From contig CALIJB010000005.1 of assembly GCA_938017675.1 (NCBI GenBank), positions 114,140 through 178,139 of the forward strand: a stretch of DNA of 64,000 bases. The letters run 5' to 3'. The DNA is from an uncultured Candidatus Saccharibacteria bacterium. GTDB lineage: Bacteria; Patescibacteriota; Saccharimonadia; Saccharimonadales; Saccharimonadaceae. The notes below the pieces were generated by a model. It saw nothing but the letters and a program-made list of their open reading frames with translations. It was not told where the DNA came from and ran no database searches. Below are positions 1 through 64,000 of the stretch, piece after piece. The position numbers and the translations under genes were made by a program. How positions within the stretch are numbered: position 1 is the first letter of the stretch; each line of letters opens with the position of its first letter.

Positions 1-73
1 TACACAAAATTTTCGATAATAGATACAATAGTTGTAGTAATTTCATCAGTTCAAAACGAAAGGTGGATGAAGA

Positions 74-1111
74 GTGAAAAAACGAACAGCAATTGATCTT
101 TTTAGTGGGGCTGGTGGATTGACACAAGGCTTAAAGCAGGCTGGTTTTAATGTTATTGGTGCTATTGAAAGTGTGCCAACCTACGCCGAAAGTTATCAAA
201 TGAACCACCCAAGGGTTAATCTCAAGGTTAGTGATATTACAAAGGTGGATCCGATTAAATATATGGAAGAGCTCGGCTTAACGAGTGGAGAATTAGATTT
301 GCTAGCTGGCTGTCCGCCGTGTCAGGGCTACTCAACGATAGGTACTCGCAATAGAGGTCAAAGAAATGACCCGAGAAACGAGCTTATCTATGAGGTGTTT
401 CGTTTTGCGGCAGCGCTTCAGCCAAAGACTATCATGATGGAGAATGTACCAGCACTCAATAAGGATGTTCGATTAAAAAGACTAATTGAAGAGCTTGAAA
501 ATATTGGTTATCACGTCGACCATAAGGTATTAAAGATGTCTAACTATGGAGTCCCCCAGGGTCGTAGGCGTATGATTATGCTAGCTTCTCGACTTGATAA
601 TATAGAAGTTGTAAAGCAAGAAATTGACGAAGATAAAGTAGTAACTGTTCGTGACGCTATATCACTTCTGCCAATTGCTGGGTTGAGTAATGATCCACTG
701 CATGATGCCTTGAGTAATCCTACTGAAAAAGTGAAAAGACTTATTACTATGATTCCAAAAGACGGCGGTAGTCGTACCGATCTCAGTGAAGAATATCAAC
801 TTGAATGCCATAAACGAACGAATGGATTTAAGGATGTCTATGGTCGTATGGCGTGGGATAAGCCTGCACCGACTATTACGGGAGGATGTAATAACCCGTC
901 AAAGGGTCGATTTTTACATCCAGAGGAAGATCGTGTTATTACACTTCGAGAGGCAGCGCTTTTGCAGACATTCCCTGTTAATTATAAGTTTTCGTTCAGA
1001 TCGGGCAAAGCTGGTGTTGCTACGATGATTGGAAATGCTTTGCCGCCAGCATTTATTGAGTTTCATGCACGTAATATAATAGAGCATCTCAATACAACTT
1101 GTTTGTGCTAA
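74..1111 (+). CDS. DNA (cytosine-5)-methyltransferase
   Basis: C5-MTase motifs occur in canonical order: DLFSGAGG (I), GCPPCQGYS (IV, catalytic Cys), ENV (VI), QGRRR (VIII), GNALPP (X). The GTG start is preceded by AGGTGG. Confidence 0.9.
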   Translation: MKKRTAIDLFSGAGGLTQGLKQAGFNVIGAIESVPTYAESYQMNHPRVNLKVSDITKVDPIKYMEELGLTSGELDLLAGCPPCQGYSTIGTRNRGQRNDPRNELIYEVFRFAAALQPKTIMMENVPALNKDVRLKRLIEELENIGYHVDHKVLKMSNYGVPQGRRRMIMLASRLDNIEVVKQEIDEDKVVTVRDAISLLPIAGLSNDPLHDALSNPTEKVKRLITMIPKDGGSRTDLSEEYQLECHKRTNGFKDVYGRMAWDKPAPTITGGCNNPSKGRFLHPEEDRVITLREAALLQTFPVNYKFSFRSGKAGVATMIGNALPPAFIEFHARNIIEHLNTTCLC

Positions 1112-1159
1112 CTTTTTATACTATTTAGTGTTCAATAAATTATCTCTAGAATAATTAAA

Positions 1160-1624
1160 TCACGAGTCCCGTCGCAAAATATCCAGCACGCCAAACTTTC
1201 CAGTCAACACTGCTTGGTTGATGATGTGCAGCGTGAGGGTGGCGATGAGCTCTTTAGGCTTGGTGTCGCTTGGTAAATCCAGTGTTGTGTCCAGCGCGTA
1301 CACGTAAAATTGATAGCGGTGCGTGCCGAATGGCGGTTGCGGCCCGTTCCAGCCAGGACGGTCCCAACTGGTAACGCCTTCGACGGCGCCCATGGGTAGT
1401 GATTCGCTAGAAATTTCAGCGGTTTTGCCCGGCAAATTCCAAACCGTCCAATGATAGAATCCATCACGCCCAGGCGCGTCAGGGTCGTGGCAGACGATCG
1501 CCAGGCTTTTGGCGTCTGCCGGCACGTCGCTGATCTCGAGCGGCGGGCGTTGATTACCGCCGAGCTTGGAGTAAATTTTTGGTATTTTAGCGTTTTCGGC
1601 GAACGCAGGGCTAGATATCTTCAT
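1160..1624 (-). CDS. YbhB/YbcL-type PEBP family protein
   Basis: CHDPDAP and HRYQFYVYAL motifs are typical of bacterial phosphatidylethanolamine-binding-protein homologs. Size is about 150 aa. Confidence 0.8.
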   Translation of the reverse strand: MKISSPAFAENAKIPKIYSKLGGNQRPPLEISDVPADAKSLAIVCHDPDAPGRDGFYHWTVWNLPGKTAEISSESLPMGAVEGVTSWDRPGWNGPQPPFGTHRYQFYVYALDTTLDLPSDTKPKELIATLTLHIINQAVLTGKFGVLDILRRDS

Positions 1625-1812
1625 AATTTAATTTTATCATGCCAGTGTCGTCAGGTGTGAGACGCGGTAAAATACGAAACCTTAAACACAGTAACTTGCT
1701 GAAGCAAAACAGTTTTCGATCGGATTTTATCAATAGCTGGTTTACCGAACAACCTCTGGAGAGCTACTGGGCTGTATGCTAAAATAAACATGTGAGATAT
1801 GCTTTTGTTTTC

Positions 1813-1944
1813 GTGAGTATAGTGGCGATTTGGCTGGCTATGCTGCTGTTGGTAAATACGAGCATTGATCCCTTATTTTTGTATATTTGCGTGTTAGTTT
1901 TGACGCTGGTGTTGTACTTCATTGGGTTCCGGAGGGCTAGGTAA
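1813..1944 (+). CDS. Possible 43-aa two-helix membrane peptide (not in ORF track)
   Basis: A GTG-initiated ORF encodes VSIVAIWLAMLLLVNTSIDPLFLYICVLVLTLVLYFIGFRRAR. Its TAA stop directly abuts the GTG start of the kinase gene at 1945. Confidence 0.25.
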   Translation: MSIVAIWLAMLLLVNTSIDPLFLYICVLVLTLVLYFIGFRRAR

Positions 1945-3396
1945 GTGCGCTTATTATTTGTGGTTCGGGCATTGTTTCGGGTGTGGCGAGCTTGGCGCAG
2001 CGATCAAATATGGCTCAAAGTTTTGTCAGACGAGTGTCAAAAATTAGGCGGCGTGTATGTAAAATTCCTCCAGCATTTGGCGTCAACTGAACTGATGGCT
2101 CAGGTGTATGCCGCTTCTGGATATCGGCTGGATGCTTTTGATGATGTGGTGGTTGAGCCGATTGACGTTAGCGAGGTTTTGCAGCAAGAGTTGGGTAGCA
2201 AAGCCAGCCAAATAGTCGTTGATGGAGACCAGCCGTTTGCTACGGGTTCGTTCGCTCAGGTCTATCGTTGTCACATCGTTGACCGTCCAGGTAACCAGTA
2301 TATTCTCAAGATCCTTCGCCCCAGCGTGGTGCGTTATTTGAGTTTTGACTTTGTGGCGCTGCGTTTTTGCTGTTGGGCGGGGCAGTTTATGCTAAAGAAC
2401 GATATTTTTCCGTTGGTTGAGATTGCTGATGAGTTTATCAAAACCACCAAGCGCGAAACCGATTATCAGCGCGAGCAAATTACAGCTCAGGCGATTCGTG
2501 AATATTTTGCCAAGCGTACCGACAACGTTGTCGTGCCAGAGACGCTGGCTGATTATTCAACGCGGCGGATATTGGTTCAGGACTATATAGAGGGGTTGCC
2601 GCTAACCGAGGTGGTGGAACAGGCGCAAGCAGGAGGTGATACTTACCGGTTTGTCAAAGATCAACTTGGTTCTGACATGCAGCAGCAATTAGTGACGGTC
2701 GGCAGTGAGTTTTTAATCGCAATTTTACAAGCAGATATCATTATGGCCGATCCGCATCCAGGTAATATTTATTTGCTGAGAGACAACAAAGTTGCGCTGA
2801 TCGACTTTGGTTTGGCGGTGGCAGCGCCGCGGCATCGCGCCTCGTTTTATCATATGATTGTGCAGTATCGCGCGCTGTATGAAGATCGAGCTGACATGGG
2901 ATTGTTGGCACTGGCGATGCTGGCGTTTTATGATCATACCTTGTACCAAGCGCTGGATGTGATTGCCAAAGATCGCAGCTTGACTCGCACTATTTATGAA
3001 TATGCGAACACACTGCTTCAATCGACAACCAGCACGTTCGCTGCCAATCGGCAAATAACCCAATTATTTCTCAATGAAATTAACGCTGGCAATCGGTTTG
3101 CTGTCAGGTTAGACAGCGTTGATATCATGTTGCAGCGCGGTTTGTACCATTATTTAGCAGCAGCTAGGTTAGCGTGCGGCGATGAATATCGAAGGACGCA
3201 TTATTGGCGGATTGTCCATGACGCCCTGGAATTGGCCGAGGTTCATGCTAATATCTATGGAATCAGCGAGGCGGTGCGCTCGTCGCCGATGAGTATTGAG
3301 CTGGCGCAAGAAATAGTGATGGATTGGATGAGTAAGGTTGCGGAGCGCGACAGAGCCGCCTACGCCATGTTGTTACAAAAAGGAGAATTATCATGA
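1945..3396 (+). CDS. ABC1/UbiB/AarF-family atypical protein kinase
   Basis: GSFAQVY, ILKILRP, MADPHPGNIYL and LIDFG motifs match the ABC1 atypical kinase fold. Confidence 0.8.
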   Translation: MRLLFVVRALFRVWRAWRSDQIWLKVLSDECQKLGGVYVKFLQHLASTELMAQVYAASGYRLDAFDDVVVEPIDVSEVLQQELGSKASQIVVDGDQPFATGSFAQVYRCHIVDRPGNQYILKILRPSVVRYLSFDFVALRFCCWAGQFMLKNDIFPLVEIADEFIKTTKRETDYQREQITAQAIREYFAKRTDNVVVPETLADYSTRRILVQDYIEGLPLTEVVEQAQAGGDTYRFVKDQLGSDMQQQLVTVGSEFLIAILQADIIMADPHPGNIYLLRDNKVALIDFGLAVAAPRHRASFYHMIVQYRALYEDRADMGLLALAMLAFYDHTLYQALDVIAKDRSLTRTIYEYANTLLQSTTSTFAANRQITQLFLNEINAGNRFAVRLDSVDIMLQRGLYHYLAAARLACGDEYRRTHYWRIVHDALELAEVHANIYGISEAVRSSPMSIELAQEIVMDWMSKVAERDRAAYAMLLQKGELS

Positions 3397-3581
3397 AGCA
3401 ATTACAACAATGGGTGATGCAAGTTCGCTATCCGTATGCCGCGGGAATCATCGCCGTGATGTGGATTGGCACGGCGATTTTTGCTTACCTGAAACCCGAC
3501 GTTCCGCTTGAATTTTTGGTCGGAAGCCTTGCTGTCAGCACTATTATCATTGCGATCACTGGACTGTCGGAAGCCCGCTAA
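3393..3581 (+). CDS. Small two-helix membrane protein
   Basis: It shares an ATGA stop/start overlap with the kinase gene and has two hydrophobic helices. Confidence 0.5.
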   Translation: MKQLQQWVMQVRYPYAAGIIAVMWIGTAIFAYLKPDVPLEFLVGSLAVSTIIIAITGLSEAR

Positions 3582-3648
3582 ATTTTACAGTGAAATAAGC
3601 AATTTTTATACGCTTTACTAATGTACATCATTTACAATAAGAATCCGC

Positions 3649-4368
3649 ATGAAGCCTAAAACCACTGCTCAAAAAATACTAGAATTTTACGACAGTCTGA
3701 AAAATGTTGACATAGATTTACCGGAAAAATATCGTCTAATCAATCCGTTTACTAACGACGATCGGCAGCGAATAGCGCAAATAACGCATCGGTTTTATCG
3801 TCAGTACTATCATGATAATACGCGGCGATTTATGATTTTGGGCAGTTCGCCGGCACGGCGCGGGACAGCGCTTACTGGTGTGCCGTTCGAAGACGTTAAT
3901 CATTTACAAAAAGATACCAGAATTTCTCTAGATGCTTTTGGAGCGAATAAACGCTCGTCAAGCTTCTTGTATGAAATGATGGAAGAATACGGCGGGCGCC
4001 AGAATTTTTATAAACAATTTTACATGAGTTTTGTGTGTCCGCTAGGTATTGAAAAGATAAATTTGAAAGGTAATTGGGTAAATTGTAACTACTATGAAAA
4101 TGCAGCTCTGAAAAAATGTCTACATCCTTTTATTGTAGATTCGCTGAGGCGCCAGATCGATTTTAATATTGATACAACCGTTTGCTTTTGTATCGGCAGC
4201 GGTGAGAATTTTAAGTTTTTGACCAATATAAATAATGAGCATCATTTCTTTGATACTATCGTGTCGTTGGAGCATCCGCGGTTTATTATGCAGTATAATG
4301 CGGATCGTAAAGAAGAGTTTATCCAAAAGTATGTAAATATTTTCAGACAATATGGTATGGGGAAATGA
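3649..4368 (+). CDS. Uracil-DNA glycosylase superfamily protein (SMUG-like / DUF4918-like)
   Basis: ILGSSPARRGTALTGVPFED resembles UDG motif 1 and LEHPRFI resembles the HPS-type motif 2. The DNA is AT-richer than its neighbours. The assignment is from memory of the family. Confidence 0.5.
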   Translation: MKPKTTAQKILEFYDSLKNVDIDLPEKYRLINPFTNDDRQRIAQITHRFYRQYYHDNTRRFMILGSSPARRGTALTGVPFEDVNHLQKDTRISLDAFGANKRSSSFLYEMMEEYGGRQNFYKQFYMSFVCPLGIEKINLKGNWVNCNYYENAALKKCLHPFIVDSLRRQIDFNIDTTVCFCIGSGENFKFLTNINNEHHFFDTIVSLEHPRFIMQYNADRKEEFIQKYVNIFRQYGMGK

Positions 4369-4410
4369 TAGCGAACGACATTAATCCAATAATTGCGATA
4401 TAATTTAATA

Positions 4411-5031
4411 ATGATCACCGACCAACTCCTCGCCAAATATTCCATCATTTCCGAGCAAGTTGATGCCAAAGAGCTCGGCGTCTTGCTGCGGGAGCTGGAA
4501 AAGGTGCTGCGAAGCGGCGCGACTGGTAACGTTGTGGAATTTGGCTGTTATGTCGGCACGACTAGTTTGTTTATCCGACGGCTGCTGGACGCTTATGATT
4601 TTACTGGTGAATTTCATGTTTACGATTCGTTTATGGGCTTGCCGGAAAAAACCCAAGCCGACGCCAGCGCTGCGGGTGAGCAGTTCAAGGCGGGCGAGCT
4701 GCTCGCGCCGCGCAAGACCTTCGTCCAGAATTTCAAAAAGGCTGGCTTGAAACTGCCGATTATTCATAAAGGTTGGTTTGCTGATTTCACTCCTGAGGAC
4801 GTGCCGGAAAGTATCATCTTTGCGTTTTTTGACGGCGATTTTTATGAGTCAATTGCTGATTCATTCCGCGTGTGTAATGGTAAGTTTCATGAAAAGGCGA
4901 TCGTCATCGTTGATGACTATGCTAATGAAGCCTTGCCGGGTGCCGCGCGAGCGGTTGATAAGTGGCTGGCTAATAATCGGCAATACACTTCGAGAACCGA
5001 GTCTAGTCTGGTAATTATTCACATCCTTTAG
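4411..5031 (+). CDS. Class I SAM-dependent methyltransferase, TylF/MycF-like
   Basis: VEFGCYVGTTS (SAM site), FFDGDFYES and IVDDY motifs are present. The start is moved to the ATG at 4411, which lies 6 nt after TATAAT (4399..4404). The track start at 4393 is a TTG. Confidence 0.7.
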   Translation: MITDQLLAKYSIISEQVDAKELGVLLRELEKVLRSGATGNVVEFGCYVGTTSLFIRRLLDAYDFTGEFHVYDSFMGLPEKTQADASAAGEQFKAGELLAPRKTFVQNFKKAGLKLPIIHKGWFADFTPEDVPESIIFAFFDGDFYESIADSFRVCNGKFHEKAIVIVDDYANEALPGAARAVDKWLANNRQYTSRTESSLVIIHIL

Positions 5032-5077
5032 TACTGTTTTTCTTAAAATAGCTTGACTTTTTATAGTACCTTGTATA

Positions 5078-5091
5078 ACATAGTACTATGT
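5078..5091. promoter_or_regulatory. Perfect 14-bp palindrome ACATAGTACTATGT in the promoter region of the ABC-PadR-PspC operon (candidate PadR operator)
   Basis: The palindrome was read directly. It lies between TTGACT (5053..5058) and the GAGGAG RBS of the 5117 gene and overlaps candidate -10 hexamers. PadR operators are typically ATGT/ACAT-type inverted repeats. Confidence 0.5.
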
Positions 5092-5116
5092 ACAATAAAA
5101 CTACGAGGAGCAAGGC

Positions 5117-6418
5117 ATGAGAAGAATAGATATTATCAAGCGGGCGGGGCGCAATCTCCGCCAATCGAAAGGTCGGACGATTTTGACGGCGCTGGCGATT
5201 TCGGTCGGGGCGTTTACGATTGGGCTGGCGTTGATGGCTGGCGAAGGTGGTCGGCTGTATACCAACAGTATGGTCGATGCGGCTGGCGACAAAAAAGTGG
5301 TTATGGTTCGCAAAAAAATTGAATCGAACAATAAGGAAGAAAAATTACCAGAGTACGGCGCGTCGGAAAAAACAGAAAAAGAACAAGAGGAGAAGCAGGC
5401 AGCAGCTATGCGTAGTAAATATTCAATGAGCGATGCTGATCTGGCTAAATTGCTAAAGACTCCGCACGTACAAACGGTAACGCCGGCTTATTCAACTACT
5501 GGCGTGGCCTATGCGCAGAGTTCGGCAAACGGCAAAAAGTTTGCGTTGGATGTGGCGGTGAAAGCTGATAAAACGCGGGCAGAATTGGCGGCGGGTAAGC
5601 TGGATAATTTCATGCCAAAGCCGGGCGAAATTATCATCCCGGAGGCTTATGTCAAGCAACTGGGCTTCAAGGACGCGCAGTCGGCAATTGGTCAGACGAT
5701 TACGCTGGGTTTGCGTAGTGCGGAGCAAGGCGGCGAGGTTGCCAAGGAGCTGCCGCTGAAAATTACTGCGGTCGACAAAGAATCGGATACGATTTTGTAC
5801 TATCAGCCGACGCTGCGAATATCGACAGCTGACGCTAAGGAAATCTACGAATTTAGCCACGACAAAAGCCAGCCGAACGAGTATTCGACGGCGTTGGTGT
5901 CGGTTGATGATGAGAAAAATATCGATGCGGTGAAGGACGAAATTAGCAAAGACTACAGCGCCTATTCGATTCAGGATGTGCGCAAGACGCTGCTCACCAT
6001 GGTCAACGCGGCGCAAGCGGCGCTGGCGGGATTCGGCGGCTTGGCACTGCTGGCGAGCGTATTCGGTATTATCAATACCATGTATATTTCGGTGCTGGAG
6101 CGAACTAGCCAAATTGGCTTGATGAAAGCGCTCGGGATGCGCGGCCGCGATATCGGTAAGTTGTTTCGGTATGAGGCAGCATGGGTTGGTTTGCTGGGCG
6201 GCCTGATTGGCGTGGGCTTGGCGAGCTTGGTGACGCTGCTGAATCCAGTGATTGCCAGCGCGCTGAAGTTAAGCGCAGGGACGAATTTGCTGGTGATTAA
6301 TCCGCTGCACATTGGTTTGCTGGTGATTGGTCTGGTGGCGATGGCGGTAATTTCTGGCTGGCTGCCGAGCCGCAAAGCAACAAAATTAGACCCGATTGAG
6401 GCGTTAAGGACGGAATAG
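5117..6418 (+). CDS. ABC transporter permease, FtsX/MacB type
   Basis: It has an N-terminal TM helix, a large extracytoplasmic domain and a C-terminal FtsX-like 3-TM domain (VLERTSQIGLMKALGMRGRDI). A GAGGAG RBS precedes it. Confidence 0.85.
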   Translation: MRRIDIIKRAGRNLRQSKGRTILTALAISVGAFTIGLALMAGEGGRLYTNSMVDAAGDKKVVMVRKKIESNNKEEKLPEYGASEKTEKEQEEKQAAAMRSKYSMSDADLAKLLKTPHVQTVTPAYSTTGVAYAQSSANGKKFALDVAVKADKTRAELAAGKLDNFMPKPGEIIIPEAYVKQLGFKDAQSAIGQTITLGLRSAEQGGEVAKELPLKITAVDKESDTILYYQPTLRISTADAKEIYEFSHDKSQPNEYSTALVSVDDEKNIDAVKDEISKDYSAYSIQDVRKTLLTMVNAAQAALAGFGGLALLASVFGIINTMYISVLERTSQIGLMKALGMRGRDIGKLFRYEAAWVGLLGGLIGVGLASLVTLLNPVIASALKLSAGTNLLVINPLHIGLLVIGLVAMAVISGWLPSRKATKLDPIEALRTE

Positions 6419-6428
6419 GAGAAATATC

Positions 6429-7127
6429 ATGATTGAACTAAAAAATGTGACGAAGATTTACGGCAAAAAGAAAAATCAATTTACGGCGCTGAAAAACGTC
6501 AGCTTGAATATCCCGACGGGCGCGAGCGTGGCTATCCTCGGCAAATCCGGTTCTGGAAAATCGACGCTGATGCACGCGATTTCCGGGCTAGATCGGCCAC
6601 AGCATGGTCAGGTGATCATCGACGGGCAAGACATCTTGCAGCTGAAGCCGAAGCGTGTCGATGAGTTTCGCGCCAAGAAAATCGGCTTTATCTTTCAGAG
6701 CTTTTTTGTCCAAGGCAATGAGAGCGTGGTTGACAACGTCAGCTTGCCACTGGAAATCGCGCGGCTGCCGCGCAAAAAGCGGGCGCACAAAATCAATGCG
6801 GCGCTTAAAGCGGTGGATTTGTACGATAAGCGCAAAAATCGTGCCAAAGATTTGTCGGGCGGGCAAAAGCAGCGCTTGGCGATTGCTCGGGCGATTGTCG
6901 GCGATCCGCAAATCATCTTTGCCGACGAGCCGACCGGCAACCTGGACAGCGAAACTGGCGCTAAGGTGGAAGGATTGCTATTTGATTATAATAAGCAAAA
7001 GGGTGTCACGCTGATTGTAGTGACACACGACGTCGACCTGGCGAAGAAATGCGATTATCAGATCATAATTAAAGACGGGCGGGTTGAGAAATCGACCGTG
7101 CCAGAGGAGAAAAAGCATGGACGTTAG
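6429..7127 (+). CDS. ABC transporter ATP-binding protein (MacB/LolD-like)
   Basis: Walker [10 protein letters not shown], signature LSGGQKQR and Walker [13 protein letters not shown] are present. Confidence 0.95.
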
Positions 7128-7464
7128 TGCTTACGCTGAAAGCTTGGCAATTCAGCTGCGCAAAGGTTTTTTGGTCTACTGTGTGCTGCTGGTTTGTGCC
7201 AAACAACCGCAATATACCGGCGACATTGTCAAGCAATTGAGCGAGTCGGAGCTGATGGTGGTTGAAGGAACGATTTACCCGCTACTCAGCCGCTTGCAAA
7301 AATACGGCTATTTGCAGCATGAATGGCAGGAAAGCGAGCAAGGTCCGCCGCGCAAATATTATTCGCTAACTGACAATGGCAAGCAATTGGTGGATGAATT
7401 GAAAGATCGGATAAAACTGTTAAATAATTCGCTGAAAAATCTCGAGAAAGGAGCAAAGCGATGA
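7117..7464 (+). CDS. PadR family transcriptional regulator
   Basis: A winged-helix PadR pattern is present (EGTIYPLLSRLQKYGYL, RKYYSLTDNG). The start is placed at the ATG at 7117 after GAGGAG and overlaps the ABC ATPase stop. Confidence 0.85.
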   Translation: MDVSAYAESLAIQLRKGFLVYCVLLVCAKQPQYTGDIVKQLSESELMVVEGTIYPLLSRLQKYGYLQHEWQESEQGPPRKYYSLTDNGKQLVDELKDRIKLLNNSLKNLEKGAKR

Positions 7465-8759
7465 AAGAAATAACCAGAATCCATTTGGCGAAAACGCCGT
7501 TTAGCGCGGAGATTGATGCCAAAAAATCATTGGAGAAATATCTTAATTTAATTCAGAAAAACATGCATGCCGAGCCGGAAGCCATGCAAGAAATTGAAGC
7601 GCGAATGGTGGAACTTTTAGCGGAGCGCGGCGTGGCAAAAGACGGCGTAATCGGTAACGATGATGTTCTGGCAATTCAGAAACAGATGGGCGAGCCGCGC
7701 GATTTTTCGGACGGTAGCGACAATGCGGAGATTGATGCTGACGTAGATGACGAGGTATTGGGCAATTCGTCTAAGCAGCTAATGCGCGATACTGAACATG
7801 GTTTGATCGGCGGCGTGTGTGCTGGCGTAGCAGCTTATTTTGGCGTTAATCCGTTGTGGATACGCTTGATCGCTATCTTTTCGCCGTTTATAACGTTTGG
7901 CACGGCGGTACTGATTTACATCGTGATGTGGTTGTCGATTCCTGAAGCACGGACGGCTTCGGACAAGCTGCGGATGCGCGGCGAGCCGGTAACACTGGAC
8001 GCGCTCAAACGCTTGTCAGTTGACGATAGCACTGAAAAGCAGACAGCAAGCACCGCTGCCAAGATTTTCCGCTTTTTGCTGGGAATTATACTGGCGCTGA
8101 TAGCGTTTGGACTGCTGGTGGCGCTGCTGGTCGGCGGCGTGTTTGGCTTTGGTGCAGTGGCAGCGTTGAACGGATTTACCGCGCAAAGCTGGGCGTGGGG
8201 ATTGCTATGCTGCTTGGTTTTGGGCGGCGCAGTTTTGTTCACCTTGACGTTGCTGGCTACCTGGAGTGTCTTCACCTGGAAGCTGAAGCGTCCGGCGATT
8301 ATGGCAATGCTGGGTCTATTGATGGCTGGCGCGGTTTGTTTGTCGGGTGTGGCAATTTTCAGCGCTAATACTTATTCGAATCTAACTTACGATTACGAGA
8401 AAACTCTAAAAGTTAAAACTGTTGACGCCTCAGAAGTTGCTGCCGGCGCTAAAAGTATAGTAGTTGATGGCAACGGTGAATATGTTGCGATGGAATATGG
8501 CGGCTATGCCGAAAAGACTCGGTTGGAAGTAAAATATCACGACACGCAATATTCCAAAGTACCGGAAGTAAAATTGCGTCGCGACGGCGACAAACTCGTG
8601 GTTAATGTAAAAAGCCAGATAGACGAGACGTGCAGTCATCGCGGTTTCACGGAGTCTATGCGCTGCCGCTACATGTACGGCCCGGTTTCTGTCAGGGTTT
8701 ATGGCCCGGTGGATTTGCTGGCGCCCGGCCGCAACAATACGTTTGATTATAACGATTAA
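7461..8759 (+). CDS. PspC domain membrane protein with N-terminal helical (DUF1700/HAAS-like) and C-terminal beta-rich domain
   Basis: The PspC motif GGVCAGVAAYFGVNPLWIRLIAIF is followed by several TM helices. It shares an ATGA overlap with padR. Confidence 0.8.
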   Translation: MKEITRIHLAKTPFSAEIDAKKSLEKYLNLIQKNMHAEPEAMQEIEARMVELLAERGVAKDGVIGNDDVLAIQKQMGEPRDFSDGSDNAEIDADVDDEVLGNSSKQLMRDTEHGLIGGVCAGVAAYFGVNPLWIRLIAIFSPFITFGTAVLIYIVMWLSIPEARTASDKLRMRGEPVTLDALKRLSVDDSTEKQTASTAAKIFRFLLGIILALIAFGLLVALLVGGVFGFGAVAALNGFTAQSWAWGLLCCLVLGGAVLFTLTLLATWSVFTWKLKRPAIMAMLGLLMAGAVCLSGVAIFSANTYSNLTYDYEKTLKVKTVDASEVAAGAKSIVVDGNGEYVAMEYGGYAEKTRLEVKYHDTQYSKVPEVKLRRDGDKLVVNVKSQIDETCSHRGFTESMRCRYMYGPVSVRVYGPVDLLAPGRNNTFDYND

Positions 8760-8793
8760 AACTTTAAGCAACTTTTCATGACGCGTCGATACA

Positions 8794-9425
8794 GTGGCGC
8801 TCATGAAAGCAGCTACAATCACTCAACTCTTGGCGTCGGCGGCTCCGGCAGTCGACGACCAAATTTTGCGACCGCTCAATCCGCGGACATTGACGGTCGA
8901 TATCGTATTGCCAGTTCTTAACGAAGCTCATGTGCTTGAGCGGTCGGTTACCAAACTGCATATATATCTTGCCAGAAATCTGCCTTATAAATGGCGTATA
9001 ATTATTGCCGATAATGGCAGCACCGATGGCACAGCGGTAATTGCTCGCTGGCTAGCCGAGAGATATTCAGAGATCCGCTTGCTGCAATTGCCAGAAAAAG
9101 GCCGCGGCCGCGCTCTTAAGCAGGCCTGGACAAGTAGTAAGGCGGACCTAGCCTATATGGATAATTGATTTGTCGACGAATCTTGACAGTTTTAAACCGA
9201 TGATTACGTCGCTGATTACCGGCGATGCCGGACTATTGACCGGTTCGCGGTTAATGAAACAATCGCGAACGACGCGCGGCTTCAAGCGAGAGTTTATTTC
9301 GCGCTGCTACAATCGAATTATTTGCGCTACTATGAAGACTGGTTGATGTTGTTAAAACAGCAACAGATAATATTAAGGGTTTGTCGCGAGTACGCCAAGA
9401 TTATGGTCAGTCGAGTTTCGGCGAG
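8794..9425 (+). pseudogene. Decayed family-2 glycosyltransferase (polyprenol-phosphate sugar synthase-like)
   Basis: The N-terminal GT-A motifs are intact (DIVLPVLNEAHVLE, IIADNGSTDGT, LAYMD), then a TGA falls at 9166. The expected continuation IDLSTNLD...GSRLM...REFISRCYNRII is in the +1 frame from 9164 and stops at 9344. The downstream catalytic half is missing. Confidence 0.7.
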
Positions 9426-9495
9426 ATGGCAGCATTTGGCGGTTTGCTGCTTTTCACGGCGATATTTTATCTTGTGGCATTTGACTATTAATGGC

Positions 9496-11340
9496 ATGGC
9501 CAACAGTTATTATGCGGTGGCTGCGCAAGCGGCAAGTACTAACTGGACGGCATGGCTATTCGGCAGCTTAGACGCGGCGAATTTCGTTAGCGTCGACAAG
9601 CCACCAATTAGCATGATGATTATGGGACTGTTTGGCCGGATATTCGGTTTTTCGTCGTGGAGCATGCTGTTGCCGCACGCGCTGGCAGGTATCGCTACGG
9701 TGGCGCTGGTTTACCTAACGGTTAAACGATGGTACGGTGCGCGTGCTGGTTTGATTGCTGGAATCGTAATGGCATTGACGCCAGCTGCTGCGCTAATGTT
9801 TCGTTTTAATAATCCGGATAGCTTTTTGACGCTCTTTTTGACAGCTAGCGCTTACGCATTCTTGCGATCATTTGAAGGCAAACGGCCAGTGCTATGGTTG
9901 AGTATAGCTGGACTATTTACCGGGCTTGCTTTTAATACTAAAATGTTACAAGGCTTGCTTTTGTTGCCGATAATGACAATCATTTACATTAGCTTTGCGC
10001 GTCCAAAATTCACTACTAGAATGTGGCATCTCGGCGTGGCTGGCATAGCGATAATTGTATCGACGTTTTGGTGGAGTATTTTGGTGTGGCTAACGCCAGC
10101 GGTAAATCGACCTTGGGTTGGCAGCACGAGCGACAATAGCATATGGAGTTTGATATTCGGTTATAACGGTTTTGGAAGGCTGTTGGGTGATGGTGGCGGT
10201 CCTGGAAGCCGGCCAGGCGGTATGATGCAAATGGGTGCGCAGGCTACTAGTCAAACCGCTTCGCCAGCAGCGCAAGCAATGACACCGCCGATTGGTATGA
10301 TGGGCGGCAGTTTTGGTGCGGGTGGTCCTGGCAACGGTCCTGGCGGTGTTGGTTTTGGCAGCGAGACTGGCGTGCTGCGTATATTTAATGAGAGCTTTGG
10401 GCCGAATATTGCTTGGCTGATACTAGTAGCACTGATTGGCGGTGGTCTAGTGATTTGGCTGTTGCGCCGGGCGCCGCGCCGCAACAAGGAGCGGGTTGGC
10501 GTGTTGTTATGGCTGGGTTGGCTGCTGATTCACATTGTGATATTTAGTATGACTAGCGGCACTATTCATCCGTATTATGTGGTAGCGATGGCGCCAGCAA
10601 TAGCAGCGCTGGTCGGTATCGGGGTGCCATACATATGGCAAGCTTACACGCGCCGCACCAAAGTAGCCTGGATACTGCCGCTGAGTATCGCGCTAACGAC
10701 AATTCTTAGCATTATTATGCTCGGCTATAGCAACTATTGGCCTTGGCTGATGTGGCTAGTGATGATTGCCGGTGGTGTAGCAACTATTCTGACGCTGCTG
10801 CCGTTATCGCAGACGAAACGGCTTAAACAAATTATTCTTGGCTTAGCAATTACTGCTGGTATGGCGGCACCGATTGTCTTTAGTGTTAGCACGGTAGCTA
10901 CAGCGCATAGCGGCAGTATTCCAACGGCTGGTCCAGGCGCTTCAGCTATGAGCAATACGAATAATGAGTTGGCGCGAGCTGAATCGACGCTCGTCTCGTT
11001 TTTGCTAGAAAACCGTCATGGCACGACATGGCTGGCGGTAGTTAACAGCGCTAACGAATCGGCGCCGATTCAATTATCAAGCGGCCAGCCAGTCATGGCC
11101 ATCGGCGGCTTCAATGGTAGTGACTCGACGTTGACGCTATCGCAACTCAAACAGCTTGTTAAACAGGGTAAAGTTCGCTATTACGTAGTAAACAGCAGAC
11201 AAGGGAAATCTGGCGGCCCCAGCGGTATGAGTGGACCAGGTGGTAACTCTGAAATCTTATTATGGGTGAAAAGCGTTGGTAGCAAAGTTGATTACGGCGG
11301 TACGCAATATACAGTTTATGATCTTGCGGTGGCTGCTTAA
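9496..11340 (+). CDS. Family-39 (ArnT/PMT-like, GT-C) glycosyltransferase, N-terminus apparently frameshifted
   Basis: NSYYAVAAQ, FVSVDKPP, LMFRFNNPD and FGYNGFGRL motifs match actinobacterial-type GT39. The first ATG in the main frame is at 9496. A hydrophobic first helix (MAAFGGLLLFTAIF) is encoded from the ATG at 9426 in another frame, which meets the main frame at the T4 run 9465..9468. Confidence 0.75.
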   Translation: MANSYYAVAAQAASTNWTAWLFGSLDAANFVSVDKPPISMMIMGLFGRIFGFSSWSMLLPHALAGIATVALVYLTVKRWYGARAGLIAGIVMALTPAAALMFRFNNPDSFLTLFLTASAYAFLRSFEGKRPVLWLSIAGLFTGLAFNTKMLQGLLLLPIMTIIYISFARPKFTTRMWHLGVAGIAIIVSTFWWSILVWLTPAVNRPWVGSTSDNSIWSLIFGYNGFGRLLGDGGGPGSRPGGMMQMGAQATSQTASPAAQAMTPPIGMMGGSFGAGGPGNGPGGVGFGSETGVLRIFNESFGPNIAWLILVALIGGGLVIWLLRRAPRRNKERVGVLLWLGWLLIHIVIFSMTSGTIHPYYVVAMAPAIAALVGIGVPYIWQAYTRRTKVAWILPLSIALTTILSIIMLGYSNYWPWLMWLVMIAGGVATILTLLPLSQTKRLKQIILGLAITAGMAAPIVFSVSTVATAHSGSIPTAGPGASAMSNTNNELARAESTLVSFLLENRHGTTWLAVVNSANESAPIQLSSGQPVMAIGGFNGSDSTLTLSQLKQLVKQGKVRYYVVNSRQGKSGGPSGMSGPGGNSEILLWVKSVGSKVDYGGTQYTVYDLAVAA

Positions 11341-11398
11341 GAATACTTTAAGCTCAACCGCGCATACTGTCATTACAAACCTAAACAAAGGAGTGAAT

Positions 11399-11656
11399 AT
11401 GACCAAAAATTTGAATTTGACAACTGATGAAGCGCTTGTTTTGCAGCAGATTAGCGAGAATGGCGAGGAATACCTGACAGGGCTAACCGAAAGCTTGCAA
11501 ATGAGCCGTCCGAAATTGATGACACAGCTGAGTCGCCTCAAAAACAAAGGTTTAATCAAAATTAAAACGACCGCTGGCGATTGGTGGATTTCGATGAGCC
11601 GCCGCGGCAAGCAGACGACTCACTACTTGTGGCCAGAAATATCCTTAAATTACTAA
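11399..11656 (+). CDS. Small winged-helix (MarR-like) DNA-binding protein
   Basis: The ATG follows an AAAGGAG RBS. The sequence LVLQQISENGEEYLTGLTESLQMSRPKLMTQLSRLKNKGLI looks like a wHTH. Confidence 0.55.
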   Translation: MTKNLNLTTDEALVLQQISENGEEYLTGLTESLQMSRPKLMTQLSRLKNKGLIKIKTTAGDWWISMSRRGKQTTHYLWPEISLNY

Positions 11657-11689
11657 ACTATTAAACAAAAGAAAGGTTATAATAAAATT

Positions 11690-12379
11690 ATGAAGATTTT
11701 GGTTGTTGACGACGAGAAACGAATTGCCAAGTCGATCAAGCAAGGACTCGAAATGGACGGCTACGCGGTTGATATTGAGCATGATGGCGAGGATGGCTAC
11801 AATGCAGCGCGGGCTGATGATTACGATCTCATCATTCTCGACGTGATGATGCCGATTATGAATGGTTTTGAAGTCGCCAAAAAGCTGCGTGCTGACGGTA
11901 ATAAAACGCCAATCTTGATGTTGACAGCCAAAGATCAGAATAAAGATATTGTGGAAGGCTTGGATAGCGGTGCCGACGACTATTTGCCGAAGCCGTTTAG
12001 CTTCGAGGTTCTCGGCGCTCGCGTTCGGGCGTTGCTGAGGCGGCCGCAGGATGTACTTGATAACATTTTGACAGTGCGTGATCTTGAACTTGATATCGCT
12101 AATCACACTGCTAAACGGGCTGGTAAAGATATCAAGCTATCTAACAAAGAATTTGCCATTCTTGAATATTTGCTGCGCAACAAGAATCAAATTCTCAGCA
12201 AGCAAAACATCATGACGCACGTCTGGGACTTTGATGCCGATATTTTGCCGAATAATGTTGAAGTTTTTATTAACTATTTGCGCAACAAAATTGATAAGCC
12301 TTTTCCAGGCGCCGATCCGATTATCCAAACGGTACGAGGGTTTGGATATATCGTTAAGGACGAGATTAGAAAAGCATGA
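11690..12379 (+). CDS. OmpR-family response regulator
   Basis: A receiver domain (MKILVVDDE, DLIILDVMMP, LTAKD) is joined to a winged-helix output domain (TVRGFGY). Confidence 0.95.
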   Translation: MKILVVDDEKRIAKSIKQGLEMDGYAVDIEHDGEDGYNAARADDYDLIILDVMMPIMNGFEVAKKLRADGNKTPILMLTAKDQNKDIVEGLDSGADDYLPKPFSFEVLGARVRALLRRPQDVLDNILTVRDLELDIANHTAKRAGKDIKLSNKEFAILEYLLRNKNQILSKQNIMTHVWDFDADILPNNVEVFINYLRNKIDKPFPGADPIIQTVRGFGYIVKDEIRKA

Positions 12380-13389
12380 AAAATGTTGGTCAACGTGCCG
12401 TTGTTCGCTTAGCGGGGACCTATTTGGCGATCATCATGTCTATGTCGGTCGCCTTTAGTTTGATAATTTATGGACTATCAAGCCAAGAATTTCATCGCCG
12501 GCCTCCAAATGATCAGCAAGCAACTTCTACGATTCGTTCCGCCGAGCCGGGTACGGTTATTTCAATTCACAGCTATCTTGATACGCGTGAAGATGAAGCG
12601 ATGGCGGCGATTCGCCTAAACTTGCTGCTGGCAAATTTGACGGTGTTTTTGATAGGTGGACTAATCAGCTATCTGCTAGCTCAGCATACGCTGCAACCAA
12701 TCGAGGATAACATGGCGGCACAATCGCGTTTTGTCAGCGATGCTAGCCACGAATTACGCACGCCGTTGACCGCACTACTGGCAGCTAATGAGGTGGCATC
12801 AATGAATCCGAAATTGACTCTCAAACAGGCTAAGCAAGTTATCGCCGACAATGTTGATGATGTTAAACGTTTACAAAAATTAACCAACTCAATGTTAGGG
12901 TTGCTCAAAGAAGACAAGCTGGAAATTCAGAAAGGCAAGGTCGGTTTGCAATCGGTGATTACTCGGGCGATGAACCTAGTAGTAAATCAGGCGCTGGCAA
13001 AAGATATTGCTATCGATGATAAAACTAAAAATTTTTCGCTGCTTGGCGATCGACAAAGTTTAGAACAGCTTTTCACGATTTTGCTAGACAATGCTATTAA
13101 ATATAGTAACAAAAGCGGTACCATTACTATTTCTAGCAGCAAAAAGGGTAAGCACGTCAGCGTTGCTGTAGCGGACGCTGGTATTGGCATGAGCGACGAA
13201 GTAAAGTCGCAGATTTTTACGCGATTTTATAGAGCCGAAGAGTCGCGTACTACTGCTGGATACGGCTTAGGTCTGTCAATCGCCGAGCGGATTATTAGAG
13301 CGCATGGCGGACGAATTAACGTCGATAGCGAACAGAATGTTGGTTCGACTTTTACAGTCATTCTTCCTGCATACAACAAGAAAAAATAG
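12376..13389 (+). CDS. Sensor histidine kinase (HisKA + HATPase_c)
   Basis: It has two TM helices, the H-box SHELRTPL, and N, G1 and G2 boxes (DNAIKYS, DAGIGM, GYGLGLS). It shares an ATGA overlap with the regulator gene. Confidence 0.95.
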   Translation: MKNVGQRAVVRLAGTYLAIIMSMSVAFSLIIYGLSSQEFHRRPPNDQQATSTIRSAEPGTVISIHSYLDTREDEAMAAIRLNLLLANLTVFLIGGLISYLLAQHTLQPIEDNMAAQSRFVSDASHELRTPLTALLAANEVASMNPKLTLKQAKQVIADNVDDVKRLQKLTNSMLGLLKEDKLEIQKGKVGLQSVITRAMNLVVNQALAKDIAIDDKTKNFSLLGDRQSLEQLFTILLDNAIKYSNKSGTITISSSKKGKHVSVAVADAGIGMSDEVKSQIFTRFYRAEESRTTAGYGLGLSIAERIIRAHGGRINVDSEQNVGSTFTVILPAYNKKK

Positions 13390-13459
13390 TTTTTAAGGCG
13401 TCTTTAATAGCTCCTAGTTATATTTTAATCAGTATTAATTAACAAAAGGAGATGAATAA

Positions 13460-13792
13460 ATGCCAACTAAAATTGAAGATGGTTTTGAAATGCCTTCTGG
13501 CGGTACGCCGTCAATACGGCCAGTAGCGCAATGCTCGTCTATGACGCCAACTATGATTTTGGCCGTCATAGCAATTGTGTTGTTCGCTGGCGGATTAGGT
13601 TTTGTTGGTGGTATGCAAGTCAATAAATCATCGCAAAGCAATGCAATGAATGGTGCGCCTGGAGGCAATTCACTAGTGCCGCAGCAGGCTGGTTCTAGCA
13701 CAAATAACGCTACCGCACCTCAGGAGTCGCCTAGCTCATCAAACAAGAATCAACAAGCAGGTCCACCAAATACCAATATGAATAACAGCTAG
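13460..13792 (+). CDS. Membrane-anchored low-complexity (S/N/Q/P-rich) protein
   Basis: An AAGGAG RBS precedes it. It has a single TM helix (MILAVIAIVLFAGGLGFVGG) and a polar tail. No family was recognised. Confidence 0.45.
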   Translation: MPTKIEDGFEMPSGGTPSIRPVAQCSSMTPTMILAVIAIVLFAGGLGFVGGMQVNKSSQSNAMNGAPGGNSLVPQQAGSSTNNATAPQESPSSSNKNQQAGPPNTNMNNS

Positions 13793-14538
13793 TAGCTGAT
13801 TCCAGCAGATTTCATTGCTGGCTGGATGACGAACTTTTCAAAATTATCAGCATTAGCCCAGACATAACTAGCATTAGTATCGGTGTTTGTGCCGCTAACT
13901 AGCTTATCGTTAAGGACTTTTTGGCTGCCGACATCTTTGCCGTTAATGTACATAGCCGGTGTGCCGCCAACGCTGTCCTTTTTGCCGAGCGCCATGTCGT
14001 AATCAATTTTTTTACGGATATTTGGATTTTCGAGATCAGCCTTGAATTTTTCTACATTCAAGCCCTTGATGTCGGAGGCTAACTTCACAAAGTTTTCGGT
14101 ACGAGTTGACCCAGATAGCTCTACCCAGCTAGCTCGATTTTCGAAAAGCGAGTTGTGCATTTCCCAGTACTTACCTTGTAGTCCAGCTGATTCGGCAGCA
14201 GCCGCCGCGGCCAGCGCGTTCGGGTGAGCGCTAGTTAGCGGATAATTGCGGAAGATAAACCCGATCTTGTCTTTGTACTTTTCAATGACTTTTTTGGTGA
14301 CTGGGTAAGATGAATTGCAGCCTGGACATTGAAAATCGGCATATTCAACTAGTAGTACTTTGCTGTTAGCGTTACCATAAACATGTTCGCTAATATCGCC
14401 GCTTTCGCTTGATGCTGGCTGCGCCTTCGTAGTATCGACACTTGAAACATCAATTTGATTGCGCTGCTGTAAAAAAATCAAGCCGCCAATCAATCCTACG
14501 CACATCGCCGCAAAAATAATCCATGCCTTTTTGGTCAT
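13789..14538 (-). CDS. DsbA-family thiol:disulfide oxidoreductase, membrane-anchored
   Basis: An N-terminal TM helix is followed by the thioredoxin-fold active site FQCPGC. Confidence 0.85.
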   Translation of the reverse strand: MTKKAWIIFAAMCVGLIGGLIFLQQRNQIDVSSVDTTKAQPASSESGDISEHVYGNANSKVLLVEYADFQCPGCNSSYPVTKKVIEKYKDKIGFIFRNYPLTSAHPNALAAAAAAESAGLQGKYWEMHNSLFENRASWVELSGSTRTENFVKLASDIKGLNVEKFKADLENPNIRKKIDYDMALGKKDSVGGTPAMYINGKDVGSQKVLNDKLVSGTNTDTNASYVWANADNFEKFVIQPAMKSAGISY

Positions 14539-14617
14539 ATTTCCTCCGCTTATTACTAGAGGCTATTATACTGCTTATGAGCTCGCCAATCAAGCGGGCT
14601 TGCGGTACAATATATGT

Positions 14618-15637
14618 ATGCGGTTATTCTTAGCGATTTTGTTTGTGATGATTACTTTAGCGTTGATAGCGGTGACGTCAATTTCGCCGCGCCGAACAAA
14701 GCTATCAATGTACGAGTTAGAACGCCGCCGGTGTAAGGGTGATACTGCAGCGGCTGACGAATTACGGCGAATACTACTGCTTGATGATATTGTATCGCTG
14801 CGTAAGGCAACCGAAGCTCTACTACTGGTTCTGGCGGTATTATCGGCAGTATCGGCGTTTGGTTTTTTTATCGGTGTGGCCATTAGCGTGATGACGTCTT
14901 TAGTATATAGTAGAATTGCTCATTTTGACTGGTTGGTGCAGATGGTTGATGGATATTACCGGCGGATAGAGCCGAGATTGCTGACTTTCGTCGAGCGGCA
15001 TCCGCGCTTGGGGCAAGTTTTGCGCAGTGTTAACGTGCAGAATGAGCCGAATATTCTTAGCTCGCGGGAAGAACTTGAGCATTTGATACGCGAATCATCG
15101 GGAATATTGTCGCTTGAAGAGAAAAAATTAATCAATAATGCCCTGCATTTTCATGAAAAAACCGTCGAAGAGGTAATGACGCCGCGCGGCGTAATGAATA
15201 CAGTAGCTAAGGAAGATGTGATTGGGCCGTTGCTGCTTGATGAACTGCATAAGACTGGTCATAGCCGCTTCCCGGTGACTGACGGTGATATTGACCATAT
15301 TGTTGGTATTCTGCATATTCGTAGCTTACTGACGCTTGATAACGGTAAGAAAACTAGCCGCGTTGAAACGGCGATGGACAAGAAGATTTACTTTATCAAC
15401 CAAAACCAGAAGCTGGAGCGCGCCTTGTCGGCCTTTATCAAGACGCGGCATCACATGTTTATTGTTGTTAACGATTATCGCGAGACAGCGGGTATCTTAA
15501 CGCTCGAGGATACATTAGAGGCGTTGCTTGGCCGTAAAATCCTCGATGAATTTGATGTAGTTGACGATTTGCGCGTGCTGGCGGCGCGTAATCCGAACAA
15601 AAATAATAAGAGTCCATCGGCTACTGACGTTAAATAA
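14618..15637 (+). CDS. CNNM/DUF21 transmembrane domain plus CBS-pair protein (hemolysin/CorC-like, no CorC C-terminal domain)
   Basis: TM helices are followed by a CBS pair (VEEVMTPRGVM, GILHIRSLL, GILTLEDTLEALLG). The start is moved to the ATG at 14618, 6 nt after TACAAT. The track start at 14459 would overlap dsbA. Confidence 0.8.
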   Translation: MRLFLAILFVMITLALIAVTSISPRRTKLSMYELERRRCKGDTAAADELRRILLLDDIVSLRKATEALLLVLAVLSAVSAFGFFIGVAISVMTSLVYSRIAHFDWLVQMVDGYYRRIEPRLLTFVERHPRLGQVLRSVNVQNEPNILSSREELEHLIRESSGILSLEEKKLINNALHFHEKTVEEVMTPRGVMNTVAKEDVIGPLLLDELHKTGHSRFPVTDGDIDHIVGILHIRSLLTLDNGKKTSRVETAMDKKIYFINQNQKLERALSAFIKTRHHMFIVVNDYRETAGILTLEDTLEALLGRKILDEFDVVDDLRVLAARNPNKNNKSPSATDVK

Positions 15638-15647
15638 GTCAGTAATT

Positions 15648-15674
15648 TTAGCACTCTTGCACTTCGAGTGCTAA
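15648..15674. promoter_or_regulatory. CIRCE element (HrcA operator), TTAGCACTC-N9-GAGTGCTAA
   Basis: This is a perfect match to the canonical CIRCE inverted repeat. It lies immediately upstream of a TATACT -10 box (15680..15685) and dnaJ. Confidence 0.9.
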
Positions 15675-15693
15675 CGCGCTATACTATAGCAAT

Positions 15694-16809
15694 ATGGCAA
15701 AGCGTGACTATTATGAAGTACTAGGTATCAGCAAAAACGCCTCTGAAGACGAAGTCAAGAAAGCTTTTCGTAAGCTGGCTGTCAAGTATCACCCCGACAA
15801 GGAAGGTGGCAGCGAAGAGAAATTCAAAGAGATTAACGAAGCTTACGAAGTTCTCAAAGACAAGCAAAAACGCCAACGTTACGACCAGTTCGGTCATGCT
15901 GGCGTAGGCGGTTCTGGCGGCGGTGCTGGTTACAGCGGTAATCCTTTTGAAGGTTTTGGCGGTTTCGGCCAAGGCCAGAATATCAATTTCGATTTTGGCG
16001 AAGGCTTGGGCGATATTTTCAGTCAGTTTTTTGGCGGGCCGTCCGGGCAATCGCGCCGCAATAGCCGGCCGCGTGGGCGCGACGTTGAAACGCGTGTTAC
16101 TTTGACTTTCGAAGAAGCGGTGTTTGGTAAAGATGTCGAGATTGCGTTAATGATTAATGACGAGTGTGAGCATTGTCACGGTACGACCGTCGAGCCGGGT
16201 TTCGAGATGAAAACTTGTCCAGATTGCCAAGGCGCTGGCCAACGTGTCCGCACAATGAACACTATGTTTGGACCGATTCAACAAGCGGTAGTTTGCGAAA
16301 CTTGCAAAGGCCGCGGTAAAATACCCGAGAAAGAATGCACAGTTTGTCATGGCTCTGGCGTGCAACGCCGCGAGCAGAAAATCACTGTCAAAATTCCAGC
16401 AGGTATTGATGACGGTTCGACGATTCGTTTGCGCGAGCGCGGTGAAGCGATTGCCGACGGCGACCGTGGTGATTTATACATCAATATTCGCGTTAAAGCG
16501 CATAAGAAATTTACCCGCGAGGGCGATTTGATTCTTAGCCAAGAACATATTGGTATGGTTGATGCGGCACTCGGTACTGAAATTGACGTTGAGACAGTCG
16601 ACGGCATAATTACCATGAAGGTACCGGCCGGTACGCAGTCGGGTACTGATTTTAAATTGTCTGGCCATGGTGTCCCGTACCCACGCAGCGAACGGCGCGG
16701 CGCCCATATCGTTAGCATTATTGTCGATACACCGACTAAGCTATCTAAGAAGCAGCGTGAACTGTTGGAGCAATTCGAAGCCTCTAAAAAACGCGGTATT
16801 TTCTCGTGA
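15694..16809 (+). CDS. dnaJ: Molecular chaperone DnaJ
   Basis: It has a J domain with HPD (KYHPDK), a G/F-rich linker, four CxxCxGxG zinc-finger repeats and a C-terminal domain. Confidence 0.97.
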
Positions 16810-16862
16810 GACACAGGCTTTTAACTTGTCATCGTACATAGACGACATGATAAAATAAAAGC

Positions 16863-17351
16863 ATGACTTTTACTATCGTTCTAGCAATAGTCTTTGGCGT
16901 GCTGTTTTTGTTGGCATATATGACGCGCCGGCGATTCGGCGTATTGACGCTAGCGCTAGCAGCTGGTTCAATCTTGGCTGATTTGTGGAGTAGCGAGGCA
17001 ACGCCATACGTTGCTAATCTCGGCATTGTCATCATCCGTCCGCCGTTAGTAGATGTAGTAGCGGTGATATTAACTCTAGCACCTTCACTGATATTATTAT
17101 TCAGCGGGCCGGCGGCTAGTAACAAATTTCAGCGAATTGGCGGGTCAGTGATATTTGCAGTGTTAGCTGTGGTATTAATGTTTGAGCCGCTAGAAAATGC
17201 GCTAGTGGTTGATGAGTTCGGCAAGCAAATCGTCAGCCGTATTAATGCGTCTTATGCCATTATCGTGACTGTGTGCCTGGTGCTGTCGATAATTGATGTG
17301 TTGCAAACTCATGTGCGGCGCAACGAATCAAAAAAGAAGAGTAAAGAATAA
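16863..17351 (+). CDS. Multi-pass membrane protein, unknown function
   Basis: It has four to five hydrophobic helices and a lysine-rich tail. Confidence 0.5.
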   Translation: MTFTIVLAIVFGVLFLLAYMTRRRFGVLTLALAAGSILADLWSSEATPYVANLGIVIIRPPLVDVVAVILTLAPSLILLFSGPAASNKFQRIGGSVIFAVLAVVLMFEPLENALVVDEFGKQIVSRINASYAIIVTVCLVLSIIDVLQTHVRRNESKKKSKE

Positions 17352-17366
17352 AGACAGTTAAAAAAT

Positions 17367-17402
17367 AAAAGACCTTCACGCTGAGGAGGTCTTCTTGTTT
17401 TT
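17367..17402. terminator. Hairpin with flanking A/T runs between convergent genes (bidirectional terminator candidate)
   Basis: The sequence AAAAGACCT..AGGTCTTCTTGTTTTT sits between the 16863 CDS and the minus-strand tRNA-Lys. Confidence 0.5.
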
Positions 17403-17406
17403 GAAA

Positions 17407-17483
17407 TGGAGGGCCCAGTGAGGCTTGAACTCACGACACCCTGCTTAAAAGGCAGGTGCTCTAACCAACTGAGCTATGGGCCC
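17407..17483 (-). tRNA. tRNA-Lys (UUU), CCA encoded
   Basis: The reverse complement GGGCCCATAGCTCAGTTGGTTAGAGCACCTGCCTTTTAAGCAGGGTGTCGTGAGTTCAAGCCTCACTGGGCCCTCCA folds as a cloverleaf with anticodon loop CUUUUAA. Confidence 0.9.
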
Positions 17484-17542
17484 GAGTGAATCTTACTATA
17501 CAGTTTGCGGTGAGTCGTGTCAAGCTATGCTACTATCGAAAT

Positions 17543-18982
17543 ATGAGATGGTTGGGCGAGCGGCTTCATCCAATGTGGCATATTGCCGCTTTATGCTACG
17601 GGCTAGTTAGCGGCGTGGTATTGGCGCAATGGTGGAACGGGGCTAGCTGGTGGTTAATTATTGCGTCCATCCCGCTGATTAGTTTAGCTTTTTGGCAGCG
17701 GCGGCTGATTTTGTTAATTTTAACGCTAGGCGCGGGGCTGTTGATCGGACTGGCTCGCGGCTCTAGCAATCAAGCGCAGTTACAGTTATATAAACCGTTG
17801 TATGGTCAGTCGGTGCGATTAACTGGAATAGTGCGGGATGACGCAGATAACGTAGCTGGTAGTACTAGACTGCAAATAACTTATATCAAAATGGACGAGA
17901 CATCTTTACCTGGTCAAATTTGGTTGTCGCTGCGCGGTAATCCAGCAATTAAACGTGGTGATGGACTTGCTTTGCGCGGTGTATTGAAGCCGGGTTTTGG
18001 CAATTTCGCGGCAGTATTAGCAAGGGCGAAGCTTGACAGTGTCAAGCGAACAGCTGGTGGCGATCCAGCACTAGAGCTGCGCGATACTTTTGCTGATGGC
18101 GTACATAAAGCGGTTGATGATCCAGGAGCTAGCCTAGGGATTGGCTTTTTATTAGGCAAGAAAAGTATGCTGCCAGATGATCTACTAGAGGCTTTGAAGA
18201 TTGCTGGTCTGACGCATATCATTGTAGCGAGCGGCTACAATTTAACAATTCTGGTACGTTTGGCGCGGCGGCTATTCGCAAAAATATCAAAATATTTAGC
18301 GACACTAGTTAGCTGTAGTTTGGTGCTGGGTTTTATCGCTATGACTGGCGCTAGCCCGAGCATGGTGCGCGCCGGGCTTGTTGCCGGATTAAGTTTATTA
18401 GCATGGTATGTTGGTCGAAAATTTCATCCAGTTGTTTTACTGGGGCTAGTATCGGCAATAACGGTATTGTGTAATCCGAGTTATGCTTGGGGAGACATGG
18501 GTTGGATGCTAAGTTTTGCAGCGTTTGCTGGCGTAATTATTGTGGCGCCAGTGTTGACGGCTTATTTCTTCTCGACTGATAAAGTCTCAGCTATCATTCA
18601 AATTTTGTTAGAAACGTTAGCGGCACAGCTGGTAACTGCACCGATTATTATGGCAGCCTTTGGGCAGTTGAGCGTGGTTTCGTTGTTGGCGAATATCCTG
18701 GTTGGTCCGTTTATACCGTTGGCGATGCTGCTAACATCAATAGGTGGCGTTAGCGGATTGATTGTTCCAGCGATAGCGCACATCATTGGCTGGCCAGCGC
18801 AGATGATGCTTGATGCGATGATTGCAGTAGTGAATTGGTGCGCCGAGCAATCTTGGGCTGCAGTTGAACTGCAAGTACCGTGGTGGATAGCGGCGCTATG
18901 GTACGGTTTGATAATTGCGGCAGTGTGGTTCATGAAATGGCGTAGCGGCTATCGACTGCGCGACGCTTCAATAGTGACATAA
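17543..18982 (+). CDS. comEC: ComEC/Rec2-family DNA internalisation channel (no beta-lactamase-like domain)
   Basis: It is a multi-TM protein with the competence-domain motif LTHIIVASGYNLTILV. The start is moved to the ATG at 17543, 6 nt after TACTAT. The track start abuts the tRNA. Confidence 0.8.
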   Translation: MRWLGERLHPMWHIAALCYGLVSGVVLAQWWNGASWWLIIASIPLISLAFWQRRLILLILTLGAGLLIGLARGSSNQAQLQLYKPLYGQSVRLTGIVRDDADNVAGSTRLQITYIKMDETSLPGQIWLSLRGNPAIKRGDGLALRGVLKPGFGNFAAVLARAKLDSVKRTAGGDPALELRDTFADGVHKAVDDPGASLGIGFLLGKKSMLPDDLLEALKIAGLTHIIVASGYNLTILVRLARRLFAKISKYLATLVSCSLVLGFIAMTGASPSMVRAGLVAGLSLLAWYVGRKFHPVVLLGLVSAITVLCNPSYAWGDMGWMLSFAAFAGVIIVAPVLTAYFFSTDKVSAIIQILLETLAAQLVTAPIIMAAFGQLSVVSLLANILVGPFIPLAMLLTSIGGVSGLIVPAIAHIIGWPAQMMLDAMIAVVNWCAEQSWAAVELQVPWWIAALWYGLIIAAVWFMKWRSGYRLRDASIVT

Positions 18983-19041
18983 CAGGGCTCATTTGCTATT
19001 ATATAAGCAAGCATTTATCAATAAACTAACGAGGAGTAGTC

Positions 19042-19767
19042 ATGTCAGGACATAGTAAATGGGCGACAACACATCGTCAAAAAGCTGTTGTTGATGCTAA
19101 ACGCGGTGCGATTTTCACTAAAATTGGCAACCAGATCGCTATCGCAGCGCGGGCTGGCACTGATCCCACAATGAACTCTAGTCTAGCGATGGCTATCGAA
19201 AAAGCTAAGGCGGCAAATATGCCAGCTGCCAATATTCAGCGGGCGATCGACCGGGTTGCCGACAAAAATTCAGCGGCGCTAGAAGAAATTACTTACGAAG
19301 GTTATGGCCCTGGCGGCGTAGGGATTATCATTGAAACAGCCACTGATAACCGCAATCGAACTTTGCCAGAGGTGAAATTGGCTTTAACTAAAAACGGCGG
19401 TTCAATGGCCGATGCTGGCAGCGTGATGTTTCAATTTGACCGCAAAGGGGTTATTCGGGTGGCAGCAAGCGGCGAAGAAGCATTGTTGCAAGTACTTGAC
19501 GCAGGCGCCGAAGATGCTGTTGAGGCTGATGGTAAACTAATTGTCTATACTGGCATGAAAGATTTAGCGAGCGTTCGCAAGGCGTTGCTCGATGCAGGTA
19601 TGACTATCGAGGAAGCCGAGTTGCAATACATTGCCAAAAATGACGTGCCTATCAGCGATGTTGAAACCGCTCGCAAAGTAATAAAAATTATTGACGCGCT
19701 CGACGATCTTGATGATGTAGTAAACGTTTATACGAATGCCGATATTACTGCTGATATTAACGATTAG
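19042..19767 (+). CDS. yebC: YebC/PmpR family DNA-binding regulator
   Basis: The N-terminus MSGHSKWATTHRQKAVVDAKRG and the overall length are typical. Confidence 0.95.
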   Translation: MSGHSKWATTHRQKAVVDAKRGAIFTKIGNQIAIAARAGTDPTMNSSLAMAIEKAKAANMPAANIQRAIDRVADKNSAALEEITYEGYGPGGVGIIIETATDNRNRTLPEVKLALTKNGGSMADAGSVMFQFDRKGVIRVAASGEEALLQVLDAGAEDAVEADGKLIVYTGMKDLASVRKALLDAGMTIEEAELQYIAKNDVPISDVETARKVIKIIDALDDLDDVVNVYTNADITADIND

Positions 19768-19835
19768 TTGACTTTTAAGCTTACCTTCATGTAGATTATA
19801 AGTATACATGGTATTTATAATTGCTAGGAGGCCTG

Positions 19836-21677
19836 ATGCGATGTCTAAAACTCGTCATTTTGATAGCAACTATAACTATTCAGCCAGTATTTTCAGGGTT
19901 GGCAGCGGCAGATGCTGTATCGACGGCGGCTGTTTCGCCAGATAACACGCTAAGCATTGCAAGCGAAAATAATAGCGATAATTTACCAACCGCTAAACAA
20001 GAGGAAAAACTCGGTAAGTCTAACGAGCCGCTAATTAATAAAGAAAACTCTAATTCACTGCCAGCTGCGAACGATGGGAAGACACTCCCGCGGCAGACTG
20101 CTGAAAACAAAACCGCTGCCAAGCCTGCTGAAATCCCGCCGTCGGTCCCGTCAAACTCTACTAATGCCAGCGAAACTGTAGATAAAACGACAACATTGCC
20201 TTCACCGTTGTTAGCAAAAAATGATGTTGTAGTCTCGGCGTTTAAAACTGATCCAAAATACGGCTATACGGCGATAGAACTTTACAATACTAGTGATAAA
20301 TTTTTCGATTTAGGACAGATGTCGCTAGAACTACGTTACGCAACAGCGGAAGCTGATTTTGTTTGTAATGCTAAATTGCGAGATTATCTGCGGCCGAAGA
20401 GTTATTTAACGCTGTACAGCCCGAACTTGTCGCATACGGATAATGCATTGCTTTTAGCGGGCTGTCCAACTCCAAATAGTGATGCTTTGTATGACAAAGA
20501 GATAAATGTTTATCAAGCTGGCCAGCTGGTTGAGGCGGTTCGAATTAACAACACCGATCTCGGCAAATATCAAAATGATATTTGGGAGCGTAAAGGCTGG
20601 AGCATATCTTATCGAACTGGTGTCTTTAAAACTGATTTTCGTAAACGAGCGACTGGCAATATGATATCAAGTGATTTGTACCGTTTGCCGCCGACGCCAA
20701 CTTTACAGATTCTAGAAATTTTACCGAATCCAGCAGATTGTGCTACGGCTGACCCGAACCTTGCCTGCTATAGCTACGTCAAGGTTAAAAATATTGGTCA
20801 AAGCCCAATAGACTTATCGCTATATCGCTTGCGTAGCGGCAACCAAGCGGTGTCAGCTTCTACTAATAATCTTTCGAAGTTATCGGGCACGGTTCTGCCG
20901 GGTAAAATCTTTGTTATATCGGGGAAGACGCTGCATCTTGACAAGGCGTCTGGAACAGTGTGGCTGCAAGATGCCAATGGGGTAGTCGACTATAACAACG
21001 ATGTCGTACCTTACGAGAAAGCCGATAGCGCTGGCAACGAAGGACGTTCTTGGGCGTATGATGCTAGGGACGCTACTTGGCGTTGGGCGACGCCGAATCC
21101 AGGTAGCGAGGGTAATGATTTTACGCCTAAACTTAATTATGGTAAGGGTAGCCTGAAAGCGTTGTCGGCTAAACCAAAAATAAAAATATTGAAACCATGC
21201 CGCGATGATCAGTATCGCAGCGAAGAGACTGGCCGCTGCCGCAACATTGTTCAGAACAAGAAAAAAACTGTTGCCTTGAAACCTTGCAAAGAAGGTCAAT
21301 ATCGCAGCGAGGAGACCGGGCGTTGTCGCTCAATTGCCAAGGCGGCTGCAGCCGTTCTGAAGCCGTGTAAAGAGGGCCAATTTCGTAACCCAGAAACTGG
21401 CCGCTGTAAGAAGATTGCTTCTGTTGACGATTTACCCAAACCGTGTAAAGAAGGCTGGGAACGCAATCCTTCAACTGGACGCTGCCGCAAAATCAAGAAA
21501 GCTAGTAATACATTAGCGGCTTATCCAGTGCAGCCAGTAACAGTCCAGCAAACTAATCCAGCAGTGTGGTGGACGATTGGCGGACTGGCCTTGGCGGGTG
21601 TTAGTTATGGTGTCTGGGAATGGCGCGTTGAAATTAAGCGCGGCTTGAGAAAAGCTATTCGATTTGGCAGGAAGTGA
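19836..21677 (+). CDS. Secreted, C-terminally membrane-anchored protein with two lamin-tail-like domains and four 2-Cys repeats
   Basis: An AGGAGG RBS and a signal peptide (MRCLKLVILIATITIQPVFSGLAAADA) are present. The LTD-like segments are TAIELYNTSDKFFDLGQMSL and LEILPNPAD...VKVKNIGQSPIDLSLYRL. Four repeats follow the pattern KPC(K/R)xGxxRxxxTGRC(R/K)xI. There is a terminal TM helix. Confidence 0.65.
   Translation: MRCLKLVILIATITIQPVFSGLAAADAVSTAAVSPDNTLSIASENNSDNLPTAKQEEKLGKSNEPLINKENSNSLPAANDGKTLPRQTAENKTAAKPAEIPPSVPSNSTNASETVDKTTTLPSPLLAKNDVVVSAFKTDPKYGYTAIELYNTSDKFFDLGQMSLELRYATAEADFVCNAKLRDYLRPKSYLTLYSPNLSHTDNALLLAGCPTPNSDALYDKEINVYQAGQLVEAVRINNTDLGKYQNDIWERKGWSISYRTGVFKTDFRKRATGNMISSDLYRLPPTPTLQILEILPNPADCATADPNLACYSYVKVKNIGQSPIDLSLYRLRSGNQAVSASTNNLSKLSGTVLPGKIFVISGKTLHLDKASGTVWLQDANGVVDYNNDVVPYEKADSAGNEGRSWAYDARDATWRWATPNPGSEGNDFTPKLNYGKGSLKALSAKPKIKILKPCRDDQYRSEETGRCRNIVQNKKKTVALKPCKEGQYRSEETGRCRSIAKAAAAVLKPCKEGQFRNPETGRCKKIASVDDLPKPCKEGWERNPSTGRCRKIKKASNTLAAYPVQPVTVQQTNPAVWWTIGGLALAGVSYGVWEWRVEIKRGLRKAIRFGRK
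21192..21493 (+). repeat. Four imperfect tandem coding repeats (about 75-90 nt each) encoding the 2-Cys motif
   Basis: The units begin aaaccatgccgc / aaaccttgcaaa / aagccgtgtaaa / aaaccgtgtaaa. All are in frame within the CDS. Confidence 0.8.
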
Positions 21678-21688
21678 TCCATATCAGC

Positions 21689-22168
21689 ATGCGAATCATC
21701 GGAATTGATCCTGGTACAGGTATTCTCGGATTTGGCGTAATTGATGTCAACGGTGGTAGAACGAGGCTGGTTACGGCTGGAGTGATCACTACGCCAGCAC
21801 ACACGCCGCTGCCAGATCGCCTTGAAGAGATCTACTCGGGTTTAACCGATATTATTAAAGAGACGCAGCCGGATGTTATGTCGGTTGAGAAACTGTTTTT
21901 TACTAAGAATATTACGACAGCAATCAGTGTCGCCGAGGCGCGCGGCGTAGCAATATTGACAGGTCGCCAAGCGAAATTGCCAATTCACGAATACACGCCG
22001 AATGAAATCAAAAAATCAATCACTGGTTACGGTGCCGCTAAAAAGCCGCAAATTCAAGAAATGGTGCGTATTCAGCTAGGGTTGCAAGAGGTGCCGAAGC
22101 CTGATGATTGCGCTGACGCATTGGCGGCAGCTTTAACGCATGCGTTTATGAGCCGTATTGAAGCGTAA
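21689..22168 (+). CDS. ruvC: Crossover junction endodeoxyribonuclease RuvC
   Basis: The N-terminus MRIIGIDPGTGILGFGVID and an RNase-H-like fold length of about 160 aa fit RuvC. Confidence 0.93.
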   Translation: MRIIGIDPGTGILGFGVIDVNGGRTRLVTAGVITTPAHTPLPDRLEEIYSGLTDIIKETQPDVMSVEKLFFTKNITTAISVAEARGVAILTGRQAKLPIHEYTPNEIKKSITGYGAAKKPQIQEMVRIQLGLQEVPKPDDCADALAAALTHAFMSRIEA

Positions 22169-22187
22169 GGTGATATAATGGTAGGTG

Positions 22188-24710
22188 ATGCAGATACAAA
22201 AGCAACCGCCGCGTTTATCGCGCTACGCTAACATAGGTCGTAAGAAATCTCTAGTTCGTAAGATTCATCGCCAGCCGACGGGTAAGTTCGGTAAACTTGT
22301 CGCTTGGTGGCAAGGATTGTCGCGCAAGCAGAAGGTTGCCGTTGTTGGCGGTCCTATTCTAGCAATTATGATTATCATACCAGTGGTAACATACATCATG
22401 CTGGCTAATGATATCCGCGACGTTGAACGTTTGATGAACCGTAATAATACCGGAATCGTTCTAAAAGACAAAAATGGTAAGACTTTTTATAGTATTGGTC
22501 GGGCTGAGAAACGCAATATCGTGAAACTCGATCAGATATCTGATCATATGAAGAATGCTTTGCTGGCGAGCGAGGACAAGGATTTTTATAAACATGGCGG
22601 ATTTAATCTTTTTAGTATCGCTAGGGCGGCAGTGACGCGGCATGGTGGCGGCTCGACCATCACTCAGCAATTAGTTAAGAACACTCTACTAAGCGATGAG
22701 CATAGTTTAATGCGTAAATATCAGGAATTTTTCATGTCGATTGCTGTCGAGCAAAACTATTCTAAAGACGAAATTCTCGACATGTATCTCAATTCGGTCT
22801 ATTTTGGTGAAAACGCTTTTGGTATAGAGGATGCGGCTAAGACTTATTTCAATAAAACACCGAAAGAACTAACTCTGGCAGAAAGCGCTATGCTGGTTGG
22901 TGTATTGCCGGCACCGAGCAGCTACTCGCCGATTAGCGGCAGTGCTGAATATGCTAAAGAACGGCAAAAAACGGTACTCAGTCGAATGGTAAAAGAGGGC
23001 TACGTCACCGAAGCGCAAAAAACAGAGGCTTTAGCCCAGCAATTGGCCTACGCGCCGCCGTCAACGCAGAATGATAGCGTGGCGCCGCATTTTGCTGAAA
23101 TGGTGGTAGCTGAGCTCAGCGATAAATATAGCTCTAAAAAAGGCGGCTACGAAAAAGATGGCTACGAAAAAGTTATGCGTTCTGGCTATCAAGTCACAAC
23201 GACGCTAGATATTGATATGCAGAATACCCTCAAAGACAACATTAACAAGCAAATGAGGCATATTAACCGAATGGGCGGCTCTAATGCCAGCGGAGTTGTC
23301 GTTGATCCAACGACTGGTGAAGTTCGAGCTTTGGTTGGCAGTGCCGATTATAATAATGAAAAATGGGGCAAGGTTAACATGGTAACGACTAGGCGCCAGC
23401 CAGGTTCTAGCTTCAAGCCGATTTATTACGCAGCAGCATTGGCAGACGGCGTGATTACGCCAGCGACTATTTTGCAAGATAAAGTTAAGGATTTCGGCGG
23501 CGGCTATGTGCCGCGCGATGCCGATAAAAATGAAGCTAGCCGCGGCGGTAGTGCTACGGTGCGCCAAGCACTTAACTGGTCGCTTAATATCCCGAGCGTT
23601 GAGGTTATGCAAAAATACGGCATTTCTCGTTCAGTAACAGCTGCTAACAGTATGGGCATTTCCTCTATTAAGAAAGGCGATCACGGCTTATCGTTGGCGC
23701 TTGGTTCAGCCGAGGCATCTTTGCAGGATATGGTGCATGCTTATACTGCTTTCGCTAATAGCGGCAAGCAATATGATATTACTAAAATTACTCAGATTGA
23801 CGATAAATACGCTAAAACAATCTACAAACACGAGGGCAAGTATAAGCAAGTTATTAGCGCTCAGGGGGCTTACCTAATCTCAGATATTCTTAGCGACAGG
23901 ACAACTCGCGCACGCATCTTTGGTTCGTCAATTACGGTTAACGGTAATCATACTGTTGCTGTTAAAACTGGTACTACCAACGACAACCGCGATGCTTGGA
24001 CGATTGGCTATAATCCGCAATATGTTGTTGGTGTTTGGGTTGGCAATAATGATAACTCTGCTATGATTAGCGGTGGTAGCGACATGGCTGGGCCGATTTG
24101 GAAGAGTACGATGACGTCGCTATTGTCAGGCAAGCCAGATGTTAAATTCACTCTGCCGAGCGGTATCGTTCAGCGCGCTGTCTGTAAGGACAAGGGCGGC
24201 TTGGCGGCGAAAGCCGGTGCTAATACTTATAATGAATACTTTATGAGCGGCGCTTTGCCGACTGAATCGTGTAATTCTGAGCCAACTAAAGTATCTGTTT
24301 GCAACCTCTCTACCGGCAAGATTGAAACTATCGATGAGGACAAGTTTGACTCGACGAAATATTCAAAAGACACTGCTAATTGTAAGGCGCCGACGATTAC
24401 CGTTTGCAACCTCTCTACCGGCAAGGTTGAAACTATTGACGAAGCTAGCTTTAACTCGACAAAATACTCGAAAGACACTGCTAACTGTAAAAGCACAAAT
24501 GCTAAAGTGGCAGCCTGCGACCTCAAGACAGGCTCAGTGGTTATGGTCGATAAAAGTAAAATCGACGGCGTGAACTACAGTAAAGATACTAGCAATTGTG
24601 CGGCTGCTGGCGGAAACGATAATAGTGGCGGCAGCTCAGGCGATTCTGGCGGTAGCAATAATGGCGGCAATAATAGTAATAATCCTGGCGGTAACACTAC
24701 GTCGCCATAG
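22188..24710 (+). CDS. Class A penicillin-binding protein (transglycosylase + transpeptidase) with repeat-bearing C-terminal extension
   Basis: GT51 motifs are ASEDKDFYKHGG and GGSTITQQLVKN. Transpeptidase motifs are SSFKP, SLN and KTGTT. The C-terminus has three 2-Cys repeats plus a G/S/N tail. The ATG at 22188 is 8 nt after TATAAT. Confidence 0.92.
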   Translation: MQIQKQPPRLSRYANIGRKKSLVRKIHRQPTGKFGKLVAWWQGLSRKQKVAVVGGPILAIMIIIPVVTYIMLANDIRDVERLMNRNNTGIVLKDKNGKTFYSIGRAEKRNIVKLDQISDHMKNALLASEDKDFYKHGGFNLFSIARAAVTRHGGGSTITQQLVKNTLLSDEHSLMRKYQEFFMSIAVEQNYSKDEILDMYLNSVYFGENAFGIEDAAKTYFNKTPKELTLAESAMLVGVLPAPSSYSPISGSAEYAKERQKTVLSRMVKEGYVTEAQKTEALAQQLAYAPPSTQNDSVAPHFAEMVVAELSDKYSSKKGGYEKDGYEKVMRSGYQVTTTLDIDMQNTLKDNINKQMRHINRMGGSNASGVVVDPTTGEVRALVGSADYNNEKWGKVNMVTTRRQPGSSFKPIYYAAALADGVITPATILQDKVKDFGGGYVPRDADKNEASRGGSATVRQALNWSLNIPSVEVMQKYGISRSVTAANSMGISSIKKGDHGLSLALGSAEASLQDMVHAYTAFANSGKQYDITKITQIDDKYAKTIYKHEGKYKQVISAQGAYLISDILSDRTTRARIFGSSITVNGNHTVAVKTGTTNDNRDAWTIGYNPQYVVGVWVGNNDNSAMISGGSDMAGPIWKSTMTSLLSGKPDVKFTLPSGIVQRAVCKDKGGLAAKAGANTYNEYFMSGALPTESCNSEPTKVSVCNLSTGKIETIDEDKFDSTKYSKDTANCKAPTITVCNLSTGKVETIDEASFNSTKYSKDTANCKSTNAKVAACDLKTGSVVMVDKSKIDGVNYSKDTSNCAAAGGNDNSGGSSGDSGGSNNGGNNSNNPGGNTTSP
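24297..24600 (+). repeat. Three tandem coding repeats (105-111 nt) in the PBP tail
   Basis: The units are VCNLSTGKIETIDEDKFDSTKYSKDTANC, VCNLSTGKVETIDEASFNSTKYSKDTANC and ACDLKTGSVVMVDKSKIDGVNYSKDTSNC. Confidence 0.85.
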
Positions 24711-24716
24711 CTGATT

Positions 24717-25295
24717 ATGATAGCTCATCTTTCTGGTGTGATCGCTGAAAAGTTTGGCGCTGGCAGCGTCGTGGTTGACGTTCACGGCGTTGGCTACGAA
24801 GTCAGTGTGGCGGCTGGCGATTTTGAGGCGGCGGTACTGAATCAAGACGTCAAGTTTTATACCTACCACCATGTGCGCGAGCAGGCGGAAGAACTATTCG
24901 GTTTTTCTAGTTTGGCGGCAAAAAAGCTGTTTGAAATGCTGATTACTGTTCAGAGTGTCGGCCCGAAGGCGGCGCTAGCGATTCTCAGCCTGGGCGATGC
25001 GGAACAGGTGCGCAACGCTATTGCCAACGCTGACAGTGCTTTTGTGCAAAAAGCTGCTGGTATTGGCAAAAAAACTGCCGAGCGGGTGGTGGTTGATCTG
25101 AGCGATAAGGTTGGCTTGCCAGCGCATTACGGTCGAGCGGACACTCCGGTCCAAGCTGAATTGAATACTTCTGACGAAGCTTTAGAAGCGCTGATGGCGC
25201 TGGGCTACACCTTAGCGGACGCTACCAAAGCGCTGGAAAATGTTGACACTAATCTGCCGACGGCGCAGCGGGTGACGGAAGCGTTGAAGGGATAA
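24717..25295 (+). CDS. ruvA: Holliday junction branch migration protein RuvA
   Basis: The N-terminus MIAHLSGVI, an HhH region (VQSVGPKAALAIL, AAGIGKKTAERVV) and the position before ruvB fit RuvA. Confidence 0.92.
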   Translation: MIAHLSGVIAEKFGAGSVVVDVHGVGYEVSVAAGDFEAAVLNQDVKFYTYHHVREQAEELFGFSSLAAKKLFEMLITVQSVGPKAALAILSLGDAEQVRNAIANADSAFVQKAAGIGKKTAERVVVDLSDKVGLPAHYGRADTPVQAELNTSDEALEALMALGYTLADATKALENVDTNLPTAQRVTEALKG

Positions 25296-25308
25296 AACGG
25301 CTTAATCT

Positions 25309-26316
25309 ATGGCAATTCAAAGAATAGTCGATACTAGTCCGCATGATGACGCCGAGGAGCAGCGGATTGAAGTTAGTCTGCGTCCGCAGAATTTCAATGA
25401 ATATGTTGGTCAAGAACGGTTGAAGCGTAATTTACGCCTGGCGATTGAGGCGGCCAAGAAGCGCAGCGAGCCGCTGGATCATGTGCTGCTGTACGGCCCG
25501 CCAGGGCTGGGTAAGACGACCATGGCGACGGTGATCGCCAATGAGATGGGCACAAACTTGCGCATTACTAGCGGCCCGGCCATTGAAAAGGCGGGTGATT
25601 TGGCGTCGATTTTGACCAATTTGGCGGACGGCGATATTTTGTTCATTGATGAAATTCATCGCCTCGGCCGGGCGGTGGAGGAGATTTTGTATTCGGCGAT
25701 GGAGGATTTCAAGCTGGATATCGTCATCGGCAAAGGACCAGCGGCCCGGTCGATTCGGCTGGACTTGCCGCGGTTTACGGTCATCGGTGCAACGACGCGG
25801 ACAGGCAGTTTGGCAGCGCCGCTGCGCGATCGGTTTGGGCATATTTACCGCCTGGAGTTTTATGAGCCAGAGGATATCGCTAAAATTGTGACGCGGAGTG
25901 CGGCTATCCTGGAGTCGTCAATTCGGCATGAAGCAGCGAACTTATTGTCAACACGGGCCCGCTTGACGCCGCGTATCGCCAATCGCCTGCTCAAGCGCGT
26001 GCGCGACTATGCCGACGTCAACGGCGATGGCATAATTGATGTAAAAACGACAACGAGTGCGCTAGAAATGCTGGAAGTGGATGAGCTGGGCTTGGATCCA
26101 GCTGATCGCAATTTACTACAATCAATCCTGGAAAATTATGGCGACAATCCGGTGGGACTAACCACCATTGCCGCCCTGACTGGCGACGAAGCGACGACGA
26201 TTGAGGATTTTTATGAACCGTATTTACTGCAAATTGGCTTCATTGAACGCACGCCGCGCGGCCGCCGGGTGACGATTAAGGCGAAGCGGCATCTCGGCAA
26301 TACAGGGAATTTATAG
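25309..26316 (+). CDS. ruvB: Holliday junction DNA helicase RuvB
   Basis: Walker [10 protein letters not shown], Walker [11 protein letters not shown] and sensor motifs are present. Confidence 0.97.
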
Positions 26317-26348
26317 TATACTACAAGTAGTATAAACGAGGAGGTATC

Positions 26349-27125
26349 ATGGACGATGACGATAGCCGCAGACCAGTTGCTTACGACGCTGAAGGACGTC
26401 CGTTATACACAGCTTCACAGCAGCAAGAGCAGGCTACTGGTGCAGAATCGGCTGTGCAGCAGACCAACCCAGTATCAGTCACCGAATCTGGCAAGCAGGT
26501 CGTGCATGTGGCGCGCTCAACCGAGCCGATTCCGGTTCATATTTCCGAAGAGACACGCCGCAAGCACGAGGAATCATGCCGCCTCTATCCGTGGCTTAAT
26601 CTCAGCGAACACGAGTATGTTATCCGAATGATTCCGCGGCACAGTATCGGTATTTGGGGTCCGACGATAGCAATGATGCTTGCGATTATTTTGGTGTCAG
26701 TTTTCATGTTTTGCTACCCTGATATTGCTAAGCTGATTGGCTTGGCGCAATCAATGTATCCGCAGGTTATTTTGATTTGCTTGATGGTGATTATTTTATT
26801 CGGTATCGGTTTGTATATAGCGATTTGGGTATATATGCAAAATCGCTTTTTCCTGACCAACGAAAGTGTTATTCAAGAAATTCAAATAAGCTTGTTTTCA
26901 AAACGCGAACAAACAGTTAGCCTGATGAATATTGAGGACTCTAGCTACTCGCAAAAAGGTATTCTACAAACTTTATTTAATTACGGCTCGATTCGGTTAA
27001 GTACCGAGGGCGACGAAACAACCTATCGCTTTAGCTATGTTGCTGATCCAAAAAACCAAGTAGCGATTCTTAATAATGCCGTTGAGGCGTTCAAGAATGG
27101 CCGCCCAGTTACGAATGATGACTAG
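26349..27125 (+). CDS. Membrane-flanked bacterial PH (bPH_2 / YdbT-like) domain protein
   Basis: A GAGGAGG RBS precedes it. Two TM helices are followed by a PH-like segment (FFLTNESVIQEIQISLFSKREQTVSL). Confidence 0.6.
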   Translation: MDDDDSRRPVAYDAEGRPLYTASQQQEQATGAESAVQQTNPVSVTESGKQVVHVARSTEPIPVHISEETRRKHEESCRLYPWLNLSEHEYVIRMIPRHSIGIWGPTIAMMLAIILVSVFMFCYPDIAKLIGLAQSMYPQVILICLMVIILFGIGLYIAIWVYMQNRFFLTNESVIQEIQISLFSKREQTVSLMNIEDSSYSQKGILQTLFNYGSIRLSTEGDETTYRFSYVADPKNQVAILNNAVEAFKNGRPVTNDD

Positions 27126-27129
27126 CTGA

Positions 27130-27528
27130 TTATTTCTTGTGATCGCGATTAGTCTTGGTGTAAGTATCTTCACGCTCCATTGAACTGCGTAGCGTGTAGC
27201 CAGTGCATCGATTCTCGTTATTGCAACCTGTTGATTCGTAGACGTAGCTGCTGCCACTATTGCCAAGTTTTTTGCCTTTCGGATCAGTGAAAAGAGCAGG
27301 GTCGACGGTGCGCAGCGTTTTGCTGTCAATCGAAGCCGGATAATAGCCGTTTTTAGCGTAGAAATACTCTTCCAATCCGTAATACATCGCGTTGATAGCG
27401 ACTTTACGCTGATTGTCGCGAGCAGTGGCATCAATAGTTGCTTTTTCATTAAAAAATAGCCAGCTGCCAACTCCAAGTAAAACTATCACCAGTAAAAGTT
27501 CAATAACTGTGAAGCCGTTTTGTTTCAT
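27130..27528 (-). CDS. Type IV pilin-like protein (prepilin N-terminal cleavage/methylation domain)
   Basis: MKQNG/FTVIELLLVIVLLGV is a class III signal peptide with Glu5. A C-terminal Cys pair (CNNENRC) is present. An alternative start is at 27537. Confidence 0.85.
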   Translation of the reverse strand: MKQNGFTVIELLLVIVLLGVGSWLFFNEKATIDATARDNQRKVAINAMYYGLEEYFYAKNGYYPASIDSKTLRTVDPALFTDPKGKKLGNSGSSYVYESTGCNNENRCTGYTLRSSMEREDTYTKTNRDHKK

Positions 27529-27595
27529 ACTTACCATTATACCAAAAACTGCGTCGCTCATGTATAATTAAAGATATCAGCAAGAAAGGGGAGAT

Positions 27596-28639
27596 ATGGC
27601 GAAGAAAAGCGAACCAAAAACATCTGCAGATAAGCCAGCGGCTGACGATGGCAAGTTAAAGGCGTTGGGTTTGGCGATGGAGCAGATTACCAAGCAGTTT
27701 GGCGACGGCTCAATCATGAAGCTAGGAGAGGCTAAAAAAGTTGACGTCGAGCTATTGCCAAGTGGTAGTCTGAGCTTAGATTTGGCGCTGGGCGGCGGTT
27801 ATCCGAAAGGTCGAATTATCGAGATTTATGGTCCAGAGTCGAGCGGTAAGACAACCTTGACGCTGCATGCTATCGCCGAAATGCAAAAACAAGGCGGGAC
27901 GGCAGCCTTTATTGATGCTGAGCATGCACTTGATCCAGCATATGCTAAACGGCTTGGCGTTGACACTGATAATTTGCTAGTATCGCAGCCCGACAATGGC
28001 GAGCAAGCGCTGGAAATTGTCGAAACGCTTGTGCGCTCAAATGCCGTTGACCTAATAGTAGTTGATTCGGTAGCAGCGTTGGTGCCGCAAGCTGAAATTG
28101 ACGGTGACATGGGTGATTCACACATGGGCTTACAAGCACGATTAATGAGCCAAGCACTACGCAAACTAACCGGTATTATTAACAAGTCGAAGGCTACGGT
28201 AATCTTTATTAATCAAATCCGCATGAAAATCGGTGTGATGTTCGGCAACCCCGAGACAACTACTGGCGGTAATGCGCTTAAGTTTTACGCATCGGTGCGA
28301 GCAGACATTCGCCGAATTGGGCAAATCAAGGACGGTGATGAAATTCGCGGCAATCGCACGCGCGTCAAAATCGTCAAGAATAAGATTGCGCCGCCATTCC
28401 GCACGGCTGAGTTCGATATCATGTATAACGAAGGTATTAGCAAGACGGGTGATGTTGTCGATCTGGGCGTTCAGTACGGAATTTTGGGCAAATCTGGAGC
28501 GTTTTATAAGTATAATGATGCAACAATCGGCCAAGGTCGCGAAGCTACTAAAAAATACTTGAAAGAAAATCCAGAAGTCCTGGCTGAAATTGACGCTAAA
28601 GTTCGCGAAAAAGTTGCCGAACCAGAACCGAAAGATTAG
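27596..28639 (+). CDS. recA: Recombinase RecA
   Basis: GPESSGKTT (Walker A), IVVDSVAAL and the L1/L2 regions are present, and the protein is full length. Confidence 0.98.
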
Positions 28640-28783
28640 AAGTAAAAAGAAAACAGCCTGCTAGAAGTATATTCATTCGAGCTGGGTTTAGTGGTGTAGT
28701 ATCTTTGAATACTATGATAATTTATGCAAACTATAGTAGCTTGCTAGTCGGTAAATGGCCGCTTTTTCAGCTATAATAATGAT

Positions 28784-29458
28784 ATGGTCCAGCAGCAAGA
28801 ACGATATACTGTGACGTCGCTTTCGCCGCAAGTTCGCGATTCGGATCGCGTCAATGTGTATATTGATGGCAAATATTATTTTAGCCTGGATATTTCGCAG
28901 GTTGTTGATCTTGGAATTAAGGCTGGCCAGGTTTTATCGAAAGAGGAGCTAGCTAGCCTCAAGCAGGAAAGCGAATTCGGCAAGCTGTATGCTCGCACTC
29001 TTGAATATGTATTGATGCGGCCGCGCAGTAGCAGTGAAGTACGCGATTACCTTTACCGTAAAACATTGGCTCGTAAATATAAAAATAGAAAAACTGGTAA
29101 GTTAGCGGAAAAGCCAGGTGTCGCTAAAACTGTGGCAGAGCGTGTTTTTGCGAAGCTGCAAGCGCGCGGTTACATTGACGATCAGAAATTTGCTAACTGG
29201 TGGGTTGAGAATCGACATCAGATTAAAGGCGTATCTATGCGAAAACTGCGTAGCGAATTGGCGGCAAAAGGTATAGCACAGACAATCATTGATTCGGTAA
29301 TCGCAGATTCGTCGCGTAATGATCCCAGCGAGCTGACTAAAGTTATTGCTAAAAAACGCTGGCGTTACTCTGATGAGCAAAAGTTCATGCAATATCTAGC
29401 GCGCCAGGGATTTAGCTTTGATGATATCAAAACCGCTTTGCGCCGAGAAGATTGCTAA
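28784..29458 (+). CDS. recX: RecX family regulatory protein
   Basis: It lies after recA, has a three-helical-repeat pattern and is about 220 aa. The ATG is 6 nt after TATAAT (28772..28777). Confidence 0.8.
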   Translation: MVQQQERYTVTSLSPQVRDSDRVNVYIDGKYYFSLDISQVVDLGIKAGQVLSKEELASLKQESEFGKLYARTLEYVLMRPRSSSEVRDYLYRKTLARKYKNRKTGKLAEKPGVAKTVAERVFAKLQARGYIDDQKFANWWVENRHQIKGVSMRKLRSELAAKGIAQTIIDSVIADSSRNDPSELTKVIAKKRWRYSDEQKFMQYLARQGFSFDDIKTALRREDC

Positions 29459-30033
29459 TCAATATCTGAATTCTGTCGAGCCTGCTTTGGTTTGCGGAAC
29501 GGATTGATATAGCTACCGACTACTTCATGGAGTTCTGGCTCGGGGGCTTTAGCTTGGGAATGAACGACAATTGAATCGTTATTGATCTCGATAATCTGGC
29601 TGCGATGTACCAAAATCTCAGTATCATTGAAACTACGCAGTAGTGGCCGCTTGACCGACAGCTGCATAATAAGAAACTGCGTGGTATCTATTGTGAAGTC
29701 GATGACTTTACCAAGTTTATGGCGTTTTTCATCAAGTACTAGTTTGCCGATGATATCAAACTTTAGCTGGTAGACGTCGTTGACGCGCACAACGTCGGCC
29801 GGAGCTATGAATTGGTCGATGTCGTCGACAATGAAGCCCATATTACTCAGTTCGCGGACATCGCTAAGCAACATCAGCGCGGGGTGTTGCTGAACTAGCG
29901 GCCCTGACACTTCGAAGGCGATAATTTGCAGATTGGCGGGATTAATGATTGCGCGGGTTGTGCGCGCTACCTTGCCGCCAGTTTGAATGCTGAATATTTC
30001 TGCATTGAGTACCGCTGAACCGAGCAAAATCAT
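29455..30033 (-). CDS. Tandem PRC-barrel-like domain protein, last gene of the pilus operon
   Basis: Two segments resemble PRC barrels (LLGSAVLNAEIFSIQTGGKVA..., IIGKLVLDEKRHKLGKVIDFTIDTTQFLIMQLSV). It starts 4 nt downstream of the preceding gene. Confidence 0.45.
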   Translation of the reverse strand: MILLGSAVLNAEIFSIQTGGKVARTTRAIINPANLQIIAFEVSGPLVQQHPALMLLSDVRELSNMGFIVDDIDQFIAPADVVRVNDVYQLKFDIIGKLVLDEKRHKLGKVIDFTIDTTQFLIMQLSVKRPLLRSFNDTEILVHRSQIIEINNDSIVVHSQAKAPEPELHEVVGSYINPFRKPKQARQNSDID

Positions 30034-30036
30034 AGA

Positions 30037-30312
30037 CTAAAACGGGTTTGTCCTATCGTTGGCTGGCGGCGGTGTGCTCGGTGCATTGCCAGCTGATTTT
30101 AGCTTGCGGATGCGTTTGATGGTAGTATCATCAAAACTAGCGGAGGTGCTAGCTTGCGGTTCTTCTGCTGGCGTAGTGAGTGTTTGGTAGAGTAGGATGG
30201 TAGCAACTGACAATCCGCCAGCAGCTAACATGAAAAACAATAAAAAGTGATACCGGCCAAAGAATTTAGCTGTCTTTGCGCCGAGAATGCGAAATGCGTC
30301 TGAGACTTCCAT
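30037..30312 (-). CDS. Small single-pass membrane protein with Pro-rich tail
   Basis: The TM helix is YHFLLFFMLAAGGLSVATILLY. It shares a 1-nt overlap with the upstream pilO-like gene. Confidence 0.45.
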   Translation of the reverse strand: MEVSDAFRILGAKTAKFFGRYHFLLFFMLAAGGLSVATILLYQTLTTPAEEPQASTSASFDDTTIKRIRKLKSAGNAPSTPPPANDRTNPF

Positions 30313-30920
30313 TATTTTGTATATACCTCCAGAGTTAGTGCGCTAACTGTGATGCCGTTGTTGTCGTCTTTGGCTAAGGCCAGGTTAGAAATTTGCATCC
30401 GGAAAAGCCCTTGTTCTAAAGAGCGCAAGAAAATGTACGCTTGCTCATAGGATACCGGATTACTCAAGTTAACAGTAGCGGTAACCGATTTGAAGCCGTC
30501 TGGCGCTGGTTTTTTAGCGTTTTTAGCAGTGCTAGACGACGATGAACTTGATGAGCTGCTGGATTTACTTTCATTTGCTGAAAAATCGATTGAAGCGATT
30601 TTAATACCAGCGCTATTTGCGTGATTTTCGATGTCGCTGACAATTTGATCTTGATAATGATATTTCTTGCTGGTCGAAACGATTTGTTCAGCGCGTTTTA
30701 CGTCGCTTTTGCTGTTGTCTAGTTTCGATTTGAGGCTTGAAAGGGCTTGTAATTCGTTGCTAGAGGCTTGTGCTTCGGTATTGAGTTTGCGGGTTTCCTC
30801 TGCATATTTAACAATCTCTTGGTGTCCGAAGACGAAACTGCCTACGCCCGCTGCCGCAATAACTAGTAGGCTGACGATAAGCAAAATGCGGAATGTAGTT
30901 GGTTTTAGAACGAATTTCAT
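30312..30920 (-). CDS. pilO: PilO-like pilus assembly protein
   Basis: It has an N-terminal TM helix, a coiled coil and a C-terminal ferredoxin-like segment, and it follows pilN. A poly-Ser linker is present. Confidence 0.6.
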   Translation of the reverse strand: MKFVLKPTTFRILLIVSLLVIAAAGVGSFVFGHQEIVKYAEETRKLNTEAQASSNELQALSSLKSKLDNSKSDVKRAEQIVSTSKKYHYQDQIVSDIENHANSAGIKIASIDFSANESKSSSSSSSSSSSTAKNAKKPAPDGFKSVTATVNLSNPVSYEQAYIFLRSLEQGLFRMQISNLALAKDDNNGITVSALTLEVYTK

Positions 30921-31483
30921 GGCAGTACCTTCTTTGAATAGATTACAGTGTAATTTGCCTGAAATGTATTGTCGCCAATTTCGTGCGTAGCGTTTGATAG
31001 GCTAACACTGTCAAAAACTTTAACTTTATTGATAGACGTCTCTTGCAAGCTATTTTTGACTTCAATGGCTTGCGCGTACGAACTGACGTGGGTTTGAATT
31101 TGCACAGAAGCGGTTCCAAAAGTCGTCGGGTCGATTGATATGCCAGTGAGCGAGGCGCCGTTTGGCAACCTCCTAGCAATCGCATTTAGAATATCAGTAT
31201 ATGGCGCTTGAGTGTCAAGAATGTATTTTGCTACCCGCAGGTTAGAGCGATACTTTTCGGCATCGCTCTTAACCGAGCTGAAGGCTGAAGATTTACTTTG
31301 ATTGTCATTTATGGTTTCTCTACTGGCAGACTGGTTGAATACTAGCATAAAATACGAGCTGATTAGCTCAACTACAATAATCACAACAACTATCAGCGAC
31401 ATGACAACATAACGCATCAAAATTGAGTTAGCCCGGGCGGCCTTAATTTGCTTGCGTTCTTCGGGTGAAAGTAGGTTGATCAT
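30917..31483 (-). CDS. pilN: PilN-like fimbrial assembly protein
   Basis: The MINLLSPEERKQ N-terminus is followed by a TM helix. It overlaps pilM by 4 nt. Confidence 0.75.
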   Translation of the reverse strand: MINLLSPEERKQIKAARANSILMRYVVMSLIVVVIIVVELISSYFMLVFNQSASRETINDNQSKSSAFSSVKSDAEKYRSNLRVAKYILDTQAPYTDILNAIARRLPNGASLTGISIDPTTFGTASVQIQTHVSSYAQAIEVKNSLQETSINKVKVFDSVSLSNATHEIGDNTFQANYTVIYSKKVLP

Positions 31484-32538
31484 TTTTTTACCTCCGATGG
31501 CCGTACGCTAGCCAGACCAGCGACGGTGATGTAACGCGGGCGAAACTGGCGGTGCGGTTTCTCAAGCGACCCGAAATCAAGATCTTGCCACGGGCTAGCG
31601 ACGCGGGCCGGTAAAATGAAAGCGTTAGTAAAGTATTCGCCGATACCTGGCATGTTTGCACCGCCGCCAACGATAAGAATTTGCTCGATTTTTTTATCCT
31701 CCGAAATACGTTCGCTGTAGTAACGGATGACCTTTTTGGCTTCTCCGACGATACGACCGAGGCTTGGTTTGAGGGCGGCTTCAATTTTGTCATGATCATC
31801 GCTTTGCCCGAGGCCGTTGAGGACTTTATACTGGTGAGCTTTTTCTAGCGACACTTGCATTTTACTAGCGATATCTAGAGTGAAGTTATTGCCGCCGACA
31901 TTAGCCGAACCGGTAATGAGAATTGCTGAATCTTCCAGGACGGCAATATCGGTACTGGTGGCGCCGACGTCGATAACTAGCGTGGTACGATTGCCTTCCT
32001 CGGTTTTGGTCAGGATGCGGGCGACCGCATTCATGCTCGGTTCAACGGCAACTGGACGCAGATCGACTTCCTTGGCAACTTGCGTAACTGTATCAACCAG
32101 CGCGCGCGGTGCGGCCGAGACGACAACCATCAGGGTCTCTTTGGTGCGCTTAATAATTTCGTAGTCAGTGTATAACGAGTCTGACGGTATTGGTATATAG
32201 CGTTCGACTTCTAGCTGGGCAGCGCTGGCAATATGCTTTTCTTCGCTTGCTGGTAGAGTAAAAGTGCGCGAATAAGTGCGGCTCGTCGGCAAGCCAATTA
32301 CTACGTGGTTAGAAGGCAGAGAGCCGATAATGCGATCTCGAAACATATTGGCTATGTGCTCGCGCAGATACTCGTGGTCGTCGGTGTCGAGCGCCTCCTG
32401 TGTCTTAACCGGGTCAAGATCGACCGAGCCGTAGCCGCGAACGTCAGCGTGTTTCTGGTTGATGGCCATGACTTTAACACCAGTATAATTGATGTCGAGT
32501 CCGATGATCGGTTTGTCTTTGAAAAATAGTTTTACCAT
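31480..32538 (-). CDS. pilM: Type IV pilus assembly protein PilM (actin-like ATPase fold)
   Basis: IIGLDINYTGVKVMAI, LVIDVGATSTDIAVL and ILIVGGGANMPGI phosphate-binding motifs are present. Confidence 0.9.
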   Translation of the reverse strand: MVKLFFKDKPIIGLDINYTGVKVMAINQKHADVRGYGSVDLDPVKTQEALDTDDHEYLREHIANMFRDRIIGSLPSNHVVIGLPTSRTYSRTFTLPASEEKHIASAAQLEVERYIPIPSDSLYTDYEIIKRTKETLMVVVSAAPRALVDTVTQVAKEVDLRPVAVEPSMNAVARILTKTEEGNRTTLVIDVGATSTDIAVLEDSAILITGSANVGGNNFTLDIASKMQVSLEKAHQYKVLNGLGQSDDHDKIEAALKPSLGRIVGEAKKVIRYYSERISEDKKIEQILIVGGGANMPGIGEYFTNAFILPARVASPWQDLDFGSLEKPHRQFRPRYITVAGLASVRPSEVKK

Positions 32539-32573
32539 GGATGCCCTTTTCTATATACAGTATAGCATAAGTT

Positions 32574-33800
32574 TTATTGTTTAATACTCGTTGATAAGCC
32601 GGCAATTGGCATCATAACGCTAGCGGCAATTAGCCCCACCATGCCGCCCATCAGCACGATCATTACCGGTTCAATAATTGAGCCGATACTATCGATGGCG
32701 ACATCAACTTCTTCTTCGTAAAAGTCGGCTACTTTGACTAGTACGACGTCGGTTTGGCCAGTTTCTTCGCCGACGGCTAGCATCTGCGAGACGATTGGCG
32801 GGAATAATCCAGTTTTTTCGATGATTGTTGATAAGTTTTTGCCGTTTTCGACTTCCTTGGCAGCTTTTAGCAGAGCTTCCTCGTAAACAACATTGCCGAC
32901 TGAATGCGAAGTGACTTCAAGCGATTCTAGAACAGCCGCGCCAGACCCCATGAGCGCCGAAAACGTACGAGCAAAGCGGGCGACAGCTACTTTCTGAATA
33001 ATGCTACTAATAGCTGGTATCTTGAGGACAAAACGGTGAAAAGTGTGTTTGCCAGCTGTAGTATTCAGCCAGCGCCGCAAGAAGTAAACGATAGCGATTA
33101 GTACTGGTATCAGCAAGTATCCTTTAGTCGTCAAAAAACCGCTAATTGACAGCATTACTTGAGTCAAAGCTGGTAGTTCGGCATCCTCGCCACCAAACCC
33201 TTTAATCATTTCGCCGATTTGCGGGATGACAAACACCATTAAAACCAAAAAGGCCATAATAGTAATAACCAGCAAAACTAACGGATAAGTCATCGCTCCT
33301 TTAATTTTTTTGCGGATGCCAGCACTTTTTTCTTGCTGAATAGCTAGACGCCTAAGGATATCGTCAAGAATACCGCCAGCTTCGCCAGCACGCACCATAT
33401 TGACATAAACATCGTTAAAAGTAGCTGGATGTTTGCTCAGGGCGTCGGCTAGCTGCATACCAGATTGAACGTCTTTAATGATGTCGCCAAGGACTGTCTT
33501 GAGGGCTGGACTATCAGTGTGATCATGTTGCGAAGAAAGTGCTCGCAGCAACGGCACGCCAGCGCTAACCATGGCGCTCATCTGGCGGGTGAACATCACG
33601 ATGTCGTCGGTTTTAACTTTTTTCTTACCACCGCCAAAACTAATACTGGCTAGTCCTTTCTTTTCAAGCGAGTCAATACTGAGCGGTGACAAGCCTTGCT
33701 TGGTTAGAGCAGATAAAGCTCCAGGTCGATCGCTAGCCTCGATGTTGCCTTGGATGACATCGCCAGACTTATTAGTTGCGACATAAGAGAAAGATGCCAT
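32574..33800 (-). CDS. pilC: Type II secretion system F family platform protein (PilC)
   Basis: Two T2SSF repeats and three TM segments are present, and the length is about 400 aa. Confidence 0.92.
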   Translation of the reverse strand: MASFSYVATNKSGDVIQGNIEASDRPGALSALTKQGLSPLSIDSLEKKGLASISFGGGKKKVKTDDIVMFTRQMSAMVSAGVPLLRALSSQHDHTDSPALKTVLGDIIKDVQSGMQLADALSKHPATFNDVYVNMVRAGEAGGILDDILRRLAIQQEKSAGIRKKIKGAMTYPLVLLVITIMAFLVLMVFVIPQIGEMIKGFGGEDAELPALTQVMLSISGFLTTKGYLLIPVLIAIVYFLRRWLNTTAGKHTFHRFVLKIPAISSIIQKVAVARFARTFSALMGSGAAVLESLEVTSHSVGNVVYEEALLKAAKEVENGKNLSTIIEKTGLFPPIVSQMLAVGEETGQTDVVLVKVADFYEEEVDVAIDSIGSIIEPVMIVLMGGMVGLIAASVMMPIAGLSTSIKQ

Positions 33801-35584
33801 TAGGATTCCCTCGTAACACGCAGCACCTCGTCGAGCGTAGTGTTGCCGCGTAATGTTTTAACTAATCCATCAGATTGCATTGTAATCATTCCCTCCTTGA
33901 TTGCTTGATCTTGAATCTGGTTGCTAGTGGCGTCGGAAGTTATCATTTTTTGAATTTCGCGCGACATGCCCAACACTTCGTAAATACCGACGCGCCCCTT
34001 GAAGCCGACGTGTCCGCACTCGTCGCAGCCGCCTGGGTGCGCTCGCCAGAGGGTGCGAATAGTAGTCTCGTCGGTGCCAGCTGGTGTGTCGCCGCCGACT
34101 TTTTGCTCGATGGCTTGTAATTCTAGATCATGAATATGTGCAAACGTTTGGTCTGGACGCAGATTGAATAGCGAGACTATTTCGTTGATTTCGTCTGGCG
34201 TCGGTACGTATTGTTCGCGGCAGTTCATGCACAGTCGTCGTACTAAGCGCTGCCCAACGACTGCTTTGACTGTTGAAGCGATCAAAAATGGCTCGATACC
34301 CATATCTAATAAACGTGGTAGACAGGTTGCCGCATTGTTGGTGTGCAAGGTTGAAAACACCAAGTGCCCAGTCAGCGCCGCCTGTACGCCTAGGTTGGCT
34401 GTCTCGCCGTCGCGAATCTCGCCGACCATGATGATGTTCGGATCTTGGCGCAGCAGTGCTCGCAACCCCGAGGCGAAAGTCATTCCAGCTTTGGCGTTGG
34501 TTTGGGTTTGGTTGACGCCGGGGATTTTGTATTCGACTGGATCCTCAATAGTCGAGATATTAACTTCCGGCGTGTTTAGCATAGATAGTACTGAAAATAA
34601 GGAAGTAGACTTGCCGCTACCAGTTGGTCCGGTTACTAGAATCATGCCGTTTGGTTCGGCAATAGCGTTATTTATGATGGCTAGCGATCTGCCCCAATAA
34701 CCAAGTTGTTGCAACGTGATTGCTTGATTGGACTCGTCGAGAATTCGCATAACGACTTTTTCGCCATCGGTGATAGGCAGAGTGCTGACGCGTAATGCAT
34801 ATTGTTTGCCGGCGACTTTAATTTTGAAGCGGCCATCTTGCGGCACTCGTCGCTCGTCGATTTTTAGATTAGATAAAATTTTGATACGGCTAACCAATGC
34901 ATTAAGGACGTTGCGCGGTAATTGGTTGACTTCTTTAAGTACGCCGTCGATGCGGTAGCGTATTTGCACGAAATTTTCCCGCGGCTCGATGTGAATATCT
35001 GAGGCCTGAGAACGGATAGCATATTCTAACAGCAAATTGACGGTTTGGGCGATTGGTGAATCCTCGGCGACATCAGCTTCGGAAACTTTCTGGTCCGAGC
35101 CGTCATCTTCACGCTGCACATCAATAACTTCATTAAGTTCTTGATTAACGTCGCCGCGATAGTTCTCTAGACACTGCAAAATATTAGAATGCGGCGCAAT
35201 ATAGATTTTAGTATTGCTACCGATTTCTTTCTCGATGAAATTAGTAGCCAGCACATCATCTGGATCGTCCATCGCCAAGTGCATGGTGCCGTCTTCGTCA
35301 ATTTGAAAAATAACAGCATTGTATTGGCGGGCGATACGCTCTGGAATGCGATTAAGCACTTCTGTTGGAATGTTGCGCGGATCGACCTCAACATAAGGTA
35401 TGTCGGTGTATTGTGCAAAAAGCTTTGTTAAATCAGTTTCAGATATTAGTTTCGAATCTAGCACAATATTTTGCAGCGGTCGCGAAGAACGTTCTGCCTC
35501 TTCTATTAGCGGCTTGAGAGTTTCTTCGGTCGCAATATTATTACGCGTCAGAATCTTGACTAGAGTATTATTTAGGATCCTCAT
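33800..35584 (-). CDS. pilB: GspE/PilB-family type IV pilus assembly ATPase
   Basis: It has an N-terminal GSPII_E_N-like domain, Walker A GPTGSGKST, Asp and His boxes, and a tetracysteine motif (CMNC ... CDECGHVG). Confidence 0.95.
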   Translation of the reverse strand: MRILNNTLVKILTRNNIATEETLKPLIEEAERSSRPLQNIVLDSKLISETDLTKLFAQYTDIPYVEVDPRNIPTEVLNRIPERIARQYNAVIFQIDEDGTMHLAMDDPDDVLATNFIEKEIGSNTKIYIAPHSNILQCLENYRGDVNQELNEVIDVQREDDGSDQKVSEADVAEDSPIAQTVNLLLEYAIRSQASDIHIEPRENFVQIRYRIDGVLKEVNQLPRNVLNALVSRIKILSNLKIDERRVPQDGRFKIKVAGKQYALRVSTLPITDGEKVVMRILDESNQAITLQQLGYWGRSLAIINNAIAEPNGMILVTGPTGSGKSTSLFSVLSMLNTPEVNISTIEDPVEYKIPGVNQTQTNAKAGMTFASGLRALLRQDPNIIMVGEIRDGETANLGVQAALTGHLVFSTLHTNNAATCLPRLLDMGIEPFLIASTVKAVVGQRLVRRLCMNCREQYVPTPDEINEIVSLFNLRPDQTFAHIHDLELQAIEQKVGGDTPAGTDETTIRTLWRAHPGGCDECGHVGFKGRVGIYEVLGMSREIQKMITSDATSNQIQDQAIKEGMITMQSDGLVKTLRGNTTLDEVLRVTRES

Positions 35585-35680
35585 AATTCTTATGCTAATT
35601 GTAGCGCATTTTATTTGGAAAAGCTATCATTGCAGCGCGGATTGGTAAAGGACGGGTGAATCAAGTATAATAACAGAGAT

Positions 35681-37519
35681 ATGAAGCGAACTTTGAATAC
35701 ACAGACGGCGCAACTCGCCGGCGAAAAAATTTCAGTTAGCGGCTGGGTACACTCGCGCCGCGATCACGGCGGGTTAATTTTTGTTGATTTGCGTGATCAT
35801 ACAGGTTTATTGCAACTAGTTTTTAATTCCGATGATCCGGAAATGTTTTCACTTGCTGAGGAGCTGCGCGACGAATTTGTCATTCGCGCTGAAGGCATGG
35901 TGCGCGAACGCGCGGCTGGGCTAAAGAATGATAAAATTCCGACTGGCGCAGTTGAATTGGTGGTCGAGAGGTTGACGTTACTTAACCGAGCCGAAACCTT
36001 GCCAATCCAGCCATTTGCTGAGGAAAATCAGGCAGGCGAGGACTTGCGTTTTAAGTATCGTTACCTCGACCTGCGCCGTCCAAAGATGCAGGAGATGCTG
36101 CAAAAACGCGCTGAGATGTACCGACGGATGCATCAGTATATGGATACTCGGGACTTCATCGAGATTCAGACGCCGATTTTGGCAAATTCCAGTCCCGAGG
36201 GCGCGCGTGATTTCCTGATCCCGAGCCGTTTGCAGGAAAATAAGTTTTACGCTCTGCCGCAGGCACCCCAGCAGTTCAAGCAGCTGCTGATGGTTGGTGG
36301 TGTGCCGCGGTATTACCAGCTGGCGGCGTGTTTTCGCGATGAAGATCCGCGAGCCGATCGACTGTACGGCGAGTTTTACCAGCTGGATCTGGAGATGAGC
36401 TTTGTTGAAGACGGTGAGGAAGTTCGCCAAGAAGTTGAGCCGTTGATGCAGCAACTCGCGACTGATTTTGCGGGCAAGAAATTGCTGGATTTGAGTAGTC
36501 TCGCGGTTGGTGACGGCAGTCCAATTCCGCGCATTTCCTATCGCGACGCCATGGAGACGTATGGCTCGGACAAGCCGGACTTGCGCTTTGGTATGGAGCT
36601 GATTGAGCTGACTGATGTGTTTGCCAACACTAAATATGATAAATTCAAGAACGTTGAGTGTATCAAGGCGATTTGCGTGAAAAACGGTGTCAATCTCAGC
36701 CGTAAGCAAATCAAACAGTTTGAGGATATTGCTACAAGTGAGGGTGCGGGCGGCTTACCCTACATTAAATATGTTAAAATAAAACATCCCGACGAGGCAC
36801 GGGGATATGTAATCCCGATCACTAGTAGTGATTTTTATGGCTATGATGCGATTTCGCCAGTGGCAAAACACTTGTCAGACGAAGAACATCAATTGCTTAT
36901 AGAGAAAATGAACCCTGATGGCGATGACGTTGTCTTCTTTGGTACTGACACACGCTCGGTCGTCAACGCCGTACTTGGTCGTCTGCGAAACGAATTTGCT
37001 GCCCACTTCGACCTGAAAAAATCGAATGAGGTAGCCTTGGCTTGGATTATCGACTTTCCGTTCTATGAATGGGATGACCGCGGCAAGAAGCTTGACTTTG
37101 GCCACAATCCGTTCAGCATGCCAAAAGGTGGCTTGCAAGCCTTGGAAGCTGCTGCCACTGATGCTGATAAATTGGCAATTGTCGCTGATCAATTCGACAT
37201 GGTGATGAACGGTTACGAAATTTGTTCTGGCGGTGTGCGTAACCACAACCCAGCGGTGCTATACAAAGTATTCGATTTGCTCGGCTTTAGCGAAAGCTAC
37301 GTCGAAGAAAAGTTTGGCGCTATGCTAGGCGCCTTCAAATACGGTGCACCGCCACACGCTGGCTGTGCCTTTGGTGTTGACCGTATCCTCATGGAGCTCA
37401 TCGACGAAACGAACGTCCGCGAAACCTTGGCCTTTCCAAAGAACGGCTCGGGCGTCGACGTGATGATGGATTCACCGTCAACGGTTGACCCAGCGCAGCT
37501 AAAGGAATTGGGATTATGA
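35681..37519 (+). CDS. aspS: Aspartate--tRNA ligase (bacterial type with GAD insertion)
   Basis: It has an OB-fold N-terminus and class II motifs (FRDEDPRADR, GGVRNH, GCAFGVDR). The length is 612 aa. Confidence 0.97.
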   Translation: MKRTLNTQTAQLAGEKISVSGWVHSRRDHGGLIFVDLRDHTGLLQLVFNSDDPEMFSLAEELRDEFVIRAEGMVRERAAGLKNDKIPTGAVELVVERLTLLNRAETLPIQPFAEENQAGEDLRFKYRYLDLRRPKMQEMLQKRAEMYRRMHQYMDTRDFIEIQTPILANSSPEGARDFLIPSRLQENKFYALPQAPQQFKQLLMVGGVPRYYQLAACFRDEDPRADRLYGEFYQLDLEMSFVEDGEEVRQEVEPLMQQLATDFAGKKLLDLSSLAVGDGSPIPRISYRDAMETYGSDKPDLRFGMELIELTDVFANTKYDKFKNVECIKAICVKNGVNLSRKQIKQFEDIATSEGAGGLPYIKYVKIKHPDEARGYVIPITSSDFYGYDAISPVAKHLSDEEHQLLIEKMNPDGDDVVFFGTDTRSVVNAVLGRLRNEFAAHFDLKKSNEVALAWIIDFPFYEWDDRGKKLDFGHNPFSMPKGGLQALEAAATDADKLAIVADQFDMVMNGYEICSGGVRNHNPAVLYKVFDLLGFSESYVEEKFGAMLGAFKYGAPPHAGCAFGVDRILMELIDETNVRETLAFPKNGSGVDVMMDSPSTVDPAQLKELGL

Positions 37520-37935
37520 GCGCAATGTACGATCGACACGAAGTTAGCGTAAAAGTAGCGCTGTATAGCAGCGACGGCAAGCGTGTGCTACTGATGTATT
37601 ATCCGCACGATGATGGCTTTGGCTTGCCGGGCGGACATATTGACGCTGGCGAAACGCCTGACGTGGCACTAGAGCGAGAGCTGCGCGAGGAGCTGGGTAT
37701 CGCAATTGATGCGACACCGGCTGATTTCTATATGCGCTATCCGCGAGGTAGTGCCGTCAAAGATCATAAAATTATTCTTGGCTACACGGCCATGGTTGAC
37801 GGTAACATCGAAATACCGGACCGAGCGTGTGATGGCGGCGAGGAGCGCCCGATTTGGCTCGCTCAAGCAGAGATTGAAACTACTGACAAACTCGCGCCGG
37901 GTTATCGGGATTTTGTTCTGAGATGGTGGCCGTAA
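37516..37935 (+). CDS. NUDIX hydrolase
   Basis: The Nudix box GGHIDAGETPDVALERELREELG is present. It shares an ATGA overlap with aspS. Confidence 0.9.
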   Translation: MSAMYDRHEVSVKVALYSSDGKRVLLMYYPHDDGFGLPGGHIDAGETPDVALERELREELGIAIDATPADFYMRYPRGSAVKDHKIILGYTAMVDGNIEIPDRACDGGEERPIWLAQAEIETTDKLAPGYRDFVLRWWP

Positions 37936-37968
37936 GAAGCGTAATGTCTGAGGAGGTGCAAGCAGGCT

Positions 37969-39318
37969 ATGAAATCAATTCCCAAACGAACACTGAAATT
38001 TATTGACTCATGGCTAATGCTGCGCAGCCAGTGGGCGCGCTGGCCGGGATTTACGGTGGCGATAGCCAAAGACGGCGAGGTGGTTTTCAATAAAGCCTAC
38101 GGTCTGGCAAATATAGAACACAATGAAACACTAATGACCGATCATCTTTTTCACGTTGCTTCGCAATCAAAAACATTTACTGCTACGGCCGTAATGCAGC
38201 TACAAGAGCGCGGCAAGTTGCGCATCGATGATTCAGCTACGACGCATCTACCGTGGCTGGCGCAGCATAGCGACCAGCGTTGGCATGACGTAACCTTGCG
38301 TCAGTTACTGAGCCATTCGGCGGGCGTAATTCGTGATGGCCAGGCGTCGGGCTTTTGGCAGTTTCAAGGAGAATTTCCAGATGAAAATGAATTCAAGCAG
38401 CAAATCATGAAGTCACAACTGGTGTTCGAACCAAATTCCGAATTCAAATATTCTAATTTTGGCTTTGGATTGCTCGGTTTGGTGGTTAAACAAGCTAGTG
38501 GCAAATCGTACGCTGATGTTGTGGCGGAAAACATCATCACGCCGCTTAACTTAACACAAACCACCACGGAATATTCGCCAGAACTTCGTATGGCTACTGG
38601 CTACAGTAGGTTTGATTTGCGTCAGCAGCGTCGTCCATTCCAGCACATCACAACTGGTGCACTGCAGCCAGCCACGGGATTTTGCTCAACGGCACATGAC
38701 TTGGTGAAATTCTTTGCTGCTTTGCAAGTCGGCTCAGGTAAACTGTTGAGCGATGCTTCCAAACGGGAAATGCAGCGCCCATCATGGCAAGTTGCTGACG
38801 AAGCAAACGCAGGAAGTTACGGTTTGGGTGTCGATGTCACCAAGACCAAGGACAGCAAGCGGCTCGTCGGTCATAGCGGCGGTTATCCAGGATTTGTCGG
38901 CCGCACCTGGTCGCGGATAGACGACGGAATAACCGTTTCGGTGTTGGCTAACGCGTATGATACAGCGCCAGGAATAGTTGCAAATTCGATATTAGGAATT
39001 ATTGATCAATTTGGTGATGCTTCTGATAAAAACCGTCGAAAGTTTGAAGCGCGGTTCGTTAACGATTACGGAGTGTATGAAGTTGTTGATACGGAAAAAG
39101 GATTGAGGGGTTTATGGTCTAATGATTGGCAACCGTTCAATATGGCTGAAGAACTGGAAATAGTCGATGACGCTACTTTAAAAATTGCGAAGGGTAATCA
39201 TTTTAGCTATTTTGGCGAACTGATGAAATATGAGTTTGATGCCAAAAATAAGCCTTCCGCCATGTATCGCAGCGGCGCTAAGAATTATGTTAGTTTAGAC
39301 GGCGATGTAAGGATTTAA
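37969..39318 (+). CDS. Serine hydrolase, beta-lactamase/PBP4*-like family
   Basis: The SxxK motif (ASQSKTFTA), a YSN motif (KYSNFGF) and an HSGG-type third motif are present, with an extra C-terminal domain. Confidence 0.8.
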   Translation: MKSIPKRTLKFIDSWLMLRSQWARWPGFTVAIAKDGEVVFNKAYGLANIEHNETLMTDHLFHVASQSKTFTATAVMQLQERGKLRIDDSATTHLPWLAQHSDQRWHDVTLRQLLSHSAGVIRDGQASGFWQFQGEFPDENEFKQQIMKSQLVFEPNSEFKYSNFGFGLLGLVVKQASGKSYADVVAENIITPLNLTQTTTEYSPELRMATGYSRFDLRQQRRPFQHITTGALQPATGFCSTAHDLVKFFAALQVGSGKLLSDASKREMQRPSWQVADEANAGSYGLGVDVTKTKDSKRLVGHSGGYPGFVGRTWSRIDDGITVSVLANAYDTAPGIVANSILGIIDQFGDASDKNRRKFEARFVNDYGVYEVVDTEKGLRGLWSNDWQPFNMAEELEIVDDATLKIAKGNHFSYFGELMKYEFDAKNKPSAMYRSGAKNYVSLDGDVRI

Positions 39319-39352
39319 AAGGATCTTTGTGTCAAACATAGGTAGAATAAAT

Positions 39353-39973
39353 ATGAATAAAACGAAATTACCAACCGAAGCTCAAGTCAAAAACTTGCAC
39401 AAAAAATACGCCAAAACTGATGCTGATTTTGCGTTGATTTATACTCATTGCCAAGTGGTCGACGCAATTGCGGCGCAGCTTTTGGATGCCAAGCCGAACT
39501 CGCAAATCGACCGCAATTTGCTGCATGTTGCCTGTATGCTTCATGATATCGGTGCGTATGATGTTCTGGAAAACGGTAAATTTGTCGACGGCGTTCGCCA
39601 CGGCGTGATTGGCGAGCAGATTCTGCGAAACGAAGGCTTTCCTGAGCAAATTTGGCGGTTCGCTTCGCATCATACTGGCGTAGGTTTGACCAAGCAGGAT
39701 GTAATTAACCAAAACTTGTCCATTCCGCCAGCCGATTATACTGCCAGCACGCCCGAGGAGCGACTGCTAATGTACGCCGACAAATTTCATTCCAAAAGCA
39801 AACCGCCCAAAGAGCCGCCATATTTTTGCACGTTTGAATGGTATTATAATCTGGTGCAAAAATTTGGCAGCGATAAACAAGCCAAATTTCAGGCGCTAGC
39901 AGACGAGTTTGGTAAACCGGATATTGCGCTTGTCGCCAGTAAGTTTGGTTTTAGTATCAAAGATGTAAATTAG
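39353..39973 (+). CDS. HD-domain phosphohydrolase
   Basis: H...HD motifs are present (HVACMLHDIGA, HHTGVG). The start is moved to the ATG at 39353. Confidence 0.75.
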   Translation: MNKTKLPTEAQVKNLHKKYAKTDADFALIYTHCQVVDAIAAQLLDAKPNSQIDRNLLHVACMLHDIGAYDVLENGKFVDGVRHGVIGEQILRNEGFPEQIWRFASHHTGVGLTKQDVINQNLSIPPADYTASTPEERLLMYADKFHSKSKPPKEPPYFCTFEWYYNLVQKFGSDKQAKFQALADEFGKPDIALVASKFGFSIKDVN

Positions 39974-40066
39974 TGCCAGGCTGGTGCAGGTGACTTGCAG
40001 GTTATAAATTAGCAGCCTAATACGTAGACTTGACCGTCTGGGAATATTTCGCCATAATAATACGTA

Positions 40067-40615
40067 ATGAAAAGAAGCCTTATTATATTGTGTGCGTTAG
40101 TCTATGTCGCTTGTGCTTCAACGGTCAGCGCTGAAGGTCCAACTATGACTCTATTGACTGAGCGGCAGCTTAATTTGGTGCGCAGTAATTGTGCGACGAC
40201 TAAAACTGTTTTAGAGCGTATTCGTGCTAACGACGCTTTGGTGCGCATCAATCTCGGCCGCGAATATGATGCAATTTCTACCAAACTGATGGCGCCGATG
40301 AATAGCCGTATTGCTCTCAATAAGCTCAACGGCATCGACTTAACCAAGACAACCGTCGATTTCGACCATCAAATCGGAAAATTTCGCAACTCTTATCAGC
40401 GTTACGAGCAGATAATGTCGCATATAGCCCAGACGGATTGCCAAGATAAGCCAGCAGACTTTTATATGGATATTGAACGAGCGCGTTATTATCGCGGTGA
40501 TGTACGAAAAGCAGTAGTCGAACTCGAAAAGCTAATTAAGCAATATAGTTCACAAATCGACAAATTAGATTTGTCAAAAACGGGTTTGAGTAGTCAAGGA
40601 GGTAGTAATGACTAG
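40067..40615 (+). CDS. Secreted helical protein, unknown function
   Basis: The signal peptide is MKRSLIILCALVYVACASTVSA. The ATG is 8 nt after CATAAT. Confidence 0.5.
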   Translation: MKRSLIILCALVYVACASTVSAEGPTMTLLTERQLNLVRSNCATTKTVLERIRANDALVRINLGREYDAISTKLMAPMNSRIALNKLNGIDLTKTTVDFDHQIGKFRNSYQRYEQIMSHIAQTDCQDKPADFYMDIERARYYRGDVRKAVVELEKLIKQYSSQIDKLDLSKTGLSSQGGSND

Positions 40616-41018
40616 ACTTCACGCTCGTGCTCGCCTGAAAAAGCGAGCTGATCATATTTGTCAGCGGTGCGGTTTTGCGGCTATGCTGGTCTGTGTAATT
40701 ATAGTATCGCTCGTCATGGTGGCGGTAGCTTTAGAGATGTATAACACCAGCGGTGCAGCACAAGTCGATTTGAGCCGCCCAGGTTTTAGCTCTGTGCAGA
40801 AGCAAGCTGGCGCTAGCGAAGAAACTGAAAAGGGTTTCTCGGCACAAGGGGAGATTGATCAAAAAACTATCAAAGATTTTAAAAATGTATACGACAAACA
40901 CGCCAAACGTGCGGCCGCATCGACCAGTTTTGGTGGCGAGGCGCTATCAGATAGTTCAATTCAAGTCTTTAATGAACGTTCATCGGGAACAGCACCAAGC
41001 GGAGAGGCTTCAAACTAG
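40608..41018 (+). CDS. Membrane-anchored protein, unknown function
   Basis: It has a single TM helix (FAAMLVCVIIVSLVMVAVAL) and overlaps the upstream gene by 8 nt. Confidence 0.45.
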   Translation: MTRLHARARLKKRADHICQRCGFAAMLVCVIIVSLVMVAVALEMYNTSGAAQVDLSRPGFSSVQKQAGASEETEKGFSAQGEIDQKTIKDFKNVYDKHAKRAAASTSFGGEALSDSSIQVFNERSSGTAPSGEASN

Positions 41019-41680
41019 TGAGCGAACTGCTCAATCCTGACGATTTTGTTATTGTTCGCAAGCGCAAAAAATACAAATTTGCCAAGTTTCATAACGCCGA
41101 GAATTGCTTTGAGTTTGACGAATGGCGCGATTTTTACCAGCAGCACCAGCCGGGTATTTTCGGGTTAGAGATTGGCGCTGGTACTGGTTTGTTTAGCGTC
41201 GAATTAGCAGCGCGTTACCCAGATAAGCTGTTTGCGGCGATTGACGTTAAGGCTGACCGTTTGCAAAAAGGCGCTTACACGGCGCTAGAAAAAGGCATGA
41301 AAAATATATTTTTTGTGCGTGCTCGGGCCGATCAAGTTGGGGAGTTAATTCCGCCAAAATCGTTAGAAAATATTTGGGTGACCTTTCCCGATCCGTTTCC
41401 GAAAAAGCGGGCTGCCGGGCGGCGGTTGACACATCCGTATTTTTTGCGCCGTTACGTGCAATTATTGCAGCCTGGCGGCGAGCTGCTTTTCAAGCATGAC
41501 GACCGCGACTTTTTCTGCTGGAGTTTGGAGCAATTAGTGGCAGAAAAATGGCAAATTACAGAGCTAAGCTTCGACCTGCACGAATCATCTCTGGACGACG
41601 AGTATAAAATCATGACGACCTACGAACAGCGCTGGCTGGACGAGGGTAAGGCGATTAATTTTGTGAGAGCTACGTGTTGA
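41018..41680 (+). CDS. trmB: tRNA (guanine46-N7)-methyltransferase
   Basis: LEIGAGTGLF (SAM site) and FPDPFPKKR motifs are present. The GTG start overlaps the upstream stop by 1 nt. Confidence 0.88.
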   Translation: MSELLNPDDFVIVRKRKKYKFAKFHNAENCFEFDEWRDFYQQHQPGIFGLEIGAGTGLFSVELAARYPDKLFAAIDVKADRLQKGAYTALEKGMKNIFFVRARADQVGELIPPKSLENIWVTFPDPFPKKRAAGRRLTHPYFLRRYVQLLQPGGELLFKHDDRDFFCWSLEQLVAEKWQITELSFDLHESSLDDEYKIMTTYEQRWLDEGKAINFVRATC

Positions 41681-41687
41681 TGTTGTG

Positions 41688-42455
41688 CTATCGTGCCAGT
41701 GGAAGCGGGTTAGATCCCTCGCTAGCACCCTGCCAAGCAATGTCAAACAGGCGCGTTTGCACCGAGGCTAGGCTGGTGTTATCGATAATTACTCCGTGCA
41801 TAGAGTTATATTTGTCCAGGGTAATAATAGCCATTTTACTGGCATACAATATTGTGTAGCAACCGTCATCTAGTTTTGGTCCAGCTAAGTAGCGGCTATC
41901 TGCTAAACCTGTCGTTATGCGCAGGGGCTTGGCGTAGCGCAAGACGCGTACTCGTAGGTTTCGTTTAGCGCGTTCGCGGCTAAAATTCGGAAAGTTGTTG
42001 TACAGATAGCGGCTGACGCGCGGCGAAGAAATTACGCGGTACAAGTTAATCTTTTGCAGGCGGCAAGTACTCAATATATCGCGCAAAATATTTGCCAAAC
42101 CTTCGTCGCCCTCGTAAAATGCTGCCATATGCCGGGTTTCGGCGATTTTGTTTGCGGTTCGCAGGCGGACAATGTATTGATCAAGCTGTTGGCCGGCTAT
42201 CTGTAAAGCTTGCTGCTTCTCGCGTAAAATTTCTGCCAAAATGGCTGGATCCTCGGCGCGGTAGCGCAGCTGCTTGCCTTGGGCGACGCTGTTGACGAGT
42301 CCGGCTGCGCGCAGGCTTTTGATAGATTCGTAGACGCTGCCGCGGTTAATATTTGTCGTTTCTGCGATGGCTCGCAGCGAACTATTAGGAATTGCCAGCA
42401 GCGCCTCATATACGCGTTTGTCACGAGTAGACAAGCCGATAATCGAAAAATCCAT
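41688..42455 (-). CDS. TrmB-family (sugar-regulator type) helix-turn-helix transcriptional regulator
   Basis: It has an N-terminal wHTH (LSTRDKRVYEALLAIPNSSLRAIAETTNINRGSVYESIKSLRAAGLV), a coiled coil and a C-terminal domain. Confidence 0.7.
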   Translation of the reverse strand: MDFSIIGLSTRDKRVYEALLAIPNSSLRAIAETTNINRGSVYESIKSLRAAGLVNSVAQGKQLRYRAEDPAILAEILREKQQALQIAGQQLDQYIVRLRTANKIAETRHMAAFYEGDEGLANILRDILSTCRLQKINLYRVISSPRVSRYLYNNFPNFSRERAKRNLRVRVLRYAKPLRITTGLADSRYLAGPKLDDGCYTILYASKMAIITLDKYNSMHGVIIDNTSLASVQTRLFDIAWQGASEGSNPLPLAR

Positions 42456-42563
42456 ATCTGTAATATAGCATAAAAAACAAAATTGTCATAAAATATCAAC
42501 CATTTTGTATGGAATCGGCAGCAGCGGTACGATATGATTTGCTGGTAACGAAAGGAGAATTTT

Positions 42564-42896
42564 ATGGCAAATATTGAAAGATTTGATTCGGGTAGTAAAG
42601 ACTCAAGTGTAAGTGTCTTGACGGGCGAAAGTGCGCGTACTCTTTCGATTCGCGGTGTGCTTGGGGAACAGTTTGATGTCTTGTGTAAAGAAGTACTGAT
42701 GAGCGAAGGAGAAGAGACTATAGGTAGTATTCTTCGCAAAATTATTGATGAATACACCAAAGAAGTCTTACGAGACCCAGAGTTTCTAGAGAAAATCAAA
42801 GAAATCTTACTAGACTCAGAGCGTCGAAAGGAAATGGGTAGACTGGTTGTTCTCTTAGAGATATACGGCCAGCCGGATAATCAGGATTACGCTTAA
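42564..42896 (+). CDS. Hypothetical acidic helical protein (possible ribbon-helix-helix N-terminus)
   Basis: An AAGGAG RBS precedes it. RTLSIRGVLGEQFDVLCKEV resembles a strand-helix RHH start. The evidence is weak. Confidence 0.35.
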   Translation: MANIERFDSGSKDSSVSVLTGESARTLSIRGVLGEQFDVLCKEVLMSEGEETIGSILRKIIDEYTKEVLRDPEFLEKIKEILLDSERRKEMGRLVVLLEIYGQPDNQDYA

Positions 42897-42947
42897 TAGT
42901 GCAAGATAGCAATTATTGCTATAATACAAACAATAAGCAGGAGGAAC

Positions 42948-43289
42948 ATGAATTTTCAAGATTATTCGCAAAAAGCTATTTCAACGCTAACCAGCGATCA
43001 CGCCTACGGCGATATCAGCGCTGATTTGATGGCGCAAATACTAGGTTTGGCTGGCGAGTCGGGCGAGGTGATGGAAAAGTTCAAAAAGCTAATCCGCGAT
43101 AAGCAGGGTAAATTAAATGACGATGATCGCGCAGAAATTATCAAAGAATTGGGCGACGTGCTGTGGTATATTAACTCGGCGGCGCATTTGCTCGGCTCTA
43201 GCTTGGAAGAGGTGGCGCGGCTTAATAACGAAAAGCTAGCCAGTCGCCAGCAGCGCGGCCAGCTGCATGGCAGCGGCGATAATCGGTAA
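42948..43289 (+). CDS. MazG-like all-alpha nucleotide pyrophosphohydrolase
   Basis: EExxE/D-type metal motifs are present (LAGESGEVMEKF, ELGDVLWYI). Size is about 110 aa and an AGGAGG RBS precedes it. Confidence 0.8.
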   Translation: MNFQDYSQKAISTLTSDHAYGDISADLMAQILGLAGESGEVMEKFKKLIRDKQGKLNDDDRAEIIKELGDVLWYINSAAHLLGSSLEEVARLNNEKLASRQQRGQLHGSGDNR

Positions 43290-43293
43290 AACT

Positions 43294-44565
43294 CTAAATC
43301 TTCAGATGCTGCCGCAGCCACTCGTCAATGGTGCCAGCGCCCATGCAGAGGACTAGTTTGCCTAGCTCGCGGTCAAGCATGATAGACTTCCACAAATCAT
43401 CGTTGAGGCTGGCAATATGTACTTCGGGGCGGGTGAGGTTTTTGGTTAAGTCTGCGGGCGTCAGTATCGGTAAATCCGGATTCTCGCGCGTCAAATATGT
43501 CGGCAGCCAATATACGCTGTCAGCGTAGCGAAAAACTTCATTTGTGTACATTGATTGAATTTCGTGCTGGCGGACATTTTGGTGCGGCTGGTAAACAAGA
43601 GTTACTTCACGGGATATTTCGTGCGCCATTTGCAGCGTAGCATATATTTCGGCTGGATGGTGGCCATAGTCGGAGTACAGCCCAGGTGCCAAGCGTTCAA
43701 ATCGCCGCTGCGTACCAGGAAAATTCTCGACGGCGACCTTCACGATGTCAGGATTACCCAGCTTTAGCCGCTCGCAGGCTTTGGCAACCAGCGTGGCGTT
43801 GGCTCGATTATGCCAGCCTGGAATGCGAAAACTTTTAACTTCCTCGTCTTTGAGTACCCAAGATTTATTAACTGGTTCTAAACCGGTAAGAGTGTCCTTC
43901 TTCCAGAGAATAGATAGTTCGCTTTGTACGAGAAATTGTTGGAAAGCTCTGGTATAAGCGGCTTGAGTTGGGTATGTATCTGGATGATCGTAATCAATAG
44001 AAGTAATCAGCGAAAGGTATGGGCTGAAATGCAAGAAGTTGCGATCGAATTCATCGCACTCATATATAAAATACTCGCTGTTCGGCGCGTAGTGCCCGCT
44101 CGGCCCAAAACTGATAGTGGTGCCAATTGAATAACTGATTGGGACGCCGAGTTGGCGCAGCACCCAAATCATCATACCGGTAGTTGTCGTTTTGCCGTGA
44201 GTGCCAGCAATAGCGATCATCTTGAGATTCTTTTCGCTCATAATGTAGCGCAGCAGCTCGTCGCGCTTGGCTGTGTAAATGCCTAATTTTTGCGCTCTCA
44301 CTAGTTCTGGGTGGTCAGCAGGCAAGGCGGCGGTGTAAACGAGCCAGTCGATACGGCGCTGCTTATGGCAGTATTCTAGGTAATCGCCAGACTGGTCATT
44401 AGTGACGACAATGCCGCGCTGCATTAATTCGCTAGTTTCTAGACTCGAGTGCGCGTCCGAGCCTTGTACGCTATGCCCGGCGTCATGAGCTAATTCAGCT
44501 AACGGTCCGATAGCGACGCCGCCAATGCCAGAGAAATAAATATTCATACTTCTACTATAACGCAA
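43294..44565 (-). CDS. murC: Mur ligase family protein, MurC/Mpl-like
   Basis: IYFSGIGGVAIG, IAGTHGKTTTTGM (P-loop), ECDEFDRNF, DYDHPD, PGWHNRANA, DYGHHPAE and YQPHQ motifs are present. The choice between MurC and Mpl is not resolved. Confidence 0.75.
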   Translation of the reverse strand: MRYSRSMNIYFSGIGGVAIGPLAELAHDAGHSVQGSDAHSSLETSELMQRGIVVTNDQSGDYLEYCHKQRRIDWLVYTAALPADHPELVRAQKLGIYTAKRDELLRYIMSEKNLKMIAIAGTHGKTTTTGMMIWVLRQLGVPISYSIGTTISFGPSGHYAPNSEYFIYECDEFDRNFLHFSPYLSLITSIDYDHPDTYPTQAAYTRAFQQFLVQSELSILWKKDTLTGLEPVNKSWVLKDEEVKSFRIPGWHNRANATLVAKACERLKLGNPDIVKVAVENFPGTQRRFERLAPGLYSDYGHHPAEIYATLQMAHEISREVTLVYQPHQNVRQHEIQSMYTNEVFRYADSVYWLPTYLTRENPDLPILTPADLTKNLTRPEVHIASLNDDLWKSIMLDRELGKLVLCMGAGTIDEWLRQHLKI

Positions 44566-44610
44566 TCAAGCTGCTCGTGGTATACTATTAAGTAATGAAG
44601 GGCGGGAATA

Positions 44611-45237
44611 ATGGCCGATAAACGCGCGGCGAGGCGAAATCTTCGGCGTCTTGAGCGAGTCAAGACCTGGCAATTATTGATTTTGTTTGTACTAGTTTGT
44701 TTTGTAGCGGCAACTTTTTTACGTATCAATAATGTTGGCATGATACAGCGCCGCAGTGCTGTGGCGACAGCTGACAAATCAGGCAACGAAACACAAATAT
44801 TTAATCGCCTGCAAGATTTGCAGCGTTACTCAACCACGCATATGAATGCCAGCAGCGGCGTGATTTATCTACAGCATCAGTATGAGCGCGACTCGCAAGC
44901 GGCTATCAAGAGAGCTTCGGCGGCGTCGTCTGAGAACGCAAGAGTTCATGCTCAGGCTGAGGCGGTTTGCCATCCGCAATATAGCGGTTGGTCGATGGCT
45001 TATATCCAATGCTTTGTTAACGAATTATCAAAATATCCCACCTCTGACAAACTCAAAGACCCAGAATTGCCCAACACTGAACTATACCGCCACGAATATA
45101 CGTCGCCGCTTTGGACGCCTGATTTTGCTGGCTGGTCGATAGTTTTGGCAGTAGTGATTTTGGTAGTTATAGTACTGCGTTTGATTAGCCTTGTAATATT
45201 ACACCTATTATTGCGCTATAAATATCGAGCTGCTTGA
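44611..45237 (+). CDS. Membrane protein with N- and C-terminal TM helices, unknown function
   Basis: Hydrophobic segments lie near residues 20-40 and 175-200. Confidence 0.45.
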   Translation: MADKRAARRNLRRLERVKTWQLLILFVLVCFVAATFLRINNVGMIQRRSAVATADKSGNETQIFNRLQDLQRYSTTHMNASSGVIYLQHQYERDSQAAIKRASAASSENARVHAQAEAVCHPQYSGWSMAYIQCFVNELSKYPTSDKLKDPELPNTELYRHEYTSPLWTPDFAGWSIVLAVVILVVIVLRLISLVILHLLLRYKYRAA

Positions 45238-45329
45238 CTGGTACGGCTAGGGGTGTAAAGTGTTGACACTCAATGCAGGTTACGATAAGCTAACAGATGT
45301 AAACCAATACTAATAGGAGGTATAAAACA

Positions 45330-45536
45330 ATGGCTTACAAGCACACGAATTCAAAGGGCGTCACTTATTATCTACACAAAACTGAAGTTACACTTCGCGG
45401 CGGCAAACCGCAAACCATCTACTTTTTCACTAAGGTAGAGAAAAACGAAAAAGGCGAGCCGTGCGATTTGCCAGAGGATCGCGTCGTTAAAGAAAATCCG
45501 CGCAATGGCTTTCTGACAGTTTCTAAGAAGAAATAA
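45330..45536 (+). CDS. Small basic protein, unknown function
   Basis: It has a strong RBS (TAGGAGG) and is followed by an intrinsic terminator. Confidence 0.55.
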   Translation: MAYKHTNSKGVTYYLHKTEVTLRGGKPQTIYFFTKVEKNEKGEPCDLPEDRVVKENPRNGFLTVSKKK

Positions 45537-45551
45537 ATTTTGCTGTTTTTT

Positions 45552-45584
45552 AAAACCCTCGGCTTGTCAGCTGAGGGTTTTTTG
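45552..45584 (+). terminator. Intrinsic terminator
   Basis: A CCCTC...GAGGG stem is followed by a T6 run. Confidence 0.75.
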
Positions 45585-45658
45585 CGGTGGCAAAGTGCTT
45601 GCGTTTAGATAGCAAGTTTGCTACTCTAGATATGTAAACAAACAGGTGCACAAAATTA

Positions 45659-45688
45659 CCTCCCCGATTACCCTAAGGGAGGTTTTTT
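45659..45688. terminator. Intrinsic terminator-like hairpin (CCTCCC-N12-GGGAGG-T6), possibly bidirectional
   Basis: It lies just downstream of the 3' end of the minus-strand tRNA and about 75 nt after the previous plus-strand terminator. Confidence 0.6.
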
Positions 45689-45709
45689 GATTTCTGTGGT
45701 TGATTATGG

Positions 45710-45785
45710 TGGTGGGGGCGGTTGGGATCGAACCAACGACCAACAGGTTATGAGCCCGCTGCTCTAACCCCTGAGCTACGCCCCC
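45710..45785 (-). tRNA. tRNA with CAU anticodon (elongator Met or Ile2/lysidine), CCA encoded
   Basis: The reverse complement is GGGGGCGTAGCTCAGGGGTTAGAGCAGCGGGCTCATAACCTGTTGGTCGTTGGTTCGATCCCAACCGCCCCCACCA. The 1:72 pair is G:C, so it is not an initiator. Confidence 0.85.
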
Positions 45786-45893
45786 ATTGCTGATATTATA
45801 GCGTAAAATCATTACGACGTACAGATTATTTGTTGACTGGCTCGATTTGCTTATGTTACTATGTCAGGTATATAACCCAAGTGAGGTAGGAGT

Positions 45894-48800
45894 ATGAAAA
45901 TACACAGGAAAAATATCAAATATAAATATCGCCGTATTGGCGTTGGAATAACCGTATTCATTGCGGCATTAAGTTTGGTGCTGGTGAATTTGCCGCGAGC
46001 TCAGGCGTCGCAGCTTAACAAAAAGTACTCTTTTATTAAAACCAATTACACCGTCCCAACGAGTAATGTCGCGTGGGTAGCGCCGAATGGCAACGACACC
46101 TCAGGTAATGGTTCCGAGGGTTCGCCGTACGCTACATTCAAGAAAGCTCTCAGCTCTATTAGTAATGGCGGCACGGTAGTCGCGAAGTCGGGTATTTATC
46201 GTGAACCGCATTTTTTCATCTCTGACGATAATGTGACTATTCAAGCGGCGCCGGGGGCAGAAGTTTGGCTAAAGGGCAGCGATGTCGTAAATTCATGGAC
46301 TAGTGAAAATGGCATATGGAAAACAACTGGGAATTATCACAACTTCTGTCATGTTTGTACCACAAATGCGAATCCAAGCGTTGAAGGTGTCGCGGCCTAC
46401 CCAGAACAGGTTTTCATTAACGATGAGCCGCTAAAGCAGGTTAAAACTAAAGCAGAGGTAACGCCTGGTAGTAATACTTTTTATGTCGAAGACAATACTC
46501 CTACTACGCTCAAAACCCCTAACAATAATGCAGACGGCTATAATATTGGCCAGCAAGATGCGATATCTTATTATATTGGCAAGAATCCAGCTAGCGGTGT
46601 AACCGAGATATCAGAGCGGGCGCGAGCTTTCACTAGTACTGGCAAAAACGTTTCCGTAAAGGGCATTAACGTTGCTCAGTATTCGCCTGTTCAGGTTTGG
46701 GGTTTTAAGGATCCTTACGATCCTGCCGCTGACAGAGGAGTTTATTCGGGTCCAACCGCAGTAAGTATCAACGGAACTGGCTCGTTGGTTCAAGATATGA
46801 TTGTCACCCAAAGTGCAAGCCAAGGCCTGTTCTTTAACAAAGCAGAATCGTCGACGGCGCGCGGCGTAAAGGCGATAGATAATGGCGGCTCGGGAGTTGG
46901 GGCTAACAAATCTCACAACACAGTATTTACTAACGGTGAATTATATGGCAACAACGCGGAAGGTTTCTTGACGATTGGCTGCGGAGCTTATTGTACGATG
47001 GCCGATATCAAAGTTACGCATACGCGAAATTTCACATTCCGCAATAATATTGTTGATTATTCTCGCGACGCTAAAGCGTATTCTACTGCTGCCAACGCCA
47101 ATAGCGAAGGTATGATTGGCCTTTGGTGTGACGAGGGTTGTGTAGAAACGAAAATCGTTGGCAACTTCTTTACTAATTCTCCGCTTGCTATCATGTACGA
47201 GGTCTCTGGTAATGGTATAATTGCCTCTAATATAATCGAGAGCTCCGGTACGGGTATTCGCGTAGCTGGCAGCGATGATGTTAAGGTGTATAACAACACC
47301 ATATCTCGTACTTATCGGCCAATATACATATTTGAAGACAGTCGTATTGACGGATGTAATTATTGGAAAGGCGGGTCCTGTGTAGCTAACGAAAGCTGGT
47401 CGCAGGGACTGGGTCTAGATTGGAATACTTCGGGCGTTGAATTGTATAACAACATTATATCTTCGCGGCCGTTAGCTCGAACAGAGGATCTTTCTGGCGG
47501 TAATTATCAACGCGCGTATTCACTGCGTGTTGAAGGATCTCAGAATGATCAAAATAGACCGTATGTCGATGCCAACGATATGCTCAAAGGGTTTGATTAT
47601 AATGTATATTACCGTAACGAATCAGACGATATAAATTTGTCGGTGTGGGATTTCAAACAGATTCCTTCAAAGACTGATACAGTTATAAGCAGAGCTTCTG
47701 ATATCGCGAATAATCCAAAATTGTCGAACTCGATTGACGGCCGCGATGCGCATTCGCTTGATACTTTTGGCTCGCGAGCAAATAATCCGTATTTCGTGAA
47801 AGAAGCAGCAAATAATAACGATTACAAAAAGAGCAATTACAATCTCAAACCAGGTAGCCCAGCTATCAACAAAGGTAAACCGTTATCTAGCGACGTAGCG
47901 CAGGCGATTGACCCAACAGGCAAAACTGTTAAAGCTGGCGTGCCGGTAAATGCTGGTGCTTTGGTTAATGTGCTGATGGATGCGACGGGCGGGCAGACTC
48001 CGCCGACACCTCCAGTAACTGTCAATATTCCTGATGCTGGCCTCAAGGCGGCTATCAATAAAACGCTTGACAGCAATCGTCCGAGCACCCAGGATATCAC
48101 AGTGGACGAGCTAGCTCAGTTGACGCAACTTACCGTAGACGGCGGTGTTAAAGTTAAAAATTTAACAGGCCTCGAGAAGGCAGCTAATTTACAAGAGCTG
48201 AAGATTGACAATAACGAAGTTGCTGATTTGGCGCCTTTGTCATCGTTAGCAAAATTGACCAAGTTGACAATGACAAATAACAAAGTCGCGTCGATCGAAC
48301 CGTTGGCGTATTTGGCTAACTTAAGCGTACTTTTAGCGTCTGGCAATCCGATTGCTTCGACCAAGCCGCTAGCTAATCTGACGCATTTGACACAAGTAAG
48401 TGTAGATAGTAAATCGACAGCGTTTGATATTTCTGATTTTGCCAAGAGTGCGGGCACCTTGACGACATTGCAGTTGTCTGGTGCTGATAATGGTACGCCG
48501 CAGTTAGTGCATAGCGAAGTTCTAAAGCAACTTACTAAAGTAACGACTCTCCAAGTATCGTCAACCTCGTTAACCGATAACGATCTGAATAGTATTGGCG
48601 TGATGACGCAATTAACGTCGCTGCAAGCAGACCGCAGTAATATTAGCGATATGTCGTTTGCGGGCCGCTTAACTAAATTAACTAAGCTTGACGTTTCTAA
48701 TCAGCGTGTCCGTATGAGTACGAGTACAACGCCGTTTGCATCGCCGCTCAAAGATGTATCGGGTACGGCTGTTGCTATAACCAACAGCGCTGATTTGGCT

Positions 48801-51026
48801 AATGATGGGGCTGGTCGTGTCAAAATTGTCTCGCCAATTTATGATAATAATGCTCATGAGTTGTCGGCAACTTGGACCAAGAATGTTACAGTTGGCACTG
48901 CTACCGCCCAATTCAACGGTCAGCTAACAGTGTCTGCAACGCTGCCAAAAGCTGATAAAGCTCAGCTCCAAGCGCAAATAGATCGCGCGAATAACTCTGC
49001 AGATTATATCAAAGCAGATGTGACGGTAGCCAGTGCGCTGTCAGCTGCGAAAAACGTTGTTGCTAAACAAAATCCGACACCTGCCGAAATTAGCCAAGCG
49101 ACAAACGACCTCAAGCAAGCACTTGATGCCGCAATAGCTAAAGAAACGGCAGCTCAAGCGGCCGCACGGACAGCGGTTGATAAGGCAAAAAACAGTAAGT
49201 CGCCTGCTGATATTCGCGCTGCAGAGGCACTTTTAGCGCACGTTCAGGACACAGACAAGAAATCAGCGATGCAAGATGAGCTCAACGCCGTCAAACAGGA
49301 AATTACCGATGCGCGGACAGCCTTATCGAAATTGATTGACAAGGCGAAGAACACGCCGACGGATGGTCTAGCGGCCGAGACTGTTGCTGCTTTGAATACC
49401 GCAATTGCTGCAGCTAAAGCAGTCAATAACGACCAAGAGTCAACTTTGGCGCAGCTCAATGAAGCCAAAACCAAATTGCAATCAGCTCTTGATAACCTCA
49501 AAACCGATAAGACAGCGCTAGCCAAAGCTATAGCGGATGCTGACCAAGAGCCAGTTTATATCAAGAACGATTCAGCGGTTAAAACTGCTCTGCAACATGC
49601 TAAGAATGTTTATGCTGCGGCTAATCCAACGCCAGCAGAAGTTAACACAGCTGTCAATAATTTGAAGTCGGCAATTAATGCTGCTAAAAAGAAAGAAACT
49701 GATGCTCAAACAGCTGCTGCCAATGCGGTTGCGGCAGCAGAAGGCGCTAAAACGGCGCAGTCGATAACGGCGGCTCAAACTCTCGTTGACGCTGTCCAGG
49801 ACGCGTCGGTTAAGTCTGCTCTGCAGGCGCGTCTTGATGCTGTATCGCAGCAGCTTAGCAATGCTAAACAAACGCTTGCCACACTTATTACTAAAGCTGA
49901 GGCTGTCGATACGACTGGTATGAGTGCTGACACTGTCAATGCGCTAAAGGCTAAAATTAAGCAAGCTAAACAAGTCTACAATGATGCTTCAGTATCAGTA
50001 ATGCGACTGCAAGCGGCGGCGTCGGAGTTGCAAGCAGCTCTCGATGCCTTGCGGCCAGACAAGACTACTTTGCGCGACGTGATTGCTCGGGCGGAAGCGC
50101 AGCCAGCGTATATCCGAAACGATCCTGCAGTCAAATCTGCTTTGCAGCATGCCAAGAACGTTGAGGCCGCTGCTAGCTCGACGCCAGCTGATATTAGTTC
50201 CGCGATACAGCAGCTCAATTCGGCAGTTACTGCCGCTCAGAAGAAAGAAGCTGACGTCCAGGCGGCCGCCCAGGCAGCTGTTGCCGATGCTGAAAGCCAG
50301 AAAACTGCTCAGTCTATAGCGCATGCGCGAACACTAGTCGATAAAGTACAGGATCAAGCCGTTAAGACAAACCTTCAGGCGCGCCTAGATGCGATTGTTG
50401 TCCAAACCTTTGTCAACAAGCAAACAATTCGCCAAGCAAACAATACCAATATTACGCTGTCTACCTCAGGAGATAAATGTTACAACATCAAAAACGCTGC
50501 TGCGGTAGGGCAGCCGAAAAATATTCCGACTGGCTATCAGATGCAGGGCTCGGCCAAGTTTACGATCAACTGTGACGGACATGCGCAGCCAGCGGTTGGG
50601 TATACTACCAAAATTACTCTCGAATTATCGCGTATCTACAAAGTTAATCGCCTAAAAGTAATCAAGTACAGTATTAATGGCGCTAATGCTACCGATATTA
50701 CCGAGAAAGTCACACTCAAAACATCAGTCGATGGCAAACGCACTATTGTTGAATACTCAATTACCGATGGCGGCTTTGGCGACATGGATAAAACTGCTAA
50801 CGGTGTTATCGACGATCCGGTTATAATTTATGAGCGGTCAGAGAATACTACGCCAGCTAATGGTGGCAATCAACCTGGAGCTCCAGCAAAGAATAGCAAG
50901 GCTACTGCTAACGGCGGACGCTTATCTGAAACTGGCGATAGCCTATACGGTTATATTATCGGCGCTGGCGTACTGGTGCTAGGCGGCGCTGCCGGTGTAT
51001 ACGCTATCATTCGTCGTCGCCAATAA
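45894..51026 (+). CDS. Giant cell-surface protein: beta-helix region, internalin-like LRRs, helical repeats, C-terminal beta domain, LSETG sorting signal
   Basis: It has an N-terminal TM/signal segment. Parallel beta-helix-like repeats are present (NNIVDYS, NNTISRT, NNIISS). About ten 22-aa LRRs follow (LxxLxxLxLxxNxIxDLxPL). There are 2.6 copies of a 184-aa Ala/Lys/Gln-rich repeat. The C-terminus has a DGGFGDMDKTANGVIDDP motif, then LSETG, a hydrophobic helix and RRRQ. Confidence 0.8.
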   Translation: MKIHRKNIKYKYRRIGVGITVFIAALSLVLVNLPRAQASQLNKKYSFIKTNYTVPTSNVAWVAPNGNDTSGNGSEGSPYATFKKALSSISNGGTVVAKSGIYREPHFFISDDNVTIQAAPGAEVWLKGSDVVNSWTSENGIWKTTGNYHNFCHVCTTNANPSVEGVAAYPEQVFINDEPLKQVKTKAEVTPGSNTFYVEDNTPTTLKTPNNNADGYNIGQQDAISYYIGKNPASGVTEISERARAFTSTGKNVSVKGINVAQYSPVQVWGFKDPYDPAADRGVYSGPTAVSINGTGSLVQDMIVTQSASQGLFFNKAESSTARGVKAIDNGGSGVGANKSHNTVFTNGELYGNNAEGFLTIGCGAYCTMADIKVTHTRNFTFRNNIVDYSRDAKAYSTAANANSEGMIGLWCDEGCVETKIVGNFFTNSPLAIMYEVSGNGIIASNIIESSGTGIRVAGSDDVKVYNNTISRTYRPIYIFEDSRIDGCNYWKGGSCVANESWSQGLGLDWNTSGVELYNNIISSRPLARTEDLSGGNYQRAYSLRVEGSQNDQNRPYVDANDMLKGFDYNVYYRNESDDINLSVWDFKQIPSKTDTVISRASDIANNPKLSNSIDGRDAHSLDTFGSRANNPYFVKEAANNNDYKKSNYNLKPGSPAINKGKPLSSDVAQAIDPTGKTVKAGVPVNAGALVNVLMDATGGQTPPTPPVTVNIPDAGLKAAINKTLDSNRPSTQDITVDELAQLTQLTVDGGVKVKNLTGLEKAANLQELKIDNNEVADLAPLSSLAKLTKLTMTNNKVASIEPLAYLANLSVLLASGNPIASTKPLANLTHLTQVSVDSKSTAFDISDFAKSAGTLTTLQLSGADNGTPQLVHSEVLKQLTKVTTLQVSSTSLTDNDLNSIGVMTQLTSLQADRSNISDMSFAGRLTKLTKLDVSNQRVRMSTSTTPFASPLKDVSGTAVAITNSADLANDGAGRVKIVSPIYDNNAHELSATWTKNVTVGTATAQFNGQLTVSATLPKADKAQLQAQIDRANNSADYIKADVTVASALSAAKNVVAKQNPTPAEISQATNDLKQALDAAIAKETAAQAAARTAVDKAKNSKSPADIRAAEALLAHVQDTDKKSAMQDELNAVKQEITDARTALSKLIDKAKNTPTDGLAAETVAALNTAIAAAKAVNNDQESTLAQLNEAKTKLQSALDNLKTDKTALAKAIADADQEPVYIKNDSAVKTALQHAKNVYAAANPTPAEVNTAVNNLKSAINAAKKKETDAQTAAANAVAAAEGAKTAQSITAAQTLVDAVQDASVKSALQARLDAVSQQLSNAKQTLATLITKAEAVDTTGMSADTVNALKAKIKQAKQVYNDASVSVMRLQAAASELQAALDALRPDKTTLRDVIARAEAQPAYIRNDPAVKSALQHAKNVEAAASSTPADISSAIQQLNSAVTAAQKKEADVQAAAQAAVADAESQKTAQSIAHARTLVDKVQDQAVKTNLQARLDAIVVQTFVNKQTIRQANNTNITLSTSGDKCYNIKNAAAVGQPKNIPTGYQMQGSAKFTINCDGHAQPAVGYTTKITLELSRIYKVNRLKVIKYSINGANATDITEKVTLKTSVDGKRTIVEYSITDGGFGDMDKTANGVIDDPVIIYERSENTTPANGGNQPGAPAKNSKATANGGRLSETGDSLYGYIIGAGVLVLGGAAGVYAIIRRRQ
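48954..50405 (+). repeat. Tandem 552-nt coding repeat, 2.6 copies
   Basis: Repeat units start at 48954, 49506 and 50058 (DKAQLQAQI / DKTALAKAI / DKTTLRDVI), so the period is exactly 552 nt. Confidence 0.85.
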
Positions 51027-51081
51027 GAGTCGTTTTATCTCGCTATCTCGATTACCGCTCATGGTTTATAATAGTTGACAG

Positions 51082-51558
51082 ATGAAGCTTATTGAAAGAT
51101 TACGCCAACAACTGCATTATATCTGGTTTAATTACGCGAACTTTAATGGATTGGTGCTGTTGTTGGCGATTATCATTGCGATTAGCTGGGTGATGGGTAC
51201 AATGTCGACGATCCAGACGAACTTTAGCGCCCAACGAGCGCTTGACGAAAAAAAACAACAATTACGGCTGGCGCAGCTAGAAGTAGAGACGCTGAAATAC
51301 GAACAAAATTATTATAAGAGCGATGAATATAAAGAGCTAGAAGCGCGCAGCAAGTTAGGTCTGGCAGACCCTGGCGAGAAGCAGCTGATACTGCCAGAGA
51401 ATAGCGCTGCAGTGAAATCTCTCGACAGCCAAGACGATAGCTCATCTTATGTTAAAACAGCTCCACGTAACAATACACCTGCCGTGCACAAGTCAAACTT
51501 CCAACAATGGATTGATTTTCTGACTGGCAAAACTGCTGTTTCGCGCTTGCAGAAGTGA
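51082..51558 (+). CDS. Septum formation initiator family protein (FtsB/DivIC-like)
   Basis: It has a TM helix, a coiled coil and an ARSKLGLADPGEKQLILP motif. Confidence 0.8.
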   Translation: MKLIERLRQQLHYIWFNYANFNGLVLLLAIIIAISWVMGTMSTIQTNFSAQRALDEKKQQLRLAQLEVETLKYEQNYYKSDEYKELEARSKLGLADPGEKQLILPENSAAVKSLDSQDDSSSYVKTAPRNNTPAVHKSNFQQWIDFLTGKTAVSRLQK

Positions 51559-51576
51559 TACGTAATTTGCTATAAT
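51547..51576 (+). promoter_or_regulatory. Candidate sigma-70-type promoter for the initiator tRNA
   Basis: TTGCAG-N18-TATAAT ends 11 nt before the mature tRNA 5' end. Confidence 0.5.
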
Positions 51577-51587
51577 AGTACCCGTAT

Positions 51588-51665
51588 CGCGGGGTGGAGC
51601 AGCCTGGTCAGCTCGCTTGGCTCATAACCAAGAGGTCGCTGGTTCAAATCCAGCCCCCGCTACCA
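51588..51665 (+). tRNA. Initiator tRNA-fMet (CAU), CCA encoded
   Basis: CGCGGGGTGGAGCAGCCTGGTCAGCTCGCTTGGCTCATAACCAAGAGGTCGCTGGTTCAAATCCAGCCCCCGCTACCA is near-identical in the acceptor, D and T arms to the E. coli initiator as I remember it. Position 1:72 is unpaired (C1, U72). Confidence 0.9.
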
Positions 51666-51667
51666 AG

Positions 51668-51698
51668 AAAAAAGCTCAACTTTTGGTCGAGCTTTTTT
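51668..51698. terminator. Bidirectional intrinsic terminator (A6-GCTC...GAGC-T6)
   Basis: It lies between the convergent tRNA-fMet and the 51717 CDS. Confidence 0.75.
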
Positions 51699-51716
51699 CT
51701 TGGTTAACTGACTGGT

Positions 51717-53093
51717 TTAAGCTAATTTGCTAGCAGCGACCCGAACAGCTTCGCTCCAGCTCAAGAAAACGTGCGGCGTGTCTGCTAGATCTTTGGCGGT
51801 TAGGCCGTGCCGCACAGCTAGGGCGATTTCGTGGATACTATCGCTAGCATTCGGCGCGACTATAGTACCGCCGGCTATAACGCCTTTCTTGTCGCATACT
51901 AGTTTGACGAAGCCGTCGCGGAAATCGCTGGTGTTGGAGCGGCCGATGATTGATAGCGGCGCTATGGCTTTTTTGATTTTGAGGTCGCGTTTGATACAAT
52001 CGTCTTCGGTCAGGCCGACAGAAGATACTTCCGGAAAGGTGAAAGTTGTCCGCGGTGTAGCAGTATAATCTGGCGCGATTTGATTCTTTGAAAAAAGGTT
52101 ATGAGCAGCAATCCGCGATTCTAGCAGTGCAGTATGCGTGTGCTCAGAGTTGCCGATAATATCCCCAGCTGCATAAATGTGGCGTGCGCTTGTCTGTAAA
52201 TATTCATTAACATGGATGCCAGTTGGGTCGTATTGGACACTAGCGTTCTCTAGGCCTAGGTCAAGGTTTGGCTGACGTCCAGTCGCCACCAAGATATCCT
52301 CGACGCGTACCGACTTTTCGACACCGCCGCGCAGGAATGATACGCGGTAGCCGAGTCCGTCTTTGACTGCTGCGACTGTTCGTGTTTGCGTCAATGACGT
52401 AATGCCTTTATGCTTCTTGAGGTAGGCTTCTAGCAGCTCGCCAACTTCTTCGTCTTCTTTTGGTAAAATGCGGGCAGCGATATCAGTCAAATAAACCCTA
52501 GTACCGAAAGTAGCCATCAGCTGCGCGATCTCGACGCCAACACTGCCAGCACCTATGATGTAAAGACTCTTTGGTGGACGCATCGACTCCAGAATAGTGC
52601 GCGCTGTCAAAAATGGGATTTCGTCTAATCCTGGTACTTCTGGTGCTACCCAGTGCGAACCCGTAGCGACCAGGAATCTTTCGGCACTAATGTGCTTGCG
52701 TCGAACGGAAATTTCATTGGGCGACAGAAAGTGGGCATGTCCAGTATAGGTAGTGATGCCTTGGTTTTCGTAAAATTTGCGATTACCAGCAGCCCCAGTT
52801 CGCTTGACGGCGAGGTCTTTCCAGGCGCGGATACTCGGATAATTGTAGCCAAGCGTGTTAGAGCGTAGGCCGAACTTAGCGCCGTGGCGTGCTTGATCAT
52901 AGAGGTGCGCGACGTGTAATAAGGCGTTGGTTGGTACATCGCTCCAGTTAGGCGAATCGCCGCCGAAGGTATCTTCCTCGATAATTGCTACGCGCGCGCC
53001 ATTGCGAGCGGCGATAGTAGCAGCGGCTGATCCGCCAGCTCCGCTACCGATAACTACTAAATCGTAATCAAATTTATTGTGTCTCTTCGCCAT
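51717..53093 (-). CDS. Pyridine nucleotide-disulfide oxidoreductase-fold flavoprotein lacking the redox-active Cys pair
   Basis: GSGAGGSAAA (FAD site), GAGSVGVE (NAD site) and AAGDIIG motifs and a dimerisation domain are present. The expected GGTCLNVGCIPSK position reads GGDSPNWSDVPTN. Confidence 0.8.
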   Translation of the reverse strand: MAKRHNKFDYDLVVIGSGAGGSAAATIAARNGARVAIIEEDTFGGDSPNWSDVPTNALLHVAHLYDQARHGAKFGLRSNTLGYNYPSIRAWKDLAVKRTGAAGNRKFYENQGITTYTGHAHFLSPNEISVRRKHISAERFLVATGSHWVAPEVPGLDEIPFLTARTILESMRPPKSLYIIGAGSVGVEIAQLMATFGTRVYLTDIAARILPKEDEEVGELLEAYLKKHKGITSLTQTRTVAAVKDGLGYRVSFLRGGVEKSVRVEDILVATGRQPNLDLGLENASVQYDPTGIHVNEYLQTSARHIYAAGDIIGNSEHTHTALLESRIAAHNLFSKNQIAPDYTATPRTTFTFPEVSSVGLTEDDCIKRDLKIKKAIAPLSIIGRSNTSDFRDGFVKLVCDKKGVIAGGTIVAPNASDSIHEIALAVRHGLTAKDLADTPHVFLSWSEAVRVAASKLA

Positions 53094-53102
53094 TCATGTC
53101 TC

Positions 53103-53378
53103 CTACATCATTTTTTTGTGGTGTTTATATAAATATGCTGCGTCAGGGTGATTATGTTCTAGAAATCGTCCAGCTTGCGCGCGAATATCGGTGGTGGTAA
53201 TGTCTGATTTTTGGCCGCTCCAAGCTTCGACCTCGCGAGCAGCTTGATCGGCTAAATTGCGGGCTAACCCTTCGGGGCTTTTAGCACTAAGACAGGCGGC
53301 ATACAGGCTAGCACGTAGCTTTTTGGCATCGAAATCTTCTGGCGGGCGTTTGCCTCGTTTGAAAACGGTAACTTTCAT
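53103..53378 (-). CDS. Stand-alone ATP-cone domain protein
   Basis: VFKRGKRPPEDFDAKKLRASLYAAC ... ITTTDIRAQAGRFL ... AAYLYKHH matches the ATP-cone pattern. The length is 91 aa. Confidence 0.7.
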   Translation of the reverse strand: MKVTVFKRGKRPPEDFDAKKLRASLYAACLSAKSPEGLARNLADQAAREVEAWSGQKSDITTTDIRAQAGRFLEHNHPDAAYLYKHHKKMM

Positions 53379-54088
53379 ACAGCATTCACCTGGATGATTA
53401 AGTCGGAAACAGTATTAACGTATATATAAAAACCAAGGATAATCAAACCCAGCCCAGCAGCGAATTGTAAAAAGTATTTGTTTTGTTCGCGCCAGCGCTG
53501 GATGCGGCTCAGTTGGCGGCCGCTGCCAATCAATAGGGCAACGATGAGCAGCCCGAGCGAAGCAGCTAGCGTATAACCTGCTGCGCCAACGATTTGCCAA
53601 ATCGGCGGCAGCGCGATGATGGCGCAGGCTGCGGTAATGATTGGTACAATAGTAAATAGTAGTTCTGCAACAACGCTAGTCAATCCTAGACTAAACGCTT
53701 CGGCGGCAAGACTGGCTTTGGCGGTGCGTTTACGCAAGAATCGGGCAAAACTGCGTGAAATCCACAATTCGGTACCTTCGGTTTTACGATAGTAAAAAAG
53801 GATAACTGCCAAGCCAACGATCATCAGGCCGGCAGTCAAAGTGATCCACAACAAACTACTGTGCGGCGCGAATACACCGATAGCATAGCTAGCGAAACTA
53901 ACGCACAAAAGCGTCATAGTAAAGGCGCCAGCCACAAAGCTGAATAGCAGCCGTAACGTGCGCCGAGCGGCCAGTTTGCGTCCTAAGGCGTGCCCCGATA
54001 GAGACGTAGCCATACTAACGCTTAACTGAAAGCTAGCGTGGATAAGTCCTGCCAGGGCGATGATGCTAACAGCGATGAGAGTATTCAT
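53375..54088 (-). CDS. Six-helix membrane protein, unknown family
   Basis: It has about six hydrophobic helices and shares an ATGA overlap with the ATP-cone gene. Confidence 0.55.
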   Translation of the reverse strand: MNTLIAVSIIALAGLIHASFQLSVSMATSLSGHALGRKLAARRTLRLLFSFVAGAFTMTLLCVSFASYAIGVFAPHSSLLWITLTAGLMIVGLAVILFYYRKTEGTELWISRSFARFLRKRTAKASLAAEAFSLGLTSVVAELLFTIVPIITAACAIIALPPIWQIVGAAGYTLAASLGLLIVALLIGSGRQLSRIQRWREQNKYFLQFAAGLGLIILGFYIYVNTVSDLIIQVNAV

Positions 54089-54184
54089 GTTTGTCTTGAT
54101 AATCCTTATCTTATTTATACCATAAGCGGTCTGGCGAAGTCAAAAGATTTTGTAAAAAGGTATTGCTTTTTTGGCAAGTTTGTG

Positions 54185-54216
54185 TTATACTAAAAGTATA
54201 AGTAATTAACTTATAC
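54185..54216. promoter_or_regulatory. Overlapping inverted repeats TTATAC-N5-GTATAA and GTATAAGT-N5-ACTTATAC
   Basis: These were read directly. They lie 18 nt upstream of the small ORF at 54234. Confidence 0.35.
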
Positions 54217-54233
54217 AAAAAAGGAAAATAAAA

Positions 54234-54368
54234 ATGGAAGTCACCGAATCAAATAACTCATTACACAACGAGAATGCCACCTGGAATCGGCCGCGTACAA
54301 CGGTAGAACTGCGAGAATTTATTAATCGCCGTAATGATCTGCTGGAAGTTGAAGATTTTGCGTTTTAG
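54234..54368 (+). CDS. Possible 44-aa acidic peptide (not in ORF track)
   Basis: The ATG follows an AAGGA RBS. The peptide is MEVTESNNSLHNENATWNRPRTTVELREFINRRNDLLEVEDFAF and is followed by a hairpin. Confidence 0.3.
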   Translation: MEVTESNNSLHNENATWNRPRTTVELREFINRRNDLLEVEDFAF

Positions 54369-54393
54369 CGGCGGTTTAAGCGCAAAGAAAAAT

Positions 54394-54412
54394 CCCCGCG
54401 GCAAAGGCGGGG
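54394..54412. terminator. GC hairpin CCCCGC-N7-GCGGGG flanked by A- and T-rich runs (bidirectional terminator candidate)
   Basis: It lies downstream of both the minus-strand tRNA and the small plus-strand ORF. Confidence 0.6.
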
Positions 54413-54421
54413 AGCTTTCTT

Positions 54422-54498
54422 TGGTAGCACTGACTGGGATCGAACCAGTGACCTTAGGCTTATGAGTCCTACGCTCTAACCAACTGAGCTACAGTGCC
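54422..54498 (-). tRNA. tRNA with CAU anticodon (elongator Met or Ile2/lysidine), CCA encoded
   Basis: The reverse complement is GGCACTGTAGCTCAGTTGGTTAGAGCGTAGGACTCATAAGCCTAAGGTCACTGGTTCGATCCCAGTCAGTGCTACCA. It has a G1:U72 pair and an A31/G39 mismatch closing the anticodon stem. Confidence 0.8.
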
Positions 54499-54627
54499 GC
54501 AAGAGTAAAGCACTGTAGATTATAGCAGATAACAGTAATCGGTGGCAAGCTAGGCTTTTTAAGGATAATTTAATGAAGCTGGCGGATAATACGCTTTGAG
54601 AAATATTTCCCGTACTTCTCTAGTGAG

Positions 54628-54650
54628 CCGCCCTTCTGTGTCAAGGGCGG
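54628..54650 (+). other. Strong hairpin CCGCCCTT-N7-AAGGGCGG immediately upstream of the polymerase-operon -10 box
   Basis: This was read directly. It is followed by TTTGCTATTC and then TGcTATAAT (extended -10, 54663..54671). Confidence 0.5.
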
Positions 54651-54677
54651 TTTGCTATTCTGTGCTATAATTTTGCC

Positions 54678-54941
54678 GTGAACGATGAGCTAGAATTGAA
54701 TGAACGAGTAGAAGTTATTGCGACGTTTGGCAGCGGTTTAGAATTGTGCGTGCCGCGGCGGTTTAGGCGTCCGAATGGGCGTGAGATTGAAGTAAGTGAG
54801 CTAGGTTTGCGGCATCCAGTAGCTAAAGGGCGGCGAACGATACATATTTTTGATGTGACGGACGGGCAAGCTGATTATCGGCTGGAATTTGATAGCGAGC
54901 GGTTGACTTGGCGATTGACGCGCGAGGCGGAGCATGGTTGA
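54678..54941 (+). CDS. Small protein translationally coupled to the Y-family polymerase
   Basis: The GTG start is 6 nt after TATAAT and the gene overlaps the polymerase gene by 8 nt. No family was confidently recognised. Confidence 0.5.
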   Translation: MNDELELNERVEVIATFGSGLELCVPRRFRRPNGREIEVSELGLRHPVAKGRRTIHIFDVTDGQADYRLEFDSERLTWRLTREAEHG

Positions 54942-56259
54942 ACCAGCTGACCAACAAAAGCAGTTTTCCGCGGATGGCTTAAATTTGGAGCATAATCAAG
55001 CATTGCCACTGGTCATGCATATAGACCTTAATAGCTGCTTTGCGACCATTGAACAGCAGTCGCGGCCGCTGTTGCGCGGGCGGCCAGTGGCGGTAGTTAA
55101 TCGTTTGGTCGAGAATACTTCGGTTATCACTGTGAGCTATGAAGCGAAAGCTTACGGTGTTAGGGCTGGTATGAAATATCGCCAGGCTAAACGCCTGTGT
55201 CCCGAGCTAGTAGCGCTCGACAGCGACCCGCCGAAGTATCGCTGGGTATATCGGCAGCTGCTACGAATTATGAACAGCTACAGTCCGTCGGTGGTAATGA
55301 AAAGCATTGATGAAGGTATAATTGATTTTGCAGTAGCGCCCGAATCGATGCGGTCGCGCGGTTTAGAAGCCATCGGCAAAGAGATAAAGCAGCGGTTGCG
55401 CACCGAAGTAGGCTCGTACATGCGTTGTAATATCGGTATCGGTACTAACCGTTTCTGGGCCAAGATGGCGGCTAGTTTGCACAAACCTGACGGGCTTGAT
55501 GTCGTGACGGCGCAAAATGTACGAACGGTGTTAGCTAGCTTAACTTTACGCAATCTAACGGGAATTGCGCGGCACAACGAGCAGCGGCTGAACGCGGTGG
55601 GTATTTTTACGCCGTTGCAAATGTATGAATCGTCGCCAGAGGCGCTTCATGCTGCTTTTCATAGTATTAATGGTGAAAAATGGTATCAACGTCTGCATGG
55701 CTGGGAAGTCGATGATTTGATAAGCGACGTTAAAACATGCGGCCGCCAATACGTACTAGAGGAGCGCAATATGCCACGGCAACAAATAGCCGCTCGATTG
55801 CACAATTTAGTCGAGGCGGTTGGACAAAAAATGCGTTCGCAGCGCAAGTCGGCGCGCGGCGTCGGTATTTATGTGCGAATGGCGGGCGTGGCTAGCGACT
55901 CAAAGCTATCGTCGAATAGTGGACGCTGGGGTCGCGCGGGTAATTACTGGCAGCGTAAATATTTAGCGCCGCTGCCAATGTTTAGCGATGCTGCGTTGTG
56001 GCGCGTGGCCGAAGAGTTATTCTGCCAGGCGCCGGCTGGCGATGTACGCGAGATAGGCGTGCATTGTTATAATCTGTATAACAGCACCAGCGATCAGCTG
56101 AGTTTGTTTGGCGACGAATTAGCGCGCGAGCAGCAAACCACTTGGGCGATTGACGAGATTAATCAGCGGTACGGCGCTCGGACTATTCACGCTGCTAGTA
56201 CGCTTAATACCGAGGCAGTTCGCACCAAGATTCCGTTTGGTAGTACGCGCTATTTATAA
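54934..56259 (+). CDS. Y-family DNA polymerase (DinB/UmuC-like)
   Basis: MHIDLNSCFATIEQ (catalytic Asp and steric gate) and MKSIDEGIIDF (catalytic D-E) motifs and a little-finger-length C-terminus are present. Confidence 0.88.
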   Translation: MVEPADQQKQFSADGLNLEHNQALPLVMHIDLNSCFATIEQQSRPLLRGRPVAVVNRLVENTSVITVSYEAKAYGVRAGMKYRQAKRLCPELVALDSDPPKYRWVYRQLLRIMNSYSPSVVMKSIDEGIIDFAVAPESMRSRGLEAIGKEIKQRLRTEVGSYMRCNIGIGTNRFWAKMAASLHKPDGLDVVTAQNVRTVLASLTLRNLTGIARHNEQRLNAVGIFTPLQMYESSPEALHAAFHSINGEKWYQRLHGWEVDDLISDVKTCGRQYVLEERNMPRQQIAARLHNLVEAVGQKMRSQRKSARGVGIYVRMAGVASDSKLSSNSGRWGRAGNYWQRKYLAPLPMFSDAALWRVAEELFCQAPAGDVREIGVHCYNLYNSTSDQLSLFGDELAREQQTTWAIDEINQRYGARTIHAASTLNTEAVRTKIPFGSTRYL

Positions 56260-56302
56260 AATGTATTACTGCATATAAGTATCAGTTAACGCTAGCGTCC
56301 TG

Positions 56303-57169
56303 ATGGATTATAATAAAAGTAATATGACGTATCTAGTGGCAGTTTCTGGCGGCGTGGATAGCGTGTGCTTATTGGATATGCTAAGCCGGTCGGAACATCG
56401 GCTAATTGTAGCGCATGTCGAACATGGAATCCGCGGCGAGGCTTCGTGCGCTGATGCACGGTTTGTGGCAGCGTTGGCGCAGAAATATAATTTACCGTTC
56501 GTTTCGACGGCGCTTAATCTCGGGCCGAATGCTAGCGAAGAATTAGCGCGCCAGAAGCGTTATGATTTTTTGCTGGCGCAGGCACAGAAATTTGGCGCGG
56601 TGCTAGTTACGGCGCATCATGCTGAAGATGTCGCCGAAACGATTGCTATCAATATTGAGCGCGGTACGGGATGGCGCGGGTTAGCTGTGCTAGCGCGCAC
56701 AGGAGTTAAACGTCCGCTGATTTCTTTTACCAAGACGCAATTGTACGATTATGCGCTGCAGCATCGCTTGGAATGGGTTGAAGATGCAACGAACGCAAGC
56801 GGTCTTTATCAACGCAATCGTGTCAGAAAAGCACTAAAAAGTGTTATTAGTCAACGCACAATTGTAAGGATATTGCAGTTTCGCGCTAGACAGCTAGCTT
56901 TACGGAAAGATATTGAACGCGAAACTGAGCGGATCATGCTGCGCAATAGCGGTTCGCGGTATTTTTTGTCGCAGATTGATGATGATGTAGCGTTAGAGCT
57001 GTTAGCGAGCGATATTGCCAGGCAAACTGGCGGACTGCGACCGACTCGGCCGCGTACTCAACGGGCTTTGCTGGCTATCAAGACGGCGCGGCCGGGCGCT
57101 AAAATTGATGTCGGCGATGGCGTGCAATTAGAAATTACCTCTCGAACTTACTGCGCGAAGGTGGTATAA
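56303..57169 (+). CDS. tilS: tRNA(Ile)-lysidine synthase, short form
   Basis: The PP-loop VAVSGGVDSV is present and the gene lies before ftsH. The in-frame ATG at 56324 (9 nt after TATAAT 56309..56314) is an equally good start. Confidence 0.88.
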   Translation: MDYNKSNMTYLVAVSGGVDSVCLLDMLSRSEHRLIVAHVEHGIRGEASCADARFVAALAQKYNLPFVSTALNLGPNASEELARQKRYDFLLAQAQKFGAVLVTAHHAEDVAETIAINIERGTGWRGLAVLARTGVKRPLISFTKTQLYDYALQHRLEWVEDATNASGLYQRNRVRKALKSVISQRTIVRILQFRARQLALRKDIERETERIMLRNSGSRYFLSQIDDDVALELLASDIARQTGGLRPTRPRTQRALLAIKTARPGAKIDVGDGVQLEITSRTYCAKVV

Positions 57170-57222
57170 TTACAGAGATATTCTGAATTTGATTATAAAA
57201 CCACGAAAGGATACATATTTCA

Positions 57223-59082
57223 ATGCCTAAACCTCGTAAACAAAAGGTGAGTAATAAAGTTCGGCTCGGTTTATTCTGGGCAATTATCGTTTTGATTGGA
57301 CTGTCGCTATATGCGGCATTTATGCCGGCTAAGCCGCTCCAGGAAGTACCAATCGCTCAGGTGATTCGAGACGCCAACGAAGGCAAAGTAGCCAAGATCG
57401 AAGGCCAAGGCGGCGACCTTCAGGTGACCATGAAGGGCGAGAATAAGCCATCTAAGCGGACATACTTAGGCGGCGGGGTTTCGTCGCTGCTGAAAGACAA
57501 TATACTTAACGAAAAAGGCCGTGCAGTTGTTTCGGATAGCGCGCCAGTTGATAATTCTTTGATGCTGACTTTGATGACGGTGGTTTTGCCAGTGCTGCTG
57601 ATAGGTGCGTTGTTCGTCTTCATGATGCGGCAGGCCCAAGGCCAGAATAGCCAGGCGATGAGTTTTGGTAAAAGTAAGGCTAGGCTATACGGCCTTGATA
57701 AAGAGCGGGTGGTGTTTGACGATATCGCTGGCAATGATAATGCTAAACAGGATTTACAAGAGGTCGTTGACTTTCTCAAGCATCCGAAAAAATATCAAAG
57801 TCTCGGTGCCAAAATCCCGAAGGGCGTGCTGCTAGTTGGCGATCCAGGTACTGGCAAGACGATGCTAGCGCGAGCAGTAGCTGGCGAGGCGGATGTACCT
57901 TTCTTCTCTATTTCTGGTTCAGAGTTTGTTGAAATGTTTGTCGGTGTTGGCGCCAGCCGCGTGCGCGACCTTTTCCAGAAGGCCAAGAAAAACGCGCCGG
58001 CGATTGTTTTTATCGATGAGATTGACGCCGTCGGGCGCAAACGCGGCAGCGGTATGGGCGGCGGTCATGACGAGCGCGAGCAGACACTGAACCAAATTTT
58101 GGTAGAGATGGACGGTTTTGAAGCGGACACCAATGTGATTGTAATCGCGGCGACCAACCGGGCTGACGTGCTTGATCCGGCACTGCTCAGGCCAGGCCGC
58201 TTTGACCGGCACGTGACGATTAGTTTGCCAGAGCGCAAAGATCGCGAAGCTATTTTGAAAGTTCATTTCAAAAATAAGCCGACTGACGACACGGTTGATC
58301 TCGATAAATTAGCAGCTAAGACGGCTGGCTCCAGCGGTGCTGATTTGGCGAATATTGCCAACGAGGCGGCAATCATTGCAGCGCGGCGCAACTCCAAGAA
58401 AGTGTCGAATGACGACCTAACCGAAGCTTTTGAAAAGGTGGCTATCGGCCCGGAGCGTAAAGCTAAAGTAATGAACGACCACGAAAAGGAACTAACTGCT
58501 TATCACGAAGCTGGCCATGCCATTGTTGGTCATGTCTTGCCAGATAGCGATCCAGTACACAAAATCACTATCATTCCGCGCGGCGGTACGGGTGGTGTGA
58601 CGTGGTTCTTGCCGCCAGAAGATAGAAGTTACACTAATGTTTACGAGTTCAAGGATATTCTAGCGCGGGCGCTGGGCGGCCGGATTGCCGAGAAGCTGAT
58701 TTACGGCAATGATGGTATTACTACTGGCGCTGGCAGTGATTTGCGCCACGCCGCTAAAGTTGCTCGCAATATGATAATTGAACAAGGCATGGGCTCGAAA
58801 CTGCGCGACCAAGTCTTCCACGATGACAATGGCGGCATGGTCTTTGACAAAATTACCCACGACCGGCCATATTCAGAGGCGACAGCACAAGAGATCGACA
58901 ACGAGGTCGAGGCGCTGATTAAGGAGGCGTCAACTCGCGCCGAAATAATACTCAGCAAGAATCGGGCGGTGCTTGAAAAGCTCAAGGATGCTTTGCTCAA
59001 AAACGAAACTCTCGAAGAAGAAGACGCCGCTAAATATATGAAGGATGCGGTACTGCCAAAGGAAGTGAAATTACACGCATAG
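57223..59082 (+). CDS. ftsH: ATP-dependent zinc metalloprotease FtsH
   Basis: It has two TM helices, AAA+ Walker A GDPGTGKT, Walker B IVFIDEID, the SRH, and the zinc motif HEAGHA. Confidence 0.98.
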
Positions 59083-59085
59083 ACT

Positions 59086-60723
59086 ATGGCGGGGCGAGGA
59101 AGTCGAGTACGGTCGGTTGTTGCCAAAGCTAATAGCAAATTGTCAGTACAGTGGGCGGCAATTCTGCTGTCTGGATCGACGATGCTGTCAAGCCTGCTGG
59201 GGATTTACCGCGATCGTTTAATTAATGGCATGTACCTGGACACCTATAAAGTGGGTGCTGATGCTTACGTGGCGGCGTTTACTGTGCCGGATTTTATGTA
59301 TTTTCTGCTAGTATCGGGCGCTTTGAGTGTATCGTTTATTCCAGTGTTTAATCAGCGTTTGGCTAGCGGTAATAAGCGATCGGCGTGGGAGCTGAGTTCA
59401 AGCTTGTTGAATCTCTTTGCGGTATTGACGTTAATCACTAGCGTGCTGATTATCATCTTTGCCGACCCGCTAGTGCGCTATGTTGTTGGCCCGGGCTTTG
59501 GCGAGCAAGGGCATGCTTTGGCGGTGAGTATGATGCGTATAATTGCCGTCAATCCGTTTTTGTTCGCGATTGCGACGGTAGTGTCGAGTATGCAGCAAGC
59601 AATCGGCCGGTTTACTTTTTTGGCACTAGCACCAACCATCTATAATCTAGGTATCGTTGTCGGTGCCAAATATTTTACTAACGGCATTAATATTTTTGGC
59701 TGGCAGATTTTTGAGGGCGGCATTATGGGCGTGGCTCTTGGCGTAGTATTAGGGGCAATTTTGCAGCTGGTGGTTAGTTCAATTGGTCTGGTTGGCGTAA
59801 ACTTTGACTATCGCCCGGTGATTTCTTGGCGCAACAAAGGTTTTCGTCAAGTCTTGAAACTTCTACCACCGCGCTCAATTGATCAAGGAATTGATTATTT
59901 TAATGGAATTGTTGAAATTAATTTAGCGTCACGAATGGGCGACGGAATTATGCGTGTTTATCAGCAGGCGTCGAGCTTGAGTTTGATGCCAGTAAATCTA
60001 GTCGGCGTAGCTATTAGCAATGCGGCTTTTCCGCGGATGACTGAACGGCTAGCAGAAGGTCGAGTTGATTTATTTAAGAAAGAACTGCGCTCGGTTTTTC
60101 GTTGGATTGTTTGGCTGGCATTGCCAATTGCTGTGATTACATTTTTTGCGCGTGGCTACGTGGTGGCTTTCATCAAAAACGGCGGCCAGCCGGCGATTGC
60201 TAGTGTTCTCGGTGCGTTAGTGATATCGATATTCTTCCGGACGCTTTATCACATCATGGCGCGAACGTTCTACGCGCAGCAAGACACGCGAACACCTCTG
60301 TATATTTCGATAGCGACGATATCGTTAAATATTGTGTTGGCAATCATATTCACGCAGCTGTTCGGCTGGGGAGTGTTTGGTTTGGCTTGGGCGCAATCAA
60401 TTGTTTCGGTGGTAGAGATTGCGATTTTGCTAACTATATTGCACGTACGTACACCAGGTATTTTTAATCGCAAGACACTGCGCAGTATTATTACTATGAT
60501 GATTGCCAGTGCAATTATGGGTGTGGTGACTTATTTTGTAGTACAGATGTTGCAGTTGCAGTCGCGCGATATGAATTTTATGGCAGTTTTCCCGAAGTTT
60601 ACCGTTATCGTGGTAGTGAGTTTTGCGGTATATATAGCATTAAGTAAGGTATTTAAGCTTGAAGAGGCGGATCCGATTGTTGCGAAATTACGACAGCTGC
60701 TATTCGGCAGAGTGAGGCGTTAG
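59086..60723 (+). CDS. murJ: Lipid II flippase MurJ (MviN family)
   Basis: It is a 14-TM MOP-family protein with an RDRLINGMY-type N-terminal motif. The length is 545 aa. Confidence 0.88.
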
Positions 60724-60724
60724 A

Positions 60725-61711
60725 GTGGAGCGTATACGTAATTTTTGCATCATTGCTCATATCGATCACGGCAAATCGACGCTGGCGGATAGGATGATGG
60801 AGATGACGGGGACGGTGGAGAAGCGCGAGATGAAATCGCAACTGCTTGATAGTATGGACTTGGAGCGTGAAAAAGGGATTACTATTAAGTTGGCGCCGGT
60901 GCGAATGAAGTACGAGCCGACTGCTGCTGGTCTTTTCTCTGAAGGCTTTGCCTTTCTGGCAAAGCGAGGCCAAGAGCGTAAGCTAGATCAGTTGGCGGCC
61001 GAGCGGCCTGAAGAGAAAAGCGCCAGCGAGGTCGGCACTAACAGGCCGTTGCGGTCGGTTACTTACGATCTCAACCTTATCGATACGCCCGGCCATGTTG
61101 ATTTTAGCTATGAGGTGTCGCGTAGTTTACAGGCCTGCGAGGGCGCGGTATTGGTGGTTGACGCCAGCCAAGGCATTCAGGCGCAGACACTGGCGAATGT
61201 GTACCTGGCGATGGAGCAGGATCTGACGATTATCCCGGTACTCAACAAGGTCGATTTGCCAGCCGCTGATGTGCCACGGGTGTCCAAGCAGGTGATCAAT
61301 TTGCTGGGCTGTGATGAAAGCGAAATTATTCATATTTCTGCTAAAACGGGGCAGAACGTCGATCAAGTCTTAGAGGCGATCGTTGAGCGAATTCCAGCAC
61401 CAACTGGTCAGCCAGACGACCCGACGCGGGCGTTGATTTTTGATAGTTATTATGATGATTACCGCGGGGTGATTTTGTATGTCAGGGTGGTTGACGGGCA
61501 GATCAAAAAAGGCGAAGCGATTCATATGATGGCGACTGGCGCGAACGGCTTGGCGCTAGAAGTTGGCCATCTCAGTCCCGGCATGATTGCCGATCCGTCG
61601 CTTGATACCGGCGAGATTGGCTACATCGTCACCAACTTGAAAACTACGCGTGAAGCGCGGGTGGGTGATACGGTGACGCTGAAAAAGTACTTCACGAAAG
61701 AGACTAAATAG
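60725..61711 (+). pseudogene. lepA: Elongation factor 4 (LepA), 5' part only (G domain plus domain II), with an in-frame insertion of about 42 aa
   Basis: [27 protein letters not shown] and NKVDLP motifs are present. The ORF ends 9 codons after VGDTVTL, whereas full-length LepA (about 600 aa) continues with domains III-V and the C-terminal domain. Confidence 0.75.
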
Positions 61712-61721
61712 GAGGCTAGAA

Positions 61722-62330
61722 GTGAGCAAAGGCATCATCTACGTCATGACCACTGCAGTGTCAGGCCTCATCAAAATCGGTAAGACACAAACCAAGCAGT
61801 ACCCAGAGCGGATGCGCTTTCTCGAGGCGAATGGCTACTACAATGTGGTTGGTTTGAAGCGGTTGTTTGCGATCGAGGTGGCTGACTATTCCGAAAAGGA
61901 AACGCTATTGCACGAAATATTCGCCAAGCATCGAGTTGGTAGTAGTGAGCTTTTTGCGCTTGATTATGATTTGGTACAGCAGCTGTTGCTGTCGTTTGAG
62001 GGCGAGGTGGTCTTTCCGGAACAGAAAAATAAAGAAGCGGAATTTGACAAAATCACCAAAGCCAAAAACAGTAATCAAAAGTTTAGCTTTTACCGGAAAG
62101 GTCTCAAAAATGGCGATGAGGTTGTCTTTCTCAAAGATAAAACAATTGTAGCAAAAATTGTTGGCGAGCGCGAAGTTGAATATGGCGGGCAGAGGTGGTT
62201 TTTGTCGCCGCTGGTGCGAAAAATATTTGAGGACAGGAATCAAGTTAATGATAGCGGCGCGTACCAGGGTGCAGCCTACTTTTGTTTTGATGGCAAGAAA
62301 TTGAAGGACTTGCCGGATGTAGAACTGTAG
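61722..62330 (+). CDS. T5orf172 / GIY-YIG-like nuclease domain protein with C-terminal DUF4357-like region
   Basis: GIIYVMTT...LIKIGKTQ...R...E..LHEIFAKHRV..SELFAL matches the T5orf172 pattern. The GTG start follows a TAGGAGG that overlaps the lepA stop. Confidence 0.65.
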   Translation: MSKGIIYVMTTAVSGLIKIGKTQTKQYPERMRFLEANGYYNVVGLKRLFAIEVADYSEKETLLHEIFAKHRVGSSELFALDYDLVQQLLLSFEGEVVFPEQKNKEAEFDKITKAKNSNQKFSFYRKGLKNGDEVVFLKDKTIVAKIVGEREVEYGGQRWFLSPLVRKIFEDRNQVNDSGAYQGAAYFCFDGKKLKDLPDVEL

Positions 62331-62358
62331 GAGCGTGTGCTATTATTAAAATGTACAA

Positions 62359-62997
62359 ATGAAAACAAAAATACTCAAATTAATCTTAGCTTTAGTGTGT
62401 TTCAGTGTAAGCGCTTATACTTCGTATGATTATTTGCTGCATGAAGTGCCAGTCTATCTGAAAAGTAAAAATTTGGTTGAAGCAAGAACTCAGAAAACCC
62501 GTTTTCTAATACCAAAGCAGTGGCAAAGGATTGATGTAAAAAACGGTAAAACTGAAGGTTACGGCGATAAACTGGGCAAGGATAATAAGTCAATTAGCGG
62601 TGTTGGCGTGACTCAGGATTCGAAGCGGTTGGTGTTACCGGCTGCGCCTGATGAAGCTTATGAATTAGTGCGCAAAATAGCTTATGATAGCAAAGAGTTG
62701 CGCGAAGACGCGAAAAGATTCTTTACTATTAAGGGATTGGAAAATTGTCAAGCGACTGTCGATATCAAGGACGATACTTTGGAACAAAATGGTTTAGTTG
62801 GTATTGTCAGAATTACATCAAGTTGCGGTTCTCGACCTGAAAATACTAAAATGGTAACACGCTTAGTTGTCGGCCGCGAAGACGGATGTCTTCGTTACAT
62901 ATCGGTATTCTCTTACAATGAATATTGGAAGCAAAATAGCAAAGTGTTTGAAGAAATATTAAATAGCGTATCGTATATAGATACGCAAAACGCATGA
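62359..62997 (+). CDS. Membrane-anchored or secreted protein, unknown function
   Basis: It has an N-terminal hydrophobic helix (ILKLILALVCFSVSAY), lies in AT-rich DNA, and has a mixed alpha/beta-looking body. Confidence 0.45.
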   Translation: MKTKILKLILALVCFSVSAYTSYDYLLHEVPVYLKSKNLVEARTQKTRFLIPKQWQRIDVKNGKTEGYGDKLGKDNKSISGVGVTQDSKRLVLPAAPDEAYELVRKIAYDSKELREDAKRFFTIKGLENCQATVDIKDDTLEQNGLVGIVRITSSCGSRPENTKMVTRLVVGREDGCLRYISVFSYNEYWKQNSKVFEEILNSVSYIDTQNA

Positions 62998-63028
62998 GGC
63001 GGAAATTGGACCGTCTAACGTTAACAGA

Positions 63029-63658
63029 ATGAATAACTTCAAAAATTTTACAGAGAAAATTAGCTGCCGGGTGATTCCGACAACACGCGATCGCCGCGTG
63101 TGGTTGGATGAAAAAGTTGTCGACGATGATTTGTATTGTGTTTTTATGAATGGCCGATCGTACGAACTTGGCGAGGAATATGATGACTTTTTGTATGTCA
63201 CTGCTGACAACTTTGCCGAACTGGCAGATGTTATCCTCCGCGAGTTGTATGCGCGCGGATTTTCGTCGTCAGATTACAAATTAATCAATGAAAATCGCGT
63301 TCATCTGGACTATAGTTTTATAAGTGATGACACGCTTTGGACTGCCTGGCGCAATGTCGATGCGATAGTTACGGGCGATATTACCGACGAGAAGGACTAT
63401 CGTCGCGACAAAACTAAACGCGGTCGGTGGATGAGCTACTCTGAATTGGTTCAGACTATTGGCAAGAATCAAGCCCATAAGATTTTTGAGCAGTTATACA
63501 GTTATAAATTAGTTTGTAATTCTCTGCTGAATCAGTATGGATACTATAAATCGATTTACTGTAAAATCCCCACTACCTTTGCAATAGTTTTAAAGGTTAT
63601 CTTGTTTTTCTGCAGAGGTGGTGGCTATTATAGATCCCTTGCAATGTCCAATGTCTAA
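63029..63658 (+). CDS. Hypothetical protein
   Basis: It is a long ORF in AT-rich DNA with no recognisable motif. Confidence 0.4.
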   Translation: MNNFKNFTEKISCRVIPTTRDRRVWLDEKVVDDDLYCVFMNGRSYELGEEYDDFLYVTADNFAELADVILRELYARGFSSSDYKLINENRVHLDYSFISDDTLWTAWRNVDAIVTGDITDEKDYRRDKTKRGRWMSYSELVQTIGKNQAHKIFEQLYSYKLVCNSLLNQYGYYKSIYCKIPTTFAIVLKVILFFCRGGGYYRSLAMSNV

Positions 63659-63717
63659 TGCTACAATATAAATCATAATCATAAATAGAGATAAACAGTC
63701 GCAAAATACGAGGAATT

Positions 63718-64000
63718 ATGACAACAGGCAACTCTGAACACGTAGCTAAAGGCTCTCTGGATCCCGAAGACCCGACAAAGTATTCTGATAACCCTACAGA
63801 GAACTCAGGAAATCATGAAGAGACTCTTCTTTCTCGTGTCGAGAGTTCTCTTGCTAATCAAGCTGTACGAGATAGTGAAAGAGACGTCCAGCAGACACCA
63901 GAAGATAAAGAAGACACGCATACTGTCGCTGAATTGCTTGAGATTCTGGAAAGAGGAGGAGACTCTAGCTATCAGTTGACGAGCCATGCCGCCCACCAAC
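63718..64000 (+). CDS. Partial acidic protein (continues beyond window)
   Basis: The ATG follows an AGGA RBS and the frame is open to the window end (MTTGNSEHVAKGSLDPEDPTKYSD...). It is absent from the ORF track because no stop codon lies within the window. Confidence 0.4.
   Translation, partial: MTTGNSEHVAKGSLDPEDPTKYSDNPTENSGNHEETLLSRVESSLANQAVRDSERDVQQTPEDKEDTHTVAELLEILERGGDSSYQLTSHAAHQ

Follow-up and report, generated by a model that had tools for sequence, protein, structure and literature searches.

Organization of the locus

The window analysed here, a stretch of 64,000 nucleotides from a Saccharibacterium of the human mouth, carries three tightly coupled genes on its minus strand, encoding a six-transmembrane (6-TM) protein, an ATP-cone protein and a flavoprotein. 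According to the list of open reading frames, the membrane protein gene (53375-54088, minus strand) encodes 237 aa, the stand-alone ATP-cone gene (53103-53378, minus strand) 91 aa, and the class I flavoprotein gene (51717-53093, minus strand) 458 aa. The stop of the membrane protein gene and the start of the ATP-cone gene share a 4-nt ATGA overlap (53375-53378), and 9 nt (53094-53102) separate the ATP-cone gene from the flavoprotein gene; an earlier note, made from the sequence alone, had described this same tight coupling, and the reading-frame coordinates agree with it. A putative operon promoter and ribosome-binding site, read by eye, lie upstream on the minus strand (54103-54143), with TTGACT (54143-54138), a spacer of 18 nt, TATAAA (54119-54114), and AAGGA (54107-54103) positioned 14 nt 5' of the membrane protein ATG. 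This putative promoter was not listed in a consensus promoter scan because its -10 hexamer has a terminal A.

The operon is flanked by two tRNA(CAU) genes, both with their 3' ends pointing inward toward it. The first (51588-51665, plus strand, 78 nt), with a CGCGGGG acceptor start and a 1:72 mismatch, is probably an initiator, judging by the features of E. coli tRNAfMet. The second (54422-54498, minus strand, 77 nt) is an elongator Met or Ile2 tRNA and is a conserved neighbor upstream of the operon. The flavoprotein gene is separated at its 3' end from the initiator-like tRNA by a bidirectional terminator hairpin (51662-51704), which has A/T runs on both sides and folding energies of -24.7 (plus strand) and -28.2 kcal/mol (minus strand; z -7.2 and -9.6, respectively). 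A further terminator hairpin (54389-54425), found after the minus-strand tRNA and upstream of the operon, consists of a GC stem of 7 bp with a T run after it and folds at -18.9 kcal/mol (z -3.5). Both hairpins are genuine, in keeping with the flanking terminators initially proposed.

The flavoprotein

The flavoprotein has the architecture of class I flavoprotein disulfide reductases, with two dinucleotide folds and an interface domain (Pfam Pyr_redox_2, 175 bits; Pyr_redox, 58 bits; Pyr_redox_dim, 86 bits). Its dinucleotide sites are intact, GSGAGG for FAD and GAGSVGVE for NAD (the next strand ending in an acidic Asp), as are the TGR and AAGD motifs, bearing out the initial view that the FAD and NAD(P) fingerprints and the dimerization domain are kept. 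In HMMER alignments to the solved MerA (5x1y) and Lpd (2eq6 and 1ebd), GGDSPNWSDVPTN of the flavoprotein aligns with GGTCVNIGCVPSK and GGVCLNVGCIPTK, and the CxxxxC columns are occupied by Ser47 (codon 52953-52955) and Asp52 (codon 52938-52940). No displaced Cys pair was found in the alignments to MerA and Lpd or in the family alignment. It follows from the alignment to MerA and Lpd that both redox Cys, reported missing by the earlier note, are replaced rather than displaced, and with both missing, classical dithiol/disulfide chemistry is excluded. Two additional Cys positions of the Cys-containing orthologues are also replaced (Thr349 and Ala454). The column of the Lpd catalytic His is occupied by Phe443, while Glu448 is retained, leaving the HPxxxE His-Glu dyad incomplete; a Phe is found at this position throughout the Saccharimonadales flavoprotein family (HAFPTWSE). 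The motif GG[DE]SPN[WFY]SD is almost invariant across about 120 clusters of flavoprotein homologues with 72-99% identity.

None of the NCBIfam equivalog cut-offs for Lpd, MerA, GR, SthA, or NAD(P)H-quinone dehydrogenase was reached by the flavoprotein. The MerA and Lpd models gave the top scores and scored it about equally (MerA 347 against a cut-off of 454; Lpd 336 against 409), with SthA at 223 (cut-off 465 bits) and NAD(P)H-quinone dehydrogenase at 213 (cut-off 479). Besides the flavoprotein, the only Pyr_redox_2-type protein found in the same genome is the product of a separate TrxB-like gene.

The membrane protein

The 6-TM protein of the window had no match of its own in a Pfam search, and its assignment therefore rests on Cys-containing orthologues. 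These match the DsbD_TM family (PF02683) with 33.4 bits (gathering score 27.1), their sole NCBIfam match is the DsbD membrane region (E 3.8e-6), and 19 of 29 members match SfLAP (PF11139), likewise above the gathering score. The window protein matches the family profile with 226.9 bits (E 9.6e-68) and the alignment-A1 profile with 222.1 bits (E 2.8e-66), both profiles including the window's own sequence. An AF2 model of the window protein (pLDDT 91.8) had no Foldseek match in the PDB with E <0.05, CcdA/DsbD included, and the family profile matched no PDB sequence. By homology to these orthologues, the 6-TM protein is probably a Cys-less member of a CcdA/DsbD-like (LysE-clan) family. The six transmembrane segments originally described stand, but the protein is not the anonymous one first supposed; it would be CcdA/DsbD-like minus two Cys.

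The family consensus reads SINPCAIGVL in TM1 and VELPCTGAPYL in TM4. In the window protein, the TM1 'NPC' has become FQL, with Cys replaced by Leu22 (codon 54023-54025), and the TM4 'LPC' has become LLF, with Cys replaced by Phe145 (codon 53654-53656). Among 54 non-redundant sequences, the Cys-less membrane proteins show newly conserved polar positions in both TM1 and TM4 as well as conserved cytoplasmic loops; the conserved polar residues of the Cys-less protein are His17, Gln21, His33, Glu130, and Glu142. An apparent fusion of membrane protein and ATP-cone at one locus (L051, 358 aa) is an artefact of a frame that crosses an N stretch read as X.

The ATP-cone protein

The 91-aa protein was matched by the ATP-cone family PF03477 with 27.8 bits, above the gathering score of 25.8, so the proposal of a free-standing ATP-cone holds; its orthologues score 31-46 bits. 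Among 55 non-redundant sequences of the Cys-less clade, conservation of the N-terminal K-R...E-x-F...K-L signature is 80% or higher. No PDB sequence was matched by the ATP-cone protein. The family profile also picks up ATP-cone frames of NrdR and RNR size across the phylum. The ATP-cone gene is found in 44 of 45 loci with a membrane gene and in two of eight without one, and two loci (L066 and L077) have the membrane gene and the ATP-cone and no flavoprotein. In another class, a CcdA-like gene adjoins a gene for a double ATP-cone protein (L079, 86 bits).

An order-wide module and the loss of its cysteines

The trio of the window is the Saccharimonadaceae version of an order-wide module consisting of an exoprotein, a CcdA/DsbD-like membrane protein, an ATP-cone, and a flavoprotein. 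Of 151 genomes of the order, 62 have the flavoprotein, 50 the ATP-cone, and 27 the membrane protein, with the module genes side by side and collinear. One round of profile iteration brought the loci with a membrane gene next to that of the flavoprotein to 45 of 53, and the exoprotein gene lies directly upstream in 39 loci. The co-occurrence across genomes corroborates the real operon that had been suspected. The exoprotein is membrane-anchored and His/Cys-rich; it had no match in Pfam or NCBIfam, and its AF2 model (pLDDT 88) had no fold match in the PDB.

The cysteines of the two partners were lost in a correlated manner. In 31 of the 53 loci, both pairs are present (CPNxGC in the flavoprotein and two "PC" Cys in the membrane protein), and the flavoprotein at these loci usually also retains Cys 349 and 454. 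The flavoprotein pair persists beside a membrane protein that has lost its Cys in three loci, both partners have lost their Cys in 11, and a flavoprotein without its Cys occurs with the membrane gene absent in five; a flavoprotein without its Cys beside a membrane protein with both was found in none of the 53, although these counts are not phylogenetically independent and correspond to about 3-5 independent events. The exoprotein gene follows the same division, being present in 31/31 loci with the membrane Cys pair, 2/14 with the membrane Cys lost, and 0/8 without the membrane gene. In the family to which the window belongs, the exoprotein gene is absent, and both membrane Cys and all four flavoprotein Cys have been replaced.

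In the flavoprotein tree, the Cys-less family is monophyletic (support 1.0) and nested within Cys-containing lineages (node support 0.99), with outgroup paralogues retaining CxxxxC. On this tree, the Cys-less state is thus derived and specific to one lineage, the module elsewhere keeping all its Cys and having the exoprotein gene as a fourth member. Extant intermediates have a Cys...Asp flavoprotein with a Cys-less membrane partner, which suggests that the membrane Cys and the flavin-proximal Cys were lost first; this order is only suggestive because the node that joins the intermediates to the window's family as sisters is weakly supported (0.66).

Proposed function and alternative explanations

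The ancestral module probably carried reducing power across the membrane. As judged from its parts, it would have comprised four co-oriented, often overlapping genes, encoding the exoprotein, a CcdA/DsbD-like 6-TM protein with Cys in TM1 and TM4, the ATP-cone, and an NADH-type CPNxGC flavoprotein with the further Cys 349 and 454. Most likely, electrons would have passed from NADH to FAD, to the flavoprotein thiols, to the membrane Cys pair, and on to the exoprotein; the ATP-cone, given its co-occurrence with the membrane gene, would have sensed nucleotides as a partner of the membrane protein. We favor the view that the trio of the window is a derived, Cys-free form of this conserved Saccharimonadales envelope module, and that it probably works as an NADH/FAD enzyme at the membrane. 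In the window's family, the flavin-proximal Cys has become Asp52 and the interchange Cys Ser47. The present flavoprotein would bind FAD and NADH and pass hydride or electrons from the flavin directly to an acceptor other than a disulfide, for which O2, a quinone, a metal, or another pyridine nucleotide are candidates, as for Irc15p, M. tuberculosis LpdA, and the soluble transhydrogenase. It may do so at the membrane, together with the Cys-less 6-TM protein, under putative control by adenine nucleotides through the ATP-cone. That the three form a complex of an undescribed kind, in which a thiol-free, NADH-driven Ser/Asp flavoenzyme of the Lpd fold would be docked on a refashioned CcdA-type membrane protein and gated by a stand-alone ATP-cone, is a more tentative extension that we consider rather unlikely as it stands.

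The trio might instead be a non-catalytic sensor, in which a pseudoenzyme would read NADH/NAD+ or the flavin state and the ATP-cone would read ATP/dATP, together gating a putative membrane transport. Many member families of the LysE clan carry ions or small solutes, and the probable membership of the membrane protein in this clan would fit such a role, as would its conserved polar TM1/TM4 residues and cytoplasmic loops among the 54 non-redundant sequences. Purifying selection equally strong on all three proteins is consistent with a complex, and a mode of action through conformational change has been proposed for Irc15p (PMC6296175). The full FAD and NAD motifs and the invariant Ser...Asp at the flavin, however, favor retained chemistry over mere binding, and the sensor is to our minds a doubtful alternative. 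A second alternative concerns the ancestral role, which could have been thiol-mediated, mer-like metal handling rather than electron export; the nearly equal scores of the flavoprotein with the MerA and Lpd models and the His-rich exoprotein both point in this direction.

Loss of all redox Cys and of the exoprotein partner, together with a membrane protein and an ATP-cone that evolve faster than in the Cys-containing lineages, could also mark a decaying relic of the thiol relay en route to pseudogenes. This is very improbable given that all three genes are present with intact frames in 79 of 80 related genome loci from several genera, that the replacements Ser47 and Asp52 are almost invariant, and that, among about 26 near-identical oral genomes, within-population pN/pS is only 0.033 for the flavoprotein, 0.050 for the ATP-cone, and 0.034 for the membrane protein. 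The within-population measure replaced between-genus dN/dS, which was unusable because synonymous sites are saturated (pN 0.10-0.34 against pS 0.64-0.79 between genera). The cofactor motifs of the flavoprotein are conserved in both the Cys-containing and the Cys-less clade, while 16 of its sites are conserved within each clade with differing residues, including C47S, C52D, C349L, C454A, P444L, and T445S. Among the partners, the membrane protein ranks first in conservation in the Cys-containing clade (75-91% identity) but evolves fast in the Cys-less family (31-48%); both contrasts between the clades speak for a change of function. By the intact frames, the almost invariant replacements, and the low pN/pS, the operon is not decaying, and all three proteins are under strong purifying selection; since they are so conserved without working Cys, they would have a present job that does not involve thiols, as our preferred reading of a Cys-free enzyme at the membrane supposes.

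A horizontally acquired cassette integrated between the tRNA genes, which the inward-pointing tRNA 3' ends and bracketing terminators might evoke, is highly unlikely, as the window has no integrase ORF, GC content is flat across the operon region, the trio recurs in those 79 of 80 loci, and the flavoprotein tree follows family groupings. The inward 3' ends at 51665 and 54422 were noted correctly at the outset, but the integration hotspot read from them is not supported, since 25 of 28 relatives have tRNA(CAU) genes of the same types on either side of the operon, with 67-83% identity. Neighboring genes, DivIC-like and Y-family polymerase, are syntenic in one relative (83% identity), and no empty site with one tRNA adjoining the other was seen among 80 loci. 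The flanking tRNA(CAU) pair reflects synteny conserved in the family and not an integration scar, and the initiator-like tRNA is a conserved neighbor of the operon rather than a part of it.

Significance

Saccharibacteria, epibionts with tiny genomes, are abundant in the human mouth, and given strong selection in nearly every family member, the operon likely matters for their physiology. The module offers a natural experiment in which a thiol relay appears to have been dismantled in both partners together, with intermediates still extant and a new conserved form then frozen. The paired Cys loss provides direct comparative evidence that the flavoprotein cooperates with the CcdA-like protein, and the change of Cys to Ser and Asp at the flavin is a tractable case of enzyme repurposing. 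The module also places genes annotated in these genomes as "orphan lipoamide dehydrogenase" in a functional context and hints at a role for ATP-cones beyond ribonucleotide reduction. If the undescribed complex were real, CcdA-type carriers of ultra-small bacteria would have stand-alone ATP-cones as their dedicated partners.

Comparison with known systems

A search of the literature on ATP-cones, CcdA/DsbD, lipoamide dehydrogenase, and Saccharibacteria found no description of the trio or the module, in agreement with the earlier note, which knew of no system combining the three. Several systems resemble its parts. The DsbD superfamily (CcdA, DsbD, and ScsB) consists of transmembrane transporters of reductant (PMC3322552). 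The orthologous membrane proteins resemble these in their size of about 234 aa, their six TM with a 'PC' Cys in TM1 and TM4, their matches to Pfam DsbD_TM and the NCBIfam DsbD membrane region, and their adjoining gene for an extracytoplasmic Cys-rich protein. While thioredoxin is the cytoplasmic donor of CcdA, DsbD, and ScsB, the module instead encodes an Lpd/MerA-like flavoprotein and an ATP-cone, with no thioredoxin-fold acceptor. The membrane protein of the window, having neither Cys, cannot act as these transporters do.

The ancestral module also resembles MerT/MerP/MerA in its components: a metal-binding protein outside the cytoplasm, a membrane protein that carries a pair of Cys, and a MerA-like flavoprotein that lacks the catalytic His and has additional Cys close to its C-terminus. 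However, the module flavoprotein falls below the MerA model cut-off (347-376 bits against 454) and has neither an NmerA domain nor a C-terminal Cys-Cys pair, the membrane protein is DsbD-like rather than MerT-like, and in the window version thiols are entirely absent.

LpdA (Rv3303c) of M. tuberculosis and the soluble transhydrogenase SthA are Cys-deficient homologues of class I enzymes. Another, the yeast Irc15p, is a Cys-less Lpd paralogue that binds FAD and is reduced by NAD(P)H (PMC6296175); it reduces ferricyanide, DCPIP, and menadione, not disulfides, and generates H2O2 (PMC6296175). Like all three, the window flavoprotein combines an Lpd-like fold and sites for FAD and NAD(P)H with the absence of a redox disulfide. 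It lies outside the SthA and NAD(P)H-quinone dehydrogenase families by the cut-offs given above, and differs from Irc15p, LpdA, and SthA in its distinctive invariant Ser...Asp pair and in its operon with a membrane protein and an ATP-cone. The ATP-cone itself belongs to the same sequence family (PF03477) as those of RNR and NrdR and has the same N-terminal signature; unlike them, it is a free protein of 89-95 aa without a catalytic or DNA-binding domain, and its genomic tie is to a CcdA-like membrane protein rather than to nucleotide metabolism.

Operon structure and genomic context

The operon consists of three coupled minus-strand open reading frames encoding a 237-aa membrane protein (53375-54088), a 91-aa ATP-cone protein (53103-53378) and a 458-aa flavoprotein (51717-53093), the first two overlapping by 4 nt (ATGA) and the last two separated by a gap of 9 nt. 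These coordinates match the earlier note exactly, and the flanking hairpins it described both fold far better than shuffled sequence. The 300 nt that separate the operon start from the terminator of the upstream tRNA (54089-54392) form a leader with AT-rich repeats and well-formed -35 and -10 hexamers (TTGACT and TATAAA, 18 nt apart); the equivalent space in a relative, L083, holds small called ORFs.

ARAGORN placed tRNA(CAU) genes at 51588-51665(+) and 54422-54498(-), which do bracket the operon, and a third at 45710-45785(-). The bracket had been read as integration-hotspot geometry. An insertion site is not supported: the operon has tRNA(CAU) genes of the same three length classes beside it in 25 of 28 relatives and in other family members, the DivIC-like and Y-family polymerase neighbours are the same in L083 (83% identity), GC content is flat across the region, and there is no integrase among the window ORFs. 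By these comparisons, the bracket represents old, stable synteny. With tilS (56303-57169) nearby, the three tRNA(CAU) genes form a cluster round the operon (45710-57169) in an arrangement conserved across the family, which on the simplest reading would reflect a requirement of the genome for a CAU tRNA of each of three kinds (initiator, elongator Met and Ile2). We take the 78-nt tRNA(CAU) to be initiator-like, though it has a C1:U72 mismatch and its anticodon stem has just two G-C pairs at the base. Just past it lies a gene for a DivIC/FtsB-like septum protein (51082-51558; PF04977, 31.4 bits), whose position is kept in the relatives L083 and L084. An 87-aa ORF upstream of the Y-family (IMS) polymerase gene overlaps it (together 54678-56259), and the pair is also syntenic in L083; the 87-aa ORF had no Pfam or NCBIfam match.

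Distribution and the four-gene module

The genome carrying the window is 0.89 Mb; homologues carry the names Candidatus Saccharimonas, Saccharimonadales and Nanosynbacter, and a copy at 99% identity comes from a human oral metagenome. Of 151 genomes sampled across the order, 62 carry the flavoprotein, 50 the ATP-cone and 27 the membrane protein (the last by single-sequence search); the matches were nearly always neighbours on one strand, with the membrane protein first, then the ATP-cone and then the flavoprotein. The trio was also complete in 79 of 80 loci from related genomes, Nanosynbacter, Microsaccharimonas and Saccharimonas aalborgensis among them (67-100% identity), which bears out co-occurrence of the three genes, the check that the earlier note proposed. 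About 70 loci were fetched and 53 finally tabulated; after one profile iteration, 45 of the 53 proved to have the membrane protein next to the flavoprotein. A Cys-less operon of the typical Saccharimonadaceae form also occurs, at 72-76% identity, on contigs that are labelled Acidobacteriota and Parcubacteria (L118 and L139), which are probably mis-binned or mislabelled MAG contigs.

Directly upstream of the membrane-protein gene, and frequently overlapping it, is a fourth gene (L039:329-1318 and 38 other loci). It encodes an extracytoplasmic protein of about 300-400 aa, anchored by two N-terminal TM helices; the beta-rich domain after them has conserved HWH and HEH motifs (GPVHWHADIE and HEHxDxRIHLEG) and six or so Cys, several of them invariant. 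The family had no Pfam, NCBIfam or PDB fold match, the last with a confident AF2 model (pLDDT 88). The exoprotein gene is present in 31/31 tabulated loci in which the membrane Cys are kept, in 2/14 in which they are lost and in 0/8 lacking the membrane gene; it was absent from the whole genome carrying the window and from all 80 related loci. A gene for a P-type cation ATPase recurs beside the four-gene module of Cys-containing lineages (32 fetched loci, e.g., L069:4430-5300); none adjoins the window's operon.

The 91-aa protein scored 27.8 bits against Pfam ATP-cone, barely over the gathering score of 25.8, so the assignment made from sequence alone holds; its K-R...E-x-F...K-L residues are at least 80% conserved among 55 non-redundant sequences. 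The ATP-cone goes with the membrane protein: it occurs in 44 of the 45 tabulated loci with the membrane gene and in two of the eight without. Four loci (L066, L067, L068 and L077) have the membrane gene and cone with no flavoprotein nearby, and in one genome (L078) the membrane gene is followed directly by the flavoprotein, without a cone. Outside the order, the stand-alone cone family has strong matches in one genome only, and its weak matches lie in frames as long as NrdR (~150 aa) or RNR (700-1000 aa). In G179, a genome from another class of the phylum, locus L079 (1881-3321) encodes a 297-aa CcdA-like protein with an N-terminal signal-like extension, directly followed by a 185-aa protein of two ATP-cone domains (Pfam 86 bits). 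No flavoprotein orthologue adjoins it, the nearest candidate being a weak opposite-strand match to the flavoprotein profile (E 5.6e-15) ~1.2 kb downstream. The pairing of a CcdA-like protein with an ATP-cone therefore reaches beyond Saccharimonadales.

Loss of the redox cysteines

The flavoprotein matches Pfam Pyr_redox_2, Pyr_redox and Pyr_redox_dim and reaches no NCBIfam equivalog cut-off (best, MerA at 347 bits vs 454 and Lpd at 336 vs 409). In HMMER alignments its GGDSPNWSDVPTN sits opposite GGTCVNIGCVPSK and GGVCLNVGCIPTK of solved MerA and Lpd structures, so the redox Cys are not displaced but replaced by Ser47 and Asp52, in agreement with the Cys loss described in the earlier note. Likewise, the C-terminal H-V-F-L-S-W-S-E aligns with Lpd H-P-H-P-T-L-S-E, and thus the catalytic His has become Phe443 and the Glu is retained. 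Most orthologues retain GGECPN[FYW]GCVPTK and have two additional conserved Cys (349 and 454 in window numbering); in the window's clade all four are substituted, and GG[DE]SPN[WFY]SD and TPHAFLSWSEAVRVAA are nearly invariant among 120 homologue clusters (72-99% identity). The FAD and NAD motifs are conserved, as is an acidic residue following the NAD beta-strand, which in this fold denotes the NADH type. A separate TrxB-like gene lies elsewhere in the genome; therefore, this flavoprotein is not the thioredoxin reductase of the cell.

The hallmark of CcdA/DsbD reductant transporters is one "PC" Cys in TM1 and another in TM4. The 234-aa consensus of the membrane-protein family has SINPCAIGVL in TM1 and VELPCTGAPYL in TM4; Cys-containing orthologues match Pfam SfLAP (19/29 members) and, at full length, DsbD_TM (33.4 bits vs 27.1), and their sole NCBIfam match is the DsbD membrane region, CcdA/DsbD being a family of reductant transporters (PMC3322552). 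The window's protein had no Pfam match, and its confident AF2 model (pLDDT 91.8) found no PDB neighbour. The family profile gives the protein 226.9 bits (E 9.6e-68) and the profile of alignment A1 gives it 222.1 bits (E 2.8e-66), both profiles including the sequence itself; these scores indicate homology to the CcdA/DsbD-like family. The protein reads FQL at the TM1 site and LLF at the TM4 site, the Cys having become Leu22 and Phe145, and a new polar set (His17, Gln21, His33, Glu130 and Glu142) is conserved in the Cys-less form.

The two losses are correlated. Where the flavoprotein keeps CxxxxC, the membrane protein keeps both Cys in 31 loci, has lost them in three and is absent from three; where CxxxxC is lost, the corresponding counts are zero, 11 and five. 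With CxxxxC paralogues as the root, the flavoprotein tree recovers the window's family as monophyletic (support 1.0) and nested among Cys-containing lineages (0.99), so the Cys-less state is derived and lineage-specific. Two genomes that have a Cys...Asp flavoprotein and Cys-less membrane partners are placed closest to the family, with weak support (0.66). Other Cys losses (L053, L056, L055/57 and L052/54) are independent; in L054 the second Cys has again become Asp, a substitution that takes two nucleotide changes. In the window's family, the eight genomes sampled all have Asp at the second Cys and a Cys-less membrane partner; seven have Ser at the first, and L015 has Ala.

The three genes are functional and under strong purifying selection. 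Among ~26 near-identical oral genomes, pN/pS is 0.033 for the flavoprotein, 0.050 for the ATP-cone and 0.034 for the membrane protein; comparisons between genera give a pN of 0.10 (flavoprotein), 0.14-0.20 (membrane protein) and ~0.3 (cone), with synonymous sites saturated (pS 0.64-0.79). The selective regime has shifted as well: the membrane protein, the best-conserved partner in Cys-containing lineages (75-91% identity vs 45-90% for the flavoprotein), is far less conserved than the flavoprotein in the Cys-less family (31-48%).

Proposed function and relation to known systems

Any account of function starts from a parts list in which every thiol has been lost in a co-ordinated way, cofactor sites are retained and purifying selection is strong. 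The ancestral module would have moved reducing equivalents between the cytoplasmic NADH flavoprotein and the exoprotein via the membrane Cys pair; its cargo may possibly have been a thiophilic metal instead. Of this, the window's Cys-less version is incapable. The present analysis adds a table of co-loss locus by locus, a suggested nested order of losses whose intermediates still exist, two auxiliary Cys in the flavoprotein, a changed evolutionary rate in the membrane partner, pN/pS at population level for each of the three genes and the tRNA bracket as conserved synteny.

The literature searched contained no description of the module and, in keeping with the earlier note, no system combining a membrane protein, a nucleotide sensor and a Cys-less flavoenzyme. 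The window's trio would work at the membrane under adenine-nucleotide control, and its flavoprotein most likely uses its flavin directly, as does Irc15p, a Cys-less Lpd paralogue. Irc15p is FAD-bound, is reduced by NAD(P)H and makes H2O2, and it reduces menadione and dyes, not disulfides (PMC6296175).

Follow-up and report, generated by a model that had tools for sequence, protein, structure and literature searches.

A lepA (EF4) locus split between domains II and III, with variable gene cargo in the gap, in Nanosynbacter-type Saccharibacteria

The window, by which we mean the whole 64-kb stretch of Saccharibacteria DNA analysed here, ends in a series of forward-strand genes headed by the N-terminal part of lepA (Table 1). 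Few bacterial proteins are as conserved as LepA/EF4, which serves as a standard marker in phylogenetics. The ORF at 60725-61711, termed lepA-N, matched both GTP_EFTU (5.8e-55) and GTP_EFTU_D2 in Pfam, and its best PDB match was LepA 2ywe (4.6e-100), with the aligned span covering residues 5-285 of this 600-aa Aquifex structure. The NCBIfam lepA profile TIGR01393 was covered only to position 282 of 595, and the score of 423 bits lay below the equivalog cut-off of 533.9; lepA-N is not the full-length protein that this family describes, domains III, V and CTD belonging to a separate downstream ORF. Neither EFG_C nor LepA_C was found in lepA-N by domain search, and tblastn with a full-length Saccharibacteria LepA query detected no LepA-like sequence in the window other than 60725-61699. 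The GTPase motifs G1, G3 and G4 are intact, with NKVD readable in the sequence. Within the G domain, a low-complexity insert lies after VRMKYE; its length is polymorphic across strains and species (0, 33, 49 or 78 aa) and it forms a local peak of diversity (pi 0.15-0.21).

The reading frame of lepA-N runs nine codons (KKYFTKETK) beyond VGDTVTL to a TAG stop codon at 61709-61711, which overlaps the Shine-Dalgarno sequence of the next gene. The GGAGG of this sequence lies 6 nt ahead of a GTG start codon, itself 10 nt past the lepA-N stop. At the position of the break, the unsplit outgroup L023 has TTKRNFTKRQLPGYK. The G+C content falls from 0.51-0.56 within lepA to 0.38-0.42 beyond ~61950, the last 2 kb of the window being its lowest (0.409), and no tandem repeats were found in 60000-64000. 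Much of this had been anticipated in the preliminary description of the DNA: a 328-aa lepA ORF ending after domain II, a GTG-started T5orf172/GIY-YIG-like gene 10 nt downstream, three further ORFs of unknown function, lower G+C past lepA and no LepA-like sequence in 61712-64000 were all borne out. The stop had been placed correctly, nine codons past VGDTVTL and overlapping TAGGAGG, but its codon had been misread as TAA.

Table 1. Coordinates of the features at the lepA locus (window positions unless a relative contig is named)
Feature	Coordinates	Strand	Evidence
lepA-N, GTG start, 328 aa, G domain and domain II of LepA/EF4	60725..61711	+	ORF list; Pfam, PDB and NCBIfam matches
Low-complexity insert in lepA-N G domain, residues ~65-112	60917..61060	+	Alignment
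Domain II-III linker tail, then TAG stop; split break point	61679..61711	+	Sequence and lineage alignment
TAGGAGG, lepA-N stop overlapping Shine-Dalgarno of next gene	61709..61715	+	Sequence
T5orf172/GIY-YIG-like nuclease family protein, 202 aa	61722..62330	+	Pfam, PADLOC
Orphan 212-aa protein, N-terminal hydrophobic helix	62359..62997	+	ORF; no curated family
209-aa ORF (gene callers start at 63071, 195 aa)	63029..63658	+	ORF; no curated family
Start of 1480-aa acidic protein, 27-28-aa tandem repeats	63718..64000	+	No curated family; full gene L012 10648-15090
lepA-C with EFG_C and LepA_C, separate ORF	L012 16674-17633	Same as lepA-N	Relative contig

The gene directly after lepA-N encodes a protein whose N-terminal domain is GIY-YIG-like and whose C-terminal domain resembles the CcrM DNA-binding domain. 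T5orf172 (PF10544) matched residues 4-89 with 28.8 bits, above its cut-off of 20; MUG113 matched too, as did a PHROG with a homing-endonuclease annotation (1.8e-6). The AF2 model reached a pLDDT of 80 and gave weak Foldseek matches to Slx1 and UPF0213 (E 0.16-0.7, probability 0.3-0.7). Across the family, whose members are ~200 aa long and ~70% identical across unrelated phyla, Y7, K18, E29, E65 and E76 are invariant and G20, R30 and R32 nearly so. The PADLOC PDC-S57 models matched the 202-aa protein at 9.5e-59, 7.2e-35 and 9.4e-19, and we regard the gene as a candidate defence gene equivalent to PDC-S57; a literature search on PDC-S57 returned nothing relevant.

The 212-aa protein is confined to this species group, with only three homolog clusters; its AF2 model was unusable (pLDDT 45) and it showed a weak PsbP match. 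The diversity of its gene is very low (pS 0.03 versus 0.16-0.18 in flanking genes; pN/pS 0.24), so the gene was probably acquired recently. The 209-aa protein, without a match in Pfam, NCBIfam, PHROGs or PADLOC, belongs to a small family, typically of ~160 aa, for which an exhaustive HMMER search returned 17 lineage-restricted representatives, none annotated; a homolog also lies in the lepA gap of another species (L019).

The missing half of lepA was found in relatives. Contig L012, which is 96% identical to the window, carries in order lepA-N, the T5orf172 gene, the 212-aa, 195-aa and 1480-aa genes, a lepA-C relic, a nitroreductase-like gene and lepA-C. In L012 and at least 17 other contigs, lepA-C has a start of its own and encodes domains III, V and CTD in ~319 aa; it lies 0.4-8 kb downstream of lepA-N on the same strand. 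Wherever a related locus had sufficient flanking sequence (17 of 17), both halves were present with order and strand unchanged, and no lineage with only one half was seen among loci long enough to show both. Free-standing proteins of 304-345 aa, open and full length, made up 119 of the 120 nearest C-half clusters (86-99% identity), among them those of Nanosynbacter HMT-348 and TM7-074.

The true start of lepA-C is the Met of MS[N/H]IT[V/I]QPLPGY; the 26-residue upstream extension of some gene calls is interrupted by stop codons in L005. The break lies in the domain II-III linker and costs no LepA residues; lepA-N ends 9-10 residues past domain II, in ancestral linker, and lepA-C starts 4-12 residues ahead of domain III. 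The termini at the break are conserved, the K[K/R]YF tail of lepA-N being kept in all split lineages and [I/V][I/T]V[Q/E] standing directly before PLPGY at the start of lepA-C. The break site is identical in L020, L019, L100-L103, L104-L105 and L106-L108, and is shared by several Nanosynbacter-type species; lepA is unsplit in L021-L029, and more distant Saccharibacteria keep it intact. A LepA ortholog ending at the same residue in close relatives was part of what the preliminary description had set against its own reading; because the LepA ORF of close relatives does end at that residue, the split is a feature of the whole lineage rather than an isolated lesion. An assembly chimera at ~61700, also raised there, was ruled out by the same junction in >20 independent assemblies, which came from different samples and were built with different assemblers, and by its presence in NCBI genomes. 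It should be noted that the unsplit relative L099/P0107 groups with the split L106 in its C-part (94% identity) and not clearly so in its N-part (80%); because these placements disagree, the split need not have arisen only once.

Strong purifying selection maintains both halves of lepA. Between split lineages, amino-acid identity is 79-89% for lepA-N and 85-96% for lepA-C (79-96% overall), with dN/dS of 0.03-0.15 and 0.02-0.06, respectively (<=0.15 throughout), despite saturated synonymous sites; in the same genome pairs, FtsH (76-79%) and MurJ (58-66%) are less well conserved than either half. These selection data refute the reading of lepA as a pseudogene, in which an insertion inactivated a dispensable factor and left the pieces as remnants. 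Such a history would suit the non-essentiality of lepA in model bacteria, the reduced genomes of the CPR and the sub-cut-off score of the window ORF, but the GTPase motifs are intact, the nearest C-half clusters are open and full length and the two halves stand together at every locus long enough, and we consider it very improbable. The earlier suggestion that an insertion had disrupted lepA was accordingly right as to architecture and wrong as to destruction, the 3' half lying downstream in relatives under purifying selection.

With lepA dispensable in model bacteria, the halves could instead have drifted to separate functions, one as a stand-alone GTPase and the other as a ribosome- or tRNA-binding protein, on either side of an ordinary flexible intergenic region. 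Both halves are conserved, and lepA-N evolves faster than lepA-C and carries the hypervariable insert; lepA-C has promoter-like signals of its own, and up to 8 kb of unrelated genes can part the two, all of which would fit such a divergence. We nevertheless regard it as unlikely, as all 17 loci carry both halves with order and strand unchanged, lineages with one half only were not seen, and the termini made by the split are conserved, as expected if the halves must dock.

The halves might also be rejoined into a single-chain LepA by a split intein, a large intron, trans-splicing or translational bypass; there is a precedent in fractured genes that carry split inteins, with an endonuclease gene separating the pieces (PMC2677866). 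Protein splicing of lepA is excluded because the tails, of 9-10 and 4-12 residues, leave no room for intein halves and Pfam detected no Hint/intein domain. An intron was ruled out by Rfam: at the gathering threshold, the window and four different gaps contained no group I/II intron, and the only hits were tRNAs outside the gaps. The stop codons of L005 in the lepA-C extension, together with gaps that are unrelated in sequence and filled with independently expressed genes, also argue against rejoining, which we find scarcely credible.

The preliminary description had further proposed a genes-in-pieces arrangement created by a free-standing homing-endonuclease-like gene, and here the arrangement stood and the cause did not. 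On this account a mobile T5orf172/GIY-YIG gene inserted into and split lepA, and other cargo piled up behind it. The start of the T5orf172 gene just past the lepA-N stop, with an RBS overlapping that stop, is consistent with such an insertion, as are its Pfam and homing-endonuclease PHROG matches, and splits of this kind have precedents in phages (PMC3045599, PMC10448857). The cassette also has a lower synonymous diversity than its flanks and sits on divergent lepA-N alleles, which fits recent within-species spread. The distribution of T5orf172 across lineages, however, largely refutes it as the cause. At least five other lineages have the identical break without T5orf172 in the gap (the gene was not found in the gaps of L020, L019 and L100-L108), and the split therefore predates or is independent of it. 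In other phyla, homologs adjoin type I and type III R-M systems and split no gene, the family is a cellular one and nearly absent from phages (two matching records at 24% identity), and strong purifying selection on the gene (within-species pN/pS 0.015) is atypical of a decaying fixed selfish endonuclease gene. Insertion of T5orf172 as the origin of the split is thus distinctly unlikely; judged from sequence, the gene is cargo and not the cause, because the same break occurs in lineages without it in the gap.

Gap contents differ by lineage, comprising one small gene, a cluster of R-M, GmrSD and HEPN genes, NUDIX genes or the T5orf172 set of the window; they are unrelated between lineages and mosaic inside the window's species, and range in size from 0.4 to 8 kb. 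Two gains of DNA left marks in lepA itself. A 91-nt direct repeat of the 5' end of lepA-C, 90% identical, brackets the nitroreductase-like gene, and L012 and L005 have the breakpoint in common. In L100 and L102, an 8.8-kb insertion is bounded by a duplicate of the last 109 lepA-C codons, and L101 and L103 lack both insertion and duplicate. Because fragments of lepA-C are duplicated beside inserted genes, these marks show cargo to have been gained by what appears to be recombination anchored in lepA. No recombinase domain (integrase or transposase) was present among the gap genes, the gap is flanked by neither inverted nor direct repeats apart from the lepA-C relic, and Rfam placed no tRNA at it; an integrase-mediated island or classical mobile element, lacking integrase, transposase, terminal repeats and tRNA target, was rejected. 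The accessory or defence character suggested earlier for the cargo was upheld for the T5orf172 gene (PDC-S57) and for the R-M, GmrSD and HEPN genes that occupy the same gap in a sister lineage, and the 212-aa and 209-aa proteins remain orphans; the defence link would hold for only part of the gap cargo.

We consider it probable that the window shows the left part of a lepA locus whose split is stable and typical of Nanosynbacter-type Saccharibacteria from the human mouth, with halves that reassemble and a gap that is a cargo hotspot. In this model, the two polypeptides would reassemble non-covalently into a working EF4, on or off the ribosome, and the conserved termini of lepA-N and lepA-C may aid reassembly. 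The C-half could be expressed from an extended -10 promoter of its own, its mRNA having a short leader or none, or its translation could be coupled to that of the preceding gene. A TGnTATAAT consensus match lies 13 or 19 nt upstream of the lepA-C ATG; no promoter-like box was seen upstream of lepA-C in L100 or L104, and in L106 a TAATG overlap joins the upstream gene to lepA-C. Only these specific TGnTATAAT boxes were used as evidence, as the counts of promoter-like (20 versus 14.4 expected) and terminator-like (18 versus 8.8) signals in the L012 island were near to or about twice the shuffle expectation. The conserved halves would serve as homology arms for imported DNA, whether from other strains or from other species, and gap DNA would be added or swapped by homologous or homology-facilitated illegitimate recombination, producing an accessory and defence hotspot. 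Diversity within the window's species supports this model: synonymous diversity in lepA-N is twice that of flanking genes, and the block of the T5orf172 and 212-aa genes falls below its flanks, with the change at ~61670-61690. The first cargo gene of the window's species would then be a functional GIY-YIG/T5orf172 nuclease of a defence-associated family that arrived after the split.

We speculate, with less than even confidence, that EF4 is here a natural two-subunit GTPase docking via new complementary termini, and that the split is kept since the halves act as universal homology arms with which naturally transformable episymbionts exchange defence and accessory cassettes across strains and species; the apparent re-fusion in L099 would show the split to be reversible. 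We know of no EF-G/EF4 family member that works as two separate chains, and literature searches returned no published description of a split lepA/EF4. If true, a selected, clade-wide split between domains II and III would be a natural experiment on communication between the GTPase and the tRNA-mimicking module, and a ready-made system in which to study the two apart. The split explains why lepA seems truncated, duplicated or 'hypothetical' in Saccharibacteria annotations, and it can distort marker-gene completeness estimates and phylogenies. As a defined locus that is simple to amplify, the gap gives a strain-level readout of cargo, defence genes among it, in a major group of human oral episymbionts; the conserved arms also point to a safe place for genetic engineering through natural transformation.

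Like flexible and defence islands, the gap has conserved flanks, varying mosaic content and lower G+C than the surrounding genome, and holds R-M, GmrSD, HEPN and candidate defence genes; unlike them, its flanks are halves of one gene, integrase, transposase and tRNA are lacking, and gains are recognisable by duplicated pieces of lepA, the flanking gene. The 202-aa protein matches the PADLOC PDC-S57 models and has homologs beside R-M systems; that family is itself only a candidate for defence, and here the gene lies inside a split housekeeping gene. Naturally split genes in a reduced genome are familiar from Nanoarchaeum equitans, likewise a small-genome episymbiont in which a normally single-chain core protein is divided at a domain boundary into two polypeptides; in Saccharibacteria, by contrast, the lepA halves are adjacent and in order, with a gene-exchange hotspot between them. 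Fractured genes that combine split inteins with a homing endonuclease gene lying in between (PMC2677866) resemble lepA in having two half-genes on one strand with an inserted gene between, and differ from it in that lepA has neither intein halves nor a Hint domain, its termini being 9 and 4-12 residues long. The nrdA gene of Aeromonas phage Aeh1 is split by the mobE endonuclease gene, and its fragments reassemble (PMC3045599). As in Aeh1, a conserved gene has been cut at a permissive position with both ORFs kept and foreign DNA between them, and reassembly may work through the short ends newly formed at the break. In contrast to nrdA, the lepA gap holds 0.4-8 kb of variable multi-gene cargo in which no endonuclease gene is consistently present, and the split affects a translational GTPase in a cellular genome, across a whole clade of species.

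Both the translational-GTPase G domain and domain II are complete in the ORF that we term lepA-N (Pfam GTP_EFTU, 5.8e-55; GTP_EFTU_D2), and its GTPase motifs are intact. Its closest solved structures are those of LepA (EF4). The alignment with Aquifex LepA 2ywe (600 residues) covers residues 5-285 of that structure, and lepA-N spans the NCBIfam lepA profile only up to position 282 of 595, scoring 423 bits against an equivalog cut-off of 533.9 bits. These three results confirmed the preliminary description of an ORF restricted to the first two LepA domains. The stop codon, previously given as TAA, is a TAG (61709-61711) nine codons past VGDTVTL; it overlaps TAGGAGG and is followed by the GTG-initiated T5orf172 gene, as had been reported. 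The three further ORFs of the description are also present (212 aa, 209 aa and a partial acidic protein), and none belongs to a curated family. Beyond lepA-N, G+C content falls from 0.51-0.56 to approximately 0.38-0.42, in agreement with the AT-richer DNA noted earlier, and the final 2 kb has the lowest 2-kb value of the window. LepA-like sequence had been found lacking downstream of the stop; our search detected none outside lepA-N anywhere in the window. The observation of a truncated lepA stood, and its interpretation proved correct in part only.

Features of the lepA locus in the window and in the related contig L012
Feature	Window position	Strand	L012 position	Description
lepA-N	60725-61711	+	7568-8641	GTG start, 328 aa (357 aa in L012)
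G-domain insert	60917-61060	+		lepA-N residues ~65-112; low-complexity, Ala/Ser/Pro/Glu-rich; lies beyond VRMKYE
T5orf172 gene	GTG at 61722	+	8652-9260	202 aa; Pfam T5orf172 above cut-off
212-aa gene			9289-9927	
195-aa gene			10001-10588	
1480-aa repeat protein (partial acidic ORF in the window)	from 63718	+	10648-15090	no curated family
Short lepA-C relic			15369-15491	
Nitroreductase-like gene			15568-16563	
lepA-C			16674-17633	ORF with EFG_C and LepA_C

Relative to 2ywe, lepA-N contains an extra ~48 residues within the G domain (query positions 65-112). This insert is hypervariable in length: the window has 49 aa, L020 33 aa and L012 78 aa, and four related loci (L019, L100, L104 and L106) lack it altogether (0 aa). 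It forms the peak of diversity at the locus (pi up to 0.21). The lepA-N of L020 (10001-10975) has an additional 15-aa insert ahead of domain II. Elsewhere in the window, a 1710-aa ORF (45894-51026, + strand) with right-handed beta-helix, leucine-rich-repeat and FIVAR domains probably encodes a large surface or adhesin-type protein of the episymbiont.

Related loci were recovered by exact-protein look-up from many independent contigs of human oral metagenomes and NCBI assemblies. Contig L012, 96% identical to the window, spans the complete locus and carries the missing part of the gene as a separate ORF, lepA-C, followed by ParB-CE, NT5C, gmk, hrcA and grpE. The gene caller assigned lepA-C 345 aa, including 26 upstream codons; because stop codons interrupt these in the related contig L005, we place the start at the Met of MS[N/H]IT[V/I]QPLPGYKEVKP, giving approximately 319 aa. 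The closest outgroup with an unsplit gene (L023) has GDTVTTKRNFTKRQLPGYK at the position where lepA-N ends. This comparison locates the break in the linker between domains II and III, with the ancestral linker kept and no residues missing. The acidic ORF at the window edge begins a 1480-aa protein composed of many tandem repeats of 81-84 nt (27-28 aa), with a weak PADLOC HEC-01B match (6e-10, over no single stretch). Several assemblies terminate inside this gene, and the repeats are the probable reason for the contig breaks.

The identical break point was found in further lineages whose gaps, the DNA between the two halves, differ greatly in content. Both halves were present, ordered and on the same strand in all 17 of the 17 loci with sufficient flanking sequence, and among the 120 clusters nearest to lepA-C at the protein level (86-99% identity), 119 consist of free-standing proteins 304-345 aa long. 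The window comes from a member of the Saccharibacteria (TM7), and proteins of its split locus are also found in TM7 oral taxa 346 and 349 as well as in genomes of Candidatus Nanosynbacter. In more distantly related Saccharibacteria (L021-L029), lepA is normal and encodes a single chain. The split is a clade-wide trait and not the lesion of one genome.

Break point and gap content in further split lineages
Loci	lepA-N end	Gap content	lepA-C start
L020	KKYFE*	6.2 kb: membrane protein, two NUDIX, DUF218, peptidase S51, 845-aa protein	MTAITVQPLPGY
L019	GRYFN*	SemiSWEET-like, MazG/dUTPase-like, homolog of the window 209-aa ORF	not seen (contig is short)
L100-L103 (HMT-348 type)	KKYFD*	AlwI fragment, C5 methylase, GmrSD_N, HEPN, others	MINRINIQPLPGY
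L104-L105	KKYFSGKIDT*	single 179-aa gene	MNISIEPLPGY
L106-L108	KRYFE*	single 136-aa gene, stop overlapping lepA-C start	MHRVIVEPLPGY

One related sequence, a 1864-bp contig from sample SRR25288710 (L099, protein P0107), encodes an unsplit LepA with the linker KRAHATTPLSGYK (junction near 520-600). Its C-terminal part is nearest to the split lineage L106 (94% identity); the N-terminal part, at 80%, is not clearly nearest to that lineage. L099 could reflect secondary re-fusion of a once-split gene or represent a basal lineage in which lepA was never split.

Synonymous sites are saturated between split lineages, yet protein identity is still 79-89% for lepA-N and 85-96% for lepA-C, compared with 76-79% for FtsH and 58-66% for MurJ in the same genome pairs. 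For the pairs in which dS could be estimated, dN/dS was 0.03-0.15 for lepA-N and 0.02-0.06 for lepA-C. Judged by this conservation, both halves are alive. Conservation extends to the new termini that arose with the split: K[K/R]YF stands at the end of lepA-N in all split lineages, and a hydrophobic [I/V/M][I/T/V][V/I][Q/E] precedes PLPGY within a 4-12-residue head in nearly all 120 lepA-C clusters, where unsplit LepA proteins have polar linker residues. From the conserved halves, intact motifs and conserved new termini, we infer that the two chains may dock to rebuild EF4. The ATG of lepA-C is preceded, at a distance of 13 or 19 nt, by a TGnTATAAT box both in the window's species and in L020, a spacing that points to an mRNA with no leader or a very short one; in L106, lepA-C overlaps the upstream gene (TAATG).

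The gap between the halves is a slot for cargo. Its length in the window's species ranges from 3.1 to 8.0 kb, with a constant left part (T5orf172, the 212-aa gene and a 209/156-aa family) and a mosaic right part comprising a 425-aa gene or its fragments, 665-680-aa genes, DUF6994, a nitroreductase-like gene, or the 1480-aa repeat protein. The examined gaps contained neither an integrase nor a transposase, and no tRNA or terminal repeats. Intron RNA was likewise not found in them, and an intron was rejected on that ground. Two independent relics show that cargo is gained via recombination anchored in lepA-C. The first, which precedes the nitroreductase-like gene in L012 and L005 (11893-11961 in the latter), copies the 5' end of lepA-C over 91 nt at 90% identity; it has its own TATAAT box and GTG start and is cut off near codon 71; the right-hand breakpoint is identical in both contigs, and the L005 copy is more decayed. 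In the second, the last 109 codons of lepA-C are duplicated and fused to a gmk fragment as a chimeric 204-aa ORF, bounding an ~8.8-kb insertion downstream of lepA-C (L100 and L102, 11047-20442) that contains GmrSD_N, NT5C, peptidase S51, DXS/transketolase, TrpRS and other genes. The siblings L101 and L103 have neither insertion nor relic. Both patterns are the expected leftovers of single-crossover or homology-facilitated illegitimate integration.

The T5orf172 gene matched a PHROG family annotated as homing endonuclease (1.8e-6), but its match to the PADLOC candidate defence gene PDC-S57 was far stronger (9.5e-59). The family comprises >2000 clusters of about 200 aa, reaches ~70% identity across Ignavibacteria, Nomurabacteria, Rickettsiales and Saccharimonadales, and is nearly absent from phage genomes. 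In two other contexts examined, directly after a type I R-M operon and beside a type III R-M system, the homologs interrupt no gene. In an AF2 model (pLDDT 80), the N-terminal domain has weak Foldseek matches to Slx1/UPF0213 GIY-YIG nucleases and the C-terminal domain to the CcrM C-terminal DNA-binding domain. The C-terminal domain is tandemly duplicated in another family member (P0122, 304 aa, T5orf172/PDC-S57), compatible with a modular nucleic-acid-binding unit. Residues Y7, E65 and E76 are invariant, and R30 and R32 are nearly so. Within the window's species the gene is under strong purifying selection. On this sequence evidence, the best reading is that T5orf172 is a functional defence-associated nuclease, gained as cargo after the split; a role as agent of the split was rejected.

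Diversity among 14 sequences of the species is compatible with a recombining locus. Mean pS in lepA-N (0.34-0.39 over 61061-61708; pN/pS 0.05) is approximately twice the 0.16-0.18 of FtsH and MurJ next to it (57223-60720; 0.158 and 0.178, each with pN/pS 0.013). Diversity shifts at about 61670-61690, and pS is lower than in these flanks in T5orf172 (0.10; pN/pS 0.015) and the 212-aa gene (0.03; pN/pS 0.24). A second variable spot lies ~7 kb upstream of lepA-N in contig L004, where serine recombinase gene pieces (Resolvase and Recombinase, 1218-2275) take the place of the Pyr_redox and ATP-cone genes of sibling contigs.

The lepA locus combines the natural splitting of a gene with a flexible island. 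Its architecture is similar to that of phage genes-in-pieces such as split NrdA of phage Aeh1, the fragments of which reassemble through insertion-derived tails (PMC3045599), but the lepA gap differs in having no consistently present endonuclease gene. Nor does the locus belong with genes fractured by split inteins (PMC2677866). No description of a split lepA/EF4 was found in the limited set of literature searched, and the finding concerns both translation and CPR genomics. Reduced episymbiont genomes carry split core genes, to which split lepA is comparable, and the gap resembles defence-island hotspots; unlike either, both flanks of the lepA hotspot are halves of one universally conserved gene.
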